From: Cyanidioschyzon merolae
Taxonomy: Eukaryota
Assembly (NCBI GenBank): GCA_000091205.1
Contig: AP006499.2
DNA length: 64,000 nucleotides
Reading direction: 5' to 3' (one strand)
Shown here: one piece after another, positions 1 through 64,000 of the stretch
Position numbering within the stretch: the first letter of the stretch is position 1
Layout: each line of letters begins with the position of its first letter
The notes under the pieces: model-generated
The model's database searches: none
Told to the model about the DNA's origin: nothing
Seen by the model: only the letters and a program-made list of their open reading frames with translations
Made by a program: the position numbers and the translations under genes

Positions 1-1
1 A

Positions 2-3000
2 TCATTCCTAGACTATCTCTACAGGGAACAGCACCTTCGGGGTCCTTTCCTGGTTGTCGCGCCTCTATCCACATTGGGACATTGGAAGCGAGAGTTTGAA
101 ACCTGGACTCACATGAATGCAATCGTCTTCCACGGCAACGTCAGAGCGCGTGATGTAATTCTGCAGTATGAATGGACCTATGCGGGCATGAGCGTCAGAT
201 CAGGCCTTTTTAAGTGGCATGTTCTCATTACGACGTATGAGATTATCTTGCAAGAAGCTAATCGCCTGCGGGGAATACCCTGGGCTGTCATCGTCGTGGA
301 CGAAGCGCACCGACTGAAGAACCGACAGTCCAAGCTGTTCGACGAGCTGCTTGGCTTCCGTTCCGAACATCGGGTACTGCTCACCGGAACGCCGCTCCAG
401 AACAATTCGCTGGAGCTCTTCTCGCTGCTCCATTTTCTAGAGCCAGCAAAATTCCCGAACGAGAAAGAGTTCCAACAAGCCTACGGAGATATTCGTGACG
501 CCGAGGCTGTCGAGAACCTGAAAGCGTTACTGCGACCGTATCTCCTGCGCCGGATGAAGGAGGATGTTGAGAAAGCGATACCGCCCAAGGAAGAGACGCT
601 CATAAGTGTCGAGTTAACTCGAATTCAAAAGCAGTGGTATCGAGCGCTGTACGAGCAGAACTTTGCTTTCCTCGAACAAGGCGGCAAGCGCAATAATGTT
701 GGTAATCTGCGCAACATTGTGATGGAGCTTCGCAAGTGTTGCAACCATCCGTATCTCATTCGTGGTGTCGAGGAGATCGAAACACAATCACTCGCTGCCT
801 TAGGTGAAGATGCACTGATGCGACACTTGGTGGAAGCATCTGGGAAGCTGGTGCTTGTCGACAAGTTGCTGCCTGTACTGCGCGAAAAAGGGCATCGCGT
901 GCTTATCTTCTCGCAAATGATTCGCGTTTTGGATATACTGGAGGACTATCTCCACTGGCGGGGATATAAGTTTGAACGACTGGATGGCCGGGTCCGCGGA
1001 AACGATCGCCAGCAGTCCATTGATCGCTTCCAAAAGGACCCGGAAAATTTCGTGTTCCTGCTCTGCACTCGTGCTGGTGGACAGGGCATCAATCTAACCG
1101 TTGCCGACACTGTGATTATTTTTGATAGTGACTGGAATCCGCAAAATGATGTACAAGCACAGGCGCGCTGTCATCGTATCGGGCAAGAACGCGACGTGAA
1201 AGTATATCGCCTCATTACGCGCGGCACGTACGAGGAAGAGATGTTCGATCGAGCGAGCAAAAAGCTCGGACTCGACCAAGCAGTGCTGCAGAACATGGGT
1301 GTCGACCAGGGCGGCAGCGGCAACATGCTCTCCACCATGGGCCGCGATGATATCAATCGCCTCTTACGACGTGGTGCCTATGATGTATTTAACGAAGACG
1401 ACTCGGCAGCTGACGCATTCACTGCTGAAAATATAGAGAATATCATGGCGCGACGTACCAAGACGATCAAGACTGGTGGCGCAGGCGACGTTGGACCGTC
1501 AGCGTTTTCCAAGGCAACTTTCACGGCGGATGCTGATGGGATGTTTGGCGATGAAACTTGGCTGAATGACAAAGAATTCTGGAAGAAACTGATGCCACTA
1601 GCGGCCTCTGCACCGAACCCCGATATCATCTATGAACCGCGTCGCCGGCGACAAGTTCAGCGCTTCCAGCCGGGCGAAAACTCTGATGAGGAGAGCGGCG
1701 AACACGAGTCCGACAGCGATGAAGCCGACTTGTCCGAGGACAAACTCGGACCCGATGGTCGGAAACTCTGGAACAAGTCCGAGCGACATCGATTTCATCG
1801 GGCGATGCTCACTTATGGCTACGGAGAGTGGGAACGGATTGCCCAGGCCATGGCCAGGGCCCAAAAAAGTGCCAATCAACGGTCTGTGTTTGAGGTTCAA
1901 CGCGCTGCTCGCAGCTGGTTGCGGCTACTTGCGGAGCACACTGCTGCCGCGCTGGTTGCTGGCGATGCCGCGGATGCCACGCAACAGGAGCGTCTCGCCC
2001 AGGAGCGCCTCGTGAAGCTTTGCAACGAGAAGCGCGTGCTGCAAGCTGCCTTTGAACCCTGGATCGATGAGAACACGCAACAACCTGTCGATGAATCGTT
2101 CACTGAACCAGTCTTCACTGAAGATAGCTACCTCGATGCAATGGAACGGAACGGGTACAACTGGATTGAACGTCTCGAATGCATCGAAGACATCAAAGAT
2201 CTGGTTCGAAACGGTGACGTTGACGGTGAGATTCCCTCGATCACCGCCAGTGGCATCTATGTGATGCCCGACTGGTGGGACGCCGAGTTCGATCGAGCCC
2301 TGATTCTGGGCACCCACAGGCACGGGTACGGCCAGTACGATGATATGAGGCGGGATCCGGATCTGCACTTTTTCGGACGACTGGCGCCTTTGCCGCAGCC
2401 GGAGCCTGGCAATGGGAACGCAGCCGAGGACGGCGACGCGAGGCTCGCCGAATGGACCGCGCTGGACCAAAGCTACCGTGAAAAGGCCGCGTCTTTGGGA
2501 CTCGACGCGGAACAGCTACGAGCACGCGAGATGCCGACCCTACATATACTGAATACGCGACTGAAGAAGCTGCTTAAGGCATTCCAGCGCCTACGACGGC
2601 GACAAGATCGTCGACGGAGCCAACTGGAACAGGCCGAAGAACGTGCGCGTGCTCGTGAGGAGCAACAGTTAGCACGCCGACGACAACGCGAGGCGTTTGA
2701 ACGCGAACGATCGGCTCGCTTTGAGGTTCAGGCACAACGCTGGTCCAAGCGTGAAAAGCACGACTTTGGACGTCTTCTTGGACGTCTCGGCGGCGTGGTC
2801 TATGACGCGGATGGGCGTATTGACTGGTCCGTTTACAAGGAGCGCTGCCAGCTTTCACGCAAGTTCGACTACAACCTCGAGCGCATGTACATTGAGATGT
2901 TGGCCATGGCTCGGGAGAGTTTTCGACGTACCGGTGACGATGCGCTCGCAAAGGCCCTCGATGAACCCATCGAGTATGCGCTGCAGTGGCGGGCCAGTCA

Positions 3001-4855
3001 GCATGAGTCGCGCCTCGCGGAGATGCAGCGACTGAGCCGCGAGAGCAGCGACGCTGCCACTCGATTAGCTGCGCTCGAGGAGTGCCTTCGAGCGCCCCAA
3101 CTGGAAGGTTTTCCACCGACTGAACTCGAGGAATTGCGCACCCTGTTTATTCTCTCTCGCCGTTTCGTAGAACGCGTGCGTGTCTTGCACTTTATCCGCG
3201 TCGTCGCTGCACCACTGCTACAAAACCCGGAACTCTGTTCACATCTGATCGAGAACATACCGCCGCCTCGGTCGGACACACTGCCCTCCTGGTGGCGTGT
3301 CGCTGAGGGCCACGACTTGGCGCTCCTGCGCGGCGTCATTCGCTACGGCTTCGACACCGCCCCGCTAGCACTGGACCCGTCGCTCCCGTTTCTGCCGATA
3401 TGCTCGGATTTGGCGCAGCGAGCGAGCACCGCTGAACGTGCCCCCGAAGACGGTGACCTCAGCACCGCAGAAACAGAAACACGATCCACAAACAACGAAA
3501 ACGACATCGTTGCTATGTTTGCCAAACACCGCGGTGTCTTTCTGCGTGCACGCATCGCCGCTGAGGTGCTCGTTTACGGACGTATCGAGCGCGTGCATGC
3601 AAGCGCATCGTCGGGATCCGTGAAGCCCGATGCCCTGCCCCCGCAGGTGCCACCGCTGCCGATGGACACGTCATCGATGATCACGCATGCAGCGGGCACG
3701 CTTGGCAGCTTACGTGTCTATGCGACGGCCTCGGGGGAGCCGATCTCCAGCGAGGGTGGCGATGATTTCGAGCCTGTTCCCCTGGAGCTCGTTACCGTGG
3801 ATATGTTGCAGACATTCAAGCAGTTGAAGAAGCGAGCATCTGGGGTCGTCGATGTATCGAGTTTACCAGAACAAGTAGTGAGCCTTGGTCGCTTGCTCCA
3901 GAGACAAATGATCCGCGAAGAGACCATGTCAGGGAGCACGGGGCTTGAGCACCGATCTTCTGCTCCTGCTGCTGCTGCTGCTGCTGCTGCGTCGCTGGAC
4001 ATGGTGACAGCGTCGGCTGGATCGAGTGGGAAAAACGCCTCGTTGGTGCCGAGCCTCGCCACGGCAACTGCGGAGCGTTGCGGGCATACCGGTGACACGG
4101 AGACGAATCCCGTGCCTGTGGCGACGGGTCAGCGTGCGGTTGTGCCTGCAGCGGCGGCAGCGGGATCGACAGGTCACGGATCGGCGAGTCAGCCGCAGGT
4201 ACGCAGGTCGCAGCTGCACAAAGTCGCTCGCGATGAACACGGGAACGTTCGGTTGCCGATCCAGATCGGGGTGGTCCTACGGATCGAATCCCTCGGGCAC
4301 ATTGATCCACGAGAGAGTTTCCATAACGAGCGAGCGATCTACCCAGTCGGGTATCGATCGGTGCGCACGTACACGAGTTGCGTCGATGTGAATCGCTCAA
4401 CACAGTATGTATCGGAAATTCTGGATCGAGATGGACATCCGTGGTTCCGGGTCACTTGTGCGGACATGCCGGAGGAGCCGTTCGAGGACAAGTCGCCGAG
4501 CGGATGTTGGTCTCAGATCATGCGAATCATTCGAGAGCGAACCCCGTTGGATAGACGACGCGTTCATGCCACGGTTAGCGGTCCAGAGTATTTCGGACTG
4601 ACACAGCCGATCGTCGAAGAGCTTTTGCAGTCCCTTCCAGGGGCCGCACAACTCAAGAACTACAATTTTAAGCGGTTTCTTTCTCCGGAAAAGGCGGAAT
4701 CTGAGGAATCGCTCCATCCCCTGGGCGCAGCGACGGATTCACCGGCAGCGGGTACAGCGCAAGAGCAGTTGCGAGCGGTTGAGCGCGCGAAGACCATGGC
4801 AGATCCGGTTCGTATCAGACTCTGCCTAGAGCCGATGGAAACAAACCCCGACTGA
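2..4855 (+). CDS. CHD-family SNF2 chromatin-remodelling ATPase (5' end cut by window edge); helicase ATP-binding and helicase-C domains, SANT/SLIDE-like region, poly-Ala tract, C-terminal FYRN/FYRC-like module
   Basis: The reading frame stays open back to nt 2; the upstream translation (..GPFLVVAPLSTLGHW) is SNF2 motif I/Ia, so the N-terminus, including any chromodomains, lies outside the window. DEAH box VVDEAHRLKN, LLTGTPLQNN and helicase-C QAQARCHRIGQ are present. WNKSERHRFHRAMLTYGYGEWERI is SANT-like. The C-terminal FHNERAIYPVGYRSVRTY...DGHPWF...SPSGCWSQI...EYFGLT...LPG matches the FYRN/FYRC pattern of MLL/trithorax. Confidence 0.85.
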   Translation, partial: SFLDYLYREQHLRGPFLVVAPLSTLGHWKREFETWTHMNAIVFHGNVRARDVILQYEWTYAGMSVRSGLFKWHVLITTYEIILQEANRLRGIPWAVIVVDEAHRLKNRQSKLFDELLGFRSEHRVLLTGTPLQNNSLELFSLLHFLEPAKFPNEKEFQQAYGDIRDAEAVENLKALLRPYLLRRMKEDVEKAIPPKEETLISVELTRIQKQWYRALYEQNFAFLEQGGKRNNVGNLRNIVMELRKCCNHPYLIRGVEEIETQSLAALGEDALMRHLVEASGKLVLVDKLLPVLREKGHRVLIFSQMIRVLDILEDYLHWRGYKFERLDGRVRGNDRQQSIDRFQKDPENFVFLLCTRAGGQGINLTVADTVIIFDSDWNPQNDVQAQARCHRIGQERDVKVYRLITRGTYEEEMFDRASKKLGLDQAVLQNMGVDQGGSGNMLSTMGRDDINRLLRRGAYDVFNEDDSAADAFTAENIENIMARRTKTIKTGGAGDVGPSAFSKATFTADADGMFGDETWLNDKEFWKKLMPLAASAPNPDIIYEPRRRRQVQRFQPGENSDEESGEHESDSDEADLSEDKLGPDGRKLWNKSERHRFHRAMLTYGYGEWERIAQAMARAQKSANQRSVFEVQRAARSWLRLLAEHTAAALVAGDAADATQQERLAQERLVKLCNEKRVLQAAFEPWIDENTQQPVDESFTEPVFTEDSYLDAMERNGYNWIERLECIEDIKDLVRNGDVDGEIPSITASGIYVMPDWWDAEFDRALILGTHRHGYGQYDDMRRDPDLHFFGRLAPLPQPEPGNGNAAEDGDARLAEWTALDQSYREKAASLGLDAEQLRAREMPTLHILNTRLKKLLKAFQRLRRRQDRRRSQLEQAEERARAREEQQLARRRQREAFERERSARFEVQAQRWSKREKHDFGRLLGRLGGVVYDADGRIDWSVYKERCQLSRKFDYNLERMYIEMLAMARESFRRTGDDALAKALDEPIEYALQWRASQHESRLAEMQRLSRESSDAATRLAALEECLRAPQLEGFPPTELEELRTLFILSRRFVERVRVLHFIRVVAAPLLQNPELCSHLIENIPPPRSDTLPSWWRVAEGHDLALLRGVIRYGFDTAPLALDPSLPFLPICSDLAQRASTAERAPEDGDLSTAETETRSTNNENDIVAMFAKHRGVFLRARIAAEVLVYGRIERVHASASSGSVKPDALPPQVPPLPMDTSSMITHAAGTLGSLRVYATASGEPISSEGGDDFEPVPLELVTVDMLQTFKQLKKRASGVVDVSSLPEQVVSLGRLLQRQMIREETMSGSTGLEHRSSAPAAAAAAAASLDMVTASAGSSGKNASLVPSLATATAERCGHTGDTETNPVPVATGQRAVVPAAAAAGSTGHGSASQPQVRRSQLHKVARDEHGNVRLPIQIGVVLRIESLGHIDPRESFHNERAIYPVGYRSVRTYTSCVDVNRSTQYVSEILDRDGHPWFRVTCADMPEEPFEDKSPSGCWSQIMRIIRERTPLDRRRVHATVSGPEYFGLTQPIVEELLQSLPGAAQLKNYNFKRFLSPEKAESEESLHPLGAATDSPAAGTAQEQLRAVERAKTMADPVRIRLCLEPMETNPD
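3962..3990 (+). repeat. (GCT)n trinucleotide microsatellite inside the CHD CDS, encoding a poly-Ala run (APAAAAAAAAS)
   Basis: Direct read: gctcctgctgctgctgctgctgctgctgcg. Confidence 0.9.
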
Positions 4856-6154
4856 TGGATGGAGATGAGCGGTTTAGAAGCATCGGATCGCAGAGGATAT
4901 GGTCCGGAATCAGGATTTTGGTTGAGGCTTTGAGCACTGCGCTGCACGAGTACGGTGTTGCGACAAAGCGTGCACCCTCGTGCATAGCGAGCATTCATGA
5001 ATCTCAGGTTGCGGCCGTGTGCATCGCCAGCGTCTTTCGCTCCAGACGCAGACAGGTGGAGCACCACCAGCACCACCGCTACCGCTGCGTGAATCACCAG
5101 CACCGGCACCAGCAGTGCCTGTCATCATGATCGTGAACGAGTTGCAAACCGTGCGGCAATCATGCAGCATGGATACCCATGCGGACAACGCTTTGTTCTG
5201 CGCATGATCGCTCCAAAGTTGCTTTTTATGATGGCGCCCCAGTCGACAAACACAGAAACGCGCACGGCCCAGGTTGTCCATGTCATGCGCAAATCACCCT
5301 GCAAATGGTCTGCGCTTACCTCTTCGTCAGGTCCACGTTCCACGAAACCTTAAACGCTTGCTTTTACGCGCAAGGCATGAGAAACATCAAAATCCGGTTC
5401 GATGGGACGCTTCGGGATCAGGGCAGCATCCAAAGCGTCAACAGCGCCAGTTTCGATCCGATGGAAAGCGTGTTTCCCGAGGAACTTTCACCTGAAGACA
5501 GCCTGTATGAAGCAAAGCGCAAGAAAGGCCGCCAAGTGTTATATTTTCCGGTACAACGATTGAATTTTGCGACGCTATCCTGACTGGTGCTAGTCGTCCG
5601 CTGACCGAGTATTTACGCCATGAACTCCCAAACGATCACGTATGTCTTGAACGCTCACAACGTTGCAGTGGGTTGCAAACTACTGGGAGCCGCCCTGGAA
5701 GCACGCGCCTTTCGTAGACGTCCCGCAGGTCGTTAGAGGTACACAGGAACCGCACGCGGTTGGTGCTGTCCAGCCTGACGGCAAAGAACCCCGGATACCT
5801 GCGGTATTCGTGCGTGATGGGCAACAACGCCACCGTTTCAGGTAAACATGCTCACTCCGGCTGCTCTGCGTGACAGCAGACAGACTCGAAAGAACAGCTC
5901 ACTGCACTGCGGCATCTGACGCCTTACCGGCGCTCGCGGTAACGCGGAGTTTGACAAGTTCGACATAGTGGCGTACTAGAGCATTCAGGCCACAGTCCGC
6001 TTGATTGGAAACTCAACCTTTCCAAGCAAGCGGGACGTTCAACCACCGTATACGAACGAAAAGCGTTTCGAGCCCCAGGTCTGTGGCAGCACGTTGCGGT
6101 TGGTGCAGGTCGGCGTGACCGTCGCCCGTGCCGTCGGAACGCAAAACAGGTGGA

Positions 6155-6193
6155 GCTGCTGCTGCTGCTGCTGCTGCTGCCGCTACTGCTGCC
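6155..6193. repeat. (GCT)n microsatellite, intergenic
   Basis: Direct read: gctgctgctgctgctgctgctgccgctactgctgccg. Confidence 0.9.
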
Positions 6194-6544
6194 GTTGTCA
6201 GTTCGAAGATGGTGTACGGCACGGCGTGCCGGTGAACGATATAGCCGAGAATTTCCGGGCCTGGCTTCGCTCCCAGAAGCAGGGTGCGAATGCGAAACGT
6301 GGAAGTGTTTCCAGGAGATACTGCGAGATGCTGGCGCTTATGGAGAGATAGAAACAGGGGCTTTCCGGGTCAAAGGGAGCAATCGTTCCGTTTTTGTGCA
6401 TATGGACATGAAGTACGTGCAGGAATACTATTTTCGGAGAGGCTTTTATGACCTGAATAGCAAGGTTTTAAGGGTGGCTGGTCGCTTTTCTTCTGGAAAC
6501 CGCTGCCATGATTCATGGAGACCAAGGGATACCCGACGCTTGAG

Positions 6545-7925
6545 TCGACACCCATGAAGAACGACAATGTCATGGGTGCGCTCCGCGAGCTCGTACGCAC
6601 ACGCTCAAGTTCTGGTCTCTTGCGAATGCGATCAAGTCTCTGGGGTTTATCTCAGCGACTGCTTCCTGTTCCTGCCGCGTACTTCCGGCTTCACAGGCAC
6701 CGTTCTCTTCTGTCGCTCCAGATTCGGTGTCAGCAGTCGAAGGGTGTTGACGGCAGTGTGCGAGTCCCAACTGTTTCTCGGCCTCGGGCTGGTGTCAACG
6801 AATGCAATGCGCACTCGCGGTCGCTGCGATCTACGCATCACTTGCCATGTTCGTCTTCTTATTGTGCAGCCTCAGTGCACGTCCTTCGCAGCAGTAACGC
6901 TTGACTCTGGGCAGGTGTTTCCGTACCGTCCATCGCACCGTTTTCTCCGAGTCCTGCCTTCTGGGTCACCAGCGCTAGTCGCATCGCTCGCTACAAGCGC
7001 TGGACGGGTCCAGGCGGTTACCTCTGATACCAACCTGCATTGGCGCGCCCGCCGCTGCACCCTACGCTCATGAGCTTCACCTAGAGTGACCAGCTCGGCG
7101 AATTCGCTTGCTTCTGCGTACGAAAGCGAATGCATACGCTGTTGCGTTCGGTCAAGGACTGTGGAGCGCGATGTTGTCCATGATGAAACAAGCACCGCAA
7201 GGAATACCCTGCGGGCGAAACGAGTCTACGAATTCTGATCCGTCCACGCGCCTTTCGTGCAACGCGTCGACACCAGCTCGACTGGAAGCGCTCGCTACGA
7301 TGACTCGAGTCCGAGTCCGGGTCCGAGTCCGAGACCCCTCAACAGGTAAACGGAAGCGTCGGGCACCCCCGGGGTCGTATCCCGTGAGCGATACCGTGCT
7401 GCTGTGGAGTCTCGTTGCGTCGATAGCCACGGAGGAAGGATGATTTGTCTTCCAAGCGGAACTCAATATTGGACATGACATCGTCTGCGGGCCGTCGGCA
7501 GGAGCTTGTGATCAAGCCGTCATGGCGTATCGTAGAGTGTTTTGCATCGTTCCTCTGGCGTTGCGGACTGCTGCGCCCACGAGTTGCCATGAAGCAGCTG
7601 AATCGTGAGCTTGAAGCACGCGTGACTGGAGCGTGCGTCTCGTCATGCGAGGTGAAGAGCCGAGGCATGCTCGTTTGAACCGGATAAAGAAATCTGTTAT
7701 TTTGCATACGCTAATTCGAGGAGGTCGCGACTCATCTTGATTCTGGTGTCGCAGCGAATGCAACCGGTTGAGCGTCGACGGAGCCGCACCGGAACGTTCA
7801 CCGAGAATCCTGAAACTACTGGTGAATCTGGAAACCCCTATTGGGTGAATCTGAGTGTCGAGGTTGCAAATCTGGAAAACGGTTGGAAAAAATCGAAAGG
7901 CAGGAGCAGTCGACTAGTGCAGTAT
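6545..7925. repeat. Left arm of a large inverted repeat (~1.38 kb), reverse-complement of 11615-13004
   Basis: Identical ORF translations appear on opposite strands (6567..7073+ equals 12475..12981-; 7339..7707- equals 11828..12196+; 7737..8066+ matches 11613..11798-). Spot-checked nucleotide stretches are identical apart from a few SNPs and a hexamer-repeat length difference. Both outer ends fall at a GTCGAC. Confidence 0.9.
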
Positions 7926-9963
7926 TCTATTTTCGTTGGGCACTGGTTGAGACAGCAGCTGCAAGTTGCGAAAGAATGCGCGGTGCCAGACATCTTGGAA
8001 TGTAGTGAAATCCTCAACAGTAATTGCGGAAGAAGCGCTCTATTGCTTGGATATACACGTGAGTGACGGCCTTGCCGCTCGGGTTCAGGTCGTAGGTCAA
8101 CGGTTGCATACAGTCTCTACAGTGAAGCATTAGAGCAACTTCGCGAAGAGCATTGACGGTGTATGGTTCAGTTTTTTTTTGCGTACAGAGAGGAAATGGA
8201 ATAAAGTTGACAGATATGATATAGCCCGACGCAATATCAATCTGCACGTACTTCGTAACTACGAATTGCGAGTCGAGCAACAAGGCTCGTTTTCAACTGT
8301 TCAACATAGGTGAAGAGCAATGGTTCATTGTGGGTGTGGAAACGGGCTTGAAGAGTATCATGCCCGTTGTTTTGCCTCTGAGTCACGGATACGGGGCCAA
8401 AGGCTTACACTGAACAAGACGAGGTTGCCCAGCTTTGCAGGGCTCTGTACTTTCGAGAGTCGTACATGACACACGGTACGCGACGTACCAACAGGTAACA
8501 GGATACTGTTAGAATAATCTCGATGCTCTGAGCACTGCACCCGGCAGACGAGATGCTTTGTGCGCTTCATTCGAAGGTTGCATCAGCGTCCGAGAATCCT
8601 GATGCAGGCGAACATTGGCAGGATTGCATGAAACCACGCTGGGGGCGCCAACGGTTTCGGTTGTACGGTGGCGAGGACGGTGCATACGTCAACTTCATCA
8701 ATGCGCTGGAGAAGGCGAAGACCGATACGTCGCATCGTTTGGCGGTTGAATTCTGTGGCACTGGACGTGCTGTAGAGCACACACGCTGCACTCCTGCACC
8801 ATCGAAGAGAGTGGACTGCTGGCGGAGGAAGCGATTCGTCACGTTTCCCATCGATTAGTTCAGGACAATATACATGCATCACAAGCACAGGCGTGCGCTC
8901 AGACTGGTCCAGAAGAAGATAGTGAAACAGAGCCGGATACACAAGGTGATGTGCGGTAAGCTAGCCGAACGTCAGATAGCGAGATAATCGAAGTTGTGAG
9001 GTTTGCTGTGGTTTGTTTCCGACCGCATCCATGTGCGCGGAAGCGCCTTCCGCACCGAGCCTTGAACGCCTCGTTCAACAAGCGGAAATATCCTGTACTT
9101 TCGGATCGTCCAGCGCTGCTCTGTCGAGCGAATATTCGAGTGAACCGTTTAGAACTCAGTGTGAGCATTGTGCTCAAACGCTGACGACTTCCAATGAAAA
9201 ACATAGCAAACGCCAAGAGGGAGGGCATCGCATTCCTGCCTCGAACAAGGCACTGGGATGGTACGGGAACGCGATCCGGCATGGCTTCAGTGCCTTACGT
9301 ATACATAGGGAGAGAGTTTCTCGGGCTTTTGTTCGACGATACTGGTATTCTATTATCCGACGTTACTGGGCAAGTCCAAATTCAAAATGCAACATTTCAT
9401 GGCAACGCTACAGCACGTGCCAGCGTCAGATCAACAGCGAATCGCCTCGGCAACGGAGACCAACCCCTGGGTAGTTGTATCATAAGCGCAAACGCTCCTC
9501 GCTAACGTACAGTGCCGAGAGCAGGTACTAGGATTCACCCATTGTGGTAGATCATCTCCCTTGGACTCCAAATTCGCGATACCGGAACCCATTGCATACG
9601 TACGTGCAGAAAAAGCAGATGATTTCCCTAGCACCAGGACATTTTTTCATGATTCATATATTCCAATATGCGACCTTTCTGCGGCACAGCGGAAAGTAGC
9701 TCAAGTTTCTCGCTCTTGTGAGAACGCAGTAAAGCTGATCGGTATGTAATGCGATTTTTTGCAATCCTGTAAATCGACCAAGAACTTGGGGTTGTCTTCC
9801 ATCGCAACGGTTGGCACCCTGTGCGAGAAACGATGCCGCCGCCTCCGTCGACGTCACTGGAATGCAACCTCGGGTCTTCAAACGTGCGTTTCGGGTCGCC
9901 AAACGCGAAGCCGTGTTCACAAAGACTACCAAGGCACTCGAACATCAGTGCAGCATCCGCGAA

Positions 9964-11310
9964 TCACTGTGCGTCGCGTCTTTCAAAGGCCGCTATGAAA
10001 TACGCAGAACGTGACGAGAAACCTGTAACGGGAGCTGTGGCTATTTCTGCAGTGCTTGCGCCTATCCTTGGACCAGAGACTCCAAGCGGGGTTCGTGTCT
10101 GCGCTGCCTGCGCGGGAATACGAACCGCTGCAGAGCAGCCAGCCAAACCACGATGCGGCCACGCGGGGAAGACAGTGTCCAAGCGCCAACGACTTGCGAT
10201 GAACGGATCGGCGAGCAGCGCCTCGACAACTTTTTCGTTTTCCTCAATCAGTACGCTACACGTGGAGTAGACAACCCGCCGGACTCGAGGAAAAGCCACC
10301 AGCGCATGCCGAAGTAGCTGAATCTGAACGGCAGCCAGTCGACCGATTCTGGACCAGTTATAGCGCTCCCCGACGGGCCGGTAACGCACTAAACCAGACC
10401 CTGAGCACGACGGATCGACTAGGATCGCTGACGCTTGCGCAAGAGCGCCATCATGAGCATCATCGGATACCACTGTTCGAAAGTCCTTCAGATGCATGCG
10501 AATGCTCTGGGTGAATCCTGCGCTGCGAACACGCGATACCATCGCCCGATAACGTTCGGCATCTCTTTCGAATGCATAAACCATGCCACTCTGTTGCAGC
10601 AGATTGGCAAGAAACATGCTTTTATTCCCAGGTGCTGCACATGCATCGATAAGGTGCCAGCCGCGTTGTGGTTGGAGCGCGAGCGCAGCCAGGCACGAAC
10701 CTCTGTCCTGCACGATGAGTAGCCCGCGCTGCACCCACTCATGGCTGAGGAATGCCCCTAGGTCTCCATGGAAACACCAGAAGAGGTCCGGGTATGCAAG
10801 ATCGCGTTCAACGCATCCAGGGAAGGCGCGTTCGACTGCCGCAGGATCCAAACCGCCAAGGACTTGCGGTCGAAACCAGAAAAAGCGATAATCCTCTGTT
10901 TGTTGAAAAGATGGCGGCTCATCGGTGTTCGTCCTGGACCCGCCACAGGACGTTGTTGATGCGCTGAGCAATTTTTTGAGCTTACGAGCGATGAACCCTC
11001 CAGCGCGAAGCAAGTTACCGCGGCCAAAACAGCGTTCGTAGACCACAACTCGAGCTAGCCAGTGGTTCGTGGGACGTCTCAACCAGTCGTGCCACCAGCG
11101 CCGTTCATCTTTTGGTTGCTGCTGGATCGCACTCTGCAGTATCCGCTCGAGTTCGTGGCTCCAGCGGTGTGTCTCGGTTGCCAAGGCGTACACGCGTGGC
11201 CACTCGGTACCCAGACGCGTTCGTTCGCGGTACAGAAACGTGCGCAGCGAAGCGGATGACGTTTCCGTCAGCGTTAAAACCTGCGCAACGCTTCTATAGA
11301 CGGGGTGCAT
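9964..11310 (-). CDS. NOL1/NOP2/Sun-family RNA (cytosine-C5)-methyltransferase
   Basis: SAM-binding motif DACAAPGNKS, motif IV VDPSCSGSG (the catalytic Cys of the PCS motif) and motif VI TCS (VVYSTCSV) are present. It is the only long ORF between the inverted-repeat arms. Confidence 0.8.
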   Translation of the reverse strand: MHPVYRSVAQVLTLTETSSASLRTFLYRERTRLGTEWPRVYALATETHRWSHELERILQSAIQQQPKDERRWWHDWLRRPTNHWLARVVVYERCFGRGNLLRAGGFIARKLKKLLSASTTSCGGSRTNTDEPPSFQQTEDYRFFWFRPQVLGGLDPAAVERAFPGCVERDLAYPDLFWCFHGDLGAFLSHEWVQRGLLIVQDRGSCLAALALQPQRGWHLIDACAAPGNKSMFLANLLQQSGMVYAFERDAERYRAMVSRVRSAGFTQSIRMHLKDFRTVVSDDAHDGALAQASAILVDPSCSGSGLVRYRPVGERYNWSRIGRLAAVQIQLLRHALVAFPRVRRVVYSTCSVLIEENEKVVEALLADPFIASRWRLDTVFPAWPHRGLAGCSAAVRIPAQAAQTRTPLGVSGPRIGASTAEIATAPVTGFSSRSAYFIAAFERRDAQ

Positions 11311-11614
11311 GAACCGTTCATCACTCGGGTAAGTGTAGTGACTGCCCCCAGGCGGTGCTCAACGTGCCCGACTCGACTCGCACACTAGACAAGTTTTGCA
11401 CCCGCGGCGCGCTGCAGACAGCGGGCTTGTGTACTCGGCACACTGCGGATACCCGAGTGGAAAAGGAAGATGCTCGACAGAACACTCCTATCAGAGAGCG
11501 ATTGGGTTGTAGGATTGCTTTGTCGGTGTAGCGGTCGACGAGGAAGATAATGCAAATAGGTACGGATATGCCACTGCGCGATGCTACACTAGTGTCAGAT
11601 CAACATGGAATACT

Positions 11615-13004
11615 ACACTAGTCGACTGCTCCTGCCTTTCGATTTTTTCCAACCGTTTTCCAGATTTGCAACCTCGACGTTCAGATTCAACCAATAGGGG
11701 TTTCCAGATTCACCAGTAGTTTCAGGATTCTCGGTGAACGTTCCGGTGCGGCTCCGTCGACGCTCAACCGGTTGCATTCGCTGCGACACCAGAATCAAGA
11801 TGAGTCGCGACCTCCTCGAATTAGCGTATGCAAAATAACAGATTTCTTTATCCGGTTCAAACGAGCATGCCTCGGCTCTTCACCTCGCATGACGAGACGC
11901 ACGCTCCAGTCACGCGTGCTTCAAGCTCACGATTCAGCTGCTTCATGGCAACTCGTGGGCGCAGCAGTCCGCAACGCCAGAGGAACGATGCAAAACACTC
12001 TACGATACGCCATGACGGCTTGATCACAAGCTCCTGCCGACGGCCCGCAGACGATGTCATGTCCAATATTGAGTTCCGCTTGGAAGACAAATCATCCTTC
12101 CTCCGTGGCTATCGACGCAACGAGACTCCACAGCAGCACGGTTTCGCTCACGGGATACGACCCCGGGGGTGCCCGACGCTTCCGTTTACCTGTTGAGGGG
12201 TCTCGGACTCGGTCTCGGTCTCGGACTCGGTCTCGGACTCGAGTCATCGTAGCGAGCGCTTCCAGTCGAGCTGGTGTCGACGCGTTGCACGAAAGGCGCG
12301 TGGACGGATCAGAATTCGTAGACTCGTTTCGCCCGCAGGGTATTCCTTGCGGTGCTTGTTTCATCATGGACAACATCGCGCTCCACAAGTCCTTGACCGA
12401 ACGCAACAGCGTATGCATTCGCTTTCGTACGCAGAAGCAAGCGAATTCGCCGAGCTGGTCACTCTAGGTGAAGCTCATGAGCGTAGGGTGCAGCGGCGGG
12501 CGCGCCAATGCAGGTTGGTATCAGAGGTCACCGCCTGGACCCGTCCAGCGCTTGTAGCGAGCGATGCGACTAGCGCTGGTGACCCAGAAGGCAGGACTCG
12601 GAGAAAACGGTGCGATGGACGGTACGGAAACACCTGCCCAGAGTCAAGCGTTACTGCTGCGAAGGACGTGCACTGAGGCTGCACAATAAGAAGACGAACA
12701 TGGCAAGTGATGCGTAGATCGCAGCGACCGCGAGTGCGCATTGCATTCGTTGACACCAGCCCGAGGCCGAGAAACAGTTGGGACTCGCACACTGCCGTCA
12801 ACACCCTTCGACTGCTGACACCGAATCTGGAGCGACAGAAGAGAACGGTGCCTGTGAAGCCGGAAGTACGCGGCAGGAACAGGAAGCAGTCGCTGAGATA
12901 AACCCCAGAGACTTGATCGCATTCGCAAGAGACCAGAACTTGAGCGTGTGCGTACGAGCTCGCGGAGCGCACCCATGACATTGTCGTTCTTCATGGGTGT
13001 CGAC
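11615..13004. repeat. Right arm of the large inverted repeat (~1.39 kb), reverse-complement of 6545-7925
   Basis: As for the left arm. This arm carries an expanded (gactcg/gtctcg)n hexamer microsatellite, ctcggactcggtctcggtctcggactcggtctcggactcgag, where the left arm has a shorter version. Confidence 0.9.
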
Positions 13005-13159
13005 AATCGTTGTTTCGATAATCATGTACAAATTGTATACTTAGCCCGATAATATCCCATTTATGTCCATCACCATCTCGATGACGCACTGTCGTCTCTA
13101 CCGGAATCCAATCCGTGTTGACACGACGTTTGTGAACACCCCCGGTTCCTTCCTGAAGC

Positions 13160-14617
13160 ATGCAAAACCGCAGCGATGTTTCACAGATCCCCGAAGACAG
13201 GCGCGTGCGTTATGTCGTTCAGAAGCAGACCGAAATTTTCGATGGAAAGCGCCTCCGTCGGGCGATGGTTCGGAAGACAGTGGACTTGCAGGCGCCTGCA
13301 GCTCGCTGGTTGCTGGACCGTACCTGGCAGCAAGACAGTCGTCAGGGACCGCCGCTGGAGCCCTCAGCTGAATACATCTATCGGCTGCAACCACCCTGTG
13401 CTGCGGCGTTTCGAGAACGGCCGATAACCAACGCCTGTACGCACTTTGTGCAGCACGCGCAGAACAAGCAAAAGTGCGGGATAAACGCCTGCTGCTGGAC
13501 GCCGGAAGGCCGTCGACTCATCACGGGCGCTACGAGCGGCGAGTTTACACTCTGGAATGGTTGGACTTTTAACTTTGAGACGATACTATTGGCCCATAAT
13601 CTGGCGGTGCGCAATATTACCTGGAGCCATGACGGCAAGTTCATGGTCTCAACCGACCAGTCTGGCATTGTAAAGTACTGGCAGAGCAACCTCAACCATC
13701 TGAAGGTATTTCGAGCGCATCAAGAGACAATACGGGACTTGGCCATAGCCCCAACGGATCAGAAACTAGCGACTTGTTCGGACGACCAGACGATCCGGGT
13801 GTTCGACTTTGAGTCGCCCGCTCGAGCGGGTGAGATCCAGGGCTCCCCCGAGCGCATCCTGCGCGGACACGGCTGGGATGTGCGCTCTGTGGACTGGCAC
13901 CCAACGCGCGGCCTCCTTGCGTCTGGTAGCAAGGACTCTCTGATCAAATTGTGGGACCCCAAATCAGGCAAGTGCCTAACGACGATCCATGCGCATAAGA
14001 ATGCAGTTGTGAAAGTGCGGTGGAACCCCAGCAATGCGAATTACCTGCTGAGCGGCTCGCGTGACCAAACCGTCAAGTTGATCGATATTCGGATGATGCG
14101 ATCTGTGCAGAGTTTTCATGGACATCGTCGCGAGGTAACGACGCTGGCCTGGCATCCCATCCAGGAGGATACTTTCGTGTCGGCTGGCTACGACGGTTCG
14201 CTGTTCTTCTGGGTGCTTGGCGATCCTGAGCCGGCGGCAGTCATCCCGAACGCCCATGCGACCCAGGTTTGGGACCTCTCTTGGCATCCGTTGGGGCACG
14301 TGCTCGTAAGCTCCGGCAACGATACGTACACCCGGTTCTGGACTCGGTCGCGGCCAGGAGACGGCATGCGCGATCGCTACCAGCGCAGCAGTTGTCGCTG
14401 GGAGCACGTCAAGCTGTACGCGACTGAAGATGATCCGCTTGTGCGCGAGGTTGAAGAGCTTGAAGCCCTTCAAGGCAACGGCGGGGTCGATGGCTTCGGG
14501 GAATCTCTCCTCGACCGACACGTTATGATGGTGAAGCGCCAGCGGACGACTGCTGCTCAGCGACCTCCTCCAGGTCTGGAATACGTCCAGAATGACGTGC
14601 AGATGACCAAGAGTTGA
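13160..14617 (+). CDS. WD40-repeat polyadenylation factor, WDR33/Pfs2 ortholog (CPSF complex)
   Basis: CCWTPEGRRLITGATSGEFTLWNGWTFNFETIL, VKYWQSNLNHLKVFRAHQETIRD, WHPTRGLLASGSKDSLIKLWDP and WHPLGHVLVSSGNDTYTRFWTR are collinear with the WDR33 N-terminal WD propeller. Confidence 0.85.
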   Translation: MQNRSDVSQIPEDRRVRYVVQKQTEIFDGKRLRRAMVRKTVDLQAPAARWLLDRTWQQDSRQGPPLEPSAEYIYRLQPPCAAAFRERPITNACTHFVQHAQNKQKCGINACCWTPEGRRLITGATSGEFTLWNGWTFNFETILLAHNLAVRNITWSHDGKFMVSTDQSGIVKYWQSNLNHLKVFRAHQETIRDLAIAPTDQKLATCSDDQTIRVFDFESPARAGEIQGSPERILRGHGWDVRSVDWHPTRGLLASGSKDSLIKLWDPKSGKCLTTIHAHKNAVVKVRWNPSNANYLLSGSRDQTVKLIDIRMMRSVQSFHGHRREVTTLAWHPIQEDTFVSAGYDGSLFFWVLGDPEPAAVIPNAHATQVWDLSWHPLGHVLVSSGNDTYTRFWTRSRPGDGMRDRYQRSSCRWEHVKLYATEDDPLVREVEELEALQGNGGVDGFGESLLDRHVMMVKRQRTTAAQRPPPGLEYVQNDVQMTKS

Positions 14618-15389
14618 CAAGATTCGACGTCGATGCGGGGTCGCGCCTTATGCCGTCGGCGTTTGGGAGCGATAACCATTCCGATTCCTCGGAAGAAGTT
14701 CTGAAATCACGGAGTCAAGCAGGCAAGTGCCGGTGTCTCAGATGCAGGTCCAGCAATACTGCAACCGATACGAGTGTGCCCAGGGATTCGATGCCCGATG
14801 GGAGTCAGCAACGCTGCGCTCTGTGTGTGAAGCCTTCCGCCTCGTGCGACATCGGGCGGGCACATTCTGGTATTTCGCTGGATACCAGGGATACGATTCA
14901 TCTTGTACTCGCCTTTGCCGATGAGGCTCAACCCGGAGGTTCCACCACGAGTCGTTTTTCGATAAAGCACGGAGCCTGCGAAAGCAACACATAACCAGTG
15001 AGGCAGGGAACATCACTGGTGGTGCCGCGTACGCGGTTGGTGACTGTGTCACTGTCGCTTCTCTGCCTATGTCGTTTTCTGACAGAGATTATCCGTCCCC
15101 TGTTTCGTATCTCACCAGGTTTTTCATTAGCAAAATCGCTTGGAGCTTCCAGCAGAGTCGGTAGTACTGATCAAATTCCATGGTGGAGTGCTCTGGCTCT
15201 GATACGTGGAAGCGTCGATGACAGCCGGCTGGTAGGCAGTAGATGCTGCAAACGTTCTGATCCGGTGTAAGGAAACGTAGATGCTCACATTCAGGCACGA
15301 AGCATAAATTGTAAAACCAGATGATCTGATATATACGGCCAGAAAAGACAAAAAAACATTTCACGACCACGGAGGGTATGTATATGTAC

Positions 15390-16815
15390 CCAGGCGCAGG
15401 CGCCTGCCAGTCTTTTTTGGCCGTCCGCCTGCTATCGGGTTCAGCTTCACCCTGTACACGTCGAGCCGGAGAGGCTGCCTTATAAACTTGGATCGCGTCA
15501 GCTCCGCGGATCTCGTCTTCAGCACCGCTCATCGTCTGATATTAACAGCAGCGTTGTGATCCCGGTTCACGAACTTGTTGCATGCAGTGCTGGTAGTGGG
15601 GAACACCAATGCAGGGATTGCCGGAACTTGCGCCCTCCGTGGTAATACATTCTCGACATCGTCCCGTCGAGCGAGTACCTTTTCTCGTGTATCTCCACTG
15701 TTCTTCTTCATCACTTGCTCTTCTTCGCATGGTGGTCTTAGAGAAGAGTATTTTTTCGTTTTTTTTTCGCTGCAGGCGACGATAATCGCCCTCCAGGATT
15801 CTCGACTTCCATGTCCATAACTTTCCCGTAGATTTTTTATTTCTTCATATGAACGCACTTCTTGATGCTCTTAGACAAGGGCCATCGCGGAGTGAGAAGG
15901 ACCTGCGCAAGAAAGAAGAATTGTGCCCGTGGGCTAAACGTACGGAGAACGCTTCGGCAATTCGCCCAGTGGAGCGATCATGACGTTCCACCCTGGAAAG
16001 TACTCCTTTGATGGTGCTTAACCACCGAGCGTACGTAGGAATGAGAAGCAGCTCTATCCCGGTAGAACTGGCATAAAGATCGAATGCAAATGAATGGTGA
16101 AATGCCACGTTGTCGAACAGAAGAATGTCGGCGGAGCTGCAAGGGAAAAGTCTTCAATGATTCAACAAATTGGGTGCTTTTGTTGCAAGAGCCTTCTCAA
16201 CGAGCGAAACCGTGGCCGGCAAATGAATCCTCTGCAACTAGAAGCTGAAATGATGATATGATCTTTCTCTTGCATGTCTTTTCTAATTACAACGAGCGCC
16301 CTGCTCGGCGAATACCCATATACGCTCCGACCGTTTCGTCTGAAGGACTTTTCAACGATTGAAAAAAACAAACCGATGTCTCTGTGATGCATACCGACCG
16401 CAGCGTTCCAGGAACGCTATCGTTGCGTGAACTAGGACGCTCGTTTTGGCGACTGTATTCCAGGGCTTTCAACGCGACACGAACAAGCTGTTGAGAAACA
16501 GCGACACCCGCGATGGCTACGATCGTCGCTTTTGCTTTTCATACGGCAATCAACGAGTCGCTCTCTACCATGGACTGCAAGAACGCTTCGACAATACCAG
16601 TTTTTGGCGCGGAACGCATCTACTTGTTTCTTTCACTGTTCCTCAACCATCTGAGTACAGTTGGATGACTGAACTGAATGAGGAATACAGTCCTCCTTGT
16701 ACTGTTCAGTACATAATATATATCCTACAGACGATTCGTCTACGATCTAACCAGTACATTGCGTCGTGATTTCAGTGCCCCGCTTACTGAACGCGGCATC
16801 GAGCGTGGAACGAAT
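15390..16815 (-). mobile_element. Copy A of a degenerate TnpB/Fanzor-like (IS605 OrfB-type RNA-guided nuclease) element; coding sense on the minus strand, disrupted by frameshifts and stops
   Basis: The minus-strand ORF ends ...CNKFVNRDHNAAVNIRR*, which is the RuvC-III D-x-D-x-NAA-x-NI signature. An adjacent frame gives a Cys-rich CRECITTEGASSGNPCIGVPHYQHC zinc-finger remnant. The region is about 75% identical at the nucleotide level to 24495-25865 across its whole length. Confidence 0.6.
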
Positions 16816-16993
16816 CCTAGTTGAAGGACTTTGAGGAAACCTCAATGCTCGTGTGCCCGCGGGCCGCCGAGCGACACGACCGGGATGCGCGCACGCGCCT
16901 GCGCCACCGGGGCATCGTGCAACGTCCCCCGGAGGCCTGACGGGGTGAAAGCGCCTCACTGGCGAATCGGAGCGCTGTAGTGCGGCTTAGGCT

Positions 16994-19900
16994 GTGCTTC
17001 CGCGTGTATTGGTGTTTCTGCTAGTTCTATCACTGGCAGCACTCGCTCGAATGCAACGTCATATTGCCTTCGTGTGTGCACCCTTATATCGCAGGGCAGT
17101 ACAGCTGCAGAAAAAAGGTGAACACCCCCACGCTGTTTTTCGCAGCTCGAGGTGCAAAGTCGGCGTGCAGCGCCAGGTCCGTTTCACTGTACCCGGGTTG
17201 CGAGCCACGGCCGTGATGCCTACACCAACCCAAGCGCCGGTTCGTGTGCAAGTCCCTCGACGTGAGCTGGGCGAGAAGGCTTTTGGCTTCACTCTCGTCA
17301 GATCTGAATTCGTTCCCGAGATTCAGTCTTATGTGCGCGTGTACAAACACGATAGGTACGGAACCGAGCTGATATCCGTTGTGAACGATGACGAGAACAA
17401 GACGTTTGGAGTCGCGTTTCGTACACCGCCTTCTGATTCGACTGGCGTGCCTCATATACTGGAGCACTCTGTGCTCTGCGGGTCCCGAAAGTATCCCGTT
17501 AAGGAGCCCTTTGTGGAGCTGTTGAAAACCTCTATGAATACTTTCCTGAACGCAATGACGTTTCCGGATAAGACCTGCTATCCGGTGGCTAGCACGAACT
17601 TGCGTGACTTTTACAATCTCGTGGATGTCTATCTTGACGCGGTATTTTTCCCCAGGCTAACACCAGATACGCTTGCGCAAGAGGGGCACCACATAGAGCT
17701 GGATGCCGTCGACCAACCGATGTCGATCAAGGGCGTCGTGTATAACGAAATGAAGGGTGCTTTTTCCTCACCCGAGCGAGTTTTGATGTCTGCGAGCCAG
17801 AGAGCGCTCTTCCCTGACACCACCTATGGTGTTGAAAGCGGTGGAGATCCCGCTGACATACCGCAGCTCACCTGGGAAGCATTCAAGAGTTTCTACGATC
17901 GGTGCTATCATCCAAGTAATGCACGTATTTGGTTCTACGGTGATGACCCCGAGGACATGCGCCTGCAGAAAGTTGCAGAATTTCTCGATGCTTTCGCAGA
18001 ATCGAGCGACCGTCCACCGAGCATGGACCCGAAAGCGACCGCGATTTCCGTTCAGAAGCGTTTCGCCGAACCACGCCGGGTCGAGCTCCCGTATGCCACT
18101 GATGAATCCGGAAAGTTTTACACGACAGTCAACTGGATGCTGCACGATACCGTCGTATCACTCGATGCGGATCGTATGCTCAGTCTCGTTGTTCTGGATC
18201 ACATTCTGCTCGGCAGCTCGGCGGCACCGCTGCGCAAAGCACTCATCGATTCAGGGCTTGGTGAGGACGTCCTCGGTGGTGGCCTCGAATCGGATCTGTT
18301 GCAGATGACCTACAGTGTGGGCATGAAAGGAATTGCTCAAGAGCAGGACACGGAGCGAGTTGCAGACCTGATTTTCGAGACGCTGCGGAAACTGAGTAGC
18401 GAGAAGCTGGATGATAATCTGGTGCTGGCCTCTCTGAACACCATCGAGTTCCGTTTGCGCGAAAATAACACCGGCTCGTTCCCGCGTGGCCTCGCTCTCA
18501 TGCTGCGGGCGATGACCACATGGCTACATGATGCTGACCCAGTTTTGATGCTCAGGTTCGAAGAGCCACTGAAAAAGTTGCGCGAGCGGATTGCGTCCGG
18601 CGAGCCCGTCTTTCAGAAGCTCATCCAGGAGGAGTTTCTGACGAATACGCATCGCGTACAGGTGGTTCTGCGTCCAGACCCTGACTATGCGAAACGCACC
18701 GAGGAGGCCGAGCAAGCCCGTCTGGCTGCCCTGAAACAGTCCCTTCCTGCAGCCGAAATCGAAAAGATCATACAGGAGACACAACGGTTGCGTGCGAAAC
18801 AAGCCGCACCAGACGCTCCAGAGGATCTCGCAAAAGTGCCGTCTCTGCATGTATCCGATCTCGATCGGAAAGTGAAAACTGTTCCGCGTCACGCAGAGAA
18901 CAGAGCTGAGGGTGTAACGATCCTGTCACATCCGCTAGCAACGAATGGTATCGTGTACATCGATGTCGGGTTTGATACGACGCAGGTGCCCTCTGAGCTG
19001 CTGCCTCTTTTGGGTATCTATGCGGAGAGCCTCTTCGAGGTCGGTACCCACAGAGAGGACTTTGTCGCGCTCCAGCGTAGGATCGGACGTGATACTGGCG
19101 GCCTGCGTGCGGCGGTACTAACCACCCAGCAAGTCGACGAGCGCGGCGACGGGGCGGTGATTCAGCGGTTGTTCCTGCGCGGCAAGGCAACCGCAAACCA
19201 GGTTGCCTCCCTGTTTGACATCCTAACCGATGTGCTTCACGAGATCAAGTTTGATGACCGAGAACGGATTAGGCAACTAGTTGTGGAAGAGCGAGCGGGT
19301 CTTGAAACGCGCCTGGTGCCCAGTGGGCATGTAATGACGGCAAGTAGACTGAAAGCGCAGTATCGCCGCAGCGACTGGGTGAACGAACAGCTTAACGGCA
19401 TTTCTTACCTGCGGTACTTGCGCGCACTTCAAAAACGCGTCGAGCAGGACTGGGATCAGGTCAAGGCGGACCTGGAGCGCCTACACCAGTGCGTCATCTC
19501 GCGCCAGGGCGTCATCGTGAACGTGACTTACCCGCAAATTGACGAGGTGATGTCGCACGTGGACGCGTTTCTGGAGGCATTGCCAGCCCGTGCGCTTTCC
19601 GCAGCTGCGGACACGAATGCCGCGCCCGCGCTGGACGGCGTGTCGCTGCGCCCCATGAACGAGGGCCTTGTCATTCCGGCACGAGTGAACTATGTTGGCA
19701 AAGCGGCGAACCTGTTCGACGCCGGCTTCCGTGTCCACGGTGCATTGCTGTTGGCGGCGCGCTACCTGAGCAATACCTATCTCTGGGAAGAGGTTCGAGT
19801 GCGCGGCGGCGCATATGGCGGGTTCTGCCGCCTTGACCCGCGCACGGGCACGTTTCTATTTCTCTCCTACCGAGATCCGAACGTGGAGAAAACCGTCGAT

Positions 19901-20254
19901 ATATACGACGGAGCGTGTGATTTCCTTCGTCGGATCCAACTGAGTCGCGATGAGATTGACAAGTCCATCATCGGCATCATCGGTGACATGGATGCCTACG
20001 AGCTGCCTGACGCGAAAGGTTTCAACAGCGCTCTGCGCTACCTGACAGGAGAGACCGACGAACTGCGACAAAAGAGACGCGATGAGATTTTCAGCGCCAG
20101 GATCGAAGATTTTCGTCGACTTGCGGATGCACTCGCACAAGTTCGGGAGCACGGATCGGTCGTTGTGCTCGGTGCTAGTGAGTCGATTCGTCGTGCGGAA
20201 TCTTGCCTGAAACTCGAACGCGTTGAACCAGCCCTGCCAGGAACAGACGTTTAA
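16994..20254 (+). CDS. Presequence protease (PreP/Cym1), M16C pitrilysin-family zinc metallopeptidase with a probable N-terminal targeting peptide
   Basis: Inverted zinc-binding motif HILEH (HxxEH) at aa ~155, followed by SVLCGSRKYPVKEPFVELLKTSMNTFLNAMT. Length of ~1000-1100 aa is typical of M16C. The basic, hydroxylated N-terminus suggests organellar import; the start codon is uncertain. Confidence 0.85.
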   Translation: MLPRVLVFLLVLSLAALARMQRHIAFVCAPLYRRAVQLQKKGEHPHAVFRSSRCKVGVQRQVRFTVPGLRATAVMPTPTQAPVRVQVPRRELGEKAFGFTLVRSEFVPEIQSYVRVYKHDRYGTELISVVNDDENKTFGVAFRTPPSDSTGVPHILEHSVLCGSRKYPVKEPFVELLKTSMNTFLNAMTFPDKTCYPVASTNLRDFYNLVDVYLDAVFFPRLTPDTLAQEGHHIELDAVDQPMSIKGVVYNEMKGAFSSPERVLMSASQRALFPDTTYGVESGGDPADIPQLTWEAFKSFYDRCYHPSNARIWFYGDDPEDMRLQKVAEFLDAFAESSDRPPSMDPKATAISVQKRFAEPRRVELPYATDESGKFYTTVNWMLHDTVVSLDADRMLSLVVLDHILLGSSAAPLRKALIDSGLGEDVLGGGLESDLLQMTYSVGMKGIAQEQDTERVADLIFETLRKLSSEKLDDNLVLASLNTIEFRLRENNTGSFPRGLALMLRAMTTWLHDADPVLMLRFEEPLKKLRERIASGEPVFQKLIQEEFLTNTHRVQVVLRPDPDYAKRTEEAEQARLAALKQSLPAAEIEKIIQETQRLRAKQAAPDAPEDLAKVPSLHVSDLDRKVKTVPRHAENRAEGVTILSHPLATNGIVYIDVGFDTTQVPSELLPLLGIYAESLFEVGTHREDFVALQRRIGRDTGGLRAAVLTTQQVDERGDGAVIQRLFLRGKATANQVASLFDILTDVLHEIKFDDRERIRQLVVEERAGLETRLVPSGHVMTASRLKAQYRRSDWVNEQLNGISYLRYLRALQKRVEQDWDQVKADLERLHQCVISRQGVIVNVTYPQIDEVMSHVDAFLEALPARALSAAADTNAAPALDGVSLRPMNEGLVIPARVNYVGKAANLFDAGFRVHGALLLAARYLSNTYLWEEVRVRGGAYGGFCRLDPRTGTFLFLSYRDPNVEKTVDIYDGACDFLRRIQLSRDEIDKSIIGIIGDMDAYELPDAKGFNSALRYLTGETDELRQKRRDEIFSARIEDFRRLADALAQVREHGSVVVLGASESIRRAESCLKLERVEPALPGTDV

Positions 20255-21399
20255 TTGGACAGTGTAAAAGAAAACAAAAGTGATCGGATAGCGTTTGGTA
20301 GCGCCGCTGCTCATTCGGTTCGAGACGCAAAGCTCGTACGGTGTCGATAGGCTGCGCTCTACCAGTGTGCGTTGTGGCGATTACCTCCTGGTTCGCGTTC
20401 AGGAGCGCAATGGAACGCCCTCGTTCGACAAGCAATGGCATCCATTTGCGTCATCGGGACATGGTTTTAGGTGCTGGATGTTTGTGAACGCCGGCTCTAG
20501 GGCTTCTGCTTGCTCGCGACGCGATATACACGTTGGGACGGGTCAAAGCGTGCTGCGCGTTTGCGAATCCAAAGGCCTCTAATTCCAGTCATCGGTCTGG
20601 TGGCGAGGAGGAATTGCGTGGGCATCTGTGGCGCGGATGCTCGTGTTCGAGCTCGCTGCCCTCCAGAACAGTGGCGGTTTCCCGCATTGCGAGCGTTTTG
20701 CGTCTTTGAAGACTACCGACAATCATACATATATCGAGCCCTGGTACGCAGCACCAGGGTAGCGTCGTTGGTCCGTTCATAGAGGTGCCTTGCGGATCAC
20801 TCAAATGGACTTGTATTCCGGGATATGTATCGTTCGGGACGGACGGCTTTTTCGGCCCGAGACAATGAGAAGCGTGCTCCAAAACAGCATGCGCTCAGAG
20901 AGGGAAAACTATGAAAATGGCTTTTTCAGACCGGCGTAAGCGCCCTGCATGTATGGAGAAATGTCGACGGCCCAAATCCTGACTTGCGTGCTTGTGGACG
21001 AGTGAAGAATTGTTAAGGTTTTCCGCTTCGGCAACGCAAGTACAGAGAGAGATCGAGCCCCGCTGGTTTGCATAGCGTCCGTGCGATTTCCCACACAGAT
21101 CCTACGGGCGTTCCGCGCTAGCGCTCGAAGCAACGATGCACAACGCATCGCCTGGTCTGAAGCTGCAACCGATTCGCTCTGCCGCCCAGCAGCGAAAGCG
21201 GGTCGGTTTGCTGAACAAGTCCTGTCCAACTCACGGTGCCAAATGTATAGGGATCTCTTTCTCGAACCGTTCCTTGCAAAATTATCTCAACCAATAGGGA
21301 CGATCTTTGTGCTTTTACAACACATTTTGTGCAGTAGAGGGGTCTAAACAGACTTTCATTTCAGCACGGCCATTTTTGGCAGTTGGGACATAGACCTCA

Positions 21400-22020
21400 A
21401 TGCATGCGGGGACACTTGCATGTTCCACCTCGTGGTGGACACTGGTCCGACATGAAACCAAGGCACGATCCGCAGGCACCGCGGATGCCATATGCACGAC
21501 GTGCGCTTTCGCCGTTCAATTTGCAGGCAGCGGCTAGAGCACGATGGGGTCGCGTTCGGGTATCCCGAGTTGTCGTCGTTGTCGTCGACAGGCCCGGGAT
21601 TCGCGGTCTATGCATGGCTGCGCAGCACCCTCGTGGACGCATCACAGCGCGCGCTCGTCTGACGGTACGGCGCACGTGACGGAGCCGCGCGATGGCGAAG
21701 TCGCCACAGGGCTGGCCCGCGTCGCATCGCACCCGCAGGTGCTCGACAACCGTGGCCGGCACGCGTGCAGGCGCCGGTGCGATCTTCCGGATGCTTCTGC
21801 GTCCGCGGCGGCGGCGGCGGCGACGGCAAGTGAAACGCCGCGGCCGTCGCTGTGGATCGCGGGCGGACGACGCACCAGCGCCGGATGTCAGCGCCTACGC
21901 GCGCGATCAGCGACCTGAAGCATCCGCAAGGTTCCGGGCGATTCGCGGCTCTCGGGCGAGCGATGGAGTGCATGCAGGACGGCATAGGCGGCGGCGCCGA
22001 CACGCACACATCGCGCACGA
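21400..22020. promoter_or_regulatory. Very GC/CpG-rich island (>70% GC) upstream of HSP90, a candidate promoter region
   Basis: Runs of gcggcggcggcggcggcgacggc and dense CpG, with no convincing conserved ORF. It lies 100-700 bp upstream of the HSP90 ATG. A weak HSE-like GAAacTTGaatAGAAaagcaTTC is at ~22085-22110. Confidence 0.25.
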
Positions 22021-22130
22021 ACGACTAGGATTTCTGCTGCTGTTTCGATTACGCACAACTCGTCGAACTGGCTCGTTCGCACTAGCCTGAGCGGAAACTT
22101 GAATAGAAAAGCATTCTGTACTTAAACGAA

Positions 22131-24251
22131 ATGGCGCAAAACACTGGACAAGAGACTTATGAGTTCCAGGCGGAGATCAATCAGCTCATGTCGCTGATTG
22201 TCAACGCGCTGTACTCGAGTCGCGACGTGGCGCTGCGAGAGCTGATTAGCAACGCCTCTGATGCGCTGGATAAACTTCGTTACTTATCTCTGTCGGACAA
22301 GTCAGTCTTGGATGCCGATGAGAAGATGGAAATCTACATCAAAGCAGATAAAGAGGCGAAGACACTGGAGGTGCGCGACACTGGTATCGGGATGACCAAG
22401 TCAGACCTCGTGACAAACCTCGGCACGATTGCCAAGTCTGGCACGAAGAGCTTCATCGAGGCGCTCCAGGCCGGAGCGGACGTTTCGCTCATCGGGCAGT
22501 TCGGTGTCGGGTTCTTGTCCGCTTTCCTTATCGCAGATGTCGTGGAAGTGCGCACCAAGCATAATGATGATGCGGGCTACATCTGGGAGTCCTCAGCCGG
22601 TGGTACGTTCACTATTCGACCGGATCCTGAACCGCTCAAGCGAGGAACTGCCGTGATTTTGCACTTGAAGGATGATCAGTTGGAGTACCTGGAAGAGCGT
22701 CGTATTAAGGAAATCGTCAACCGACATTCTTCCTTCATTCAGTATCCTATTTTCTTGTACAAGGAGGTGGAGAAGGAGGTGGATGCGGATGAAGACGACG
22801 AGAAAATGGAGGATGTTGACAAAGCTAAGGAAGAGGGTGATGTCGAAGAGATCAAAGAGGAAGAGGAGAAGAAGGACAAGAAGAAGAAAAAGAAGGTGAA
22901 GACGGTCGAGTGGGTGCAGCTGAACAAGACCAAAGCGATCTGGATGCGGCGTCCAGAGGAGGTTTCTCGAGAAGACTACAACGCATTCTACAAGGCGATT
23001 ACCAACGACTGGGAGGACCCGCTCGCAATCAAGCACTTCTCCGTGGAGGGCCAAGTCGAGTTTACAGCGTTGCTGTTCTGCCCACGCCGAGCACCCTTCG
23101 ATTTATTCGAGCCTCGAAAGAAGCTCAACAATATTAAGCTGTACGTTCGGCGCGTCTTTATCATGGATAACTGCGAGGATCTCATCCCAGAGTACCTGAA
23201 CTTTGTCAAGGGCGTCGTCGACTCCGAAGACCTGCCGCTCAATATTTCCCGCGAAATGCTCCAGCAGAACAAGATCTTGAAGGTCATGAAGAAGAATATC
23301 GTGAAGAAATGCCTTGAAATGTTCAGTGACCTCGCGGAAAACAAGGAAGATTTTAAGACTTTCTATGAGCAGTTCAGCAAGAACATCAAGCTTGGTATCC
23401 ATGAGGACACTGCGAACCGCTCGAAACTAGCAGAGCTGTTGCGGTTCTACTCGACCAAGTCTCCGGACGAGTACACTTCGTTGAAAGAATACGTATCTCG
23501 CATGAAGGAGGGCCAGAAAGCCATCTACTACATCACAGGTGAAAGCAAGAAGGCGGTTGAGAACTCGCCTTTCCTGGAGAAGCTGAAGAGGCGCGGTTAC
23601 GAGGTCTTGTTCATGACAGAGCCTATCGACGAGTACTGTGTACAGGCCCTGCGAGAATACGACGGTAAGAAGCTTGTCTGCGCCACGAAGGAAGGTCTCC
23701 AGCTCGAGGAAGACGAGGAAGAAAAGAAGCGGCGTGAAGAGGAGGCTGCGCGCTTCGCGAATCTGCTCAAAGTGATGAAGGATATTCTAGGAGACCGTGT
23801 CGAGAAGGTCATTCTCAGTGAACGGCTCGCAGACTCGCCATGCATTTTGGTAACGAGTGAGTTCGGTTGGTCCGCCAACATGGAGCGTATCATGAAGGCG
23901 CAAGCGCTTCGAGATAGCACCATGTCCATGTACATGAGCGCCAAGAAGATCATGGAAGTGAACCCGAGCAACCCCATCATTCGTGAGCTGCGAGACCGAG
24001 TCGAAGCGGATCCCTCGGACAAGACAGTCAAGGACCTAGTCAATTTGCTATACGACACAGCGCTACTCGCGAGTGGTTTCTCCCTCGATGAGCCGAATAC
24101 ATTCTCGAGCCGCATCCACCGCATGATCAAGCTAGGTCTCAGCATCGACGAAGACGAGGAAGAGGAAACACCAGGTGTCACCATGGAGAATGGTGCAGTC
24201 GAGTCAGGCACTGGCGATGCCGTCGAGAGTGCCATGGAGGAAGTCGACTGA
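22131..24251 (+). CDS. HSP90: Cytosolic heat-shock protein 90
   Basis: N-terminal ATPase motifs [21 protein letters not shown] and IGQFGVGF; charged linker KKDKKKKKK; middle and C-terminal domains collinear with Hsp90; C-terminal MEEVD TPR-acceptor motif. Confidence 0.95.
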
Positions 24252-24315
24252 GCGTCTTTATCGGATTGGGCGCGCCCACTGGCACATCATTCCCAGGTGC
24301 TGGATATCTGTATGA

Positions 24316-24343
24316 GCTGCTGCTGCTGCTGCTGCTGCTGCTA
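24316..24343. repeat. (GCT)n microsatellite 65 bp downstream of the HSP90 stop
   Basis: Direct read: gctgctgctgctgctgctgctgctgcta. Confidence 0.9.
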
Positions 24344-24494
24344 GTGGCGAGTTCGAGCATTGGCACTGGGAAAAGCAAACACGCTTGGTCAGCGACTGCA
24401 TGAGCGCAACTGAGAACGTGGTTTTTCCAGTTTAACGTCGTCGAAATGGCACACACGCACACGGTCAGTAAAACGAAAACGTTTCACAACCATG

Positions 24495-25865
24495 GAAAGG
24501 AAAAATATCTACCCACGCGCGGACGCCTCCCAGACCTTTTTTGACAGGCCGACTTGTATCGGTTTGAGCTTCTCCTCGTAAACCTCTTGCCTAAGCGACT
24601 GCTCCATAAAATGAGGTTGCGTCAGCTCGGCGAGTCCCGTCTTGAGCACCGCACATCGTCTGATATTGATGGCGGCATTGAAGTCTCGATTCACGAACTC
24701 CATGTATATACTGACACTGGTGGAACTCACCAGCGCAAGGATTGCTCAAAGTCGTGCGCGCTGGGCCCTTTGGTGCTCTGTCAGCTCTCCGTGATTTTCT
24801 AGCTCCAAAGCGCTCCGCTGCATTTTCTCCATCTTGACATTTTCGAGTGTACACCAAAGATCGTACTTTTATTTTTTTTTAAATGAACGCACTTCTTTAT
24901 GGCCTTCGGTAAGGGCTCTCCCGGGGGAGGAAGCTTTTGCGGAAGCAAGACGTCATGTGCCCCGGTGAGTCACCGTATGCTGGACGCCTCAGCGATTCGC
25001 CCAGTAGAGCAATTATAACGTTTCACGATAGAAAACACTCCTTCAGTGAGGTTGAACTACGGCGAGTACGGAGGACCGAAAAGCAGCTCTGCCCGGATAG
25101 CATTGGTAAAGCTCGAACGCAAACGGAATGATGAAATGCGACGTTGTCCAGTTGAAGGATGTCGGCAGACGCCACGGGAAGAGTCATCAATGATTCAACA
25201 AAGTGGGTGCTTTTCTTGTATGAGCCGTCTCTACGAGCGAAACTGAGGTCGTAAAATGAAACCACGGCACCTAGAAGCTGCGATGATATCGTTCTCGTTC
25301 TCTTCGAGTTCGATTGTAGATAGAACGGGCTCCATTCAACTCAAGTACCCGTGTGCGCCTCAACCGTTTCGTGTGAAGCAATTCTAGTCGTCTGAAACAA
25401 ACCAAATTTCCTCTGCTTCATACCGATTGCGACGCTCCAGGGAACTGTTTTTGCGATTTCGGTGGATAATGCCCATGCGTGAACTAGGACTCTGTTTCTG
25501 CGACGGTATCCCAGTGCATTCAGGACCAAACGAACAAGATGTTGAGAAACAGAGACGCCAGTGGTGGCTAGTATCATCGCTTTTGCTTCCCGGAAGATGA
25601 TTCACGGGTCGTTTTGAACCACTGACCGCAAACAGTCTCTGATGGTACCAATTTTTGGTGCGGTGCGCATCTGCTTGTTTCTTTCAGTGTTCCTCAACCA
25701 TCTGAGTACTGTGGTATGATCGAGCAAAAGAAGGAATGCAGTGCTCCTAGCACTGATTCGTAAAGAATACATCCTAGAGACAAGTCGTCTCCGAGCTATA
25801 CAATACATTGCATCGCGATTTCCATTTCCTAATATACACCGCATCGAGGCTGGAGCAAATCTGAG
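24495..25865 (-). mobile_element. Copy B of the degenerate TnpB/Fanzor-like element, minus-sense
   Basis: Minus ORF 24509..24730 reads ...YMEFVNRDFNAAINIRRCAVLKTGLAEL...KKVWEASARG*. An adjacent frame gives the Cys/His-rich LSNPCAGEFHQCQYIHG. It is collinear with copy A over ~1.4 kb; shared blocks include cgtcagctc..gtcttcagcaccgc.catcgtctgatatt and ttgtttctttca.tgttcctcaaccatctgagtac. Confidence 0.6.
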
Positions 25866-27728
25866 CTGAAAGCCCAGAGGGGCTCTGCGCGAACCTGCCG
25901 CTTGCCCATTGGATCCGTTCGTTCCCGCGGCGGTGCTCAGCGCTCCTGCGCCGCATGGTATTCGGCATGCTGGCGCCTGACACACTAAGTGCGACGTGGC
26001 TGTTGGGGAGTCGACGCCACTCTCAGCGCAGGGCCTTGAACAAGCACCAGGTCGTAGAGAGTCTGCCCGCCTTGAAGCAGTGCGCCACAGACTCATTATT
26101 TCAGATCCAAATGGGACACTGGACTGAGCGCTCTGCTCTTGTCTTTCCATTTATTTTCCGAACTTTGTTTGAAGAAGTACAGCATCAACATTCGAGCTGC
26201 AGCGATCAGGGCTTTCGGACTCGTACGTGCGTTTCGGATCCTCAGTCGTGGCCTCGGAGTGGCTCATTCGACGCTTTGGCGCTGGTATTCGATACGTGAC
26301 CCGAATTAGGACGATTCGCGACGCCCGCGACCATGGGTTCCTAACATCATCCAAGTCATTATTTAATTCATACGTAGAAGCCTCCACGCGTCCCCGTTCC
26401 TTATGAATATCATGGACATAGCACGCATTCTTCAAGATTTTGTTTCTTCTGTTTCAAGGCAACGCTTGGGCAGAACGCTTCGCGCCGCTGAATGGACGAG
26501 ACGAAAACGCTCAACGTCGTCACTTGAGGGCCTGGTTCAAGAGTTCATCCTTAAAGTCCGCAGAGCTTTGGGCGGTCAAATAATCGATTCCGTTCGAAAC
26601 GCAGATCCCTCTCTCATTGTGATCATCGACGAAACGTGATGGCATACCAGCTAGAAACCTTTCACGGAACAAACTCCCGGAAACGCCCAGCGCTTCCGTT
26701 TCCATGTTAAAGGGTTTCGGACTCGGACCTGAGTCATCGCAGGGATCGCGTCTAGACGAGAATGCATCAGTGCGATGAACGTAAGGAACGTAAACAGACC
26801 GAAATGTTTAGACTCGTTCTCCAGCCTGGTTCCTCCTCACTGTACTTGTTTCAGCATGCGTGACATCGCGTTCCCGCACATGCTCCGAAGAATGGTACAG
26901 CGCGCACATGCGCAGCGCACAGCGTATTCACGGAAGGAATCGTCTAGAGGAAGCTAGTGATCGTAAGGTACTGCTACGCACGCGGAAACAGAGGAGGAGG
27001 CGGAGCGCATCCGGGCGAGCCTGCATGCACCATGGGGCGGCGCTCGTAGGCGACATTGTGGTGGCATATCGGGGCATTTGAAGACACGCTCTTGTGACCG
27101 CTGCGAAGCGCGCACCGCGACTATATGCAGCGAAGATGAATATGGCAAGCGAAGCGTAGATCACAACTGTTGCCTACACACGACATGCATAACCACAACG
27201 ACCGGAAACTGTGAAATCGGGACTTGCACCTCGCCATCAACATCCTTCGGCTGCTGATAACGGAGCTAGAGGAAACAGAGAGAGACCGGTACTTTTAAAA
27301 CCGGATATGAAACGAGGGAAATGGGATGCATTCGCCGACCAGACCCACAAAGGCGGAAACTCATGGCCAAGGGAAAGACACCCAACCTTTTGAGTCTGCC
27401 CCCGATTCGGCTGCGTGTACCCGTTCGATACGATGTTCACATGGTTGTTGCAGTGCAAGCACCTTGTCCAGCAAGTCCAGCCTTCAAGCTCACGCTCCGT
27501 TTTCTCGTGTAAAAGAGGCACGCTTGTTCATACGTGTCGAGGATGAAACCCGCTGGAACGTTGTACCACGGTACCAAGAGCAGCACCAACAACACGAACA
27601 ACAACAAGCCAGTTCATGCGCTCAGCGAATGCTATGGAACCTTTGCCGAACGCGAGGCGCGCTGTGCTGCTGAACGCGATTACAGCAACGATTATCATTG
27701 CTGTGGCTGTCATCAACGCTTCCGCACT

Positions 27729-28550
27729 ATGTTTCTTTCAAGGTCCGAGTATGATCGGGGGGTGAACACTTTTTCTCCGGAAGGACGTCTCTTTCAAGTT
27801 GAGTACGCTCTTGAAGCAATTAAACTGGGGTCCACTGCGGTGGGCATTCAGTGTGCGGACGGTGTCGTGCTCGCGGTCGAGAAGCGGGTGACGTCACCTC
27901 TGATCGAACCGCGTTCCATCGAGAAGATCGTGGAGATCGACACACACATTTGCGCGACCATGTCGGGTTTAACCGCTGATGCGCGGACACTGGTGCAGCA
28001 CGCGCGCACGGAGGCGCAGAACCACCGGTTCAACTACGAAGAGCCGATGCCAGTCGAGTCTGTCGCTCAGGCGGTTTGTGACTTGGCGCTGCGCTTTGGC
28101 GAGTCGGGTTATGGTGAAGACGATGGCGAAGACGAGGATGGTGGTGGGGGTGATGGAAGCGGCCAACGGGGCCGGAACAACGCCCCGGTTATGTCGCGCC
28201 CGTTTGGTGTTGCGCTTCTGCTCGCCGGCTGCGACGAACGCGGACCGGCGCTGTACACCACGGACCCCTCGGGCACGTATACACGCTGGCTTGCGAAGGC
28301 TATCGGCGCGGGTGGTGAGAGCGCTCAAGTCGTGCTTGAGGAGCGATACCGAAGGGATCTGTCGCTCGCCGAAGCCGAGGCAATCGCACTCCAAGTCCTG
28401 CGTCAGGTCATGGAGGAGAAGCTCGGCGCGAAGAATATTGAAATGGCGCGAGTAGTGCCTGATGGCAAGTCTGGTCGCTTTGAGCTTTACTCGATGGAAC
28501 GACTAAAGGCCTGTATTGAGAGCATGTCTATGACGGACTCGCCGAGATAG
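27729..28550 (+). CDS. 20S proteasome subunit alpha type-5 (PUP2/PSMA5 ortholog); the ORF extends upstream to 27534 but homology begins at the internal Met
   Basis: [79 protein letters not shown] matches alpha-5 from its N-terminus. It carries a lineage-specific acidic/Gly-rich insertion, [28 protein letters not shown]. Confidence 0.85.
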
Positions 28551-29977
28551 CCTTTGCGGAATTGTTGGTAAACATTCATCCCGAGCAGCAGGAGAATTTG
28601 CGCTGCAAGCGTCGCAGCGCACGCTAGACCAGTAGTCTCCGCAGGCGCGGTAGCCGCTGCAACCGCCAGACCCGGAAAGGCAAGCTCGTACGCGAACGTT
28701 CGACGCACTCTCGGTGAATGGCCGGCAAGGCGTCCGCCAATCAGACCAAACAGGAGCCCTATCAGTGACATGAGCAACGACGCCACAAATACGCCTCGAC
28801 TGCCGCTCATCACGCGTGCCGTGCGAGACGATGCCATCGTTCCGAGGGTCAGCAGGGCGATGCTTATCCATGACACCGGACGGAGGACTCGACGTAGACG
28901 ATCCACCGGTGCCGGTGGTGCGAAAATGGCGCCAACGCAGCCCGCCAAGAGCGGCACCGTAACCAGTAGGACGTAGAGTGAAGCGTACCAGAGAATCGCC
29001 GGGGCTCCGGTGCTCGCTACCAGATAATCAGCGACACCCACGGAAGAGGGAAATCGCGCAACTGCCGCAGCGATCAGCAGCAGCAGCGGAATCGTCAGCG
29101 CGGATGCGGCCACAGAGCTGAATGTCATCATCGCTGCGAGCTCGCGAATCGTTGTGTTCGTCAGTGCTGCAATCCACAAGGTCGCATAGCCGCTTGGTGA
29201 GGCAGCGATCAGCAACAGCGATGAAACAGACGCAGCGTCGAGCTGGATTCCGAGCGGGAACACCAGCAGTGCCGTGGCGAGCGGCATCAGTAAGAGGCGA
29301 CCAAGCGTGGCCATAGCGATTGTTAGCGGCAATCGCTTGATATTTCCGAGCTCGTAGGAGCCCAGGGAAAGCCCCAACGCAAACGTAATGATAGCCAAGG
29401 AGGGATATCGAACTCTGGCCGAACTTGCAAACAGGAACCATCGGGGAAACACAAACGCGAGCGTTCCCAGGGCCAAGAGCGCACCGAGCAAGCGAAGGGC
29501 TAGCCGGGTATCTTTAGCGTGCGCGAGCGAGCCGTAGTAACTTGTTGGGCTGGAAAACGCCCCGCTATGGACTCGCTGTTGCAGGGACTTGTCCTGCATG
29601 TATAGAGTCTGCGTTAGACCGGGGAGCGAGCGCCCTGAGGCGTCGTCGCGCTCACGCGTGCCGCAGGCGAAACGCCATCGTCTGGCATGCCAGCCGGTCA
29701 GAGGCGCTTGCGACGCACGAGCTGAATCCAGAAAGCGCTCCCGGGAGCGGCTCACAGAAACACCGGTCGCGACCGGTTTCCGATCGGCTTGCGTAGCGCT
29801 GCGCCAGCAGCACCACGCTGGCGCCGACTGCAGTTTACACAGGAGCTTGACTTGAAACATGTTTCGTTTGCTGGAGTTCAGAGCTGCTACATGGAACTGG
29901 ACACATATCCAGAACCCTTGTGGTGTAGAGGTATCTGCAAAGGACCAAGCACACGACCCCTTCCCGCCGTTCTCCAA
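28487..29977 (-). CDS. Polytopic membrane transporter (about 10 predicted TM helices; BASS/auxin-efflux-carrier-like fold); the N-terminal ~120 aa is an extension or overcall
   Basis: A long hydrophobic C-terminal two-thirds with repeated helix-length segments ([65 protein letters not shown]). GC3 bias is like the neighbouring genes. The family assignment is unverified. Confidence 0.45.
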
Positions 29978-30482
29978 GGCGTCCTCTGACCTGCACCAGT
30001 GGCGGTGGCTAGTCGAACGCCACGTACGAGCGGAGTTGCGTCAGCGACAGGGCTAGGTTCGCATTCCGGACAAGGCTAGAACAAAACTGAATCATACAGT
30101 TTCTATATGTATGTAATAGATCAGAAATATATATAACTGGATATTATAAGACGTGCGCGCGGATCACACACGCGCAGCGGCTGGCAGGCATCATTGCGCG
30201 GGGGATTTCCCGCGCCACACCCCAGCAGCACCGCACGGACACGCTCGCAGCGCAAATCGTGCGGTCCAGCGCAGAACGTCGAGAAACAACGCGTATCGCC
30301 GCGTTCACGAACCTGACTCAAGCGGTGCACTACACAGAAAGTTCCTGTCTGTAAACCGAGTCCCTTCACCGTGCGGTATCCAGTGTCCTTGGTTTTCCGT
30401 GCCTGCAAGAAAGCTACGCACGGACGCTCTGTGCGCTGCAGCGACTTGGAGCGCAAAAACGGACCCGCGCGTTTAGGGTGCG

Positions 30483-31814
30483 GTGCGTTGCGGAGCGAAG
30501 CGTCTTCCCATGTCGGCGGTGCGTCCGAAACGCCAACGATCGCACAGGTCGACGGCACCCGGGTCAAGACGCAGTTCGTCCTCCCGTGTACCCGTGGGCA
30601 CTGTGAAGGCGGTCAACACGGAGGTACCGCCCTCCGCGACGTCGGGCGACGGCGAAGGCTCAGCTTGCGTCTCGGTGGACCGCTGCTGCAACGCTGCCGC
30701 CGAAGGTGACTGGACCACCTACCTCTCCAACGCAAAGCGAGTGCTGCGTGCGACCCTGGATCGTGGCACGCGTGTCCTCGATGGACACGCTCGCTCCACC
30801 GGTGACGCATGGCTCGTACTTCGCGCTTTCGTGGAGCGTGCTCACTTTGCGAATGCGAGTCAGCGCTTTCAAGAAGTGTACGCGGCGCTAGAGCGCTGTA
30901 TGCAAGACGCTGCGTTTCTCGGTATGCTTCTGTCCATCCTGCAGGCGGACATCGATCGAGACCTCACTGGAACTGTTGCGCAGAGCATCACACGCCTCGC
31001 TTTCGCCGAGAATGGCCGTGAACGTCTGGAAGCGGCCGGTTTCCTGGGAGCGTTATGGGAGGCCCGCTCACGATACCTGGCCAGGTGCGATTGGTGCGTC
31101 GTTGCCCATTTAAGTGAGGCGCTTGCTATTCTGGTCCAGTGTGATGCGAACGTGCAACGGCTGTTGTCAAGTGAACCCAACCCGACGATTCACATCGACG
31201 CCTTGCGTGCTGAAGTTCAAGACTCGACAGATGCCAGTGGGCCAGCGTTCGCACTGGAGGCCATCGTCGGCCTTGTTGCGTCACCTTCGTTTTCAGTGAC
31301 CGGTGCTATGGCAAAGTCCCTGAGCAAACTGGTGATACAGGTGACGCAAACGGCATTATCTGCTATGCGGACGCGCCCTCCTGCAGAGCATGGGTTTCTT
31401 ATAGACCGCGTTGTCGTGGCGAGCACACTTGCACAACGACTGGCTCGATCGAATCCGCAGGATGTTTTGAGCGAACTTTATGAGCAATGGCTGCCCTTGA
31501 TTGAGCAGACGATGACCGTGCAGGAGTTGGATGGTGCAATGCGATGGCGCCTCATGTCGAACGCGGCGGATATCGAATGGGTGCAGCGCCTTGGATGCAG
31601 CGAGAAGAGCGGCGATCGCACTGAAAAGGGCGATCTGCCGCTGTCATTGCATCCAAGCGACCGCACAAGCAAACAGGCAGATGCCGGTACCAGCATCGCC
31701 GGTAAAACGAGACTGAATCGGGCTGGGGCTTCATCAACTCAACGGGGACGAGGCCAACGAACGGGTCGCGGAGCTGGGCGTGCTCGCAGTGCGGGCGTCG
31801 AGGTTGCTTCGTAG
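30483..31814 (+). CDS. Hypothetical protein (443 aa), helical and Ala/Leu-rich, with an R/G-rich C-terminal tail
   Basis: Long ORF with coding-like GC3 and no recognisable motif. Its 3' end overlaps the convergent ORF 31734..33569 by 81 bp. Confidence 0.4.
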   Translation: MRCGAKRLPMSAVRPKRQRSHRSTAPGSRRSSSSRVPVGTVKAVNTEVPPSATSGDGEGSACVSVDRCCNAAAEGDWTTYLSNAKRVLRATLDRGTRVLDGHARSTGDAWLVLRAFVERAHFANASQRFQEVYAALERCMQDAAFLGMLLSILQADIDRDLTGTVAQSITRLAFAENGRERLEAAGFLGALWEARSRYLARCDWCVVAHLSEALAILVQCDANVQRLLSSEPNPTIHIDALRAEVQDSTDASGPAFALEAIVGLVASPSFSVTGAMAKSLSKLVIQVTQTALSAMRTRPPAEHGFLIDRVVVASTLAQRLARSNPQDVLSELYEQWLPLIEQTMTVQELDGAMRWRLMSNAADIEWVQRLGCSEKSGDRTEKGDLPLSLHPSDRTSKQADAGTSIAGKTRLNRAGASSTQRGRGQRTGRGAGRARSAGVEVAS

Positions 31815-33569
31815 TTCCGCTTGGGCCTCGGCGGCCTGTTTCAGTTTGGTGTTGAATTCTTGCGCCTCTTGGAGAAGGCGTTTTCGGATGCTATCCTCCC
31901 GTCCTGGTTGTGTTTTGGACGCTGAGCGCTGGCCTTGTCGAAGATGCTCTTCATGTCTGGTGAGAAGTCGATCTTCCAGGGCACAGATGCGTTCGCAGAG
32001 CTCGGCTGCAGTATTTTCCTTGGATTCGAGAGCCTGTTGAATCTCTTTCAGGGCTTGCTCCTTCAGACCAAGTTCTTTTTGGGAACGCTCGCACTGTTCA
32101 TGTAATTCGCGCTCTCGCTTAGTGGCAGTCTCCCATGCAGATCGAACTTCGGCCAGCTCGTGCACCAGCTGAAGCTTGCTCTGCTCGAGCCGTCTCAGTT
32201 CTCGTTCAAGTTGATTCGCACGTCGCTCATTCCGCTGAATTTCCTGTTTCATGGCTGCTTCGTGTCCCTCAAGCTCGTGAATGCGAGCATACAGCCGCTC
32301 TGCTTGCGAATGCGCTCGCTTCTGACCGGTTGCTTGCGCCTGAGCGAAACGATGTGCGCATGCGGCAGCATGTAGAAGCGTCTGGGACAAACGTTGCTCA
32401 AGTGAACGGCATTTCGCAGCGACGCCGCACTCCAGTTCAGCGCATTGTCGCTCCCATCCACACGTAAAAGAGAAGAGCGTTCGGGCAACGCCCTTGAGGC
32501 CGCGTTGCCACTGCTTGGTCACGGCTTGTTCCGCACGCATCTGCTCTTCGTGCTGAATCTTCACAGTATTGAGCGTTTCGACATGGCGTTGTGCCTGTTG
32601 CCGCCACTCCTGCTCTGATTGTTTGGCTTGGTCGAGCTTTTTCTGGACCTTCTCGGTGATCGATTCAAAGTGCTGGATTTGACCCTGCATGGCTTCGAAT
32701 CGATGCCTGTTCTCGTCAGCTATTTTTCGCAGCTCTTCCTGGCGTTTTTCGAGGGCCTGCTCGCGGCTATTCGCGGCCTGGACGATCTCGAGAAGCTCTT
32801 GCTGGAGTTTGCGCTCGGAATCCCTCGCAAGGGCCTCTTGTTCCTCAAGCTGATGACAGCGGTCCTCGAACTCACGAAGCTTTTGTCGTAGCGTCACGTT
32901 TTCGCGATAGAGCGCATCCGCCTGGTGGGATTCCGCTTTTTGCGGCGGCGGCGTGCTTTCAATCGTCCTCTGGACGGTCTTGCGAAGAAGCTCGAACTCC
33001 GTCGAGAGTCGAGCACGGTCGCTCTCCCATCGCTGACGCTCCTTTTCTCGGAAACGCTCCAGCCGGACCACCACCTCAAGGAGACTTCTCGTGGGAAAGA
33101 GCGTCACACTCAGTCCGACGAACCTTGGGGGCTCGCAAAGGCGCCCACTGGTACAGCGCGCTTCAGTGGCACCTGAGACCAACCCGTGCAGCTCATTGCA
33201 GGGCTGAAAAGCGTTCATGACGGCCTCGACGTATTGCGCACAAACTAGGTCTGAGCAGCTGTTTCCCTCCTGTGTGAATAATACCCGGGAGAGAAGGCAA
33301 GCTTCGGCGACTCCAAGGTCTCGCAAACGAGCCTGCTGCGACATAGCTGAGGCTGAGCCTGGCAAGCGCCCGCCGATTCGAGGCCGGCACCCCAGCAGAT
33401 TGCAAGGAGCAAACTTGTTCCTTTGAACTTTTGGAACGTGCTTCAATACCCACCAGTTGCAAACGAAATGGAACAGTGGTATGATGACGTGCACACGCAG
33501 CAACAGGTACATCACCAGGAGGTGCCTCTGCTGCCTGAGCACGCTCGCTTTGGAGAGCGCGTAGGCCAT
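31734..33569 (-). CDS. Hypothetical long coiled-coil protein (611 aa)
   Basis: About 400 aa of heptad-like E/Q/R/K/L-rich sequence (LEEQEALARDSERKLQQELLEIVQAANSREQALEKRQEELRKIADENRHRFEAMQGQIQHFESITEKVQKKLDQAKQSEQEWRQQAQRH). The N-terminal ~70 aa look non-native, so the true start is likely an internal Met. Confidence 0.5.
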   Translation of the reverse strand: MAYALSKASVLRQQRHLLVMYLLLRVHVIIPLFHFVCNWWVLKHVPKVQRNKFAPCNLLGCRPRIGGRLPGSASAMSQQARLRDLGVAEACLLSRVLFTQEGNSCSDLVCAQYVEAVMNAFQPCNELHGLVSGATEARCTSGRLCEPPRFVGLSVTLFPTRSLLEVVVRLERFREKERQRWESDRARLSTEFELLRKTVQRTIESTPPPQKAESHQADALYRENVTLRQKLREFEDRCHQLEEQEALARDSERKLQQELLEIVQAANSREQALEKRQEELRKIADENRHRFEAMQGQIQHFESITEKVQKKLDQAKQSEQEWRQQAQRHVETLNTVKIQHEEQMRAEQAVTKQWQRGLKGVARTLFSFTCGWERQCAELECGVAAKCRSLEQRLSQTLLHAAACAHRFAQAQATGQKRAHSQAERLYARIHELEGHEAAMKQEIQRNERRANQLERELRRLEQSKLQLVHELAEVRSAWETATKRERELHEQCERSQKELGLKEQALKEIQQALESKENTAAELCERICALEDRLLTRHEEHLRQGQRSASKTQPGREDSIRKRLLQEAQEFNTKLKQAAEAQAELRSNLDARTASTPSSATRSLASSPLS

Positions 33570-35252
33570 GGCGATTTGAATCTGAGTGCCGATCCAGCGA
33601 TCGCGCCGTGCATCCAGTCCCAGTCGCTTGAGCTGGACATTTGAGGAGCGGGAACGATCCTACGCCCCGCGCGTGACGGAAGGTGTTTATGTCCGTAAAT
33701 ATTCCATATTGAACAGAAAGGTGCAAACATCACGCATCAGCGTCAGGGCCCTCGGAACAGGAATCAAGTCGCCAGGGCACGCCCAGCAGAAAGCGAGCCG
33801 TTCTCGAGCCGATGCCTCGAAGCTCTTGCGTCGAGCCTCGTGGGCGTATGTCGAAATCCGGGAGCTTTTGCGGATGCTAAGCGATGTTCGTGAGACGTCG
33901 GCGGTGCGCTCAGCACCCGCCGGAGCTTCGGATTCACGTAATATCTATTCTCGGCAAGAAGACTGGTCTGGGGTCCATAACGCGGGGAAGAAGCGGGGTA
34001 GCAACAATGATCTCTTCTCTGGTTGCCATATCCAAGCAGTCATGTGTTGGAGGTATCTGTTTAGGTTCGATGTTTCTGCACCGTGAAAAATTCGTTCTCA
34101 GTTATCGATTGCGCACGCAGGTCACTGGCAGGCGGGCAGGCGAGTTCATTATCACAATCGGTAGCTCCTGTGCCGCGCCGAGTTTGCCCGCGAAAAACAA
34201 ATATGGGGTCTTCAGTGCAACGCGGCCTTTTACAAGTCTATGCGTCCGCTTGCAAGGGTACTGCAGCTATTCGCTCCAGGCGAATGCGTGCACATCGATC
34301 CACCGGGCCGAGCGGTTATATCGCTCGCAGTCACGTACCTGCTGTCCGCGCTGCGGTTTCCCGGGCCTTCATGAACGGGTTCGCGTCTCGGGTGAATGAT
34401 TTGGCGGGATCGTGATTGCAATGCGACTTGGGTATGACGCAAATCGCTCACCAAAAGCTATCAGGAGAACGTGGACCCAAGGTCTCGCAGCCTTAGATCA
34501 GGTACATCGACAAGTCGGGCAAAGCGTGTTCAACGCTTCTGCTGCTCCTGGAACGCAGACAAACAGCTACAGCTACAGCGCAAAGATGCCCCGACGTGTG
34601 AATATTTCGGGCACTGCGCACAGTGCGGCGACTCCCGGCGTCCAAAACGCCTGCACGAACATGCTCATACTTCCACTCGACATGGGTAGCCAAAGCACCA
34701 GTTCCAATACTTCTCGGCCTTTGCGTGCAGCAACTCGATGAGACAAGTCCATTGCGAGCAGGTGCGATTCGACGCGATCCAGCGATAACCGTTCTGCCCA
34801 TCATAAAGCATCGTCCGGTAAAGCGCATCCATGCCGTTGTCCGAGGAGCGTGAGCAAGTTCCGCGCTCGCCTTGTTGCCTTTCGGCAGACCGCGTGCGGT
34901 GCTGACGTTTCAAGGCCAGCTCGTTTTGCGCCGCTACCTCCGTGCGACGTTGATCACATGGCGATCCTACTGACCCGCTTTCGCACTTTGTCAGTGCCGC
35001 ATGAAGGGACGCCCGTCATCAAGGATCGTCCTTATGCGCTTGAGTGCCTGTATCCGAGCATCTCACATGCCACTGGGTCGAGCGCGGGTCGTCGACGCAC
35101 CCGAACCTGGTCGCTTTCGCGTTACAGCCTCACGGATGCAGCGCTGGCAGCGCTTCATGTTCGCAAGAAGAGCGCATTAGCATATCTAGCAGAAAGCTGT
35201 CTACAACGCATGATGCTGTGGCTTCAAAAACATCATGCAACCCAGCAGGCAA

Positions 35253-36602
35253 CTAAAGAGAGCTGGATTCAAGTAGGCATTCTCCGCGATACACGAAGTT
35301 CGCTGGGCCAGTCATATACACGTGACGATTCTCTGGACTCCAGTATATTTCCAAATCACCACCGGGCAGATGGACAACGCAAGCATCCGCTGAGACTGGA
35401 TCACCGGATGCGCCCGCTCCTTGCGACGGAATACGACCAGATATCGTGGCAGCCACAACCGCTGCGCAAGCGCCAGTCCCGCAAGCCATCGTTCGCCCGG
35501 CGCCTCGTTCCCACACCGACATCCGTAGATCCCGCGGCCCGCAAACCTCAATAAACTCTGTATTCGTTCGGCGTGGGAAGCAGTGATGCGTCTCGAACAT
35601 TGGCCCAATTCTCTCCAGATTGGCATCGACCCACGCAAAGGTTTTCTGGTCGACAAAGATCACACAATGCGGATTCCCCATGGACACCGCCGTGCATCGC
35701 CAGACAAACTCGCTCGCACCGCAGCACTCTGGAGGTGGCAGCGGCAAGCGAGCAGCCGCAATGTCTTCCGCAGTGCTACCGTCCAGTGGGACCTCGACTG
35801 CAGCCTTGACGTCGGCGATGCGCCGCGACCCCGGCAGCGTGGTCGGAACGCACTGCGGGTCGAGGATCGGCGGCCCCATGTCAACACAGACTCGACCGTC
35901 GGAGAGCACCCGAGGCCGAATGTATCCTGCTCCGGTTTCGATGCTCAGGGCACCGTCACCAAAGGTGGAGGCCTCGTTCGGACCGGCGGCGGAGTCGTTG
36001 CACACATCAACCGCGTACTTGGCAACACAGCGGATACCGTTGCCACACATCTCCGGCTCGCTTCCGTCGGCGTTCACAATGCGCACCCTAAAGTCAGCAC
36101 CACTGCTTATTGCTGGGAGCAGAAGAATGACCCCATCCGCACCAATACCCCGGTGTCGGTCGCAGAGCCGCACGGCTTGCGCTGTATCCACCTCAGGCCA
36201 GGCGCACTTGCGTTGATCAACTAGGATGAAGTCGTTTCCTAGACCTTCATACTTCACGAACTGCAGCCAAGGGAAAGCCTTGGGGGATGTGGGCTTGCCA
36301 TCGCGCGCATCTCTCACCCCAGTGACCTGCATTGCAAAGCGTCGCGTTGTTGAGGAGACGGCGCACCGCGCAGCCCGGGTACCGGGCTGCTGCGACCCCA
36401 ACTCGACAGGTACTCGGATTTGGCGCCACCAAGTGGACCGCCCTGTGCAGGAGTGTCGCTCGCTCAACCTGTACTTCGAAGTGTTCGTGAGGCAACTGCT
36501 ACAAAACATTCGGGAGCTTGGCGTTGGGACGCTGCGTAGACGCGCTACTTCTACGAACGCGCTGCGGAATGTTTTTGTGCAACGGGCTGTGCTTGCGCAC
36601 AC
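35253..36602 (-). CDS. dapF: Diaminopimelate epimerase (lysine biosynthesis via the DAP pathway) with a ~90-100 aa N-terminal presequence, probably a plastid transit peptide
   Basis: LQFVKYEGLGNDFILVDQ (the DapF N-terminal GNDF motif), the first catalytic Cys in CGNGIRCVAKY, the second in ACGTGACAAV, and HLPGGDLEIYW near the C-terminus. The start could be any of the Mets at 36602, 36509 or 36332. Confidence 0.85.
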   Translation of the reverse strand: MCASTARCTKTFRSAFVEVARLRSVPTPSSRMFCSSCLTNTSKYRLSERHSCTGRSTWWRQIRVPVELGSQQPGTRAARCAVSSTTRRFAMQVTGVRDARDGKPTSPKAFPWLQFVKYEGLGNDFILVDQRKCAWPEVDTAQAVRLCDRHRGIGADGVILLLPAISSGADFRVRIVNADGSEPEMCGNGIRCVAKYAVDVCNDSAAGPNEASTFGDGALSIETGAGYIRPRVLSDGRVCVDMGPPILDPQCVPTTLPGSRRIADVKAAVEVPLDGSTAEDIAAARLPLPPPECCGASEFVWRCTAVSMGNPHCVIFVDQKTFAWVDANLERIGPMFETHHCFPRRTNTEFIEVCGPRDLRMSVWERGAGRTMACGTGACAAVVAATISGRIPSQGAGASGDPVSADACVVHLPGGDLEIYWSPENRHVYMTGPANFVYRGECLLESSSL

Positions 36603-39600
36603 GCCATAGTCCGCTATGTCTCATAATGACGCGACGTCGCGCACGACGTGCCCGCGCTGCGTCTGCGTTCGCTTCAAAAAAGGAGAAACTGACCTGCTCG
36701 CCATGTTCTCGCATTTGGATGTTTTTCCAAACAGTTTTAGATGTATATCCTTGACTTTTTTAGTGCATCGATGAGGGATGAAGCATTCATGTGTATTTTA
36801 AGGATTCTCCGATTTCTCGTTGGCGTGGCTCCTTCGATATGGTGCGACTGGAATTCTCTGCCTCAGCGGAATCCAGTCATGAGTACTCGCGGAGCCTTTG
36901 TACCAGAGTTCGTAAATGACTGATAACATTCTCCGATCGACATGTGCAAGCGACGCGTAGATCCTAACTTTCCACTGCGCATGAGATGCGTGAATAACTG
37001 CCGGAAGCGGCGCAATAGGGAGTTAATCGATGTCGTCAACATTTGTCGACTGCTGACAACGAAGCTGAAGAGTAAGGAGTGACCGGCGTGTTTAAAGTCG
37101 GCGATAAGGCGAAGAATATTGATGCATTTTGCAGAAAAACCTCCCAAAGGCAAGTCCTGATGATACTTGAAAATGACCTAAACTTTCGTGATGACGCTCG
37201 GGTTAGCAAAGAGGATTCGTTGCATTCTATTCTGACATGCGTGCAGTCGTGTGTATTCTCTAGAAGCGCTTGCAGTTTGAATTTTGTTTAGTGAGCAGTT
37301 TGTGCATGAGATTCACTCGGATACTTATCGATAACCATGGCCAGCGCTCTTCTCTGATCCGTACAATAGCGCAGATCGAAGGAAGAGAGCAAGTTGGAGC
37401 GCTTCCAGATACAACAAGCCCTGAATACTATTTTATGGAGTTCTCTTTACTGCTCGTATTTTGGCACGCTGGAAACCGCTCATGTGCATGAAATACAGTG
37501 CTCATGCCTCCATAGATGCTGGCTCGCGCGCCGCACTGATTACTCGTGTCCGTGTGGACATGCCCTGAAGCACGACATCGTGCAGCAGTGTTTCGTTCGA
37601 TCTCTGCTTTGCAGCGGAGGGAGAATACAGCTGCCGAAGAGCTTCCGCGGCGCTTGAGTGGTTTGCCCTCAGTTCGCGGGGGAACGGAAAGCACACGTTG
37701 CTTTCATGCGTCAGTGCTGTGCTTTGAACGTCTGCGACAGAGGCCTCTTTCGTACGCCATGTTCTGTCATATGCGAACGAGTTACGTCTCGCATCTGGAG
37801 AACGAGATTTTGCTCGGATGCCGAAAGGAGTTCACCTCAGTGGAATCGTCAGGCCAGATAGACTTCTTCCTCCGGGACGCCTACATAGACGGAAAACGCA
37901 CTGGGAAGCTACATGCATGCGATTGTGGAGCTTCGTATGTAGTGTGTACGCAACCGTCACAATGTTCGGGTTTTTCAAAAATGCTGCTTCCGGCCCAGGT
38001 CAGGGTCCCTCCAGTCCGGATACGTGGTACACTCAGTTTGCATTCGCGGCACGTAATCAAGAAGCGTTCGCTATGGTTCGGAAGCAGTCGAGCTTCACAG
38101 CAAAGAAATCTTGCTATTACTTGGTTTTATGGGCAACTTCGTGCCTATATAGTTCCTGAGGAGCAATAAGACAGGGCTTGAAACGAGCATCTCGGTCGGA
38201 GTTTAGCAGCAAGTTCGAGCTACTGGCACGCTCTGGTCTCGGCGCATGATCGCTAGCCCCCTACACAGCGCATTGCTGCATAAAAGCGCTAACTTGTGGA
38301 GCTCTCAATGCTCTCCTTCGGTCACGAGCCGATCTCAAGTCGAGTTTCCGACGACGTATGCCGCCTCGGCACATACCCTTGTATTCCAGATACAGACATG
38401 AGGACCATATCCAGCATGGATCGCCATAGCGCATCAGGCGAGTTGCCGGACCTGTAACATCCTACGAACAGGCATGCGATCCTGTCGGAAGCTTGCGTTG
38501 CTCTCATCGGCGAAAGTCACGTTTTCGGATCTCGGAACCGTTCGAATGATGACAGGTTTCGGCCCCGTGTTTCTAGGGATTCAGATGCCTCTGCCCAGGT
38601 CGTTTCGGCGAGCTTCACAGCTAAATACGTCCAAGCGGGTGCTCGCGAAATGTTCTTAACTGTTCACGATCGACAACCAAGTTAGAGAAAGCAGGAACGC
38701 AGCCCGTGCGTGCGTCGTCGAGTGGACTAGAGAAAGAACCTGACTTCCGTCCGTCTTTTCTGTATGGTGGGCATTCCGCCTCGATCTGAACCGCGGGAAT
38801 AACAGTGATGCGCGCTGACGGCTTGACGTTGGAAAGCGAGCCGGTGACATTGAAGTGCCCGACCAGTCAGCCAGAACCGGCGTCATTGTGATTCCATGAA
38901 GAGCTCCACGGCCGAGGGCAGCCTCAAGAGCTGCGGTCATCACACTGACACGCTACACTGCTAAGGAGCTGTTCGAAGGAAGTGATGACATGTTGGCGCT
39001 CCAACGAGACAACTGGACAGGGCTCGGGTGTATTGTCGATGATGGTGCACCGATCCGTTGGCCGCGACACACGACACGCGGCAAGGGAGTCTGTCGATAC
39101 GCCCTCACGGTTTGAGTTCACCATGTGTGCGCTTTTGTGTAGTCAGATGAGTATACGGCTTCATTCCTGTCGCAGACTAGAAGTATGAGCGAAACGAACC
39201 CGATCAGTTTCTTTCATAGAAGATCTGATCTCAGTGATTCTTTCACGCCTTCACTTTTTCCGCCCGCATACCATTTTCGCTCGCTAGAACTGCGTGCCGT
39301 GCAGGAGCCTACGCATCGCTCACGCACCGCGGCATTTTACCCGAGAACTTGTCCATCAGTGAAGAGAAAAACTTTCTGTTTTTCCTGTGGACCTCCCTTC
39401 CTCATATGAGCGTTGTCGCCAACGCGGAATCGGCACCAGTGCTTCCAAAGACGAACCGTGTCCTCTGCGCCGTGCTCTCCACAGTAGACACGCTCGCTCC
39501 AGTTCAAGTACTGATGGATCCGCGCATCCACGTGGCAGGCTCACACAATACGTGCACTGAGTACGTGTCTGCACGAGAGACGTGCCTGTCCAGCGCTCTC

Positions 39601-39941
39601 TTGATGCACCGGTGTTCCAGCAACCGCCAGAAGTAACCCCCTCTACGCGGAAAAAGTTGCTCGGTTGCGAGGCGTATAAAAATGCTTTTTGGCTTCTTCG
39701 TTATTGTGAGCCCCGTGTCATCGATCCCAAAGTATCAGTTTGCGACTTGCTGCGAAAAGAAAACGTCTGGTACGCAGTCGAAGTCCCACTGCAGAACGTC
39801 GTCGCAGTACTTGCTCCGGTGGCGGCGTCTCGCCGTCGATAACGTATCGTTGCGGCCGCATGTTGGCAAAGCGATGCTCTCGGCAGCCCAGCGAGGCAAA
39901 CTCACCTGCTTCTTGCTTCAACAACAGCAACCTCATGGATA

Positions 39942-41495
39942 ATGTTTTGCCAGTCTATGGGGATACGCTGTGGTTTTCTCCTATTGTCGTTGACCTCCCA
40001 GGTGGTCAAAGGGGCCCCTCGTTGGTTGTGTAGGAAGAAGCGAAGTCACGTAGCCGCCACTGGCGTTTGTGCAGCAGTATTCCAACGGTCGGGGGTCTGG
40101 CGCAGCCCCAGGATGCTACACTCCGAAACTTCTGGTGCTGCGTCTGATGATCGCAAATCAGCGCTGTTGCAAAAACCAGGCTCGGCAAGCAAGCTTCTGG
40201 AAGCTTGCCTCTCTGCGGACGGCTGTCTGGAAACTAGTCTTGGCCCGGAAACTTTCTCTGAGGTGCTGGAAACACTGTGCCGGCAGAACGCAACGAAGCA
40301 CGCACGCACCCTGATAAACGCACTTTGTAAGGGGCAGAGCCATTCGACGGTATTCGCAGCCGATGAACATATCATGCGGGTGCTGCCAACTTATGTAGAC
40401 CTAGTGCGACGCGAGCGTGATCTCGAGGCGCTGAACGTTATTCGAGAAGCCCTTGAACAAGGCAAGTTTGGTCACGCTCTGCAGAAAGTGACGCTGGTTG
40501 AGCAAGTGTATCTCTCGAGTGTTCAGCTCGCTATAGAACGTGAGCAGCTAGAGGAGGCTGTTGCGACGATGAAAGCGCTCCGTCGCTTTGCTCGACGGCC
40601 GTCGACGCCGTGTCCGCCACCCGGCGAATCCTCCGACGGAAGTGAATCACTGACATCAAACTTCGACGCAGTGGCTCAGCAGTTCGAGTCCGAACGAACC
40701 GAACGCTTTTGTAAGACGATGCGCATGTTTAGCAAGGCCCGAGACTTTCGCGGCCTCTTCCTCACCATGGATGCTGTACAGCTTTGCGGTTTGAGCTTGA
40801 GCGCCGCGGTTCTGGATTGCCTTGCCCAGTGTGCCGTCCGTGAAGTGAGTTTTGTTACCGGTGCTGTATCCATGGACACAATGCCGGATGGGCGCTTCCC
40901 CGAAGCAGCGTTTTTCGGACGCTCCAATGTGGGAAAGAGCTCCCTGGTGAACATGGTGATTGGTCGCAAAGCGCTTGCGAAAACGAGCAAGACTCCCGGT
41001 AAGACCAAGCAATACAACTTCTATCTTGTCAATGAGGGCGACCCAACGAACGCTTTTTACCTCGTAGACTTACCTGGTGCAGGCTATGCCAAAGTCTCAA
41101 AGGGACAACGGTTGGAGTGGGAGCGAATGTTTGGGAGTTATGTACGGGAGCGCAAGAAATTGCGAGTACTCTTTCATCTAATCGATAGTCAGACGGGTCC
41201 GCTAGAAGAAGATGCACGTCTGATGTCCTCGCTCGCGGGGACATTGCCTGTGAATGAGGGTCGCGGGAAAACTCAGGGGAATCGCGCGCTGCACTATGTT
41301 GTAGTTCTGACCAAGATCGACAAACAAGACGGTTCGGTACCGCCTTCTGTCTTCGATCGGTTGGAGCAGGTCTTAGAGAGCACCGGTCTGTTGAGTTCGC
41401 GCGAAATTCCGGTTTTGACTACTTCAGCACAAACAAAAGCCGGCCGCGAAGCTGTCTGGCAGTATCTACGTCTGCTCCATAAACACTGGCGCTAG
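39942..41495 (+). CDS. EngB/YihA/YsxC-family ribosome-biogenesis GTPase with a ~300 aa N-terminal extension (likely organelle-targeted)
   Basis: The C-terminal 200 aa read FFGRSNVGKSSLVNMVIG (G1), LAKTSKTPGKTKQYNFY (G2), LVDLPGAGYAKV (G3) and VVVLTKIDK (G4), which is the EngB order and wording. Confidence 0.8.
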   Translation: MFCQSMGIRCGFLLLSLTSQVVKGAPRWLCRKKRSHVAATGVCAAVFQRSGVWRSPRMLHSETSGAASDDRKSALLQKPGSASKLLEACLSADGCLETSLGPETFSEVLETLCRQNATKHARTLINALCKGQSHSTVFAADEHIMRVLPTYVDLVRRERDLEALNVIREALEQGKFGHALQKVTLVEQVYLSSVQLAIEREQLEEAVATMKALRRFARRPSTPCPPPGESSDGSESLTSNFDAVAQQFESERTERFCKTMRMFSKARDFRGLFLTMDAVQLCGLSLSAAVLDCLAQCAVREVSFVTGAVSMDTMPDGRFPEAAFFGRSNVGKSSLVNMVIGRKALAKTSKTPGKTKQYNFYLVNEGDPTNAFYLVDLPGAGYAKVSKGQRLEWERMFGSYVRERKKLRVLFHLIDSQTGPLEEDARLMSSLAGTLPVNEGRGKTQGNRALHYVVVLTKIDKQDGSVPPSVFDRLEQVLESTGLLSSREIPVLTTSAQTKAGREAVWQYLRLLHKHWR

Positions 41496-41616
41496 GGCAC
41501 AGGCGATGCAGTCGAACTATGCCACGGACTCGTTCCGCCGGACGTGGCGCGAGGCGCTCAGTCGCCTTTCGCACGGCTGGATTCATTGACATTCGGGGAC
41601 GCACTGAACAACTAAA

Positions 41617-42200
41617 GACTAAATGGCCGTAGGATCGCTTTTTATTAGGACCCGTACAGAGCCCAAGGGACGCATTCGCCTGATCGCCGGTGGAAATACA
41701 GACTGAATGGTCGTAGGATCGCTTTTTATTAGGACCCGTACAGAGCCCAAGGGACGCATTCGCCTGATCGCCAGTGGAAATACAGACTGAATGGTCGTAG
41801 GATCGCTTTTTATTAGGACCCGTACAGAGCCCAAGGGACGCATTCGCCTGATCGCCAGTGGAAATGCAGACTGAATGGCCGTAGAATCGCTTTTTATTAG
41901 GACCCGTACAGAGCCCAAGGGACGCATTCGCCTGATCGCCAGTGGAAATACAGACTGAATGGCCGTAGAATCGCTTTTTATTAGGACCCGTACAGAGCCC
42001 AAGGGACGCATTCGCCTGATCGCCAGTGGAAATACAGACTGAATGGTCGTAGGATCGCTTTTTATTAGGACCCGTACAGAGCCCAAGGGACGCATTCGCC
42101 TGATCGCCAGTGGAAATACAGACTGAATGGTCGTAGGATCGCTTTTTATTAGGACCCGTACAGAGCCCAAGGGACGCATTCGCCTGATCGCCAGTGGAAA
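41617..42200. repeat. Tandem minisatellite, 84-bp unit x ~7
   Basis: The unit gactgaatggtcgtaggatcgctttttattaggacccgtacagagcccaagggacgcattcgcctgatcgccagtggaaataca recurs at 41701, 41785, 41869, 41953, 42037 and 42121. Because 84 is 28 codons, minus-strand ORFs run through it with STGDQANASLGLCTGPNKKRSYDHSVCI repeats. Confidence 0.9.
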
Positions 42201-43053
42201 GCAACTTGTATCGCCGCGTTGTTCGAGCCCCGAATGCAGGCTCGATACTCGTTTCCCTGACGACTGCAGAGGATTTGTGCGTGCAAGATGCGCACGTGCC
42301 GTGCATCCGAAACATGGACGCATCTGGTAAGCGTGCCTCTGTCAAAGCACATGAAAAGCTCGGCGATGACTGCGTGATCAGGTATGTATCAGATACGGGA
42401 TACGTCTGCGTTTCCTGCTGCTTCCACGACAAATGCTCGTATGTGCGACAGACGTACGGCCTACCGGATGGAGGGAAGCGCTTGTGCGAGCCTTTCCCCG
42501 TTGGTAAAGTTAGATACATCACGCTGGATCGCGGGTCATCGAAGAATACCATCCAATGCATACGTATGCTTGTCGAGTTGCAACAGATCTGATTTGGAGA
42601 TCCATCCATGCACGCGATGATCCTCACACATGTGCGTGCGTCGATTCTTTGATCCATCCATGCACGCATCTCTCCATCGATCAAACCATGCGTGCACTCA
42701 TTGTCACAAGCATGCACGCATCGCTCCATCGATTTCTCTATTCACGAATGAACGCCTCATCAAGAATTTCTTATAGTGCACGATCAGTGTAGAAATCCGA
42801 TTTACAGGGCGTGTAGTTGCTTCCACCACCCATTGAAAAGGCTTTCTTCTTCTACATCTGTATCTCCGTTTACCTAGCCAGAGACCAGTTTCCCAGTGGC
42901 GCGCTGTGAGGGCGCCATATGCGAGCGTCGTATAGCGCACGCCAGAATGCCAGCAGGCATACCGGCTGGTGCTCGGCGACGCCCCGCCGATGAATCCGCG
43001 GCTGCGTGCACGATCGCCATCCGATCCCCACATGACGTCGATCGACGCGATGG

Positions 43054-44622
43054 TTGCAAGAAGCGGCTTGTGAACGCGTACTCGTTTCGTATAAGAACGC
43101 TGCTTTGATGACACCAGCTCATAGTGACAGGCCCTGTGCAGCGTTTGCGTTTGGCTACGGTGTCTTTGTTCCTTTGAACTTCGCGAGTGTTCGGGGCAGC
43201 TGGCGCGGGCGGACTTGCACATCCGCCCGCCGATGGTTCCCTGGAACCGCAGGCTTTGTTCGCCGGACACCTCTGCGGCCGGAGCGTTCAGCACCGAGTC
43301 ACCTACGTACAGATTCGTACCAGCCTTGGCTCTGGGCATGCAATGCGAATGAAGATGCAGAAGCTCCTTCTTCGGGATCCGTGCGAGATGACGTGGCGGA
43401 AACGCAACTTCGGGAGCAGGTGTTGGTTATGGCGGCGACGCCCGGCGTCGCTGATACGCGGAAACCTGCTCGAGGGCTGCGTTCGCGAAGAAGAAAGCGA
43501 CGCACGGAAGCGGGGTCTTTCAAAACGACTGACAGAGTCATCGTTGGCGGAGCACTGGCGCTTGGTTTCGCCTTCATCCTCTCGATGGGTGTTGCTGTCA
43601 GCCGACCGCGGTGGATGGCGACGCTTCCGCAGCCAGTCGTCCAGGAGGCTCAACTTGCGCGCCCGTCGCAGGGACCTGCACCCAGCAGTTGGGCGCGCAC
43701 TGCCAGCATCCTCGCGCTGAGTACACTTATTGGAATGATCGTGCCGCTTCTCTTTCTGTTATCGATCCAGAACCGGCTGATTTACAAACCAAGCCGCAGA
43801 ATTCGAGGCAAGCCCGATCAATACGGTATGGTGCATTACGAGGACGTGTATTTCTGTACAGCCGATGGCCACGAAATACATGGCTGGTTCATCAAATGCG
43901 CACCAGCCAAATACCGAGAGCGCCCGACGTTCATCTATTTCCATGGTACCGATCTAAATATGAGTTATCGGCTGCCGAAGGTGTTCCATATTCATAGCAA
44001 ACTGGACTGTAATGTGTTTCTGTGGTCTTATCGGGGATACGGAATGAGCGAGGGCTTTCCCAGTGAGCGCGGTTTGCAGCGAGACGCCGCGGCAATGATT
44101 CAGTACCTGAGTACTCGCAGCGACATTGATCAGTCGCAGTTGTGGGTATTTGGCGAATCCCTCGGCGGGGCGGTTGCCCTTGATTTCGTTTACCGACACT
44201 CGGACAAAATTCGAGCATTGATCTTGGAGAATACCTTCACTGCGCTGATCGATATGATCGATCTCGTGCATCCGTATTTGCGCCTATTCAAGTGGCTCGT
44301 GACGCAGAACAAATGGCTATCACGCGAGAAAATCAAGCACATTGAGGTGCCTGTGCTTCTACTTAGTGGTCTTCGCGATGGATTCATTCCCCCAAGAATG
44401 ATGCAGCAGCTCTACGACGCCGCGAGCAGATCGCGGCTTCGGCGCCTCGTTCGTTTCGAAGAGGGCACCCACAACAGGACCTGGATGATGCCAGGGTATA
44501 TTGACGCGATCCGACGATTCATCGCGGATGTCGATGCCATCGTTCCGGAAAGCGCTGCTACGGAGCGAGCGGGCTCTGTTCTAGTAGAGGGCGAGGCCGA
44601 CTGTCCCGCGGAGACGCCGTGA
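43054..44622 (+). CDS. Alpha/beta-hydrolase of the BEM46/ABHD13 family (serine hydrolase, N-terminal TM anchor)
   Basis: A TM helix (IVGGALALGFAFILSMGVAV), then RPTFIYFHGTDLN, WSYRGYGMSEG, the nucleophile elbow GESLGG, ENTFTAL, SGLRDGFIPP and FEEGTHNRTW are collinear with ABHD13. The true start is probably an internal Met, for example at 43429. Confidence 0.8.
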   Translation: MQEAACERVLVSYKNAALMTPAHSDRPCAAFAFGYGVFVPLNFASVRGSWRGRTCTSARRWFPGTAGFVRRTPLRPERSAPSHLRTDSYQPWLWACNANEDAEAPSSGSVRDDVAETQLREQVLVMAATPGVADTRKPARGLRSRRRKRRTEAGSFKTTDRVIVGGALALGFAFILSMGVAVSRPRWMATLPQPVVQEAQLARPSQGPAPSSWARTASILALSTLIGMIVPLLFLLSIQNRLIYKPSRRIRGKPDQYGMVHYEDVYFCTADGHEIHGWFIKCAPAKYRERPTFIYFHGTDLNMSYRLPKVFHIHSKLDCNVFLWSYRGYGMSEGFPSERGLQRDAAAMIQYLSTRSDIDQSQLWVFGESLGGAVALDFVYRHSDKIRALILENTFTALIDMIDLVHPYLRLFKWLVTQNKWLSREKIKHIEVPVLLLSGLRDGFIPPRMMQQLYDAASRSRLRRLVRFEEGTHNRTWMMPGYIDAIRRFIADVDAIVPESAATERAGSVLVEGEADCPAETP

Positions 44623-45288
44623 CCCGGAACACGTTTCTTCTTCGGTCTAAGGATCTGGGACTTTTTCAGACTCTGGGGCGTCTTTATGTATGCTGTTGCC
44701 TCGCACGCGTCCTGTGCTCTACAGACAAAATATGTCCCGCTTTCGGGTGCATGCCAAGGCGCAGTCTACTTGTGCAAGAGTGCGAACGAGGAGAGCCATT
44801 GTGCTTCGAGGCAGGCGAATGCTGTATGCTGCGGTTTCAGCATGGACTGGGTAATGCGGTGCATACTTCCATGCAGTGAGCAGACGTGCCCTCACTAGGT
44901 CCCGAAATGGATTGCAGTGAATCAACGGGGCGTCGAATATTTTTTCGGGGTACTAGGATGCTCGCCTGGTATAGAGTGTCCTGCACAAGCGCTGCGCATA
45001 CCGGTACATTCACGTAGCGCACATGTCGCTTCACGAGGCAAACTCTCTGGATCGCGGGGAAACGCACTGCAGCCAAGTATTTCGCCGGTCATTGGCGGCG
45101 TTCTCGAACTCGCATTCAGTCGCTGGTTGTCGATTGCGTAAAATGCATGCCAGGCAAAGGAAGAGTAATGCGTGGACGGGACATGCTCATCCCAAAAGTG
45201 ACCCTTTGCCGACACTGCTTCAACCCGTTAAAGCACAATTGCTGACCAGGAACGCTCGCTCCACCACAATCCCAGGCTCAGTGAAAGA

Positions 45289-46932
45289 CTAATGAGCAGC
45301 CATGCCGGCAGCAGCCTTGAACGCTTCGTCACAGATTTCCGACAAAGTCGGATGCGTGTGTACTGCGAATGCCAACTTGTGAACGGGAATGCCGGTCTGC
45401 ATAGCGTTTGCTGCTTCATGAATGAGATCTGCCGCATGCATGCCTATAATGTGCATGCCCAGGAGCTCTCCTGTATCCTTGCGAAATAGAACTTTGGCAA
45501 TCCCTTCGGCATGATTTTCCGCAAGCGCTTTGCTGTTCGCCCTAAAGTGACCGAGAGCCTTGCCTAACTCGAACCGCTCGCGCTCCGCAATCGCCCGAGC
45601 CTGTTCCTCGGTGAACCCTACCATACTGATTTCCGGATGTGTGAAACATGCAGCGGGGATGCATTCCATTCGCAAACGGTACGACGTATTTCCCGCGATG
45701 TGCTCCACGACACTGATGCCTTGGGCTGATGCCGCATGGGCGAGCATCAGCTTCCCATTTGCATCACCGATACAGTAGAGATGCTCGATGGGCGCACCGG
45801 TCTCGTCCAACACACGCATGTGATCATCGACGGGAACGAATCCCTTGTTCAGTCGAACACCAAGCTTCTCGAGACCGAGACCATCCGTGTACGGGCGTCT
45901 ACCTGTGGCCACTAAAGCGGCATCGACTTGGAGGACCTCGACAGGCGCCTTTGTCTCAGCGTTCACCAACTCAATATGGACCGGTTTCTGGCCCGGAATA
46001 CCTGGTACGACTTTGGTGGCGAGAACCCCTGTGTATGCGTCAACTGGTCGCGGAGATATCAGTAGCCGCTCTGCATACCGACTGATCTCGGCATCAAAGC
46101 TAGGCATGAGTTTCGGCGCTGCCTCTATAAATGTCACCTCTGATCCCAGCGCAGTATATACGTCGCTGAACTCTAGCCCAATGTAACCGCTACCGATGAT
46201 CGCGATCCATTCAGGTACCCATTCCAGCTTGAGGGCGTCGTCGGAGGTGAAGACGGTCTTCCCGTCGACTTGGATCCCAGGCGGCACCGCCGGTACACTT
46301 CCCGTCGCGATGACCACATCGCGAGCTGTAACGACGCGTTCCCCGGTACGCTCTCTTGGTTTGAGCAACTCTACTTTCTGGGGTGCTACAAGAGCGCCGC
46401 GAGCGTCAAGTACGTCGACACCGAGACCGCGCAGTGACTGTACCAGGTTCCCTCGAACGCGGGACGCAAGGCTATTCGCGTGGTTGCTTACAGCTTGGCG
46501 ATCGTAGTCGACCTGGCCGCGCACGGAAATGCCCATAGCCTGCAGACGCTCAACCGTTCGAAGCTCCCGGACTTTTCCCGCAGCAGCAAGTAGCGCTTTT
46601 GACGGAACGCAGCCACGGTTCACGCACGTTCCACCAGCATCGCCACCGGTTAAAACTGCCGTCTTCAAACCTCTGCTCCGCGCATGCAGCGCAGCTCCGT
46701 GCCCGCCAACACCAGCACCAATAATAACGAGGTCATAGTCGTAGGTGGCTTGCACCGCTCGAACGCGCGACCGCCGACTCGCCACACGGGGAAACAGACG
46801 GTGTCGAGCGGATCGCGCCACTGGCTCGCTACGGTTACCAGTGAAACTCGTGTTCAAATTATCTGAACGGACGCGTACATCGAACGAGGTACAAAACGTC
46901 AAACTGAGTACTGAGACTCGACAAGTAGCCAT
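45289..46932 (-). CDS. Dihydrolipoamide dehydrogenase (E3, class-I pyridine nucleotide-disulfide oxidoreductase) with a ~65 aa R/S-rich organellar presequence; the ORF stays open upstream to 47136 through microsatellite DNA
   Basis: FAD motif YDLVIIGAGVGGHGAA, redox-active disulfide GGTCVNRGCVPSK, NAD motif IAIIGSGYIGLE and the dimerisation-domain HTHPTLSE are present. The proposed start Met (MATCRVSVLSL..) is at 46932. Confidence 0.85.
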   Translation of the reverse strand: MATCRVSVLSLTFCTSFDVRVRSDNLNTSFTGNRSEPVARSARHRLFPRVASRRSRVRAVQATYDYDLVIIGAGVGGHGAALHARSRGLKTAVLTGGDAGGTCVNRGCVPSKALLAAAGKVRELRTVERLQAMGISVRGQVDYDRQAVSNHANSLASRVRGNLVQSLRGLGVDVLDARGALVAPQKVELLKPRERTGERVVTARDVVIATGSVPAVPPGIQVDGKTVFTSDDALKLEWVPEWIAIIGSGYIGLEFSDVYTALGSEVTFIEAAPKLMPSFDAEISRYAERLLISPRPVDAYTGVLATKVVPGIPGQKPVHIELVNAETKAPVEVLQVDAALVATGRRPYTDGLGLEKLGVRLNKGFVPVDDHMRVLDETGAPIEHLYCIGDANGKLMLAHAASAQGISVVEHIAGNTSYRLRMECIPAACFTHPEISMVGFTEEQARAIAERERFELGKALGHFRANSKALAENHAEGIAKVLFRKDTGELLGMHIIGMHAADLIHEAANAMQTGIPVHKLAFAVHTHPTLSEICDEAFKAAAGMAAH

Positions 46933-46992
46933 ACTCCCCGGAATGCGTGCACAGCAGTCGAAGCGTTGAATGCGTCGAGCGCACGAACGTGC

Positions 46993-47100
46993 GCATGCAT
47001 GCATGCATGCATCATGCGCTGATGCAGGCACACAGGCACGGATGCAGGCACGGATGCAGGCAAGGATGCAGGCACGGATGCAGGCACACAGGCACGCAGG
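46993..47100. repeat. (GCAT)5 followed by a ~5x 12-bp tandem repeat (ggatgcaggcac)
   Basis: Direct read: gcatgcatgcatgcatgcat...gcacggatgcaggcacggatgcaggcaaggatgcaggcacggatgcaggcacac. It translates to CIRACIRAC-like nonsense in the LPD upstream frame. Confidence 0.85.
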
Positions 47101-48989
47101 GAGGCGCTTTTGCCCTGCACGCGGCGTGCTCGGCACGCACTTGATCGCCGAGCTGATTCAAGCTCCATGCTCAACTGGAGCACATGTCCATGGTTGATGA
47201 AGCGTCCAAGCGTCTATATAGAGGCTCAAGTCGACCGACTGGTCACCGCTGGCAGCTGCATATTCTGAGGAATGCTGCTATGTTCAACTACTTTACGCTA
47301 TGCAATGCTGCAGATTCTCTTGATAAGTATAGCCCCTATTCTTTGAGTAAATTCTGGCTCGGCGTTGTTTTCCCATGAAGCGTTCTATCAAGGAATGGAG
47401 GCGCCCGCCTGACTAGCGTCGGTGCATATACATGCATGGTGTCTGGTTCACTTCATGCAACCTTTACGGGAGCTTTTGCGGAAGAGCAAGTGTGCGCGCC
47501 GAGCTCGCTGCGCGATGACTCTGGTGGAGAAATGATTTGTATGCGCTCACGGCAGGCTCGGCACACGAAGTATCACACGAACTGACGATTATCTCTAAAG
47601 CAAGCTCTGAATAGTCTTAGCTGACGGCATCTGTAGGTCTGGCGCGGACTGATGGCTGCGCCTCTTGACGCACATAACAATCGCGTCCTGAGGGATCCTT
47701 ATCCAGACTATATCCGTGTCAGATTAAAACGGAACACTAAATTGTGCGCTCTGCTCTTGCCTTTCATGCTTTCCGAACTTTTCTAGATCTACATCCTCGA
47801 CATTTCATGAGCAGCAATACGGGCATTCAGATTCACTGGTGATTGCGAGATTCTCAAGTGTCTCTTTGGAGAAGCTCCATGGACACGTTGCCGCTGGGTT
47901 TCTTTACCAAAACGGAATCAAGACTACACGCGACGAGCTCGAACAAAGCTTCGTAAAATAGGTGGTATCCATATCCAAGTCATGCGTGGAAGCCTCCACT
48001 CTTCCTGTTTACTCCCGTTTGGTACGCTTAAATAACGCGTTCTGCACGTTTTCCACCTCTGTGTCATGCCAAGTCGTTGGCGCAGCCAATGCGCGCCGCT
48101 GGATCGACGAAGAAGAAAACTCTAAGTTGGCCCATGACGAGTTGCGCTCAACGCCAAGCCCATATTTCACTAAACTTGTCTCACGAATTCGTCGATTCCT
48201 CTCCATAGACAAATCCTCCTCTCGTTGTTAACGACGAGAAGCCAGCATTCGACAGCAGCATGGTACCTCTGACCGTAAACGCTCTCAGATGTTTCCGTCC
48301 CTTCTGTTTGTATGGAAAACGGTAATGGGCTCGGACGTTGTTCATCGGAGCGGTCGTTTTCCGCGGAGAGTGCGTCACCGCTTCGCAGGGAAGGAACGTG
48401 GAACCATGGAAATTTCTCATCTTGTTCTCCAGTTTGGATTTTCTTTCTCGGACTTTTTTCATGATCGACAAGTTCACCGTCCATAGATCCACTGTCGAAT
48501 AGAACAGCATTCGCTTGTGCGTGCAGCGGACGAAGGACTCGCCGAGGGCATCGCCCAGAAGAGGCCTGTGAATATGAGGTACGGCACTTGGCATGGAACC
48601 AGAGGAAGGCAACGACACGAGCTTTCAGTACCCCTCAAGCGCATCTACCGCTTGATGAAAGAAGCATTCTCACGCGTCAGGACGGCCCTTAAAGAACAAA
48701 GTATGGTGGACGTATGAGAACGTCAGTAAACAGCCAAGTGCCGCCCTTTCCAGGGCACACCAGGATGTTTACAACGGAGATAAAAGTTGGCAAGCGAAAC
48801 GTTGATTACAACCACCGCCTGTGCATAAAGTGCAATGAAACCATCCGACAGTAGGGAAATCGGTACTTGAACACTGCCGTCAACTTCCTGCGACGACGAC
48901 TGACACCGGACCTTGAGGGAACGGAGAGATCGGCGGCTTCCAAGCCCTGGATACAACAGCGGAAAAGAGTGTATTCGAGTCAAAAGCTC

Positions 48990-49750
48990 CCAAAGGGTGA
49001 CAACGATGATCTTACACAGAGACTATAACTTAAGAGTATACAAATCCGAGATAGATACCCTGTTCCCTTTCTTTCGGACTCGTTGTCGAGAATCCGTCGA
49101 AGGGGTGACAACGGTGATCTTACACAGAGACCATAACTTAAGAGTATATAAATCCGAGATAGATACCCTGTTCCCTTTCTTTCGGACTCGTTGTCGAGGA
49201 TCCGTCGAAGGGGTGACAACGGTGATCTTACACAGAGACCATAACTTAAGAGTGTACAAATCCGAGATAGATACCCTGTTCCCTTTCTTTCGGACTCGTT
49301 GTCGAGAATCCGTCGAAGGGGTGACAACGGTGATCTTACACAGAGACCATAACTTAAGAGTATATAAATCCGAGATAGATGCCCTGTTCCCTTTCTTTCG
49401 GACTCGTTGTCGAGGATCCGTCGAAGGGGTGACAACGGTGATCTTACACAGAGACCATAACTTAAGAGTATATAAATCCGAGATAGATGCCCTGTTCCCT
49501 TTCTTTCGGACTCGTTGTCGAGGATCCGTCGAAGGGGTGACAACGGTGATCTTACACAGAGACCATAACTTAAGAGTATACAAATCCGAGATAGATACCC
49601 TGTTCCCTTTCTTTCGGACTCGTTATCGAGAATCCGTCGAAGGGGTGACAACGGTGATCTTACACAGAGACTATAACTTAAGAGTATATAAATCCGAGAT
49701 AGATACCCTGTTCCCTTTCTTTCGGACTCGTTGTCGAGAATCCGTCGCTC
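48990..49750. repeat. Tandem minisatellite, 108-bp unit x 7
   Basis: The unit gtgacaacggtgatcttacacagagaccataacttaagagtatataaatccgagatagataccctgttccctttctttcggactcgttgtcgagaatccgtcgaagggg starts at 48997, 49105, 49213, 49321, 49429, 49537 and 49645. Because 108 is 36 codons, open frames run through on both strands (VTTVILHRDHNLRVYKSEIDTLFPFFRTRCRESVEG). Confidence 0.9.
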
Positions 49751-49954
49751 AAACAATCGTCCACGACGCATTTGAATTCCCGGGCCGCCCTGTCCAATCT
49801 GCCGCGTCAGGCACAGCGGAGGCGCTGGCGCGTTCACGGCGGCGCTCTACGAACCTCTAGCTCTACCAACAAGTCATTGGACGAGAGCGTCGTTACGAGA
49901 ATATCGGAGCACCGTCGCTCTTGGACGACAACCAGGAGGCAAGGGTGAGCAGAA

Positions 49955-52900
49955 GTGACAATGCGAACCGAACGCGGCAATGCAGTTGCTTCCTCGGAAG
50001 CTGGGGCAATCTGGTTCCAACTTCTTCAAGCAATTGGAGTGCCATGCTCGAGTTCCGACGATTCAGACTGGCTCTCACCGTGGAGGCTGCTGCTTCAGAC
50101 GCAGTACGAACGGTTCATCGCTCACTGGTACAGACAAACAGAAGAACCAACACGTGCTGAGGTGGAGGAATCACTTGGTCGTCTTTGCGTAGGTGACTCG
50201 CTAGGCCTGGATATATCTGCGGAGAACGGCGACGCTGAGCGGATACCGTTGGAGTTTTTAGGCTCGGGGCACGATACGCTGTCGCTGCATCAGATCCCGG
50301 TGGCGCTTGTCCATATGGAAAAATTCTGTTTCGCTCTTGAATCGGCCCTGGAAGGTGTCAACAGAGAGCCGGCGCGCACCGACGTCCAGCCGGCGAGTCA
50401 GGGTGGCGACAGCGTTCATACGGGTGCTGAATCCGTGGTTACGGGGCTCTATGCTTCCTGTCCGGACGTTTCAAGTATCATTGGAGTGCTGTACGCATGG
50501 ATCAGGGTCGGTATGCAGCTGGAAGAGCAGTGTGGTGCTGCCTTAGTGCGTCGCAAGCGGGCCGTGCAATTCAGCCAAGAGGGCGCACCTGAGAAGCGAG
50601 CAGCATCGGAGCAAAACTTTCGCAATGGCGACAAACAAGAGAGAGACGAGCGCTTCCGAAACCAGACTACTTGCCGTGTAACAAGTGATAGAGCCTCCAG
50701 TTCCGACGATTCAGCCGAGGACTCACAGGGAAAAGACCATGAGCAAGCCAGTACCGGGCTTTCAGATGTTTTGTTCACGCAGACACGCCTCAGGGCTGCG
50801 GTGCTTAGCATGCTCGCTAGCCAGGCGTACTGGCGTGTACTTTCCGTCATGCCCGAAGCTTTCGTTCCCTTCGTCTTCAAGGCCGCTGTGCACGCCCTGA
50901 GGCAAATGACGCGCGCGCAAGGAATCGGAGCGCTCGTCGAGGAGGTCAGCACGAAAACGCTATCCGCGCTTGCCGCTCTCTTCGACTCCATACCATGGAT
51001 TCGCTATCTGCTGCGAATCGGTATCCAACAAGTGTCGGTCACAGGACCACTTCAGCCTCAAGGTCACCGCGGGTCGCCGCTCGCCGATGATGATTCTAAC
51101 TCAGCGGGCCTCGAAGAATCCCTGAGCGGTGCATCAGAACTCATCCTCCGCAGATTGGTTGCAGTCGGGCTGAACAAGCCACGTTCCACCAAGCTGCTAT
51201 GCTCGAAGGAACAGGTTTTTCGAAGTGCTTGGAAGAATATGATCATGGTGACTGCATTCTCATCCGAGCAGCTCGTTCGCGGAGCACTACGTCCTGTTCT
51301 GAATCTGTTCATAGAGGGTCTCTCTCTCAAAGGAGCGGCGCCGGTTATCGATCCCAGCCCAACCGCTACCCCGGCAGCGTCCAGTAATGCGCTCCACTCG
51401 CTTTCGACTGCGTTGTGTGAGCTTCTCCAGGCTGCCGGGAGAGAGGCCCCAGAAGAGGCGGGCACAAGCATTACGGAACGAATCTCAGCCGCGGTGCTTG
51501 TTCTGCTTCAGCATTTAAGCATCCGAGCGCCGGAGACGGCGGTTCGTCGCTCCACTCTAGCACAGTGCATTTTATCCTTTTTGATCACAATGGAATCGAC
51601 CGATATCTACCGCTTCTGCTCTTTCGTTCAGAAACTCACACAGCATCCACGTGCAGCGGTTCGATGTCTGGCTTTGGAGATCGCTGCGAACATCGAGGAG
51701 GAGCCGGATGATGACCCCGCTAAGTCTTCAGAGGACGCCGCGGTAGCCTGGGCGCTCTTCTATCGGTCAATTTGGGCTCGAATACGTGATCGTCATGCCC
51801 TGGTCCGAGCACGGGCGCTTACTGCCACAGCTGCAGCCTTGGATCACCTTGCCGGTGCGAATCAGTCCAAGGCGCGAGCGCTGCTGCTCCGTGAGCGCCA
51901 ACTACTCATCAGTCGATTGCGGGACGAAAAAGCACCCGTGCGAAAGAGTGCCCTCACGCTCGCGTTCATAACGCTGGAGATGCTGGCGCAGCGAAGCGAA
52001 TGGACAAGAGCTGCAGATCGCATCCTGGCTGCTGTGCAGGAGCGATGTGCAGATACACACCTCGCGGTACGACTCGCAGCTGCACAGCAGGTTACGAGAC
52101 TCGCCAGTTCGGCACCGAGTGCGTTTCGAGAGCGCTTCATCAACGCCTGGTGTGACAGCGTGTTGCAACTGGTCTACGATCCAGAGCCGGCTGTCGTTGA
52201 AGCGTGCCTTGAAGGCTTTCTGGAGCTCCTCTTCAGCGCTCAAAACAGCGTCGCGGATGCACCAGCGGAAACCCAGTCGCAGGTGTGCCCACTCGTTGGG
52301 AACACTGTGCTCACGATAGCGGCTGGGAAAGGAGACCCACGAAGACCGTTCCTGTTCCTGCTGTGGCATCGCTTAAGCCAGCGAGCGCCGCTACCAGACA
52401 CCCTCTATCAGTGGCTCTGTGAAAGTGCGCATCCACAGGGGCAACCGGGCGCCTGGCATCTGCTTGCTCAACTCACATCCTATGCGGAAACTGCGCGCCA
52501 GGCAGTGGTGCGGCATATTCTGGAGTCTAACCAGCGGATTCTGATTGATCTCGATCCTGACGATCCCGTAGCCAATGAAGTGACTCAGGTTGTGGCTCAG
52601 ACGGCGCCCGCTGCCGGCCGTCTGGTCCCGCTTATCCAGAGTGATGCGCGCACTCTACTGTTTCAGCTCCGAGGCAATCCTGGTCGGATACCAGCGCTCA
52701 TCCAGTGCCTTGCACGGGTTGCCACCAACCCGCATTGGTCCCAAGAGCTCATTCAGGCTTGTTCCGAGTTGCTCTCCCTTGAGCCGGCGGAATACGCCTG
52801 TTCCTCGCTGGAGGAGCGGGCGTGTGCGCTTACGGCGTGGAGTGAGGTCGTCTTGAGCGGCCTCGCTGCGCCCGACGACGAGCGCCTTCGAGTGCGCGCA

Positions 52901-54823
52901 GAGGCTATTCTCGCTGATTCCGAGCGAAGCTCTGAGAATTTGCGCGCCTATGCACTACTGGCCCTGGGGAAACTCTGCATTCGGGGCGATGACACCCTTG
53001 CCCGGCATGGGACCAGCGTGCTCCTTCGCGAACTGGAGACCAGTGCCTCCTCGGTGTTGCGGAATAACGCGGTGCTCATTCTCGCGGATATGTGTCGTGT
53101 ATTTTCATGGCTTGCTGATCAGTACGCTGTGCGTATTGCAGCTGCAATGCGAGATCCGTCTCCACTCGTTCGCCGTCAAACCACGATGGTGCTTACAGGT
53201 CTCCTCGAAGAAGAATTCGTCAAGCCGAAAAAGGACGGGCTCGTGTTCCTCTTCCTATCCGTAACGGAAGACGATGATCCGATCGTGAGCAAGCTCGCCC
53301 GCCAGTGCCTCGAGAGAGTCTTCTTTCCCCGGAATCCTGCCGAGCGGGTGCATCAGCTCCTCGAATCACTCTTCTACTTCAATGACTGTACCTGTCACCC
53401 TCGATATAACCAGCATGCTGGAATGCACCAATCTCGGGCGGAGAGAGCGCGCTTCACTTTTCCGCAACAGGAAGCGTCACGTCATCGAATATACCAGTAC
53501 TTGATAAGCAACTGCACGGATGAGCAAGTGCTTTTGATTGCGGATCGTCTCGCAGCGGAGCTCATTGGCGGTCTACTGGACGGCGAGATGGGGCCCTTTC
53601 CCGCTATCCTGGACGAGGATTCGAGCGTGTACAACGTTGTTTCGGATACGTTGAAGCTGCTCGCCAGCCGGAATCTCGCAGGCGAGCGTTGGCACCTCGG
53701 CACGCTAGGCTCCTCGATGCATTCCCTGGAATGGATCACAGAGGCAGAAACGGAAACGGAAACGACGGCCATGTGGCTGTTACCTGCGGCAACGAAGCAA
53801 ACTGTGAGAACAACGGGAGCACTCGCCACAGCGCCAGTCGCCATCCAAAGCACCACTGGGGCACAAGCCGGCCTGGAAGCGCCGAGAAGCGCCCAAGGGC
53901 TCGCATCCGCTCAAGCGCGGCCGACGACTCGAGACGCATTGCCACGTGCTGGGAACGCTTCCGAGGAAACAGCACTGCAAGTGTTCCGGGGGCATCTGCT
54001 GCCAGTGCTCGCGAGGCAGAGTCTCGAGCAGACCATCCTGCCGGCTCTGGTTGAACTGCGTCGACATTTCGAACAACTGAAACATCCCCTAGTAGGCGTC
54101 GTTATCGAAGCGATTCGTGAGCAATTGCGACCTCATCGTGCAGACTTGTGGGTGCTCCTAAGAGACGACCCCGTGTTTGCCCGCGAAATCGCGCATGATC
54201 TTCATCAAGAGACAGCGGCTTTGGAGCGACAACGTGCATCCAGCTCCGCTAGGGTAACCCTTTCGACGCAAGTCGCCAAAGCAGGGCATACACCGCGTGG
54301 AACACCTGGACTGCGGCCATATCCAGACTCCAACAGTGCCGCACGACCGCGTCGCAGAGGCAGTTTTGGACCGCCGCCGCTTCAGGAAACAAATCAGGAT
54401 CGTAGTCCACGCACGCCAGCTGCTCAGTTGATGACAGTCAAACTCGTTCACGAAGACATCTTGACGAGCCGCCTTCGACGACCACGGCAGTCCGGCTCGG
54501 GGACGAAGACACCGGCCACGCACTCCGTACGCAAGTGCGTATCATTCACGCCCAGTCTCGTAGAGTCTAGAACCGAAGCCGAGACCGAAGTATCGCCACC
54601 AAGAAACTCCAGAGGCACACCGTACCCGCTGCACCGCGTCACGCCGCGCAGTGCGGGAGACCCCGCTTCTGGAACTCCCCTGTCGACAACGCTTCTCGAC
54701 GCGGTGGACGGTCTCTCGATCTCGTTTGAGGTACCGAATCAGTCGTCGGTTCCATATGAGAGGCTCATTCGCCAACGTCGATGTCGACGACACCTGGACG
54801 GTCGCTACCCATCGCCTTTCTAA
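49955..54823 (+). CDS. Condensin complex non-SMC subunit of the Cnd1 family (CAP-D2 or CAP-D3-like), HEAT-repeat protein of 1622 aa
   Basis: The C-terminal block LRNNAVLILADMCRVF...AAAMRDPSPLVRRQTTMVLTGLLEEEFVKPKKDGLVFLFLSVTEDDDPIVSKLARQCLERVFF parallels the Cnd1 C-terminal domain signature (VRSNAVIALGDL...LRDPSxxVRKTAxxVMTHLILKDMVKVKG...LIDPExxIAxLAKxFF). The rest is a long helical-repeat architecture. Confidence 0.6.
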   Translation: MTMRTERGNAVASSEAGAIWFQLLQAIGVPCSSSDDSDWLSPWRLLLQTQYERFIAHWYRQTEEPTRAEVEESLGRLCVGDSLGLDISAENGDAERIPLEFLGSGHDTLSLHQIPVALVHMEKFCFALESALEGVNREPARTDVQPASQGGDSVHTGAESVVTGLYASCPDVSSIIGVLYAWIRVGMQLEEQCGAALVRRKRAVQFSQEGAPEKRAASEQNFRNGDKQERDERFRNQTTCRVTSDRASSSDDSAEDSQGKDHEQASTGLSDVLFTQTRLRAAVLSMLASQAYWRVLSVMPEAFVPFVFKAAVHALRQMTRAQGIGALVEEVSTKTLSALAALFDSIPWIRYLLRIGIQQVSVTGPLQPQGHRGSPLADDDSNSAGLEESLSGASELILRRLVAVGLNKPRSTKLLCSKEQVFRSAWKNMIMVTAFSSEQLVRGALRPVLNLFIEGLSLKGAAPVIDPSPTATPAASSNALHSLSTALCELLQAAGREAPEEAGTSITERISAAVLVLLQHLSIRAPETAVRRSTLAQCILSFLITMESTDIYRFCSFVQKLTQHPRAAVRCLALEIAANIEEEPDDDPAKSSEDAAVAWALFYRSIWARIRDRHALVRARALTATAAALDHLAGANQSKARALLLRERQLLISRLRDEKAPVRKSALTLAFITLEMLAQRSEWTRAADRILAAVQERCADTHLAVRLAAAQQVTRLASSAPSAFRERFINAWCDSVLQLVYDPEPAVVEACLEGFLELLFSAQNSVADAPAETQSQVCPLVGNTVLTIAAGKGDPRRPFLFLLWHRLSQRAPLPDTLYQWLCESAHPQGQPGAWHLLAQLTSYAETARQAVVRHILESNQRILIDLDPDDPVANEVTQVVAQTAPAAGRLVPLIQSDARTLLFQLRGNPGRIPALIQCLARVATNPHWSQELIQACSELLSLEPAEYACSSLEERACALTAWSEVVLSGLAAPDDERLRVRAEAILADSERSSENLRAYALLALGKLCIRGDDTLARHGTSVLLRELETSASSVLRNNAVLILADMCRVFSWLADQYAVRIAAAMRDPSPLVRRQTTMVLTGLLEEEFVKPKKDGLVFLFLSVTEDDDPIVSKLARQCLERVFFPRNPAERVHQLLESLFYFNDCTCHPRYNQHAGMHQSRAERARFTFPQQEASRHRIYQYLISNCTDEQVLLIADRLAAELIGGLLDGEMGPFPAILDEDSSVYNVVSDTLKLLASRNLAGERWHLGTLGSSMHSLEWITEAETETETTAMWLLPAATKQTVRTTGALATAPVAIQSTTGAQAGLEAPRSAQGLASAQARPTTRDALPRAGNASEETALQVFRGHLLPVLARQSLEQTILPALVELRRHFEQLKHPLVGVVIEAIREQLRPHRADLWVLLRDDPVFAREIAHDLHQETAALERQRASSSARVTLSTQVAKAGHTPRGTPGLRPYPDSNSAARPRRRGSFGPPPLQETNQDRSPRTPAAQLMTVKLVHEDILTSRLRRPRQSGSGTKTPATHSVRKCVSFTPSLVESRTEAETEVSPPRNSRGTPYPLHRVTPRSAGDPASGTPLSTTLLDAVDGLSISFEVPNQSSVPYERLIRQRRCRRHLDGRYPSPF

Positions 54824-55988
54824 AGCTGGGACGGCCTCTCGCACGAGACCTGCACCATTGTTCTTTCACGGAGGTTCGCTCCATCGCTCCCGCCTCTGAT
54901 CCTCCGAGGGAAACGGCTCTACGTCTAACGGAAAGCGGAGGCATCAGCTATGAAGATCAAGCAGGTGCGCTGGCGAGTGGCAGTATCCGCATATTCGAAA
55001 GCGTCCGGTTCGCGTTATCGACCCTGCGCACCCTAGAACAAAAAACAGCTTTCAAGAAACCATTACCGGACCGAGGCATGTTGGCATTGTCGGATCGCTC
55101 TCTGTGAGCGTGAAGCGAATGGTGCACTCGAATTTCGCTCGCTTGAAGATTACTCTTCAAAGCGGTTTCGTTGCGCTCTTCCGCCGGTCTACGATAGCAC
55201 CTTGTCGAGCAAGAGCGTACGCTTGACAAGGCGGTCGTTCGCTGCTGCGACACGCTCGTGTGAAAGCGTCGCACGAGGTGTCGCTCACGCAAACTCCAGC
55301 TTGGCGTCGCGATGCTATTCGTGAGTCTGTTACTTACGCCAAGCGGTCGTCGCTGAAAACATCACACACCAAATCGCTCACAACTTTTCGAGATGATTGT
55401 AAAACAGCTCTTCGCCTACCTGTCGCGAATACCCAGAAGACGTTGCACACGCTGCATAAGTGTGTCTTGCCTCGGATCATAGACTTGATCCTTGCTAGGT
55501 ATTTCGATGACCGCTGGGACACGCCCGGTGTAGCCTTCAATATTGCTCCGTATCCTATTCGCTATATTCTGCGTAATCAAAACCATCCCAACATCTTTGC
55601 GTTGGCGAGTGAAGTGCTCGAACGCCTCAGCGATGGTCGCGTCGGAGGTGTCGCGACGCACCACCAGGTACGTCGGGTCAGTCGGGCGTGTTCGGTCGCC
55701 TATTCCAGTCAAAAGGAAGCCAGTTACGGTATCTTCGTCCCCGATGATGGCAATAAGCCGGTCAGCGTCCTTGACGGAAGCCAAGTCGCCAGCATCAGTC
55801 ATAGTTGGCGGCTGCACGGCACTGCAACGCGAGCGTCAGTGCTGCTGCAACTGCAGTCGGCGCGCCAGCGGACTTGCCGCGCCTAGTGGTGAGCGAGCGG
55901 TGTCCGTCTGCTCATAGGGTACTTCCCTGGGTGCGGGGAGGTGCTCTCATAGGACGTCCTTTTTGCTCGGACGCTGGCTTTAACCGAT

Positions 55989-58900
55989 ATGGATGTGAGG
56001 CGTTTGCGTCTTCGGCTGCCGCAGCAGGTCGAGGATGCGCTATCAGTCGAGCTGTTTGAAGACGACGTGCGGGATCGCCAGCAACGCTACGTCGCTCGCC
56101 TTGTGAAAAATGGTGCGTGGCAGGGCAACTGGATCATAGTCGCAGGGAGCTGGATCTTCCTTGTTCGACCACTGCTGGGAGAGGGGCTGATCAAAGCCGG
56201 AACCGGGTCCGTGCCGGCTGCTTGGGACAGCGCCACTGCGGACGCAAGCTGGAGTGCCAGTGGCTGTCGACTGCCGCGGCACGCATGGGTGCAGAGCTCG
56301 CGCCAAGTTGCGGCGAGCGCTCTAGCGAACGGCACTGAACTGCTTGTAGCACTTATCGCGCACTGTTCGGAAGCACCGTCGGACAGAGCGGGCCGTCTGC
56401 AGGCCTCAGCCGTGCTACGTATGTTGATCATAACGAAGCCGGTTTCCGATGGACGCCCCGCAGGTTCGCCCGAGGTTCAGCGCCCGTCGAACTCAACACG
56501 CAATGGGAGAACGTTGCTTGTTTCGAGTCGCGAGTTGCCGCTAGCTGAACTGCTGGCTGCAGATGAAACCCCCGAGCAAGTCATGGACATATTTTGCTTC
56601 GATCGAGGCAGACGGGTGGCACTAGTGCTCGGCTCGCAGCAACTTGTCACGATCAGACTGGATCCCACAGTGTCCGTTTTGCGCGGGCGTCAGACGGGGG
56701 GACGGGTGAAGGCGGCAACTGCACTGCGCCGATGGCTCCAGCAGTGGCGGACGTGGACACGTGTCCCGTCACGATGCATGCAGGACACGCATCGTGCAGA
56801 AGACTATGCGTGCATGTACGGCTACGGCGGTTACTTGTGTTCAAAGCGGGATGCCGCAACTTGGGATTGTTGGATTCTTCGCCAGAGCCAGATAGAGACA
56901 TGGCAGGTGACGGACACACAAGTGACGTTGCGTTCGGTTTCGTCCGCAGTGTTTGAGCGGCTATCCCAAGTGCTACAAGTTCATCGCTCGGACCTGATTC
57001 CGCTTTATTTGGGCACGGCGGATCATGGCACACATGCAGTACTCGGTGCCGCAACGTTTTCTGTCGCCGAATCGGAGGAAAGTAACCAAGAGGCTGCTAC
57101 CGCAGCCTCCGAGTCCGACCAGCTGCGACCCGATCACGGGGAATACCAACTGCAGCTATGGGTGACCCCGGTGAGTGTACGTCACCATCCCGAGTCCATT
57201 TGGGAGCTCGGTGGGCCGGTACCGTTGGCAAACGTTCGCGTCGCAGCTGTCGAAGAGGTCTTTTTGCATTTCTACTGGACTTGCGCGGACGGATTGGTAT
57301 TCGTATTTGACCAATGCTCGGGGATGCTGTTCTGGGCGAGTGCTGCCTGGGGGCTCGCTGCTGCGCAGCAAGTTCGCGGGCAAATTGCGCTGTCTTTGGA
57401 TGCAAGCTTTGGCGATTCGAGCTCGGTGATTTGCGGCTTCGGTGCCAGCAGCGAGACCGGTGTCCTCTGCATGCATGCCGACTGCCGGGTGGATCAGATT
57501 CTGCTCCCGTACCGTGCACCCACGGGAGTTGAATCCGCAGCCAGCGAAGCGGATGTTTTATCTGGTCGTGATGCATTCCCGCGACGCGCGATCTGGGAGC
57601 AGGTCCTGAATATTTTGGCGTTGGAAGCAGCTGGGGAGCGCTCCGCTGCACTGGCCAGTTTTCACAACGCTCGGTCTCGGTGGAACAGAGAACACGTATC
57701 CATCGCCGTTCGCCAAATTCACGAGCACATACTGAAGCGTAACCTGAATTGTATTGTGCAAGGCGCTCTCGAACAGCAAGTTCTGGAAATGCAACGCGAA
57801 TGGATGCGACGGCTCTGCAGTTTTCTCCTGGCGCACTCGGCACTCGGGTGTGCCGACGACGCAAAGGAAAAACTCTGGGATGATTTGCCTTTGAGCGAAC
57901 GTCTGAACATATCGCAATCGATCTATAGCATATATATTCTCTACGCCCTTCGATGCATGCTGAACGCGAAATCATCTAGTGCCTGGGACGTATTGGATCG
58001 CCAAATCCAGGCACTGAGCGCGGCGGAGCGCGCTCCAGGTGATAACGTTCAGGGTATCCTTTCGGTAATGAACGAATTTTACACGAGCGAGCGCGCACGA
58101 TTCCTCGCAAGTGAGGACGATGTCAGTGCTGACTATGTCCAAAGCTTGTTGCAGGTTGCGCGCTACGCGACCGGCCTTATCCTGGACGGCGTTTGTATCG
58201 TGCGCACAGCTTTACCCGAGTTGCAGGAGCTCGAACGGCGAGCATGTCCCTGGCTCCATTCGTCGAAATCACCGCTCAACCTGCTTTTGCGCGGCGTGAC
58301 GGAGGAACTACCTACATATCTGGCGCGCCAAAAACGCTTGCAGACCGCCTCAGCGCTCGCGACCCTCTACCATGTTGTTCAGGCTCGGATCGAACTCGAG
58401 CGAGCAGTCGATAGCGGCACCGTGGAATCGCGACCGGGCCCAGTGACGATGCTGGAACACCTTCGGTTAGCGGGCTTTGTGGACGAAGCGTCTCGCCTCG
58501 CTCGCCACTACGGCATCTATGAGATTCTGATGCGTATCGCACAGGACACTGAAGAAGTGCTCGAGGATCCGGATTCGGCCTCGGCCTTTTTAGAGACGTG
58601 CTTCGTGGAACTCGGTCGACCGTTTGCCTGGTACGCGTTCGACTGGTGGCACGAGCGCCACGAATTCGTGAAGCTTTTTGCTTACAAATCACCGCTCTTA
58701 CGTGAGTGGCTGCAGGAGCGCCAGCATCACGAATGGCTTTGGCTGCAGCTCCTGTTCGACGGTGACTATGCCAATGCTGCGCAAGATCTCCTTCGGATCG
58801 AGAAAGATTGCACCGATGATGTCGATGACGCGCTCTTCTACCTCAGCATAGCGGTGCTTTGTTGCCGCGCAGCGAATCCGGATGATCGCGCCTTGGAGAT

Positions 58901-59423
58901 GCAGGCACGGCTGCGTCTCCAGCGTGCCCGAGCGTACCAGCGCCTTGGATGCAGCAAATTCCAAGACTTTGATGAGCTCGTGAACTGGTTCAGAGAAACG
59001 GGAGCCCGCGCTCCTCTGACGGCGCTCAGTTCGAACGCGCTGCTACTTCTGCAGATCGCCGATGCCGAAGGGAAGAGCCTGGATGCCATCGGCCTCGTTC
59101 TTGATGCCGTTGTACAACGCGAACTGCACTTGTGGCAGCGCCTAACCGAACAGGGACATGAAATGAATGATGTCGAGAAAGAATTGCTGCTCAGCCAGAC
59201 TGCGTTTTACCAGGTGTTGCGCCAACGTCAAGAGCTCGCACACCACCCTGCTCTGCTGGATTACCTCACGGCTTGCCAGGAGCAGGCTGCTCCGTACATT
59301 GCGTTCTGCTTTGAACGTGCACGGCAAAGCAGCTCTCCGCCAAGGAACCTGGTTTCTGCAGAGGCATCAGCAAATGCGACGCACACTCTGGCTGCATCGA
59401 ACGCACATGCGCACTCAGCGTAG
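55989..59423 (+). CDS. Hypothetical large protein (1144 aa), N-terminal beta-rich region followed by a C-terminal alpha-solenoid
   Basis: A long intact ORF with coding-like GC3 bias and no motif I can name. The architecture is compatible with a scaffold nucleoporin or a vesicle-coat-like protein, but that is speculative. Confidence 0.5.
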   Translation: MDVRRLRLRLPQQVEDALSVELFEDDVRDRQQRYVARLVKNGAWQGNWIIVAGSWIFLVRPLLGEGLIKAGTGSVPAAWDSATADASWSASGCRLPRHAWVQSSRQVAASALANGTELLVALIAHCSEAPSDRAGRLQASAVLRMLIITKPVSDGRPAGSPEVQRPSNSTRNGRTLLVSSRELPLAELLAADETPEQVMDIFCFDRGRRVALVLGSQQLVTIRLDPTVSVLRGRQTGGRVKAATALRRWLQQWRTWTRVPSRCMQDTHRAEDYACMYGYGGYLCSKRDAATWDCWILRQSQIETWQVTDTQVTLRSVSSAVFERLSQVLQVHRSDLIPLYLGTADHGTHAVLGAATFSVAESEESNQEAATAASESDQLRPDHGEYQLQLWVTPVSVRHHPESIWELGGPVPLANVRVAAVEEVFLHFYWTCADGLVFVFDQCSGMLFWASAAWGLAAAQQVRGQIALSLDASFGDSSSVICGFGASSETGVLCMHADCRVDQILLPYRAPTGVESAASEADVLSGRDAFPRRAIWEQVLNILALEAAGERSAALASFHNARSRWNREHVSIAVRQIHEHILKRNLNCIVQGALEQQVLEMQREWMRRLCSFLLAHSALGCADDAKEKLWDDLPLSERLNISQSIYSIYILYALRCMLNAKSSSAWDVLDRQIQALSAAERAPGDNVQGILSVMNEFYTSERARFLASEDDVSADYVQSLLQVARYATGLILDGVCIVRTALPELQELERRACPWLHSSKSPLNLLLRGVTEELPTYLARQKRLQTASALATLYHVVQARIELERAVDSGTVESRPGPVTMLEHLRLAGFVDEASRLARHYGIYEILMRIAQDTEEVLEDPDSASAFLETCFVELGRPFAWYAFDWWHERHEFVKLFAYKSPLLREWLQERQHHEWLWLQLLFDGDYANAAQDLLRIEKDCTDDVDDALFYLSIAVLCCRAANPDDRALEMQARLRLQRARAYQRLGCSKFQDFDELVNWFRETGARAPLTALSSNALLLLQIADAEGKSLDAIGLVLDAVVQRELHLWQRLTEQGHEMNDVEKELLLSQTAFYQVLRQRQELAHHPALLDYLTACQEQAAPYIAFCFERARQSSSPPRNLVSAEASANATHTLAASNAHAHSA

Positions 59424-59740
59424 CGCTTGTCGGCGTTGATGAGGTATCAGTATCTCGCCGGAATTCCACATCACATATCGGAGCTGGTACGAGCTTCGCA
59501 TCTTCAGGTTCTCGTGGCGCGCGTGCGGATCCAGCGGTCATGCGCGGGTCAGCAGCTCGTCCATCATAGCGATACCGTCCACAGGATGGCCGCGGTCCTG
59601 CTCCGTTTCAGCCGCAGACAGTGCACAAATCGTCTGTAGCGTATCCCAAAATTATCAACGCCGCGATCGAGTCGGCATGACGGTGCCAGATGCTCCAGTC
59701 TGTGGCACCGCTCCCGTCTCTGCGGAGTCCAACGGAAGAA

Positions 59741-60277
59741 TCAGCCGTTCGTATTACCGAGCATGTCGTGAACGAACGTAGCGGATAGGTATAGAAATAG
59801 CGTCTCGACGGATGCGATGCGCTCAACGTCCCAGCTGCGAATACGCCGCACCAGGTGACTCGCCATGTTTGCGTAAGTGGAGCCGTCTACGGCGCGACGG
59901 TACATGAGCACCTCCAGGCGCTCGACGATACGCGCGAGTAAGGCGCGAGCGGCACGAAAAGTCGGCGATGCCTCCCGTGCCTTGGTCCAGAGGTGCTCCC
60001 AGATGCGATCCGCTACCCGCTGCCGCCGTTGCAGGGACACGGGGGGTTTCGGAGCAGCGTGCAACGGTCGTTCGACAACCGGCCTAGTTGGGTACGTTCC
60101 TTGAGCGTGCTCCTGGCTGTCCAACGAGGTCGGCACGCGACCCTCAGACGGACGCATGTTACTGGGAGCGCAGATAACGGACTCGTAAAACTCCCATAAC
60201 TCGGGCAGCGAGTGACTCAACTGCCGCAACAGGTCGTAGTTGACGGGAGCCTCGTTCGCCAGCGCGTCACTACTCAT
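59741..60277 (-). CDS. Hypothetical 178-aa ORF; may be spurious because it lies antisense within or next to TnpB/Fanzor-like copy C
   Basis: Open frame with weak KIX-like helical spacing (RIWEHLW..ALLARIVERLEVLMYRRAVDGSTYANMASHLVRRI). No strong support. Confidence 0.2.
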   Translation of the reverse strand: MSSDALANEAPVNYDLLRQLSHSLPELWEFYESVICAPSNMRPSEGRVPTSLDSQEHAQGTYPTRPVVERPLHAAPKPPVSLQRRQRVADRIWEHLWTKAREASPTFRAARALLARIVERLEVLMYRRAVDGSTYANMASHLVRRIRSWDVERIASVETLFLYLSATFVHDMLGNTNG

Positions 60278-60299
60278 TTGCCAGTGTCGCCTCTACGTA

Positions 60300-61100
60300 C
60301 GACGGCTGAACGTGCATTTCCAGTCAAGAACTCGGCCAAGGTACAGGTCGTCGTGAAGCCGCAGACCTCACCAGCGAAGCAAACGCCCTGAACTATCTGC
60401 GTACGCGTAGCAGCTGGGCAAATCGTACGATGTTTATCGGTGGTACGCTGCGACGCAGGGTATGTAGGATCGCTGAAACACGAACCTGGATATCCACGCA
60501 GATATGGCGCTGGTTATCGACACTCGAGAGCGCATCCCTGGCATCGTGTCATATGCGACAGGCGCTCCGTTTAAAGTCTCGCACCTCACTGGTGTTCCAG
60601 TCCCAGGTGTTTGTTATCAAATGCATTGCCGCGGTTTATGGCAGATGCGCTCGAAGTGCGTTCGTTTTGAAGACATAAAAAATCCAAGGGGACGCCATTG
60701 AAAACAAATTCAGGGATCCTGGAGGTCTAATGTCGCCTGGCTCAACAAGAAAAACGAAAGAAAGTATCGTTTCGTCGATGACTGAGCGAAGAGGAGCAAT
60801 TGACGATAAAGGAGAACGAGAAGCAGATGGGGTATAGACGAGATTAGATATTTGCCCGACGGGACGATAACGAGACTGTAGTGGTACAGAGGGCACGAGT
60901 TCTAGCAATCCTTCCAAAGGTGAGTTCTAGCAGAGGCAATAAACGCATGCTGTTCGTGAACCGATACTTTAACGCCGCTATCGGTATCAGGAGGTGTGCG
61001 GTGCTGAAGACGAGACCCCAGCAGCGGAGGAGGTTTACCTCTATGGGGCAGCCTCTAAAGCTCGAAGGGTGTAAAAGAACCAACTGCAGTCGATAGCAGG
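60300..61100 (+). mobile_element. Copy C of the degenerate TnpB/Fanzor-like element, plus-sense; left boundary uncertain
   Basis: Plus ORF 60881..61096 reads ...MLFVNRYFNAAIGIRRCAVLKTRPQQ..., sharing the NIRRCAVLKT tail with copy B. Nucleotide homology to the reverse complement of copy A continues upstream, for example gaagtgcgttc...aaaaaat...atcctggagg at 60651-60730. Confidence 0.5.
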
Positions 61101-61293
61101 TGGCAGGTTGGAAAAGGCTGGGAAGCGTCTGCAGGTGGATATTCATGAACCCTATGGTCGCAGAACGTTTTCGTTCCGTGGAACAGCGACCGAAGCTGCG
61201 ACTACGGCGCGGGCACGCCCTCGCGCGGCGCGCTTTTCTTTGAACAGCTGTTGCACCAGGAGTGTGCGCACTGGGGGCCTTCGGATAAGACTG

Positions 61294-62082
61294 ATGAGTG
61301 AATCGCGGTCTTTTTACGATATTCTTGGTGTCGGCCGTACGGCGACACCGGATGAGATAAAGAAAGCTTACCGACGCTTGGTCTTGTCCGTGCACCCGGA
61401 CCGCGTTCATGCCGGGGGCAGGGCAGGCGACCCAGCCGCGCTTCGAGAGGCGCACGAGAATTTTCTCCAACTGCAGCGCGTTTACGAAACGTTGATCGAC
61501 GAGGAGAAGCGAGCATACTACGATGAAACTGGTAAGTGCTTGGACGAAGGACAACACCTGGTTGAAGAGAGCACGCTAGACGCGCTGCACCGTTTCTTTA
61601 GAACGTGCCAGCGTCGAATCACAGAGGAAGATATTGTCGCTTTTGAAGCAAAGTATCGGAACTCGGACATGGAACGCGAAGACGTCCTGAACCATTACCG
61701 AAATTTTTGTGGCAAAGTGGAGCATCTCATCGATCATATCCCGTACAGCGACGAAAGCGACATCTCGCGTTTTATCCAGATACTGGATGATGCGCTCAGC
61801 AAGGGCGAGCTTGAACGCACACCGGCTTATGCAGGTAGCCGCAAAACCCTACTTGGGCGCGCGAAGCGTAGCACACATCGTGCTCGGAAGCCGGGCAAGA
61901 GTGAGCGCAACAAGTTTGCTGCGTTGCAGGAAGCGATAATCTCTAAACGAGAAGATCGGGCCACGCAACTTGAAGCTCTATGTGACCGCATCGCCGCCAA
62001 ATACGCTGCCGTAACTGGCCCAAATTCGACTACCGCCAAACGCGGTAGGAAGGAGCGCAAACGATCCACAGCATCCAAGTGA
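61294..62082 (+). CDS. DnaJ-domain protein, DNAJC9-like (J-domain histone-chaperone family); the ORF extends upstream to 61108
   Basis: J-domain [32 protein letters not shown] with the HPD motif, then ITEEDIVAFEAKYRNSDMEREDVLNHYRNFCGKVEHLI and a basic K/R-rich C-terminal tail. This is collinear with DNAJC9 ([37 protein letters not shown]). Confidence 0.8.
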   Translation: MSESRSFYDILGVGRTATPDEIKKAYRRLVLSVHPDRVHAGGRAGDPAALREAHENFLQLQRVYETLIDEEKRAYYDETGKCLDEGQHLVEESTLDALHRFFRTCQRRITEEDIVAFEAKYRNSDMEREDVLNHYRNFCGKVEHLIDHIPYSDESDISRFIQILDDALSKGELERTPAYAGSRKTLLGRAKRSTHRARKPGKSERNKFAALQEAIISKREDRATQLEALCDRIAAKYAAVTGPNSTTAKRGRKERKRSTASK

Positions 62083-64000
62083 AATGAGATGGCATTTTAT
62101 CAAGGTGCTCTGGGGTACAGCAGCACCGCTGCTCCGTTACCGCTGAGCGTGCCGGCGATGCGTCAACGCGTACCTGCACATTGTACGCTCGTTGCGATTC
62201 GGAAGGGTGTTGCAGTCGTTTCAGTGCCGCTTTGGGATACACTGCGGACGCCTAGGTCGTCCAATAGTCAACGAAGGCACCGTCATCGAACACGAAGACG
62301 AAGCGGGACGGTGGATCGATGCTCCCGGTACGATCAAGACTCGGGTCCATGGTTGTCGAACCTTGTTCTGATTTCTATGGATATGTCTGGGTCTATTTGC
62401 GTCGCATGGAAAGTTTCCTCGCCGGCAAGCAACGTCAGCACCAGTGCCGATGGTAGCGAAACTGCGTGCCTGGAGGCATGCTTCTCTTGGACTTGGGCAA
62501 CCTGCGTCTCGCGCGATGGATATATGCGCGGCCGTGGCGGCAGTTGCGTTGCTGTCCCCGGCACACGACTGCAATACATCAAGATGCGAGGGCAATGTCG
62601 CCCGGAGCGAGTCGAGAAACCTGACGTGGACAAGTGCACTGGTCCAAGCTGCTCGGCGACGCGCCGTCTGCATGCTTCAGGTAACGCGTTTGACACTGTT
62701 CGATGATCCAGGGACCACGCCAGGCGACATTATGGATCCCAGAGCCGTCCGGTGGGAGATCGGGGCGGGAGATGCAGTTTCTACGAGGATACGCATGCAG
62801 CTCTCACATCTTGAGAAATATGTCGGTACAACTTTCCACCATTTTACCCATCAACGGTTGCATCGTATTATCGAAGAGCCTTTGATGGAGGCTCACTCGT
62901 GAACTTGATCGGGCTCATCGGCAAAGTTGCATCGCTGTGAGATTCTTCGTGTGCAGAAAGCAGTGTCATCGATGTGATAGGTAGCGTTCGGGGACGTGCT
63001 TGCTCGAACGCCCGTGTCTGCCGGAGATACGCCAGGCGTCTGCGGATGCCGTCGACGCTCGTTTACGAGGCGGGTCATGCTGTTCCTCGCATGATTCCGT
63101 GAAGAGCGCATGAATTATATGGCTTTAACGATGCTTATTCGATTTGCTGCAAAACAGATAGATGCCACGTTCCCCGAAACACCATCCGTGAGCAGCGCAT
63201 GCTTACCCAGCGCGCGTAACCGGCGAGCCTACCAGCGCATCGTCTTGCAGCTATGCGAACGTTGCTGGGTGCTTGTCTCTAGACACTGTTCCATGTATAG
63301 AGCTAAACACAGCCCCTGCAAACAGAGCGCAGATCGTGGCTGTTCTGGGATCAGCATGCTGGCGAGAATCCAATCCCTCTCTCCTGGTCAATGATGATTT
63401 CATCTGATAGGTTTCAGTGTTTTAGCATAATGCCCATGCAGAATAATGGAGAGTTCCATGGAGAGCTCGTTCGCCACAAATCCGCTGGATGCTCCGGAAG
63501 CACGAGGCTGCTCCGATGTTGATCGACGCATTCACGTCTCAGTGCACAGCGTGCTTACGAGTACTGTCGCTGCTGGGCTTTTACCGAACCAAGCCTCCGA
63601 CCTTCGAACGCCTCAGCGTCTGACGCTCGGTTAGCTTATCGCATATAATGTTTTGCTTTCGGTATTGTTACAAGATCTTCAACGTTAGTCGCTGTACCGT
63701 GCACGCGTGCTCGTGATGCGTGCACGTCATCCGAAACGCTTTATTGGGAATTCTGCAGAATTCCTTCCTGCACTCTATTTTCACGCTCATTGAAGGAGCA
63801 GAGGTGAAGCATTCGCACGCTAGAGAAAGCCCAGCACTATAGACTGCCACTAGGGCATGCGATCCATCGGTCCTTTCCTTTACGAGTCGTCGGACAGCTT
63901 GGCGAATGCACACTCGATGCCGTTGATGGCACACGCACGGTCCCAAGTACGCATGGCACAGATCGTCAGCGAGCGCTATTTCGACGCTCAGGTACTCTCT

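What the first reader, a model, noticed from the sequence alone, without database searches (positions are those of the whole stretch)
4150..4700. CHD ATPase carries a C-terminal FYRN/FYRC (FY-rich) module, an unusual domain combination
The last ~170 aa of the CHD protein read FHNERAIYPVGYRSVRTYTSCVD..STQYVSEILDRDGHPWFRVTC...EDKSPSGCWSQIMRII...GPEYFGLTQPIVEELLQSLPGAAQLKNYNFK. This matches the MLL/trithorax FYRN-FYRC consensus almost position for position. That consensus runs FHNE..IYPVGY.S.R.Y.S...Y.C.I...G.P.F, then SP...W..I, then LFGLT...V..L.E.LPG...C..Y.F. FYR modules are normally found in SET-domain histone methyltransferases, TBRG1 and plant JmjC proteins, not in SNF2 remodellers. A CHD-FYR fusion would suggest a lineage-specific way of coupling remodelling to methyl-mark machinery.
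Basis: partly seen in the sequence, partly recalled or inferred. Interest (0 to 1): 0.6.

Follow-up and report, generated by a model that had tools for sequence, protein, structure and literature searches.

The report
Red-alga CHD remodeller with FYR domain
The window holds the already annotated CHD chromatin-remodelling gene of the red alga Cyanidioschyzon merolae, which really does end in an FY-rich (FYR) domain. The same combination occurs in many other single-celled eukaryotes, so it is an old, little-described architecture rather than a lineage-specific invention.

Summary
One uninterrupted reading frame (window 2..4855, + strand) encodes an SNF2 ATPase, Helicase_C, CHD-type helical domains, a low-complexity linker, then FYRN (nt 4253-4426, 65.9 bits) and FYRC (nt 4439-4675, 72 bits). 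An AlphaFold2 model of this module (pLDDT 94.9) matches only the solved FYR domain of TBRG1 (2wzo, rmsd 1.6 A).

The protein is 100% identical to residues 398-2014 of the annotated C. merolae 10D "CHD" protein (BAM82109.1 / M1VAH5). It is not two genes joined. The FYR block is 76-88% identical among the closest cyanidialean orthologues, against 18-28% in the linker just before it.

Of the best 120 CHD homologues, 44 carry one C-terminal FYR module. Named sources include red algae, five amoebozoans, a malawimonad and Diphylleia. Animal CHD6-9 (BRK instead) and mucoromycote CHDs lack it and nest inside the FYR-bearing grade. So it looks like an old class III CHD feature, not a lineage-specific one.

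Nothing links it to methyl-mark machinery. FYR also occurs in INO80E-like fungal proteins, and human TBRG1 co-purifies with INO80. The likeliest role is a protein-docking or targeting module.

The architecture is visible in domain databases. The papers I could search, including the largest CHD survey, do not mention it. Interest is modest.

The parts
2..4855 (+). 3' 4.85 kb of the C. merolae CHD gene (residues 398-2014 of the 2014-aa protein, plus the TGA stop at 4853-4855). The 5' end, with the tandem chromodomains and Walker A motif, lies outside the window.
   Evidence: Open frame. 1617/1617 identical to P0273 = BAM82109.1 / XP_005538145.1 / UniRef100_M1VAH5. Pfam on the full-length protein.
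2..757 (+). SNF2-related ATPase lobe 1, cut at the window edge. The DEAH box (window aa 100) and TGTPLQN (aa 128) are intact.
   Evidence: PF00176, 216.6 bits; motifs checked.
851..1183 (+). Helicase_C, ATPase lobe 2. GGQGINL (aa 359) and QAQARCHRIGQ (aa 385) are intact.
   Evidence: PF00271, 90.3 bits; motifs.
2276..2371 (+). CHD-type SANT/HTH-like helical element.
   Evidence: PF23588 HTH_CHD1_Hrp3, 28.4 bits against a cut-off of 27. This is marginal: 27.4 bits on the full-length protein.
2678..2935 (+). Tri-helical domain typical of CHD6-9 (class III CHD).
   Evidence: PF23078 HTH_CHD6-9, 40.5 bits against a cut-off of 27.
3599..4210 (+). Low-complexity Ala/Ser/Gly/Val-rich linker, including a (CTG)10 run at 3960-3990 that encodes poly-Ala. 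It is poorly conserved.
   Evidence: Composition; tandem repeat. Identity falls as low as 6-28% in the two 50-aa windows just before the FYR block (aa 1304-1403).
4253..4426 (+). FYRN half of the FYR module.
   Evidence: PF05964, 65.9 bits, E 2.5e-18.
4439..4675 (+). FYRC half of the FYR module, contiguous with FYRN (4-aa gap).
   Evidence: PF05965, 72.0 bits, E 4.7e-20.
4193..4726 (+). The modelled FYR fold unit (178 aa): a beta-sheet followed by helices, forming one compact domain.
   Evidence: AlphaFold2 pLDDT 94.9, pTM 0.87. Foldseek against PDB: the only significant hit is 2wzo (E 1.3e-14, TM 0.91 normalised to the target, rmsd 1.6 A over 145 columns). phmmer against PDB: 2wzo E 2.9e-19, KMT2D 9yle E 1.1e-13.
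4676..4852 (+). 59-aa C-terminal tail, weakly conserved.

Best explanation
This is the 3' part of the single-exon gene for the Cyanidioschyzon merolae class III (CHD6-9-like) chromatin remodeller. The domain order is tandem chromodomains (off-window), Snf2 ATPase with intact catalytic motifs, SANT/SLIDE-like helical DNA-binding region, a disordered low-complexity linker, and a C-terminal contiguous FYRN+FYRC module that folds as one alpha+beta domain like that of TBRG1. All of that is shown. Inferred: the FYR module is a protein-protein docking or targeting domain, flexibly tethered to the motor, that brings the remodeller to partner proteins such as DNA-binding factors or other chromatin complexes. 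It would sit where animal CHD6-9 carry their BRK interaction domains. Also inferred: the architecture is an old feature of class III CHDs that was lost on the lines leading to animals and to the fungi sampled. In some lineages FYR instead rides on remodellers in trans, as with TBRG1 and INO80, or on INO80E-helix+FYR proteins in Mortierellomycota.
For: Identity and continuity. FYR fold. Selection: the FYR block is 76-88% identical to Cyanidiococcus (P0002) and a second close cyanidialean orthologue (P0003), 64-74% to Cyanidium and 48-58% to Galdieria. The linker just before it is 6-28% identical to the same proteins. So FYR is conserved about as well as the ATPase core. Recurrence: 44 of the best 120 CHD homologues each have one FYR module 2-301 aa from the C-terminus, including complete transcript-derived ORFs from several protists. 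Class III assignment: HTH_CHD6-9 scores above its cut-off, and the best FYR-less hits are vertebrate CHD6/7/8/9 and mucoromycote CHDs. Ancestral pattern: in NJ trees of the ATPase core rooted on a CHD1/2-type sequence, the FYR-free animal clade (49 sequences, 200/200 bootstraps) nests inside a grade of FYR-bearing sequences in 198/200 replicates. Docking role: JMJ14's FYR binds NAC transcription factors (PMC4659397 abstract). TBRG1 co-purifies with the INO80 remodeller (PMC10954555). Mortierellomycote proteins combine an INO80E/F helix with FYR. BRK in class III CHDs is regarded as a protein-interaction domain (PMC9113485).
Against: No partner of this FYR module is known, and there are no experimental data for the C. 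merolae protein. NAC factors are plant-specific, so the JMJ14 precedent cannot transfer literally. The ancestral-state inference rests on unpartitioned NJ trees with a single long-branch outgroup and on the best 120 hits only. An NJ tree of the FYR modules themselves did not recover the CHD-borne modules as one clade, so repeated independent fusions are not excluded (confounded by fragments). Several FYR-less sequences inside the grade are full length (Physarum P0024, Heterostelium P0095), so gain and loss is dynamic.
Confidence: 0.6

Rival explanations
1. Artefact: two neighbouring genes (a CHD and a small FYR-only gene) merged by a hidden frameshift, a mis-assembly or a read-through gene model.
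For: A poorly conserved ~200-aa low-complexity linker separates the FYR module from the rest of the protein. Stand-alone FYR-only proteins of 250-310 aa do exist in other organisms.
Against: One frame is open across all 4.85 kb with no stop. The same order on one polypeptide appears in 44 homologues from independent genomes and in complete transcript ORFs. The deposited C. merolae 10D model is identical.
Confidence: 0.02
2. One reading: a lineage-specific fusion that couples remodelling to H3K4 methyl-mark machinery, for example by binding KMT2/COMPASS or KDM5 components.
For: FYR is best known from KMT2A-D and plant KDM5-type demethylases. The module aligns to KMT2D FYR at E 1.1e-13.
Against: It is not lineage-specific. 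The nearest solved relative is TBRG1, not KMT2. The nearest non-CHD FYR proteins found are INO80E-like, RING, kinase and other architectures; no SET or JmjC domain was among the 25 partner families listed of 28. No FYR domain is known to recognise methyl-lysine or the methylation enzymes in trans.
Confidence: 0.07
3. The FYR module acts within the molecule, either as an autoregulatory clamp on the ATPase or chromodomains or as a purely structural cap. This would resemble the way FYRN and FYRC hold the two MLL1 fragments together.
For: In MLL1 the documented role of FYRN/FYRC is intramolecular association of the cleaved halves (established knowledge; KMT2 reviews listed). Many Snf2 remodellers are gated by their accessory domains.
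Against: Here FYRN and FYRC are contiguous and already satisfy each other in one fold. The module is separated from the motor by a long, variable, low-complexity tether, which suits a docking module better than a fixed regulatory contact.
Confidence: 0.13
4. The FYR module is a direct chromatin reader that binds a nucleosome surface, histone tail or DNA feature and so sets substrate preference.
For: TBRG1 follows the modification-dependent nucleosome-binding profile of INO80 (PMC10954555). FYR recurs on many chromatin enzymes.
Against: TBRG1's profile is explained by its riding on INO80. No direct FYR-nucleosome contact has been reported in the papers I could read. The protein already has chromodomains and SANT/SLIDE-like elements for that job.
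Confidence: 0.15

Closest known systems
Animal class III CHD remodellers (CHD6, CHD7, CHD8, CHD9; Drosophila Kismet)
   Same: Tandem chromodomains, Snf2 ATPase, Helicase_C, the HTH_CHD6-9 tri-helical domain, a long partly disordered C-terminal half and a C-terminal interaction module. They are the best FYR-less hits (37-50% identity over the conserved core).
   Different: Animals carry BRK domains (PF07533), and CHDCT2 (PF08074) in many, near the C-terminus and have no FYR. The alga has FYR and no BRK.
TBRG1 / NIAM FYR domain (PDB 2wzo)
   Same: Contiguous FYRN+FYRC forming one alpha+beta fold. It is the closest solved structure (E 2.9e-19 by sequence; TM 0.91, rmsd 1.6 A by predicted fold). 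TBRG1 is physically associated with an SNF2-family remodeller, INO80.
   Different: TBRG1 is a small protein without enzymatic domains that joins a remodeller non-covalently. Here the module is covalently part of the motor subunit, and of a different Snf2 subfamily.
KMT2A-D / Trithorax FYRN-FYRC
   Same: The same Pfam families. The module aligns to KMT2D at E 1.1e-13.
   Different: The host enzyme is a SET methyltransferase. In KMT2A/B the two halves are far apart in sequence and re-associate after Taspase cleavage (established knowledge). Here they are 4 residues apart.
Plant KDM5-type JmjC demethylases with C-terminal FYR (JMJ14)
   Same: A contiguous FYR module at the C-terminus of a chromatin enzyme. 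Its demonstrated function is docking of transcription factors (PMC4659397). This is the best functional precedent.
   Different: The enzyme class differs (demethylase versus ATPase), and the NAC partners are plant-specific.
Mortierellomycota INO80E-helix + FYR proteins (e.g. Lobosporangium A0A1Y2GHN5)
   Same: The FYR module is 35-41% identical and is linked to a remodeller-complex element. The protein is chromatin-associated by annotation.
   Different: There is no ATPase. The link to the remodeller would run through the INO80E/F-type helix. The CHD6-9-like proteins of these fungi lack FYR.

Membership tests
FYR (FY-rich) domain family | FYRN profile match above Pfam's gathering score | tested here: met
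   PF05964, 65.9 bits against a cut-off of 24, profile positions 2-59 of 60.
FYR (FY-rich) domain family | FYRC profile match above Pfam's gathering score | tested here: met
   PF05965, 72.0 bits against a cut-off of 21, profile positions 2-83 of 84.
FYR (FY-rich) domain family | The two halves form one alpha+beta fold, as in the TBRG1 crystal structure | tested here: met
   Predicted, not solved. AF2 pLDDT 94.9. The only significant PDB fold match is 2wzo: TM 0.91 (normalised to the target), rmsd 1.6 A.
FYR (FY-rich) domain family | Protein-protein interaction activity | not testable with these tools
   Inferred from the JMJ14-NAC and TBRG1-INO80 precedents.
CHD family of Snf2 remodellers | Snf2-type ATPase with intact helicase motifs | tested here: met
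   PF00176 and PF00271. GLGKT, DEAH, TGTPLQN, GGQGINL and QAQARCHRIGQ are all present. Walker A is off-window, in the identical deposited protein.
CHD family of Snf2 remodellers | Tandem chromodomains N-terminal to the ATPase | tested here: met
   PF00385, two stretches, 68.3 bits, in the full-length P0273. They lie outside the window.
CHD subfamily III (CHD6-9 type) | CHD6-9 tri-helical domain, and closest relatives among CHD6-9 | tested here: met
   PF23078, 40.5 bits against a cut-off of 27. The best FYR-less hits are CHD6/7/8/9. It groups with them against a CHD1/2-type outgroup.
CHD subfamily III (CHD6-9 type) | BRK domain(s) in the C-terminal region (typical of the animal members; not universal) | tested here: not met
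   No PF07533 hit at E <= 0.01. FYR occupies the C-terminal position instead.
KMT2/Trithorax or KDM5 FYR-bearing histone-methylation enzymes | SET or JmjC catalytic domain on the same polypeptide | tested here: not met
   No SET or JmjC hit in the full-length protein.

The most novel reading that the evidence does not exclude
FYR was the ancestral C-terminal accessory module of class III CHD remodellers. It was present before the split of red algae, Amoebozoa, CRuMs and malawimonads, and was lost on the lines leading to animals (which carry BRK there) and to the sampled fungi. The fusion would then be a 'Rosetta stone': FYR would be a general targeting module for SNF2-family remodellers, attached covalently (protist CHDs) or non-covalently (TBRG1 on INO80, INO80E-helix+FYR proteins). 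This predicts that stand-alone FYR proteins in animals and fungi also work with CHD6-9-type or other remodellers.
Probability: 0.3. Interest if true: 0.55.

Novelty: new variant of a known kind. Interest (0 to 1): 0.35.

Why it matters
Class III CHDs (CHD7 in CHARGE syndrome, CHD8 in autism) have poorly understood C-terminal halves, and the function of the FYR domain is still vague. A conserved CHD-FYR architecture across distant protists gives an evolutionary hint. Together with TBRG1-INO80 and the INO80E-FYR proteins, it suggests that FYR is a remodeller-associated targeting module rather than a methylation-specific one.

C. merolae is intron-poor, as the long intron-free reading frames in this window illustrate. 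From general knowledge it is also haploid and amenable to gene targeting, so deleting or tagging the FYR module there would be a cheap test.

The broadest published CHD survey annotated only domains present in model-organism CHDs, so by design it could not see this domain (PMC9113485). That said, the gene itself is ordinary and already annotated. The domain hits are visible in precomputed Pfam annotation, and no new kind of system is involved.

Tried and rejected
(1) A word-index search with the FYR region alone found nothing. With the FYR profile it returned only 38 short FYR-only proteins and not even the CHDs the profile was built from. These reflect sensitivity limits of that tool, not absence of relatives.

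(2) An NJ tree of 201 FYR modules did not recover the CHD-borne modules as one clade. This is inconclusive. The domain is only ~150 aa, and many 'non-CHD' entries are C-terminal fragments whose true architecture is unknown.

(3) Tritrichomonas musculus 'choline dehydrogenase 6' (P0129) looked like another CHD-FYR protein by name. It is in fact kinase + Sel1 + TPR + two FYR modules with no SNF2 domain, so it was dropped from the taxon list.

(4) The 'Schistocerca gregaria CHD8-like' protein with FYR (P0032) sits on a gene-dense 395-kb unplaced scaffold with compact genes. It is most likely a non-insect contaminant and was not counted as an animal example.

(5) Eight full-text literature searches found no paper describing the combination, and neither did reading two broad surveys. 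The TBRG1 structure paper (PMC2970912) is not held.

(6) The Tiarina (ciliate) transcriptome hit may include prey sequences, so it is cited with that caveat.
Full report
WHAT IS THERE

Frame 2 of the + strand is open from the first base of the window to a TGA at 4853-4855. Its 1617-aa translation carries these Pfam domains, in order:
- SNF2-rel_dom, aa 1-252
- Helicase_C, aa 284-394
- HTH_CHD1_Hrp3, aa 759-790
- HTH_CHD6-9, aa 893-978
- FYRN, aa 1418-1475 (nt 4253-4426; 65.9 bits, E 2.5e-18)
- FYRC, aa 1480-1558 (nt 4439-4675; 72.0 bits, E 4.7e-20)

Both FYR halves score far above Pfam's gathering thresholds and cover nearly the whole profiles. The only correction is that a 59-aa tail follows the module.

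IDENTITY OF THE GENE

The translation is 1617/1617 identical to residues 398-2014 of 'chromodomain helicase DNA binding protein CHD' of Cyanidioschyzon merolae strain 10D (BAM82109.1, XP_005538145.1, UniRef100_M1VAH5). The full-length protein adds two chromodomain stretches and the Walker A motif upstream of the window. It has no BRK, SET or JmjC domain. All Snf2 catalytic motifs are intact.

The rest of the window fits a compact eukaryotic genome. It holds intron-free housekeeping genes on both strands, including HSP90, a proteasome alpha subunit, PreP peptidase, DAP epimerase, a condensin Cnd1-like protein and DNAJC9.

ONE PROTEIN, NOT TWO

Three lines of evidence apply, beyond the continuous frame.
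- Orthologues from Cyanidiococcus yangmingshanensis (78% identity), Cyanidium caldarium (59%) and Galdieria (38-39% over nearly the full length) show the same order on one polypeptide.
- Complete transcript-derived ORFs from several protists show it too.
- In a sliding identity profile, the FYR block (window aa 1404-1553) is 76-88% identical to Cyanidiococcus and a second close cyanidialean orthologue, 64-74% to Cyanidium and 48-58% to Galdieria. This follows a linker at 6-28% and matches the conservation of the ATPase core.

The linker (about aa 1200-1403) is rich in Ala, Ser, Gly and Val and contains a (CTG)10 poly-Ala run.

THE FOLD

I aligned 28 CHD-borne FYR modules (A2) and used the alignment for an AlphaFold2 model. 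The model has mean pLDDT 94.9 and pTM 0.87, with a beta-sheet followed by helices.

Foldseek against the PDB gives one significant match, the FYR domain of TBRG1 (2wzo): E 1.3e-14, TM 0.91 normalised to the target, rmsd 1.6 A over 145 columns. Everything else has E > 0.2. By sequence, 2wzo matches at E 2.9e-19 and KMT2D (9yle) at E 1.1e-13. FYRN and FYRC are contiguous, as in the TBRG1 arrangement, and not split as in MLL1.

HOW COMMON IS THE COMBINATION

Of the best 120 homologues of the whole protein, 44 carry precomputed PF05964 and PF05965 together with SNF2, Helicase_C and, in nearly all, Chromo. A local HMM places exactly one FYR module in each, 2-301 aa from the C-terminus.

Named sources:
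- Red algae: Cyanidioschyzon, Cyanidiococcus, Cyanidium, Galdieria, Pyropia
- Amoebozoa: Pyxidicula, Echinamoeba, Phalansterium, Cavostelium, Arcella
- Malawimonad: Gefionella
- CRuMs: Diphylleia
- A Tiarina transcriptome (prey contamination is possible)

Vertebrate CHD6/7/8/9 have BRK instead. The mucoromycote and mortierellomycote CHDs have neither domain.

Two apparent further examples did not hold up.
- A 'Schistocerca' example sits on a compact, gene-dense unplaced scaffold and is probably a contaminant.
- A Tritrichomonas protein named like a CHD is not one.

ANCESTRAL OR REPEATED FUSION

I built NJ trees of the ATPase core rooted on the one CHD1/2-type sequence in the set. The FYR-free animal clade (49 sequences) is recovered in 200/200 bootstraps. 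It nests within a grade of FYR-bearing sequences in 198/200. This fits FYR being ancestral to class III CHDs and lost towards animals.

The method is simple and the root rests on one long branch. A tree of the FYR modules themselves was uninformative. I therefore treat 'one ancient fusion' as the more likely reading, not as shown.

FYR OUTSIDE METHYLATION ENZYMES

An exhaustive HMMER scan with the FYR module alone found 1634 representative proteins at E <= 1e-3. All 80 of the most similar ones outside the CHD set have FYRN and FYRC. Of these, 11 also carry the INO80E helix (PF24237) and 7 the INO80F helix (PF24245). Others carry RING, protein kinase with Sel1, a GREB1-type SF2 helicase, MT-A70, zf-CW or PHD.

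The INO80E+FYR proteins are from Mortierellomycota (Lobosporangium, Mortierella, Actinomortierella). Mucoromycota and chytrids also have 250-310-aa FYR-only proteins.

Published work shows that human TBRG1 co-purifies with the INO80 remodeller at substoichiometric levels and follows its nucleosome-binding profile (PMC10954555). So an association of FYR with SNF2-family remodellers has precedent, in trans.

MECHANISM

Shown: an apparently catalytically competent class III CHD motor, with a strongly conserved, well-folded FYR domain on a long flexible tether at the C-terminus.

Inferred: the FYR domain is a docking or targeting module. The supports are:
- JMJ14's C-terminal FYR, which binds NAC transcription factors (PMC4659397)
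- TBRG1-INO80
- the positional equivalence to BRK, which is regarded as a protein-interaction domain in animal class III CHDs (PMC9113485)

They are listed with their tests. None has direct support here, and the lineage-specific part of the last is contradicted.

NOVELTY

The gene is annotated, and the domain hits appear in the precomputed Pfam annotation returned by the homologue search. In that sense the combination is already visible in public databases.

I found no paper that describes it, in eight full-text searches. The largest CHD survey covers 8,042 homologues from 1,894 taxa and lists subfamily III in 12 rhodophyte taxa. It never mentions FYR. It annotated only Pfam domains found in model-organism CHDs, so it could not have detected FYR. 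A pan-eukaryotic chromatin survey does not mention it either.

I rate it a variant of a known kind, of modest interest. It is real, conserved and under-described, but it is built from known parts and has no demonstrated new mechanism.

Noticed in passing
window 41616-42200: Near-perfect minisatellite: an 84-bp unit repeated 7.0 times, 98% matches. It lies inside a mechanical ORF (41419-42729, - strand, 436 aa) that has no meaningful Pfam hit. The period is a multiple of 3, so it could encode a 28-aa protein repeat or simply be non-coding.
   Followed up: no
window 48995-49747: Second minisatellite: a 108-bp unit repeated 7.0 times, 97% matches. It is spanned by overlapping mechanical ORFs on both strands (48913-49860 + and 48980-49837 -) that give only spurious sub-threshold Pfam hits. 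It sits just upstream of the condensin Cnd1-like ORF at 49955-54823.
   Followed up: no
window 30483-31814 (+) and 31734-33569 (-): Two long ORFs (443 and 611 aa) with no Pfam match at E <= 1e-3. Their mechanical coordinates overlap by about 80 bases at convergent ends.
   Followed up: no
P0157, P0169, P0173, P0181, P0191 (Mortierellomycota proteins, not in the window): A family of 650-911-aa fungal proteins that combine an INO80E/INO80F-type helix with a contiguous FYR module 150-200 aa downstream. The CHD6-9-like proteins of the same fungi lack FYR. Together with the published TBRG1-INO80 association, this suggests FYR is a remodeller-linked module.
   Followed up: partly
L001 8001-14813 (GCA_023897955.2 scaffold JAKZLS010001556.1): A CHD-FYR protein annotated as 'CHD8-like [Schistocerca gregaria]' lies on a 395-kb unplaced scaffold. 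The scaffold has compact, closely spaced genes, unlike a locust genome, so it is probably a contaminating protist sequence in the assembly.
   Followed up: partly
and one search hit names: Several fungal and Tritrichomonas proteins are named 'choline dehydrogenase 6/7' in NCBI. This is evidently a wrong expansion of the abbreviation CHD6/CHD7. One of them (P0129) is not even a CHD.
   Followed up: partly
window 3960-3990, 6155-6192, 24316-24342: Short (CTG/GCT)n trinucleotide runs. The first encodes the poly-Ala stretch in the CHD linker. No tRNA genes and no Rfam family at gathering score were found anywhere in the 64 kb.
   Followed up: no

Follow-up and report, generated by a model that had tools for sequence, protein, structure and literature searches.

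The window analysed here, a 64,000-nt stretch of DNA from the red alga Cyanidioschyzon merolae, carries an intact minus-strand ORF of 448 aa at positions 9964..11310. The ORF scores 1.6e-24 against the Pfam family Methyltr_RsmB-F, its best matches are of the NSUN5 type, and its product is identical to C. merolae 10D protein BAM82110.1 at 446 of 448 residues. It was thus assigned to the NSUN5/Rcm1-type rRNA cytosine-C5 methyltransferases, in keeping with its original prediction as an NSUN-family gene. The gene lies in a unique segment of 3640 bp (7948..11587) bracketed by two copies of a ~1.4 kb element in opposite orientations, a left arm at 6544..7947 (minus) and a right arm at 11588..13004 (plus); 278 bp separate the NSUN5 ATG from the right arm's inner end. 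On the left, the structure is preceded by a plus-strand gene for a CHD/SNF2-type chromatin remodeller with FYRN/FYRC domains (74..4855), whose ORF is cut by the start of the window and measures 2014 aa in full in a public contig (L045). On the right, a WD40 protein gene (13160..14617, plus) follows, with 156 bp between its ATG and the outer edge of the arm.

The rest of the central segment is poor in genes. This part has a GC content of 0.508, compared with 0.553 over the entire window, and the segment carries a T9 run at 8172-8180, as had been noted from the sequence. Two public contigs end at 9131-9142 in non-templated A-runs and three more stop within 10 nt of these positions, which suggests one or more NSUN5 polyadenylation sites at 9131..9142 on the minus strand, ~830 nt past the stop codon. 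The gene-poor part also includes an incomplete copy from another dispersed relic family (8762..9218), matching positions 63380-63833 of the window in opposite orientation (33-42% in tblastx). Base composition lends no support to the idea that it might represent a centromere, whether of the inverted-repeat type known from Komagataella phaffii or of the C. merolae type: its GC content is similar to, and no lower than, that of other intergenic stretches in the window and lies above the mean of 48.4% reported for C. merolae centromeres (bioRxiv 10.1101/096016), which are reported to share no common pattern. Since an Rfam scan of positions 4800-13300 at E<=1 gave no match and an ARAGORN search of the window found no tRNA, the arms contain no known RNA gene.

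A repeat search of the window, combined with gapped alignment, showed the two arms to be ~99.3% identical over high-identity cores spanning 6544-7927 and 11608-13004. The long inverted repeat around the NSUN-family gene is therefore genuine; the arms had been correctly placed at 6545-7925 and 11615-13004, with limits drawn a few bases too narrow. The predicted differences, a few SNPs and a change in hexamer number, correspond to 8-9 substitutions and a 12-bp indel equal to two units of a GAGTCC/GGACTC microsatellite, to which a 1-bp indel at 7160/12388 must be added. The microsatellite occupies 7306..7333 in the left arm, where it lies inside a relic ORF and encodes RTRT repeats; its right-arm counterpart (~12198-12243) is two units longer. 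No other sequence in the 64,000-nt window matches an arm at the ~99.3% level. At the inner ends, the last stretch of the left arm (7928-7947) is decayed and matches at 12 of 20 positions, a 10-nt sequence (CTACACTAGT) is directly repeated on the two sides of the right inner junction, at 11584-11593 and again at 11613-11622, and the right-arm terminus, GCTAC...TCAGATCAA, is closer than the left-arm terminus to that of a related element at a second locus (see below). Both outer edges coincide with GTCGAC (6544-6549 and 12999-13004) and no target-site duplication was found at either, again as predicted; beyond them, similarity scores fall to the level of shuffled sequence. The GTCGAC hexamer is common here, with 39 occurrences in the window against 19 expected and four in each arm. 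Its presence at the edges was therefore taken as a coincidence, or as microhomology at most.

The original prediction saw only junk-like ORFs in the arms. This was not entirely accurate, as the left arm contains a 109-aa ORF on the minus strand (7155..7481; right-arm counterpart 12054-12467, plus) that appears to be a decayed DDE_3-type transposase, with motifs VAIDAT and FIMDNIALHS ~85 aa apart. The 5' end of the element corresponds to the inner edge of the arm. HMMER searches with the ORF identified 18 relatives in metagenomes, counted as clusters (best 1.7e-10), and the family alignment yielded the consensus FVAIDxT...GYAPxGSR...CFxxDxIAFH, which includes DE(T)-like and DNxxxH-like motifs. 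The ORF itself matches Pfam DDE_3 at E=0.021 (15 bits, below the cut-off of 28.6), two relatives match the same family at 7e-6 and 3.6e-4 and one matches NCBIfam IS630 at 0.0043, all of these scores lying under the curated family thresholds. No useful Pfam match came from three-frame translations of the arm with stops masked, the DDE_3 hint being due to the 109-aa ORF only, and a profile of the relic family had no match among PDB sequences at E<=10. A third catalytic residue was not found in the family, nor a terminal inverted repeat within the arm, nor clear TA duplications, a TA being present only beside the 5' terminus of the right arm and of the second-locus copies. The lack of terminal repeats and TA duplications is expected of a decayed relic, yet it brings no positive support. 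A separate 168-aa ORF in the arm, with no Pfam domain and homologues only in its own cluster, was treated as non-coding.

Diverged solo copies of the arm family are present at 26173..27284 (plus; ~35-50% identical in tblastx) and 47770..48998 (plus; tblastx comparison) in the window. Together with the two arms, two copies at the second locus and the 18 metagenome clusters, they define a dispersed, multicopy family of discrete unit length, of which each arm covers a complete unit to within ~25 nt at both ends. Concern that the arm might be a dispersed repeat occurring twice by chance was thus well placed as to dispersal; the other copies, however, are ~35-50% identical to the arms at the amino acid level, or ~65% at the nucleotide level for the second-locus copy, and so far more diverged than the arm pair. 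From the sub-threshold Pfam and NCBIfam scores and the motifs, we tentatively identify the arms as ~1.4 kb decayed elements of the IS630/Tc1-mariner-like (DDE_3) group. Their signature is weak but consistent, and the ~1.4 kb unit and dispersed decayed copies resemble transposons of this group, from which the arms differ in scoring under the curated thresholds. [quoted passage not shown] 2007, PMC1955436); the arms may or may not be among those eight.

The same edges were recognized in public sequence data. Dozens of contigs stop precisely at the limits of the repeat or run across them: at least seven contigs of ~3680 nt cover exactly 7928-11607, and further contigs terminate exactly at the outer edge, 6544. 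Contigs of DNA type (L009/L043, L026/L044 and L035) traverse whole arms with the linkage seen in the window. The edges are common to all strains sampled, and no arm-containing contig among more than 40 has flanks other than the four expected. Scanning metagenomes with an invariant arm 40-mer returned only two contigs, both already known, and no other arm context.

Comparison with other Cyanidiophyceae revealed the ancestral arrangement. In a Cyanidiococcus-like MAG, in Cyanidiococcus yangmingshanensis and in Cyanidium caldarium, the order is SNF2(+)-NSUN5(+)-WD40(+)-PreP(+)-HSP90(+), and the inverted repeat around NSUN5 is absent. The window matches this order through the HSP90, proteasome and SBF genes, with NSUN5 alone reversed. 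As all three outgroups keep these genes on one strand and lack the repeat, the 3.64 kb enclosed segment, judged from gene order, is inverted in the C. merolae-type lineage; the proposed reversal of the NSUN gene relative to its neighbours is thus true with respect to the ancestral state. When the arms and the non-coding part of the middle segment were compared with the outgroup loci by tblastx and blastn, only NSUN5 was matched, so that the outgroup sequences do not tell which arm is the original one.

Arms of the same strain cluster together, irrespective of their left or right position. Both arms of the window share one state, and both arms of other strains the alternative one, at sites 6675, 6731 and 6734, which are linked to the flanks, and at some six others; in addition, an arm-specific GT/AC variant (7855-7856) sits on the "wrong" arm in two contigs (L004 and L012). 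The grouping by strain indicates that gene conversion has probably taken place from arm to arm, with the proviso that metagenome assemblers may collapse arms or pop bubbles and thereby exaggerate the appearance of concerted evolution. Divergence between arms (~0.6%) about equals that between strains (0.4-1.1%); therefore, the case for old age and conversion rests on the site patterns and the element boundaries and not on a clock.

A second locus (contigs L058/L061), attributed to its organism only from co-occurrence in the same samples and eukaryotic gene content, shows the same architecture. Here, arms of 1.39 kb, 99.2% identical, surround a 3.5 kb spacer with two genes, both unrelated to NSUN5 and both starting ~80-120 bp from the arms. 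The element is colinear with the NSUN5 arm over ~1.4 kb and ends within ~25 nt of the same limits. The spacer occurs in both orientations among contigs, a finding for which short-read contigs are not decisive. One could imagine from this that the relic family repeatedly forms gene-bracketing inverted pairs, 5' ends facing inward at gene starts, and that these persist as long-lived modules maintained by conversion, with identical promoter regions and cassettes of 3.5-3.7 kb flipping freely. We consider so general a scheme rather improbable. If true, one of the most streamlined genomes among eukaryotes would contain a recurrent architecture, possibly under selection, as opposed to two accidents.

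Taken together, these data make it probable that the structure is an inverted pair of one old, dead DNA transposon that flanks the resident NSUN5 gene in a C. merolae-type nuclear genome, the segment between the two copies having been inverted and the arms homogenised. While active, the element would have inserted twice nearby in opposite orientations through local hopping or, alternatively, would have been duplicated in an aberrant intramolecular transposition. Gene conversion between the copies would then have held the arms at ~99.3% identity as solo members of the family decayed, and at least one crossover between them would have turned the NSUN5 segment round. An inversion coupled to transposition or based on replication could also lead to the same end state in one step. 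A recent segmental duplication of a simple kind, proposed initially, fits poorly with repeat edges common to all strains, with arms that evolve in concert and with their identity as a discrete dispersed element.

An extension of the transposon-pair interpretation, which it does not exclude, is that the unit is still flipping, both orientations coexisting through recurrent crossovers between the arms. In ten public contigs (L033, L034, L036, L045-L048, L050, L055 and L056) an arm connects the SNF2 flank with the 5' side of NSUN5, as in the flipped arrangement. Recombination of this type is mechanistically plausible: conversion from arm to arm implies that the arms physically recombine, the second-locus spacer is found in both orientations among contigs, and C. 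merolae, an alga with a sexual cycle, is proficient at homologous recombination (PMC13353863). However, the flipped contigs look RNA-derived, apparently from metatranscriptome assemblies. L033 and L056 terminate in poly(A) that is not templated, five contigs share the end site at 9131-9142 and three begin just upstream of the SNF2 ORF; on account of these tails and shared transcript-like ends, the contigs were downgraded as evidence of polymorphism. Since read-through from SNF2 into the left arm and NSUN5 transcripts running through the right arm both read the arm from its outer to its inner end, an assembler could fuse the two, and the flipped contigs can be explained as putative chimeras formed through the shared arm. 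Moreover, every arm-crossing contig of DNA type (L009, L026 and L035, of which L035 traverses both arms) agrees with the window, and the arms, at 1.38 kb, exceed short-read insert sizes, so that both orientations give the same assembly graph and short-read contigs are not decisive at either locus. Present-day flipping is thus conceivable but doubtful. The inversion is most likely functionally neutral, because flipping between the nearly identical arms, which differ at only ~10 positions, would leave the upstream sequence of NSUN5 unchanged: in either orientation the 5' end of the relic is located 278 bp ahead of the NSUN5 start codon, and the 1.4 kb upstream of the gene are arm sequence. For the same reason, the notion of a programmed invertible switch was abandoned.

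We find it unlikely that the second arm and the inversion arose in a single rearrangement unrelated to transposition, with no more than an incidental likeness to a transposon unit. Candidate events of this kind are inversion through staggered breaks and a replication template switch (fold-back or MMBIR). The absence of target-site duplications and terminal inverted repeats would suit such an origin, as would the outer edges in palindromic GTCGAC, and the degenerate last ~20 nt at the left inner end and the 10-nt direct repeat could be junction scars. Against it, GTCGAC is simply common in the window, the repeat is a complete unit of a dispersed family at both ends, and a family member only ~65% identical was duplicated in like manner, with the same extents, at the second locus. 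Random pairs of breakpoints would hardly have respected the element boundaries twice.

The capture of NSUN5 by a mobile element that then inserted at this site, be it a foldback element, as had also been proposed, or a composite transposon, is highly improbable. Inverted copies around cargo do resemble composites of the Tn5/Tn10 type, and the architecture recurs at the second locus; but the cargo there is unrelated, NSUN5 is a single syntenic orthologue at its ancestral position between SNF2 and WD40 as in the three outgroups, target-site duplications were not found, the arm contigs show only the four expected flanks, and the structure as a whole was not found a second time. Finally, although long inverted repeats of near-perfect identity are a well-known pitfall of assembly, an artefactual second arm or middle-segment orientation can be dismissed with near certainty, as SNPs and a 12-bp indel distinguish the arms, which hence were assembled separately, the same four junctions recur in over 40 independent contigs (JGI, ENA and Logan), many independent assemblies breaking at or crossing the same edges, and one contig (L035) holds the entire element with both flanks.

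C. merolae is a model alga valued for its simple, repeat-poor genome and efficient homologous recombination. A kilobase palindrome made of a dead transposon, with signs of long-term conversion between its arms, suggests that even this genome has recombination-active repeats that remodel local gene order. In practical terms, the palindrome accounts for breaks or chimeras in short-read and transcript assemblies at the locus and calls for caution in NSUN5 gene targeting and in fine-scale synteny analysis. Should the segment flip, or such pairs be common, recombination between inverted repeats could be studied in a compact setting in a unicellular eukaryote with a sexual cycle.

No prior description of the NSUN5 inverted-repeat locus was found in the literature searched; the rearrangement is real but of a familiar kind. 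Ectopic recombination between inverted transposon copies makes inversions, as with Galileo in Drosophila buzzatii and IS-flanked inversions in bacteria. The NSUN5 locus likewise has element copies in opposite orientation exactly at both breakpoints of the inverted segment. Unlike those cases, the copies are long-dead relics with 99.3% identity, the segment spans 3.6 kb with one housekeeping gene, and no target-site duplications or terminal repeats survive from which the exchange might be reconstructed. Composites of the Tn5/Tn10 type similarly have inverted insertion-sequence-type copies flanking a few kilobases of unrelated genes, whereas NSUN5 occupies its ancestral position in a unit with no sign of movement. 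Arm-to-arm conversion homogenises the palindromes of the human Y and X chromosomes, the FLNA-EMD repeats, which undergo recurrent inversion, and plastid inverted repeats, which exist as flip-flop isomers. Common features are kilobase arms more than 99% identical, a unique spacer, arms evolving in concert and inversion of the spacer as the expected outcome of crossing over; the NSUN5 locus is smaller, has arms derived from a transposon rather than from genes and is known in one DNA orientation. In the mating-type flip/flop systems of Ogataea polymorpha and Komagataella phaffii, homologous recombination between ~2 kb inverted repeats inverts a segment of a eukaryotic chromosome, as envisaged here. 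In the yeasts the inversion alters gene expression by changing the position of genes with respect to a silencing region, whereas that of NSUN5 has no apparent regulatory consequence.

Repeat searches and gapped alignment paired the left arm (6544-7927) of an inverted repeat with the right arm (13004-11608). The repeat claimed by the original prediction proved real, consisting of three contiguous inverted blocks joined by the gapped alignment. Between the arms there are 8-9 substitutions, a single 1-bp indel and, within a hexamer microsatellite, a 12-bp indel; about 20 nt more (7928-7947 versus 11607-11588) stay in register and match at 12 of 20 positions. Both outer edges are sharp and carry GTCGAC, and similarity outside either of them is at shuffle level. 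No target-site duplication was found at the arm edges, nor did self-BLAST reveal a further arm copy at comparable identity in the 64 kb window. The middle segment (3640 bp), which includes a T9 run (8172-8180), holds an intact NSUN5 ORF on the minus strand (9964-11310), encoding 448 aa with an RsmB/F methyltransferase domain; its best matches are of the NSUN5 type. The protein is identical to BAM82110.1 of Cyanidioschyzon merolae 10D at 446 of 448 residues, and the intronless genes and GC content of 55% are consistent with the C. merolae genome. For a Yellowstone strain whose divergence from 10D is 0.71%, a telomere-to-telomere assembly was described in 2026 (PMC13353863), and the window may stem from an assembly of this kind. 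The gene-poor part of the middle contains a fragment of another dispersed relic family (8762-9218), matching 63380-63833 in inverted orientation at 33-42% (tblastx). The spacer on the outer side of the left arm contains a CTG/GCT trinucleotide microsatellite (6150-6190) whose length differs between strains; several contigs start within it, and identity to the window falls there.

Gene order was compared with that of three Cyanidiophyceae outgroups: a Cyanidiococcus-like MAG (L015-L018), Cyanidiococcus yangmingshanensis (L019) and Cyanidium caldarium (L025). All three have the order SNF2(+)-NSUN5(+)-WD40(+)-PreP(+)-HSP90(+) with short spacers, and an inverted repeat around NSUN5 is absent from all of them. 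In Cyanidium, a proteasome subunit and an SBF transporter (minus strand) come next. The window keeps all of this order, down to the proteasome subunit and SBF(-), with NSUN5 alone reversed. The comparison bore out the suggestion that the NSUN gene could have been reversed relative to its neighbours and, since nothing else in the order has changed, shows that the stretch enclosed by the arms was inverted in the C. merolae lineage, its breakpoints coinciding exactly with the repeats.

More than 40 public contigs carrying NSUN5 or neighbouring genes bear on whether the segment flips at present. Ten contigs link the SNF2 flank via an arm to the 5′ side of NSUN5, an ancestral-like orientation that speaks for flipping. 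These contigs could be read as a polymorphism, an interpretation weakened by their poly(A) ends and transcript-like starts: the last bases of L033 and L056 are non-templated A-runs (9131-9135), another three flipped contigs finish within 10 nt of this site, and three contigs start ahead of the SNF2 ORF, by 60-200 nt. Because of the A-runs, the shared ends and these starts, the sample series giving flipped contigs look like metatranscriptomes, whose contigs are unsuitable as evidence of genome structure. The contigs ending at this site (L033, L056, L046, L048 and L050; 9131-9142, minus strand) stem from several JGI/Logan "metagenome" samples. RNA contigs place the 3′ end of the NSUN5 mRNA ~830 nt past the stop codon and show that the arms are transcribed. 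Transcripts reading through from SNF2 into the left arm follow the arm from its outer to its inner edge, as do those of NSUN5 crossing the right arm, so that an assembler can fuse them. All DNA-type contigs spanning an arm (L009/L043, L026/L044 and L035) share the window's arrangement. With arms of 1.38 kb, longer than short-read inserts, the two orientations yield identical assembly graphs and no short-read contig is decisive, either here or at a second locus described below. Flipping at present is plausible but rather unlikely.

Across strains the arms cluster by genome and not by side, a pattern of concerted evolution to be read with the caveats that metagenome assemblers can collapse arms and that arm-to-arm divergence (~0.6%) is close to strain divergence. 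At about nine sites, one base occurs in both window arms and another in both arms of other strains; some strain-specific sites lie 131-190 nt from the outer edge, where flank linkage is reliable. A variant that distinguishes the two arms, 72 nt in from the inner edge, reads GT on the T9 side (the left end of the middle) and AC on the NSUN5 side, and is placed on the opposite arm in contigs L004 and L012. Since the inner parts of the arms stay joined to their own spacer end in either orientation, this swap points to conversion, not flipping. The degenerate final 20 nt of the repeat fit with edges escaping conversion.

An ORF in the arm (7155-7481, minus strand, in the sense of the relic) gave a weak Pfam DDE_3 match (E=0.021) and contains DE(T)-like and DNxxxH-like motifs with ~85 residues between them. 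An exhaustive HMMER search identified relatives in 18 clusters (best 1.7e-10, 43-49% identity), every one comprising unannotated ORFs from hot-spring metagenomes. Two relatives match DDE_3 (7e-6 and 3.6e-4), one matches the NCBIfam IS630 transposase model and the family consensus resembles the IS630/Tc1 core, all domain scores of the arm element and its relatives being below curated thresholds. Neither terminal inverted repeats nor clear TA duplications survive in the arm element. A related element on contigs L058 and L061 is colinear with the arm over nearly the entire 1.4 kb (~65% nucleotide identity), with both termini no more than ~25 nt from those of the arm, and diverged solo copies of the arm family occur in the window at 26173-27284 and 47770-48998. 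Together, domain matches, relatives, colinear element and solo copies show each arm to be a complete copy of an element from an old, dispersed family of DNA transposons, whose assignment to the IS630/Tc1 type is quite probable. The family is probably that of the transposase-related elements described for C. merolae, which bear a weak resemblance to bacterial transposases (PMC1955436).

Another relic repeat is present in two copies (15833-16773 and 24867-25822), 72% identical over ~970 bp. TnpB/Fanzor-like relics at 15532-16108 and 24512-25265, both on the minus strand, have the C-terminal motif NRDxNAAxNIRR (Cas12f1-like_TNB, E=0.021), and immediately upstream of this TnpB/Fanzor-like motif lies the relic of a DDE_3 C-terminus (E=0.0019). 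Both copies are probably part of the Fanzor1 element CMe-1A, the WSV486-like repeat of C. merolae (253 copies, transposon class reported as unknown); the adjoining DDE_3 relic hints at a Tc1/IS630-type carrier for CMe-1A. The spacers filled by arm-family solo copies and other relics measure just a few hundred bp in Cyanidium caldarium, and the longer C. merolae intergenic regions in the window are largely old transposon debris. There are also two near-perfect tandem arrays, one at 41616-42200 (84 bp x 7, 98% matches) inside a long minus-strand ORF (41419-42729) in which no Pfam domain was found, the other at 48995-49747 (108 bp x 7, 97%) where GC is low and overlapping ORFs cover both strands.

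The related element (L058:3650-5042) shares its contig with the first 133 nt of an inverted partner. L061 contains the entire 1.39 kb partner, 99.2% identical and with an outer flank different from that of L058. At this second locus, two copies of ~1.39 kb in inverted orientation thus enclose a spacer of 3.5 kb that holds two convergent genes. The locus lies outside the window and is covered by the public contigs L058:1-5042 and L059-L063; the genes, a 683-aa ORF and an NAD-dependent epimerase, both begin ~80-120 bp from the inner ends of the arms, and the spacer orientation in L058 and L061 is opposite to that in L059, L060 and L063. Many contigs of 1.2-1.4 kb carry the ORF of this element alone, consistent with a collapsed repeat. 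The elements of the two loci are only ~65% alike, yet they are duplicated to the same unit extents, which argues that the inverted pairs arose by a transposition-type process respecting element ends. A one-step rearrangement not involving a transposon is a weaker explanation of the structure, as it fails to account for element-bounded extents at two loci; the same extents argue against random segmental duplication, and with it against the recent inverted duplication initially considered. Most likely, the element would have inserted twice, close together and in opposite orientations, while active; alternatively, an aberrant intramolecular event may have duplicated it. The two copies would then have recombined, turning the spacer around at least once, and recombination would keep homogenising the arms while solo copies decay.

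At least seven contigs of ~3680 nt cover exactly 7928-11607, others end precisely at the outer edge 6544, several traverse entire arms, and L035 runs flank-arm-middle-arm-flank as in the window. The structure was found with identical edges in every sampled population of the C. merolae lineage. Contigs sharing edges or crossing arms, and the sequence differences between the window's two arms, contradict the suspicion of misassembly; since independent contigs agree and the arms differ, the structure is real. Capture or movement of NSUN5 is ruled out by the gene order, and the idea of a foldback element that captured a host gene was rejected, NSUN5 being merely reversed in its conserved place. 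A centromere also appears very unlikely.

Because the 1.4 kb upstream of NSUN5 is arm sequence whichever the orientation, a regulatory effect of the inversion would not be expected; the gene is intact and expressed. The significance of the NSUN5 palindrome locus, of which no earlier description was found in the literature searched, would be greater should gene-bracketing pairs recur or the segment flip; inversions flanked by transposons and palindromes maintained by conversion are themselves well known.

Follow-up and report, generated by a model that had tools for sequence, protein, structure and literature searches.

Positions 24495-24660 of the window, by which we mean the whole 64,000-nucleotide stretch of Cyanidioschyzon merolae DNA analysed here (contig AP006499.2, assembly GCA_000091205.1), are very probably the 3' part of a dead gene fragment of Fanzor1, the eukaryotic TnpB, carried by old members of a composite transposon. 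On the minus strand, this interval covers the final ~48 codons of the decayed fragment in copy B, one of three repeat copies (A, B and C; Table 1), together with its stop codon and the beginning of its 3' end. A sequence-only reading had described these copies as TnpB-like and alignable for about 150 bp past their NIRR codons, and had proposed that the extension serves as an omega-RNA scaffold or right end. The affiliation and the shared stretch were confirmed, the copies belonging with the C. merolae Fanzor1 family CMe-1 and their similarity being far above chance; the scaffold or right-end idea is realistic for a structured, covarying module at the extreme 3' end of related CMe-1A elements, and is not supported for the ~150-bp coding tail.

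In the explanation we favour, the minus strand from 24655 to 24512 encodes the C-terminal tail that follows RuvC-III in the CMe-1 Fanzor family, and copies A-C are ~70% identical, old members of a ~1.4-kb composite made of a DDE_3-type pseudo-transposase, the last ~115 Fanzor codons and a 3' end. The tail of the ancestral element would once have been under protein-level purifying selection, and the copies would since have decayed at one rate throughout the element, so that A, B and C would remain alignable past NIRR because of common descent from an element with a once protein-constrained tail.

Table 1. Positions of the Fanzor1-related features in the window, with the main evidence.
Feature	Position	Strand	Evidence
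Copy B, ~1.41-kb composite transposon copy	24460..25869	-	homology to copy A and 5 metagenome copies
Copy A, same composite family	15335..16825	-	homology to copy B, aligned ends
Copy C, 5'-truncated; 3' limit approximate	60653..61176	+	tblastn, DNA alignment
Further decayed Fanzor1 remnant	8207..9032	+	tblastn with P0121; family HMM, E 6e-31
Further decayed Fanzor1 remnant, extends past window end	63515..64000	-	tblastn with P0121 and family HMM
Copy B: probable decayed Tc1/mariner/IS630-type (DDE_3-like) transposase pseudogene	25026..25724	-	BLASTP to L005 ORF
Copy B: Fanzor1 C-terminal stub, 118 codons, one internal stop	24512..24865	-	BLASTP to CMe-1, family HMM, tblastn with P0121
Copy B: ORF of 73 codons, reading ...FVNRDFNAAINIRRCAVLKTGLAELTQPHFMEQSLRQEVYEEKLKPIQVGLSKKVWEASARG*	24509-24730	-	
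Copy B: RuvC-III motif FVNRDFNAAINIRR	24656..24697	-	sequence; stretch identical in published CMe-1 consensus
Copy B: NIRR codons	24656-24667	-	
Copy B: C-terminal tail CDS (CAVLKTGLAELTQ...KKVWEASARG), core of flagged interval	24512..24655	-	within published 734-aa protein
Copy B: stop codon TAG of relic ORF	24509..24511	-	sequence
Copy B: degenerate equivalent of family 3' module and right end	24460..24531	-	alignment of copies and ends
Copy B: GGGAGGCGTCCGC start in degenerate 3' module	24519-24531	-	
Copy B: decayed hairpin remnant GGGTA...	24494-24514	-	
Copy B: palindrome GAAACGTTTTC near right end	24475-24485	-	
Copy B: last alignable motif ACTGACCGTG	24460-24469	-	

Fanzor1 fragments of the CMe-1 family

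The DNA is that of C. merolae 10D, its HSP90 protein matching BAM82113.1 of this strain exactly. Over its C-terminal 112 residues, the published CMe-1 consensus was 54% identical to the translation of copy B (BLASTP, E 1e-38). This family was published as Fanzor1 in 2013: CMe-1A of C. merolae (3169 bp) has ~150 copies, ~80% identical to the consensus; it lacks TIRs, and its TSDs could not be determined (Bao & Jurka 2013, Mob DNA 4:12, PMC3627910). Its 734-aa protein ends ...NAAINIRRCAVLEKRPPELTRENFVGQPLKVELYEKKLEAVVGGRSKKTGRRLHVSWRRFV, and the supposed extension past NIRR is the known C-terminus of that protein. The RuvC-III motif near the C-terminus (D-x-N-A-A-x-N-I) reads NRDFNAAINI in copy B, the same as in published CMe-1, NRDHNAAVNI in copy A, and NRYFNAAIGI in copy C, with the D changed to Y.

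Copies A-C are Fanzor fragments. A complete catalytic core (RuvC-I D, RuvC-II E) and WED/REC were not found in them, the family HMM matching only positions 318-439 of 443 (318-432 for the copy B stub). The copy B stub begins after RuvC-II, with RuvC-I, RuvC-II and all upstream parts absent, while full-length relatives carry VVGADPGNTNIITIA, VDEFRTS and the N-terminal region. The tail itself is found in related ORFs (175 and 243) and in 395 related DNA stretches, recovered in a scan with a 6-sequence alignment, and many of the ORFs and stretches read back end at the same stop. Generic models gave little: matches to Pfam PF07282 were below the cut-off (E 0.036 and 0.25), the one with E 0.036 being a weak match of the copy A RuvC-III equivalent to the end of the Cas12f1-like TNB model; six long relatives had no Pfam match; PDB single-sequence and profile searches returned no Fanzor or TnpB; and an AlphaFold2 model of P0121 from a 20-sequence alignment was too poor for a fold search (mean pLDDT 36.6, pTM 0.22). 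It is the C-terminal stub, and no other part, that places the window copies in Fanzor1.

The window copies share with CMe-1 the organism, the RuvC-III motif and the C-terminal tail. Among metagenome sequences, a 'main' subfamily has long stretches as in the published CMe-1 consensus and a 3' end matching the published DNA end. Unlike CMe-1A, copies A-C represent an older, diverged subfamily in which just ~115 codons from the end of the gene survive, joined to the downstream side of a DDE_3-like pseudo-transposase within one ~1.4-kb unit; they lack the 21-nt segment for SWRRFV* found in CMe-1A, and their 3' end is different and degenerate.

In tblastn, copy A (15409-15597, minus strand) and copy C (60920-61066, plus strand) matched copy B with E 1.4e-17 and 5.4e-9, respectively. 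At the DNA level, the tail region of copy B (24476-24699) was 73.7% identical to copy A (15353-15575), and 24634-24763 was 76.2% identical to copy C. Outside the tail, A and B were 70.8% identical over the adjoining 1022 bp, and five further copies gave comparable figures for tail and rest of element. Thus, the tail of copies A and B is no better preserved than the remainder of the repeat (74% vs 71%). The nucleotide blocks quoted earlier were found, on the minus strand, which is the strand of the feature in copies A and B, a correction to the previous description. Also corrected was the inventory of copies, since the window has two more Fanzor remnants (Table 1); that at 8207..9032 spans the RuvC-I-like to the post-RuvC-II region and is nearer to CMe-1A than are copies A-C.

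As for the reading frames, previously said to be open through the tail in B and C and closed in A, copy A has a TGA directly after NIRR (15529-15531) and copy B is open to its TAG, but copy C continues for only ~27 codons past NIRR before a frameshift. Copy B is thus alone among the three in having its frame open through the tail, and near-identical sequence of its 73-codon ORF occurs in several metagenome populations, as might be expected of a domesticated gene for a small host protein. We consider such a gene scarcely credible: the ORF begins at a GTG right after an in-frame stop within the Fanzor homology, has neither RuvC-I nor RuvC-II and ends differently in other strains (P0006), copies A and C are broken, and prokaryote-style metagenome ORF calls are no proof of expression.

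A composite element with a probable decayed transposase

Counted from the NAAINI codon, the homology that copy B shares with copy A and with five independent copies from metagenomes (L015, L047, L080, L005 and L020) extends from about -1190 to +204..+220, with both element ends aligned. The element consists of a DDE_3-like pseudo-transposase, an A-rich junction, the Fanzor1 C-terminal stub and a short 3' end. This gene order was found again in further copies, and the stub boundary is common to at least seven diverged copies. The pseudogene contains many stops and frameshifts, and the transposase frame was decayed in every copy examined. It was tentatively assigned through an ORF of L005 (8597-9013; BLASTP, E 7e-16) that has a weak match to PF13358 DDE_3; the window pseudo-transposase translations had no direct Pfam match. 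The ~1 kb preceding the stub in copies A and B could have been the rest of the Fanzor gene, but this was rejected: tblastn and the family HMM were blank there, the HMM giving no match at 25026..25724, and the sequence appears DDE_3-like instead. A TIR search around copies A and B found no inverted repeat joining both ends; the ends of seven aligned copies resemble each other in direct, not inverted, orientation.

The union of a DDE transposase and Fanzor sequence in the same orientation within one mobile unit recalls the Mariner/Tc1 elements that carry Fanzor1, such as PUl-1 of Pythium ultimum (Bao & Jurka, PMC3627910). Unlike PUl-1-type elements, the window composite has only a Fanzor stub and no TIRs were found; a composite of a DDE_3-type transposase and a Fanzor 3' stub has apparently not been described.

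Codon-level substitution in the coding tail

Conservation of the tail beyond the needs of a protein, as a scaffold would imply, was not borne out. Between subfamily consensuses, its pN/pS was 0.34 and its synonymous divergence was as high as that of the catalytic motif (pS 0.52 and 0.50, respectively). Differences between A and B fell 13/10/20 on the three codon positions, and third-position diversity was 0.22-0.27 in the tail and 0.20-0.31 in upstream coding sequence.

In a fold and covariation check of the kind that the sequence-only reading had proposed, the coding tail, the bulk of the flagged interval, had no covarying structure; with the codon-level substitution pattern, this is the outcome named beforehand as refuting a scaffold there. 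RNAalifold gave -0.5 kcal/mol for the tail (SCI 0.01), not better than controls, and -2.75 kcal/mol with no consensus structure for the window-type copies; its input was MAFFT alignments of 3' ends, and MAFFT mis-registers hairpins, which partly explains the blank result. The folding energy of the tail showed no excess (mean z +0.04). In the best single-sequence fold of the consensus tail, 84.4% of cells were paired vs 84.2% in shuffles (183 of 500 shuffles reached the observed value), and six pairs had changes on both sides vs 7.4 in shuffles. Changed cells in the predicted pairs were broken in 71% of cases and compensated in 19 of 680. These tests are blind to upstream omega-RNA sequence without conserved helices or pairing with the protein. 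The pattern of the tail is one of codon-type substitution with no RNA-structure signal, and this clean negative is one modest gain of the analysis.

That the ~150 nt past NIRR double as an omega-RNA scaffold, with an overlap of the ORF end as in ISDra2 TnpB explaining their conservation, is therefore quite improbable, the undiminished synonymous divergence, the missing consensus structure and the broken pairs all standing against it. The idea has precedents, in that the end of the ORF lies within the omega-RNA of bacterial TnpB and of some Fanzors, the overlap being 17 codons in GtFz1 and more in ISDra2 TnpB (PMC10432273, PMC10530073). It also draws on geometry, since the element end lies only about 50-60 nt past the stop and a scaffold of more than ~100 nt must then extend into the ORF. 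The final 200 nt of the consensus form a more stable fold than shuffles (z -2.7), and a hairpin GGCGTCT...AGACGTT over the last 11 codons shows one-sided G-U to G-C or A-U changes; at three homologous loci the final ~97 nt of CMe-1A also occur as a partial copy further upstream, which begins exactly at this hairpin, although the three loci are copies of one larger repeat and count as a single event. Given the negative results for the tail, any overlap of an omega-RNA with the ORF would be confined to some 11 codons at the ORF end instead of ~50.

A candidate omega-RNA and right-end module after the stop codon

Relatives of the better-preserved CMe-1A type carry two covariation-supported hairpins in the ~65 nt between the stop and the element end. 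Across the 69 module copies of covariance model R1, 79.8% of cells were paired vs 76.7% in shuffles, 14 pairs had changes on both sides vs 9.0, and the covariation score was 0.168 vs 0.134 (0.05-0.09 in slid controls); none of 500 shuffles reached the observed value for any of the three measures, a significance that is overstated since the alignment was fitted to the model, the structure came from the same sequences and many copies are kin. At one pair, 16 rows have GC and 11 have UA, and G-U is the commonest state in 5 of the 21 pairs. We found no published description of a two-hairpin module for the CMe-1 family. This hairpin pair is a realistic and concrete candidate for the omega-RNA or right end of the family; its position, together with the analogy to TnpB and other Fanzors, suggests that it may be the core of an omega-RNA scaffold and/or a right-end recognition signal. 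Transcripts would run out of the module into flanking DNA, which would provide the guide. An omega-RNA confined to the module would start in the last ~11 codons or past the stop, end beyond GAAAGGCG and carry flank-derived 3' sequence. For the terminal hairpin, self and non-self duplexes (-10.0 vs -9.2 kcal/mol) gave no clear signal, and their anchoring is unreliable.

The window versions of this module are degenerate, none of the Fanzor ORFs there is intact, and activity is therefore not expected. Copy B has ~50 nt between its stop and its right end at ~24460, which lies ~35 nt outside the flagged interval; diversity climbs to 0.63 past the last alignable motif (beyond ~24460), and the interval and the degenerate module share only ~37 nt (24495-24531). 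The CMe-1A covariance model found no match at copy B, its best hit in the window (E 0.68) being at an unrelated site, and the copy B fold had z -0.48. Visual inspection of the window-type copies had suggested hairpins (GGGTA..TACCC and the palindrome GCGAAACGTTTCGC) and a long-range stem joining the GGTC-AAAAAG codons to the terminal CTGACC; all of these were dropped, the copy B 3' segments folding no better (z -0.81 and -0.14) than some coding controls (-0.93 and -0.74). Rfam and tRNA scans of the window were empty.

The stub boundary common to the diverged composite copies, together with the 3' module covarying in a sister family, leads to a further idea, very improbable in our estimation, that the composite retained its stub to supply an omega-RNA/right-end module used in trans by full-length CMe-1 Fanzors. 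A stub retained in this way would correspond, in a eukaryote, to the omega-RNA-only hitchhiker elements of bacteria and would tie a cut-and-paste transposase to RNA-guided homing.

The omega-RNA sits at the right end of Fanzor and TnpB elements (PMC10432273, PMC10530073). As in SpuFz1, GtFz1, ApmFNuc and ISDra2 TnpB, the nuclease gene is on the 3' side of the CMe-1 element, and as in OMEGA systems a short conserved non-coding stretch, with covarying hairpins in CMe-1A, runs from the stop to the right end. The candidate CMe-1A omega-RNA would overlap the end of the ORF by little, if at all, much like the 17 codons of GtFz1. Unlike those systems, the candidate scaffold is short (~65-100 nt) and known here from sequence alone, it matches no Rfam family, no TAM or guide is definable here, and every window copy is dead. 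As a relic of a Fanzor1 family known since 2013, the flagged stretch matters little as it stands. As a tractable model alga that is nearly intron-free, C. merolae could serve for testing natural Fanzor function if active copies exist.

The covarying 3' hairpins could instead be DNA signals for transposition, such as the one-strand subterminal palindromes of IS200/IS605 or a Helitron-like 3' hairpin, and not an RNA scaffold, the flagged stretch being simply the gene upstream of them. We regard this as rather unlikely, although several features fit it. In addition to the missing TIRs and TSDs of CMe-1A and the missing TIRs around copies A and B, the 3' strand of H2 is exactly where the published CMe-1A consensus stops, and, read in direct but not in inverted orientation, the left-end start ATGACAAAACGTTTACATTGACC is similar to the right end ATGGTCGCGAAACGTTTTCG..CTGACC of window-type copies; moreover, the motif CGTTTTTC recurs directly before left ends and within H2. 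Against it, no Y1/HUH, Rep/helicase or serine recombinase genes were seen inside the elements, and the frequency of G-U pairs fits RNA better than DNA. One-strand DNA hairpins tolerate G-T. The two roles are not mutually exclusive and coincide in known TnpB systems. H2, the hairpin at the right end of CMe-1A, has covariation support.

At the left end of the element, a hairpin was suggested by eye only.

Fanzor1 identity of the interval and its copies

The interval 24495-24660 is meaningful on the minus strand, where it covers the tail-coding part of a dead Fanzor1 stub (copy B) and the first part of its 3' end; the stub belongs to an old composite transposon. The window is eukaryotic; an intron-less HSP90 gene (22131-24251, plus strand), whose protein is an exact match to BAM82113.1 of Cyanidioschyzon merolae strain 10D, ends 210 bp from the interval. 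(GCT)n microsatellites occur at 3954-3990, at 6153-6190 and at 24320-24345, the last in the HSP90 3' flank, where it lies between HSP90 and copy B's right end.

The sequence-only reading had described copies A, B and C as TnpB-like and alignable past the NIRR codons, and both points held. The copy B translation matched the last 112 residues of CMe-1, the published C. merolae Fanzor1 protein, with 54% identity (E 1e-38, tail covered), and the copy B peptide retrieved copies A and C by tblastn. In DNA alignments of copy B, a 224-bp stretch spanning the tail shared 73.7% identity with A, and 130 bp shared 76.2% with C; this similarity is far beyond chance, and the nucleotide blocks quoted earlier were present. 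Copy A indeed stops right after RR, with a TGA directly after NIRR; of the two copies said to read through in frame, B does so to its stop codon, whereas C stays in frame for only ~27 codons past NIRR. Since the copy B tail matches the published CMe-1 C-terminus, the extension past NIRR is this already known protein end.

Features of the Fanzor family in the window and in metagenome loci (L numbers)
Feature	Location	Strand	Detail
Copy B ORF	24509-24730	-	73 codons; reads ...FVNRDFNAAINIRRCAVLKTGLAELTQPHFMEQSLRQEVYEEKLKPIQVGLSKKVWEASARG*
NIRR codons, copy B	24656-24667	-	
C-terminal tail, copy B	24512-24655	-	
Stop codon, copy B	24509-24511	-	
Composite element, copy B	~24460-25869	-	boundaries common to copies
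Composite element, copy A	15335-16825	-	
Copy A match to copy B peptide	15409-15597	-	E 1.4e-17
Copy C match to copy B peptide	60920-61066	+	E 5.4e-9
Further remnant, same Fanzor family	8207-9032	+	
Further remnant, same Fanzor family	63515-64000	-	
T-rich motif before left ends	L016 2915-2960; L005 3170-3215; L069 2680-2720; L061 3690-3730; L022 2090-2130		
~97-nt partial copy	L065 1931-2024; L056 1234-1329; L068 1622-1717; L034 1699-1803		

The Fanzor1 CMe-1 family itself is already published: its transposon, CMe-1A, is present in C. merolae in ~150 copies, some of them intact, that are ~80% identical to a 3169-bp consensus without TIRs or determinable TSDs, and encodes a 734-aa Fanzor1 in one exon (Bao & Jurka 2013, PMC3627910). 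The supplement of that study gives the protein terminus as ...NAAINIRRCAVLEKRPPELTRENFVGQPLKVELYEKKLEAVVGGRSKKTGRRLHVSWRRFV and the DNA terminus as ...TAGGGCGCGTTTGCCGCCACTACTGTACACCGCTGGCGGCAGCGTTTTTCTTTTGAAAGGCG. The present analysis makes modest additions, namely the negative result for the tail, a covarying 3' module and a composite element that combines DDE_3 with the stub.

Short metagenome ORFs numbered 175 and 243 in two protein searches, and a DNA scan yielded 395 related stretches, from which 80 loci were kept; going by their contig prefixes, all derive from a small number of JGI metagenome projects. The longer ORFs and stitched copies showed the organisation typical of Fanzor1, with a basic, NLS-like N-terminus, a REC-like region, RuvC-I (VVGADPGNTNIITIA), RuvC-II (VDEFRTS) and RuvC-III (NRDFNAAINI). 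In the metagenome copies fetched (loci L005-L087), the Fanzor ORF was never open throughout, 623 codons (L062) being the longest frame, and in-frame stops were common, tail included (e.g. PPE*TR). Pfam matches of the window translations and their relatives stayed below threshold, PDB searches gave no relevant match and the AlphaFold model had a pLDDT of 36.6. PF26935.1 appears in the precomputed annotation of three related metagenome proteins (P0137, P0139, P0220), and a Pfam scan of P0139 found no match. Between the WED-like region and RuvC-I, Fanzor proteins (P0122, P0123, P0168, P0179; L065 7513-8727) carry acidic ~20-residue repeats (..ATQEVEDNDFVVDV.KDE..KEA.P..) in variable number (1 to ~5), the last running into the RuvC-I strand FVVGADPGN.

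Elsewhere in the window, a large, nearly perfect inverted repeat (6544-7947 and 11588-13004; segments of 617, 177 and 642 nt, 98-100% complementary, ~3.6-5.2 kb apart) surrounds the decayed plus-strand Fanzor remnant. Tandem arrays at 41526-42284 and 48884-49831 have periods of 84 and 108 nt, each with ~7 or more copies and a core 96-98% identical; they may be coding repeats, since both periods are divisible by three.

Constraint and RNA structure in the coding tail

The ~150 bp past NIRR had been proposed as an omega-RNA scaffold, conserved beyond what a protein tail needs. Four comparisons spoke against such an excess. Tail identity equalled that of the rest of the repeat (copies A, B and other composite copies). 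The consensuses of the CMe-1A-type and window-type (copies A-C) subfamilies served as stand-ins for master copies that were formerly active; between them, the tail had pS 0.52, pN 0.18 and pN/pS 0.34, and the catalytic motif pS 0.50 and pN 0, so that synonymous sites were as free in the tail as elsewhere; as judged from these substitution patterns, the Fanzor protein was formerly under purifying selection. Among 35 CMe-1A-type copies, third-position diversity was 0.22-0.27 in the tail vs 0.20-0.31 upstream, and its ratio to first- plus second-position diversity stood at 3.9 for the catalytic motifs and at 0.9-1.65 for the tail, the latter values indicating a weakly constrained protein segment and neutral decay. 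Finally, A and B differed at codon positions 1/2/3 by 13/10/20.

Folding likewise gave no support to a scaffold in the coding tail, to which most of the interval belongs. For the last 200 nt of the 35 copies, RNAalifold gave -0.5 kcal/mol (SCI 0.01), which was not an improvement on coding controls or column shuffles; for 17 window-type copies it gave -2.75 kcal/mol, with no structure in the tail. Mean per-copy folding z was +0.04 in the tail segment, -0.97 in the terminal one and +0.09 and -0.68 in two coding controls, and copy B folded no better than shuffles (z -0.48). An earlier pairing audit counted 482 broken, 179 one-sided and 19 compensated cells. For the consensus tail, the most favourable fold was checked against the alignment and showed no covariation, with 84.4% of cells paired vs 84.2% in shuffles (reached by 183 of 500), both-sided changes in 6 pairs vs 7.4 and a covariation score of 0.119 vs 0.121. 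For the coding tail, this is the outcome that the sequence-only reading had named as refuting its proposal. Common descent together with former protein-level constraint explains the conservation of the stretch.

A composite of DDE_3-like transposase and Fanzor stub

Similarity between A and B runs on past the TnpB-like part for another 1022 bp (70.8% identity). We rejected this upstream part as Fanzor, the family HMM and tblastn matching only the last ~115 codons in both copies; its broken frames resemble a Tc1/mariner/IS630-type transposase and matched an ORF of locus L005 that has a weak DDE_3 Pfam match (BLASTP, E 7e-16). The same order on one strand, DDE_3-like region, ~350-520 nt gap and Fanzor stub, was seen again at five or more independent loci from metagenomes. 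The family rows (window copies 24460-25869 and 15335-16825; loci L015, L047, L080, L005, L020) were ~68-74% identical pairwise, the stub not exceeding the transposase part in conservation. They shared boundaries that, relative to the NAAINI codon, lie ~1190 nt upstream and 204-220 nt downstream, and from which the span of copy B follows. This ~1.4-kb composite (DDE_3-like pseudo-transposase, last ~115 Fanzor codons and 3' end) is apparently undescribed so far. No TIRs were found around copies A and B. Its first (..TTTCAACTCGA..) and last (..CTTCACTGACC..) ~12 nt are alike in direct orientation and, judged by eye, seem to vary together within a copy.

A hairpin module after the stop codon

Conservation of CMe-1A-type copies extends 57-60 nt past the stop and then collapses, at the point where the published consensus ends. 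This segment contains a small hairpin (GGCGGG / CTCGCC) and a longer terminal one, CGTCGTTCG-ACTTT-CGAACGGCG with an outer extension (variant, CGTTTTTC-TTTT-GAAAGGCG). A two-hairpin covariance model matched 69 copies in the fetched loci. In 52 distinct rows, related by descent and fitted to a model whose structure came from the same sequences, 79.8% of cells were paired vs 76.7% in shuffles, both-sided changes affected 14 pairs vs 9.0, and the covariation score was 0.168 vs 0.134 (slid controls, 0.05-0.09); none of 500 shuffles reached any of these values, the copies being related. At one pair, 16 rows had G-C and 11 had U-A; G-U was the commonest state at five pairs, which makes the fold strand-specific.

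Omega-RNAs of Fanzors and TnpBs occupy the equivalent position, with ORF overlap down to 17 codons (PMC10432273, PMC10530073). By this analogy, the post-stop module is a plausible omega-RNA or right-end module of the family, degenerate in the window. It could equally be a DNA-level end signal, instead of or besides an omega-RNA: the CMe-1A family is without TIRs, the start of its left end is similar, in direct orientation, to the right end of window-type copies, and the CGTTTTTC motif is repeated before left ends and within the hairpin.

As for the candidate module in the window, its covariance model found no match there even when run without filters; the best score, E 0.68, fell at an unrelated site. 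Window-type copies do not have the 21 nt encoding SWRRFV* in CMe-1A, and their 3' end has diverged. By eye, hairpins with differing stems recur at the homologous place; they are not claimed, their folding z being no better than that of some coding controls. The equivalent in copy B (~24460-24531) enters the interval only at 24495-24531, and the right end of this copy (~24460) lies outside the interval that had been offered as a right end.

A T-rich motif (e.g. CGTTTTTC or GATTTTTTCG), also the 5' strand of the right-end hairpin, always lies just upstream of the published CMe-1A left-end start (ATGACAAAACGTTTAC...), and may reflect a target-site or TAM-like preference or belong to a left-end hairpin. 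Partial copies that comprise just the final ~97 nt of CMe-1A lie upstream of the Fanzor start codon, at a distance of ~1055 nt and with matching orientation, beginning exactly at GGAAGCGTCTGC and including both hairpins; those in L065, L056 and L068 count as one event, since they are copies of one larger repeat, and that in L034 forms the terminus of an older Fanzor stub.
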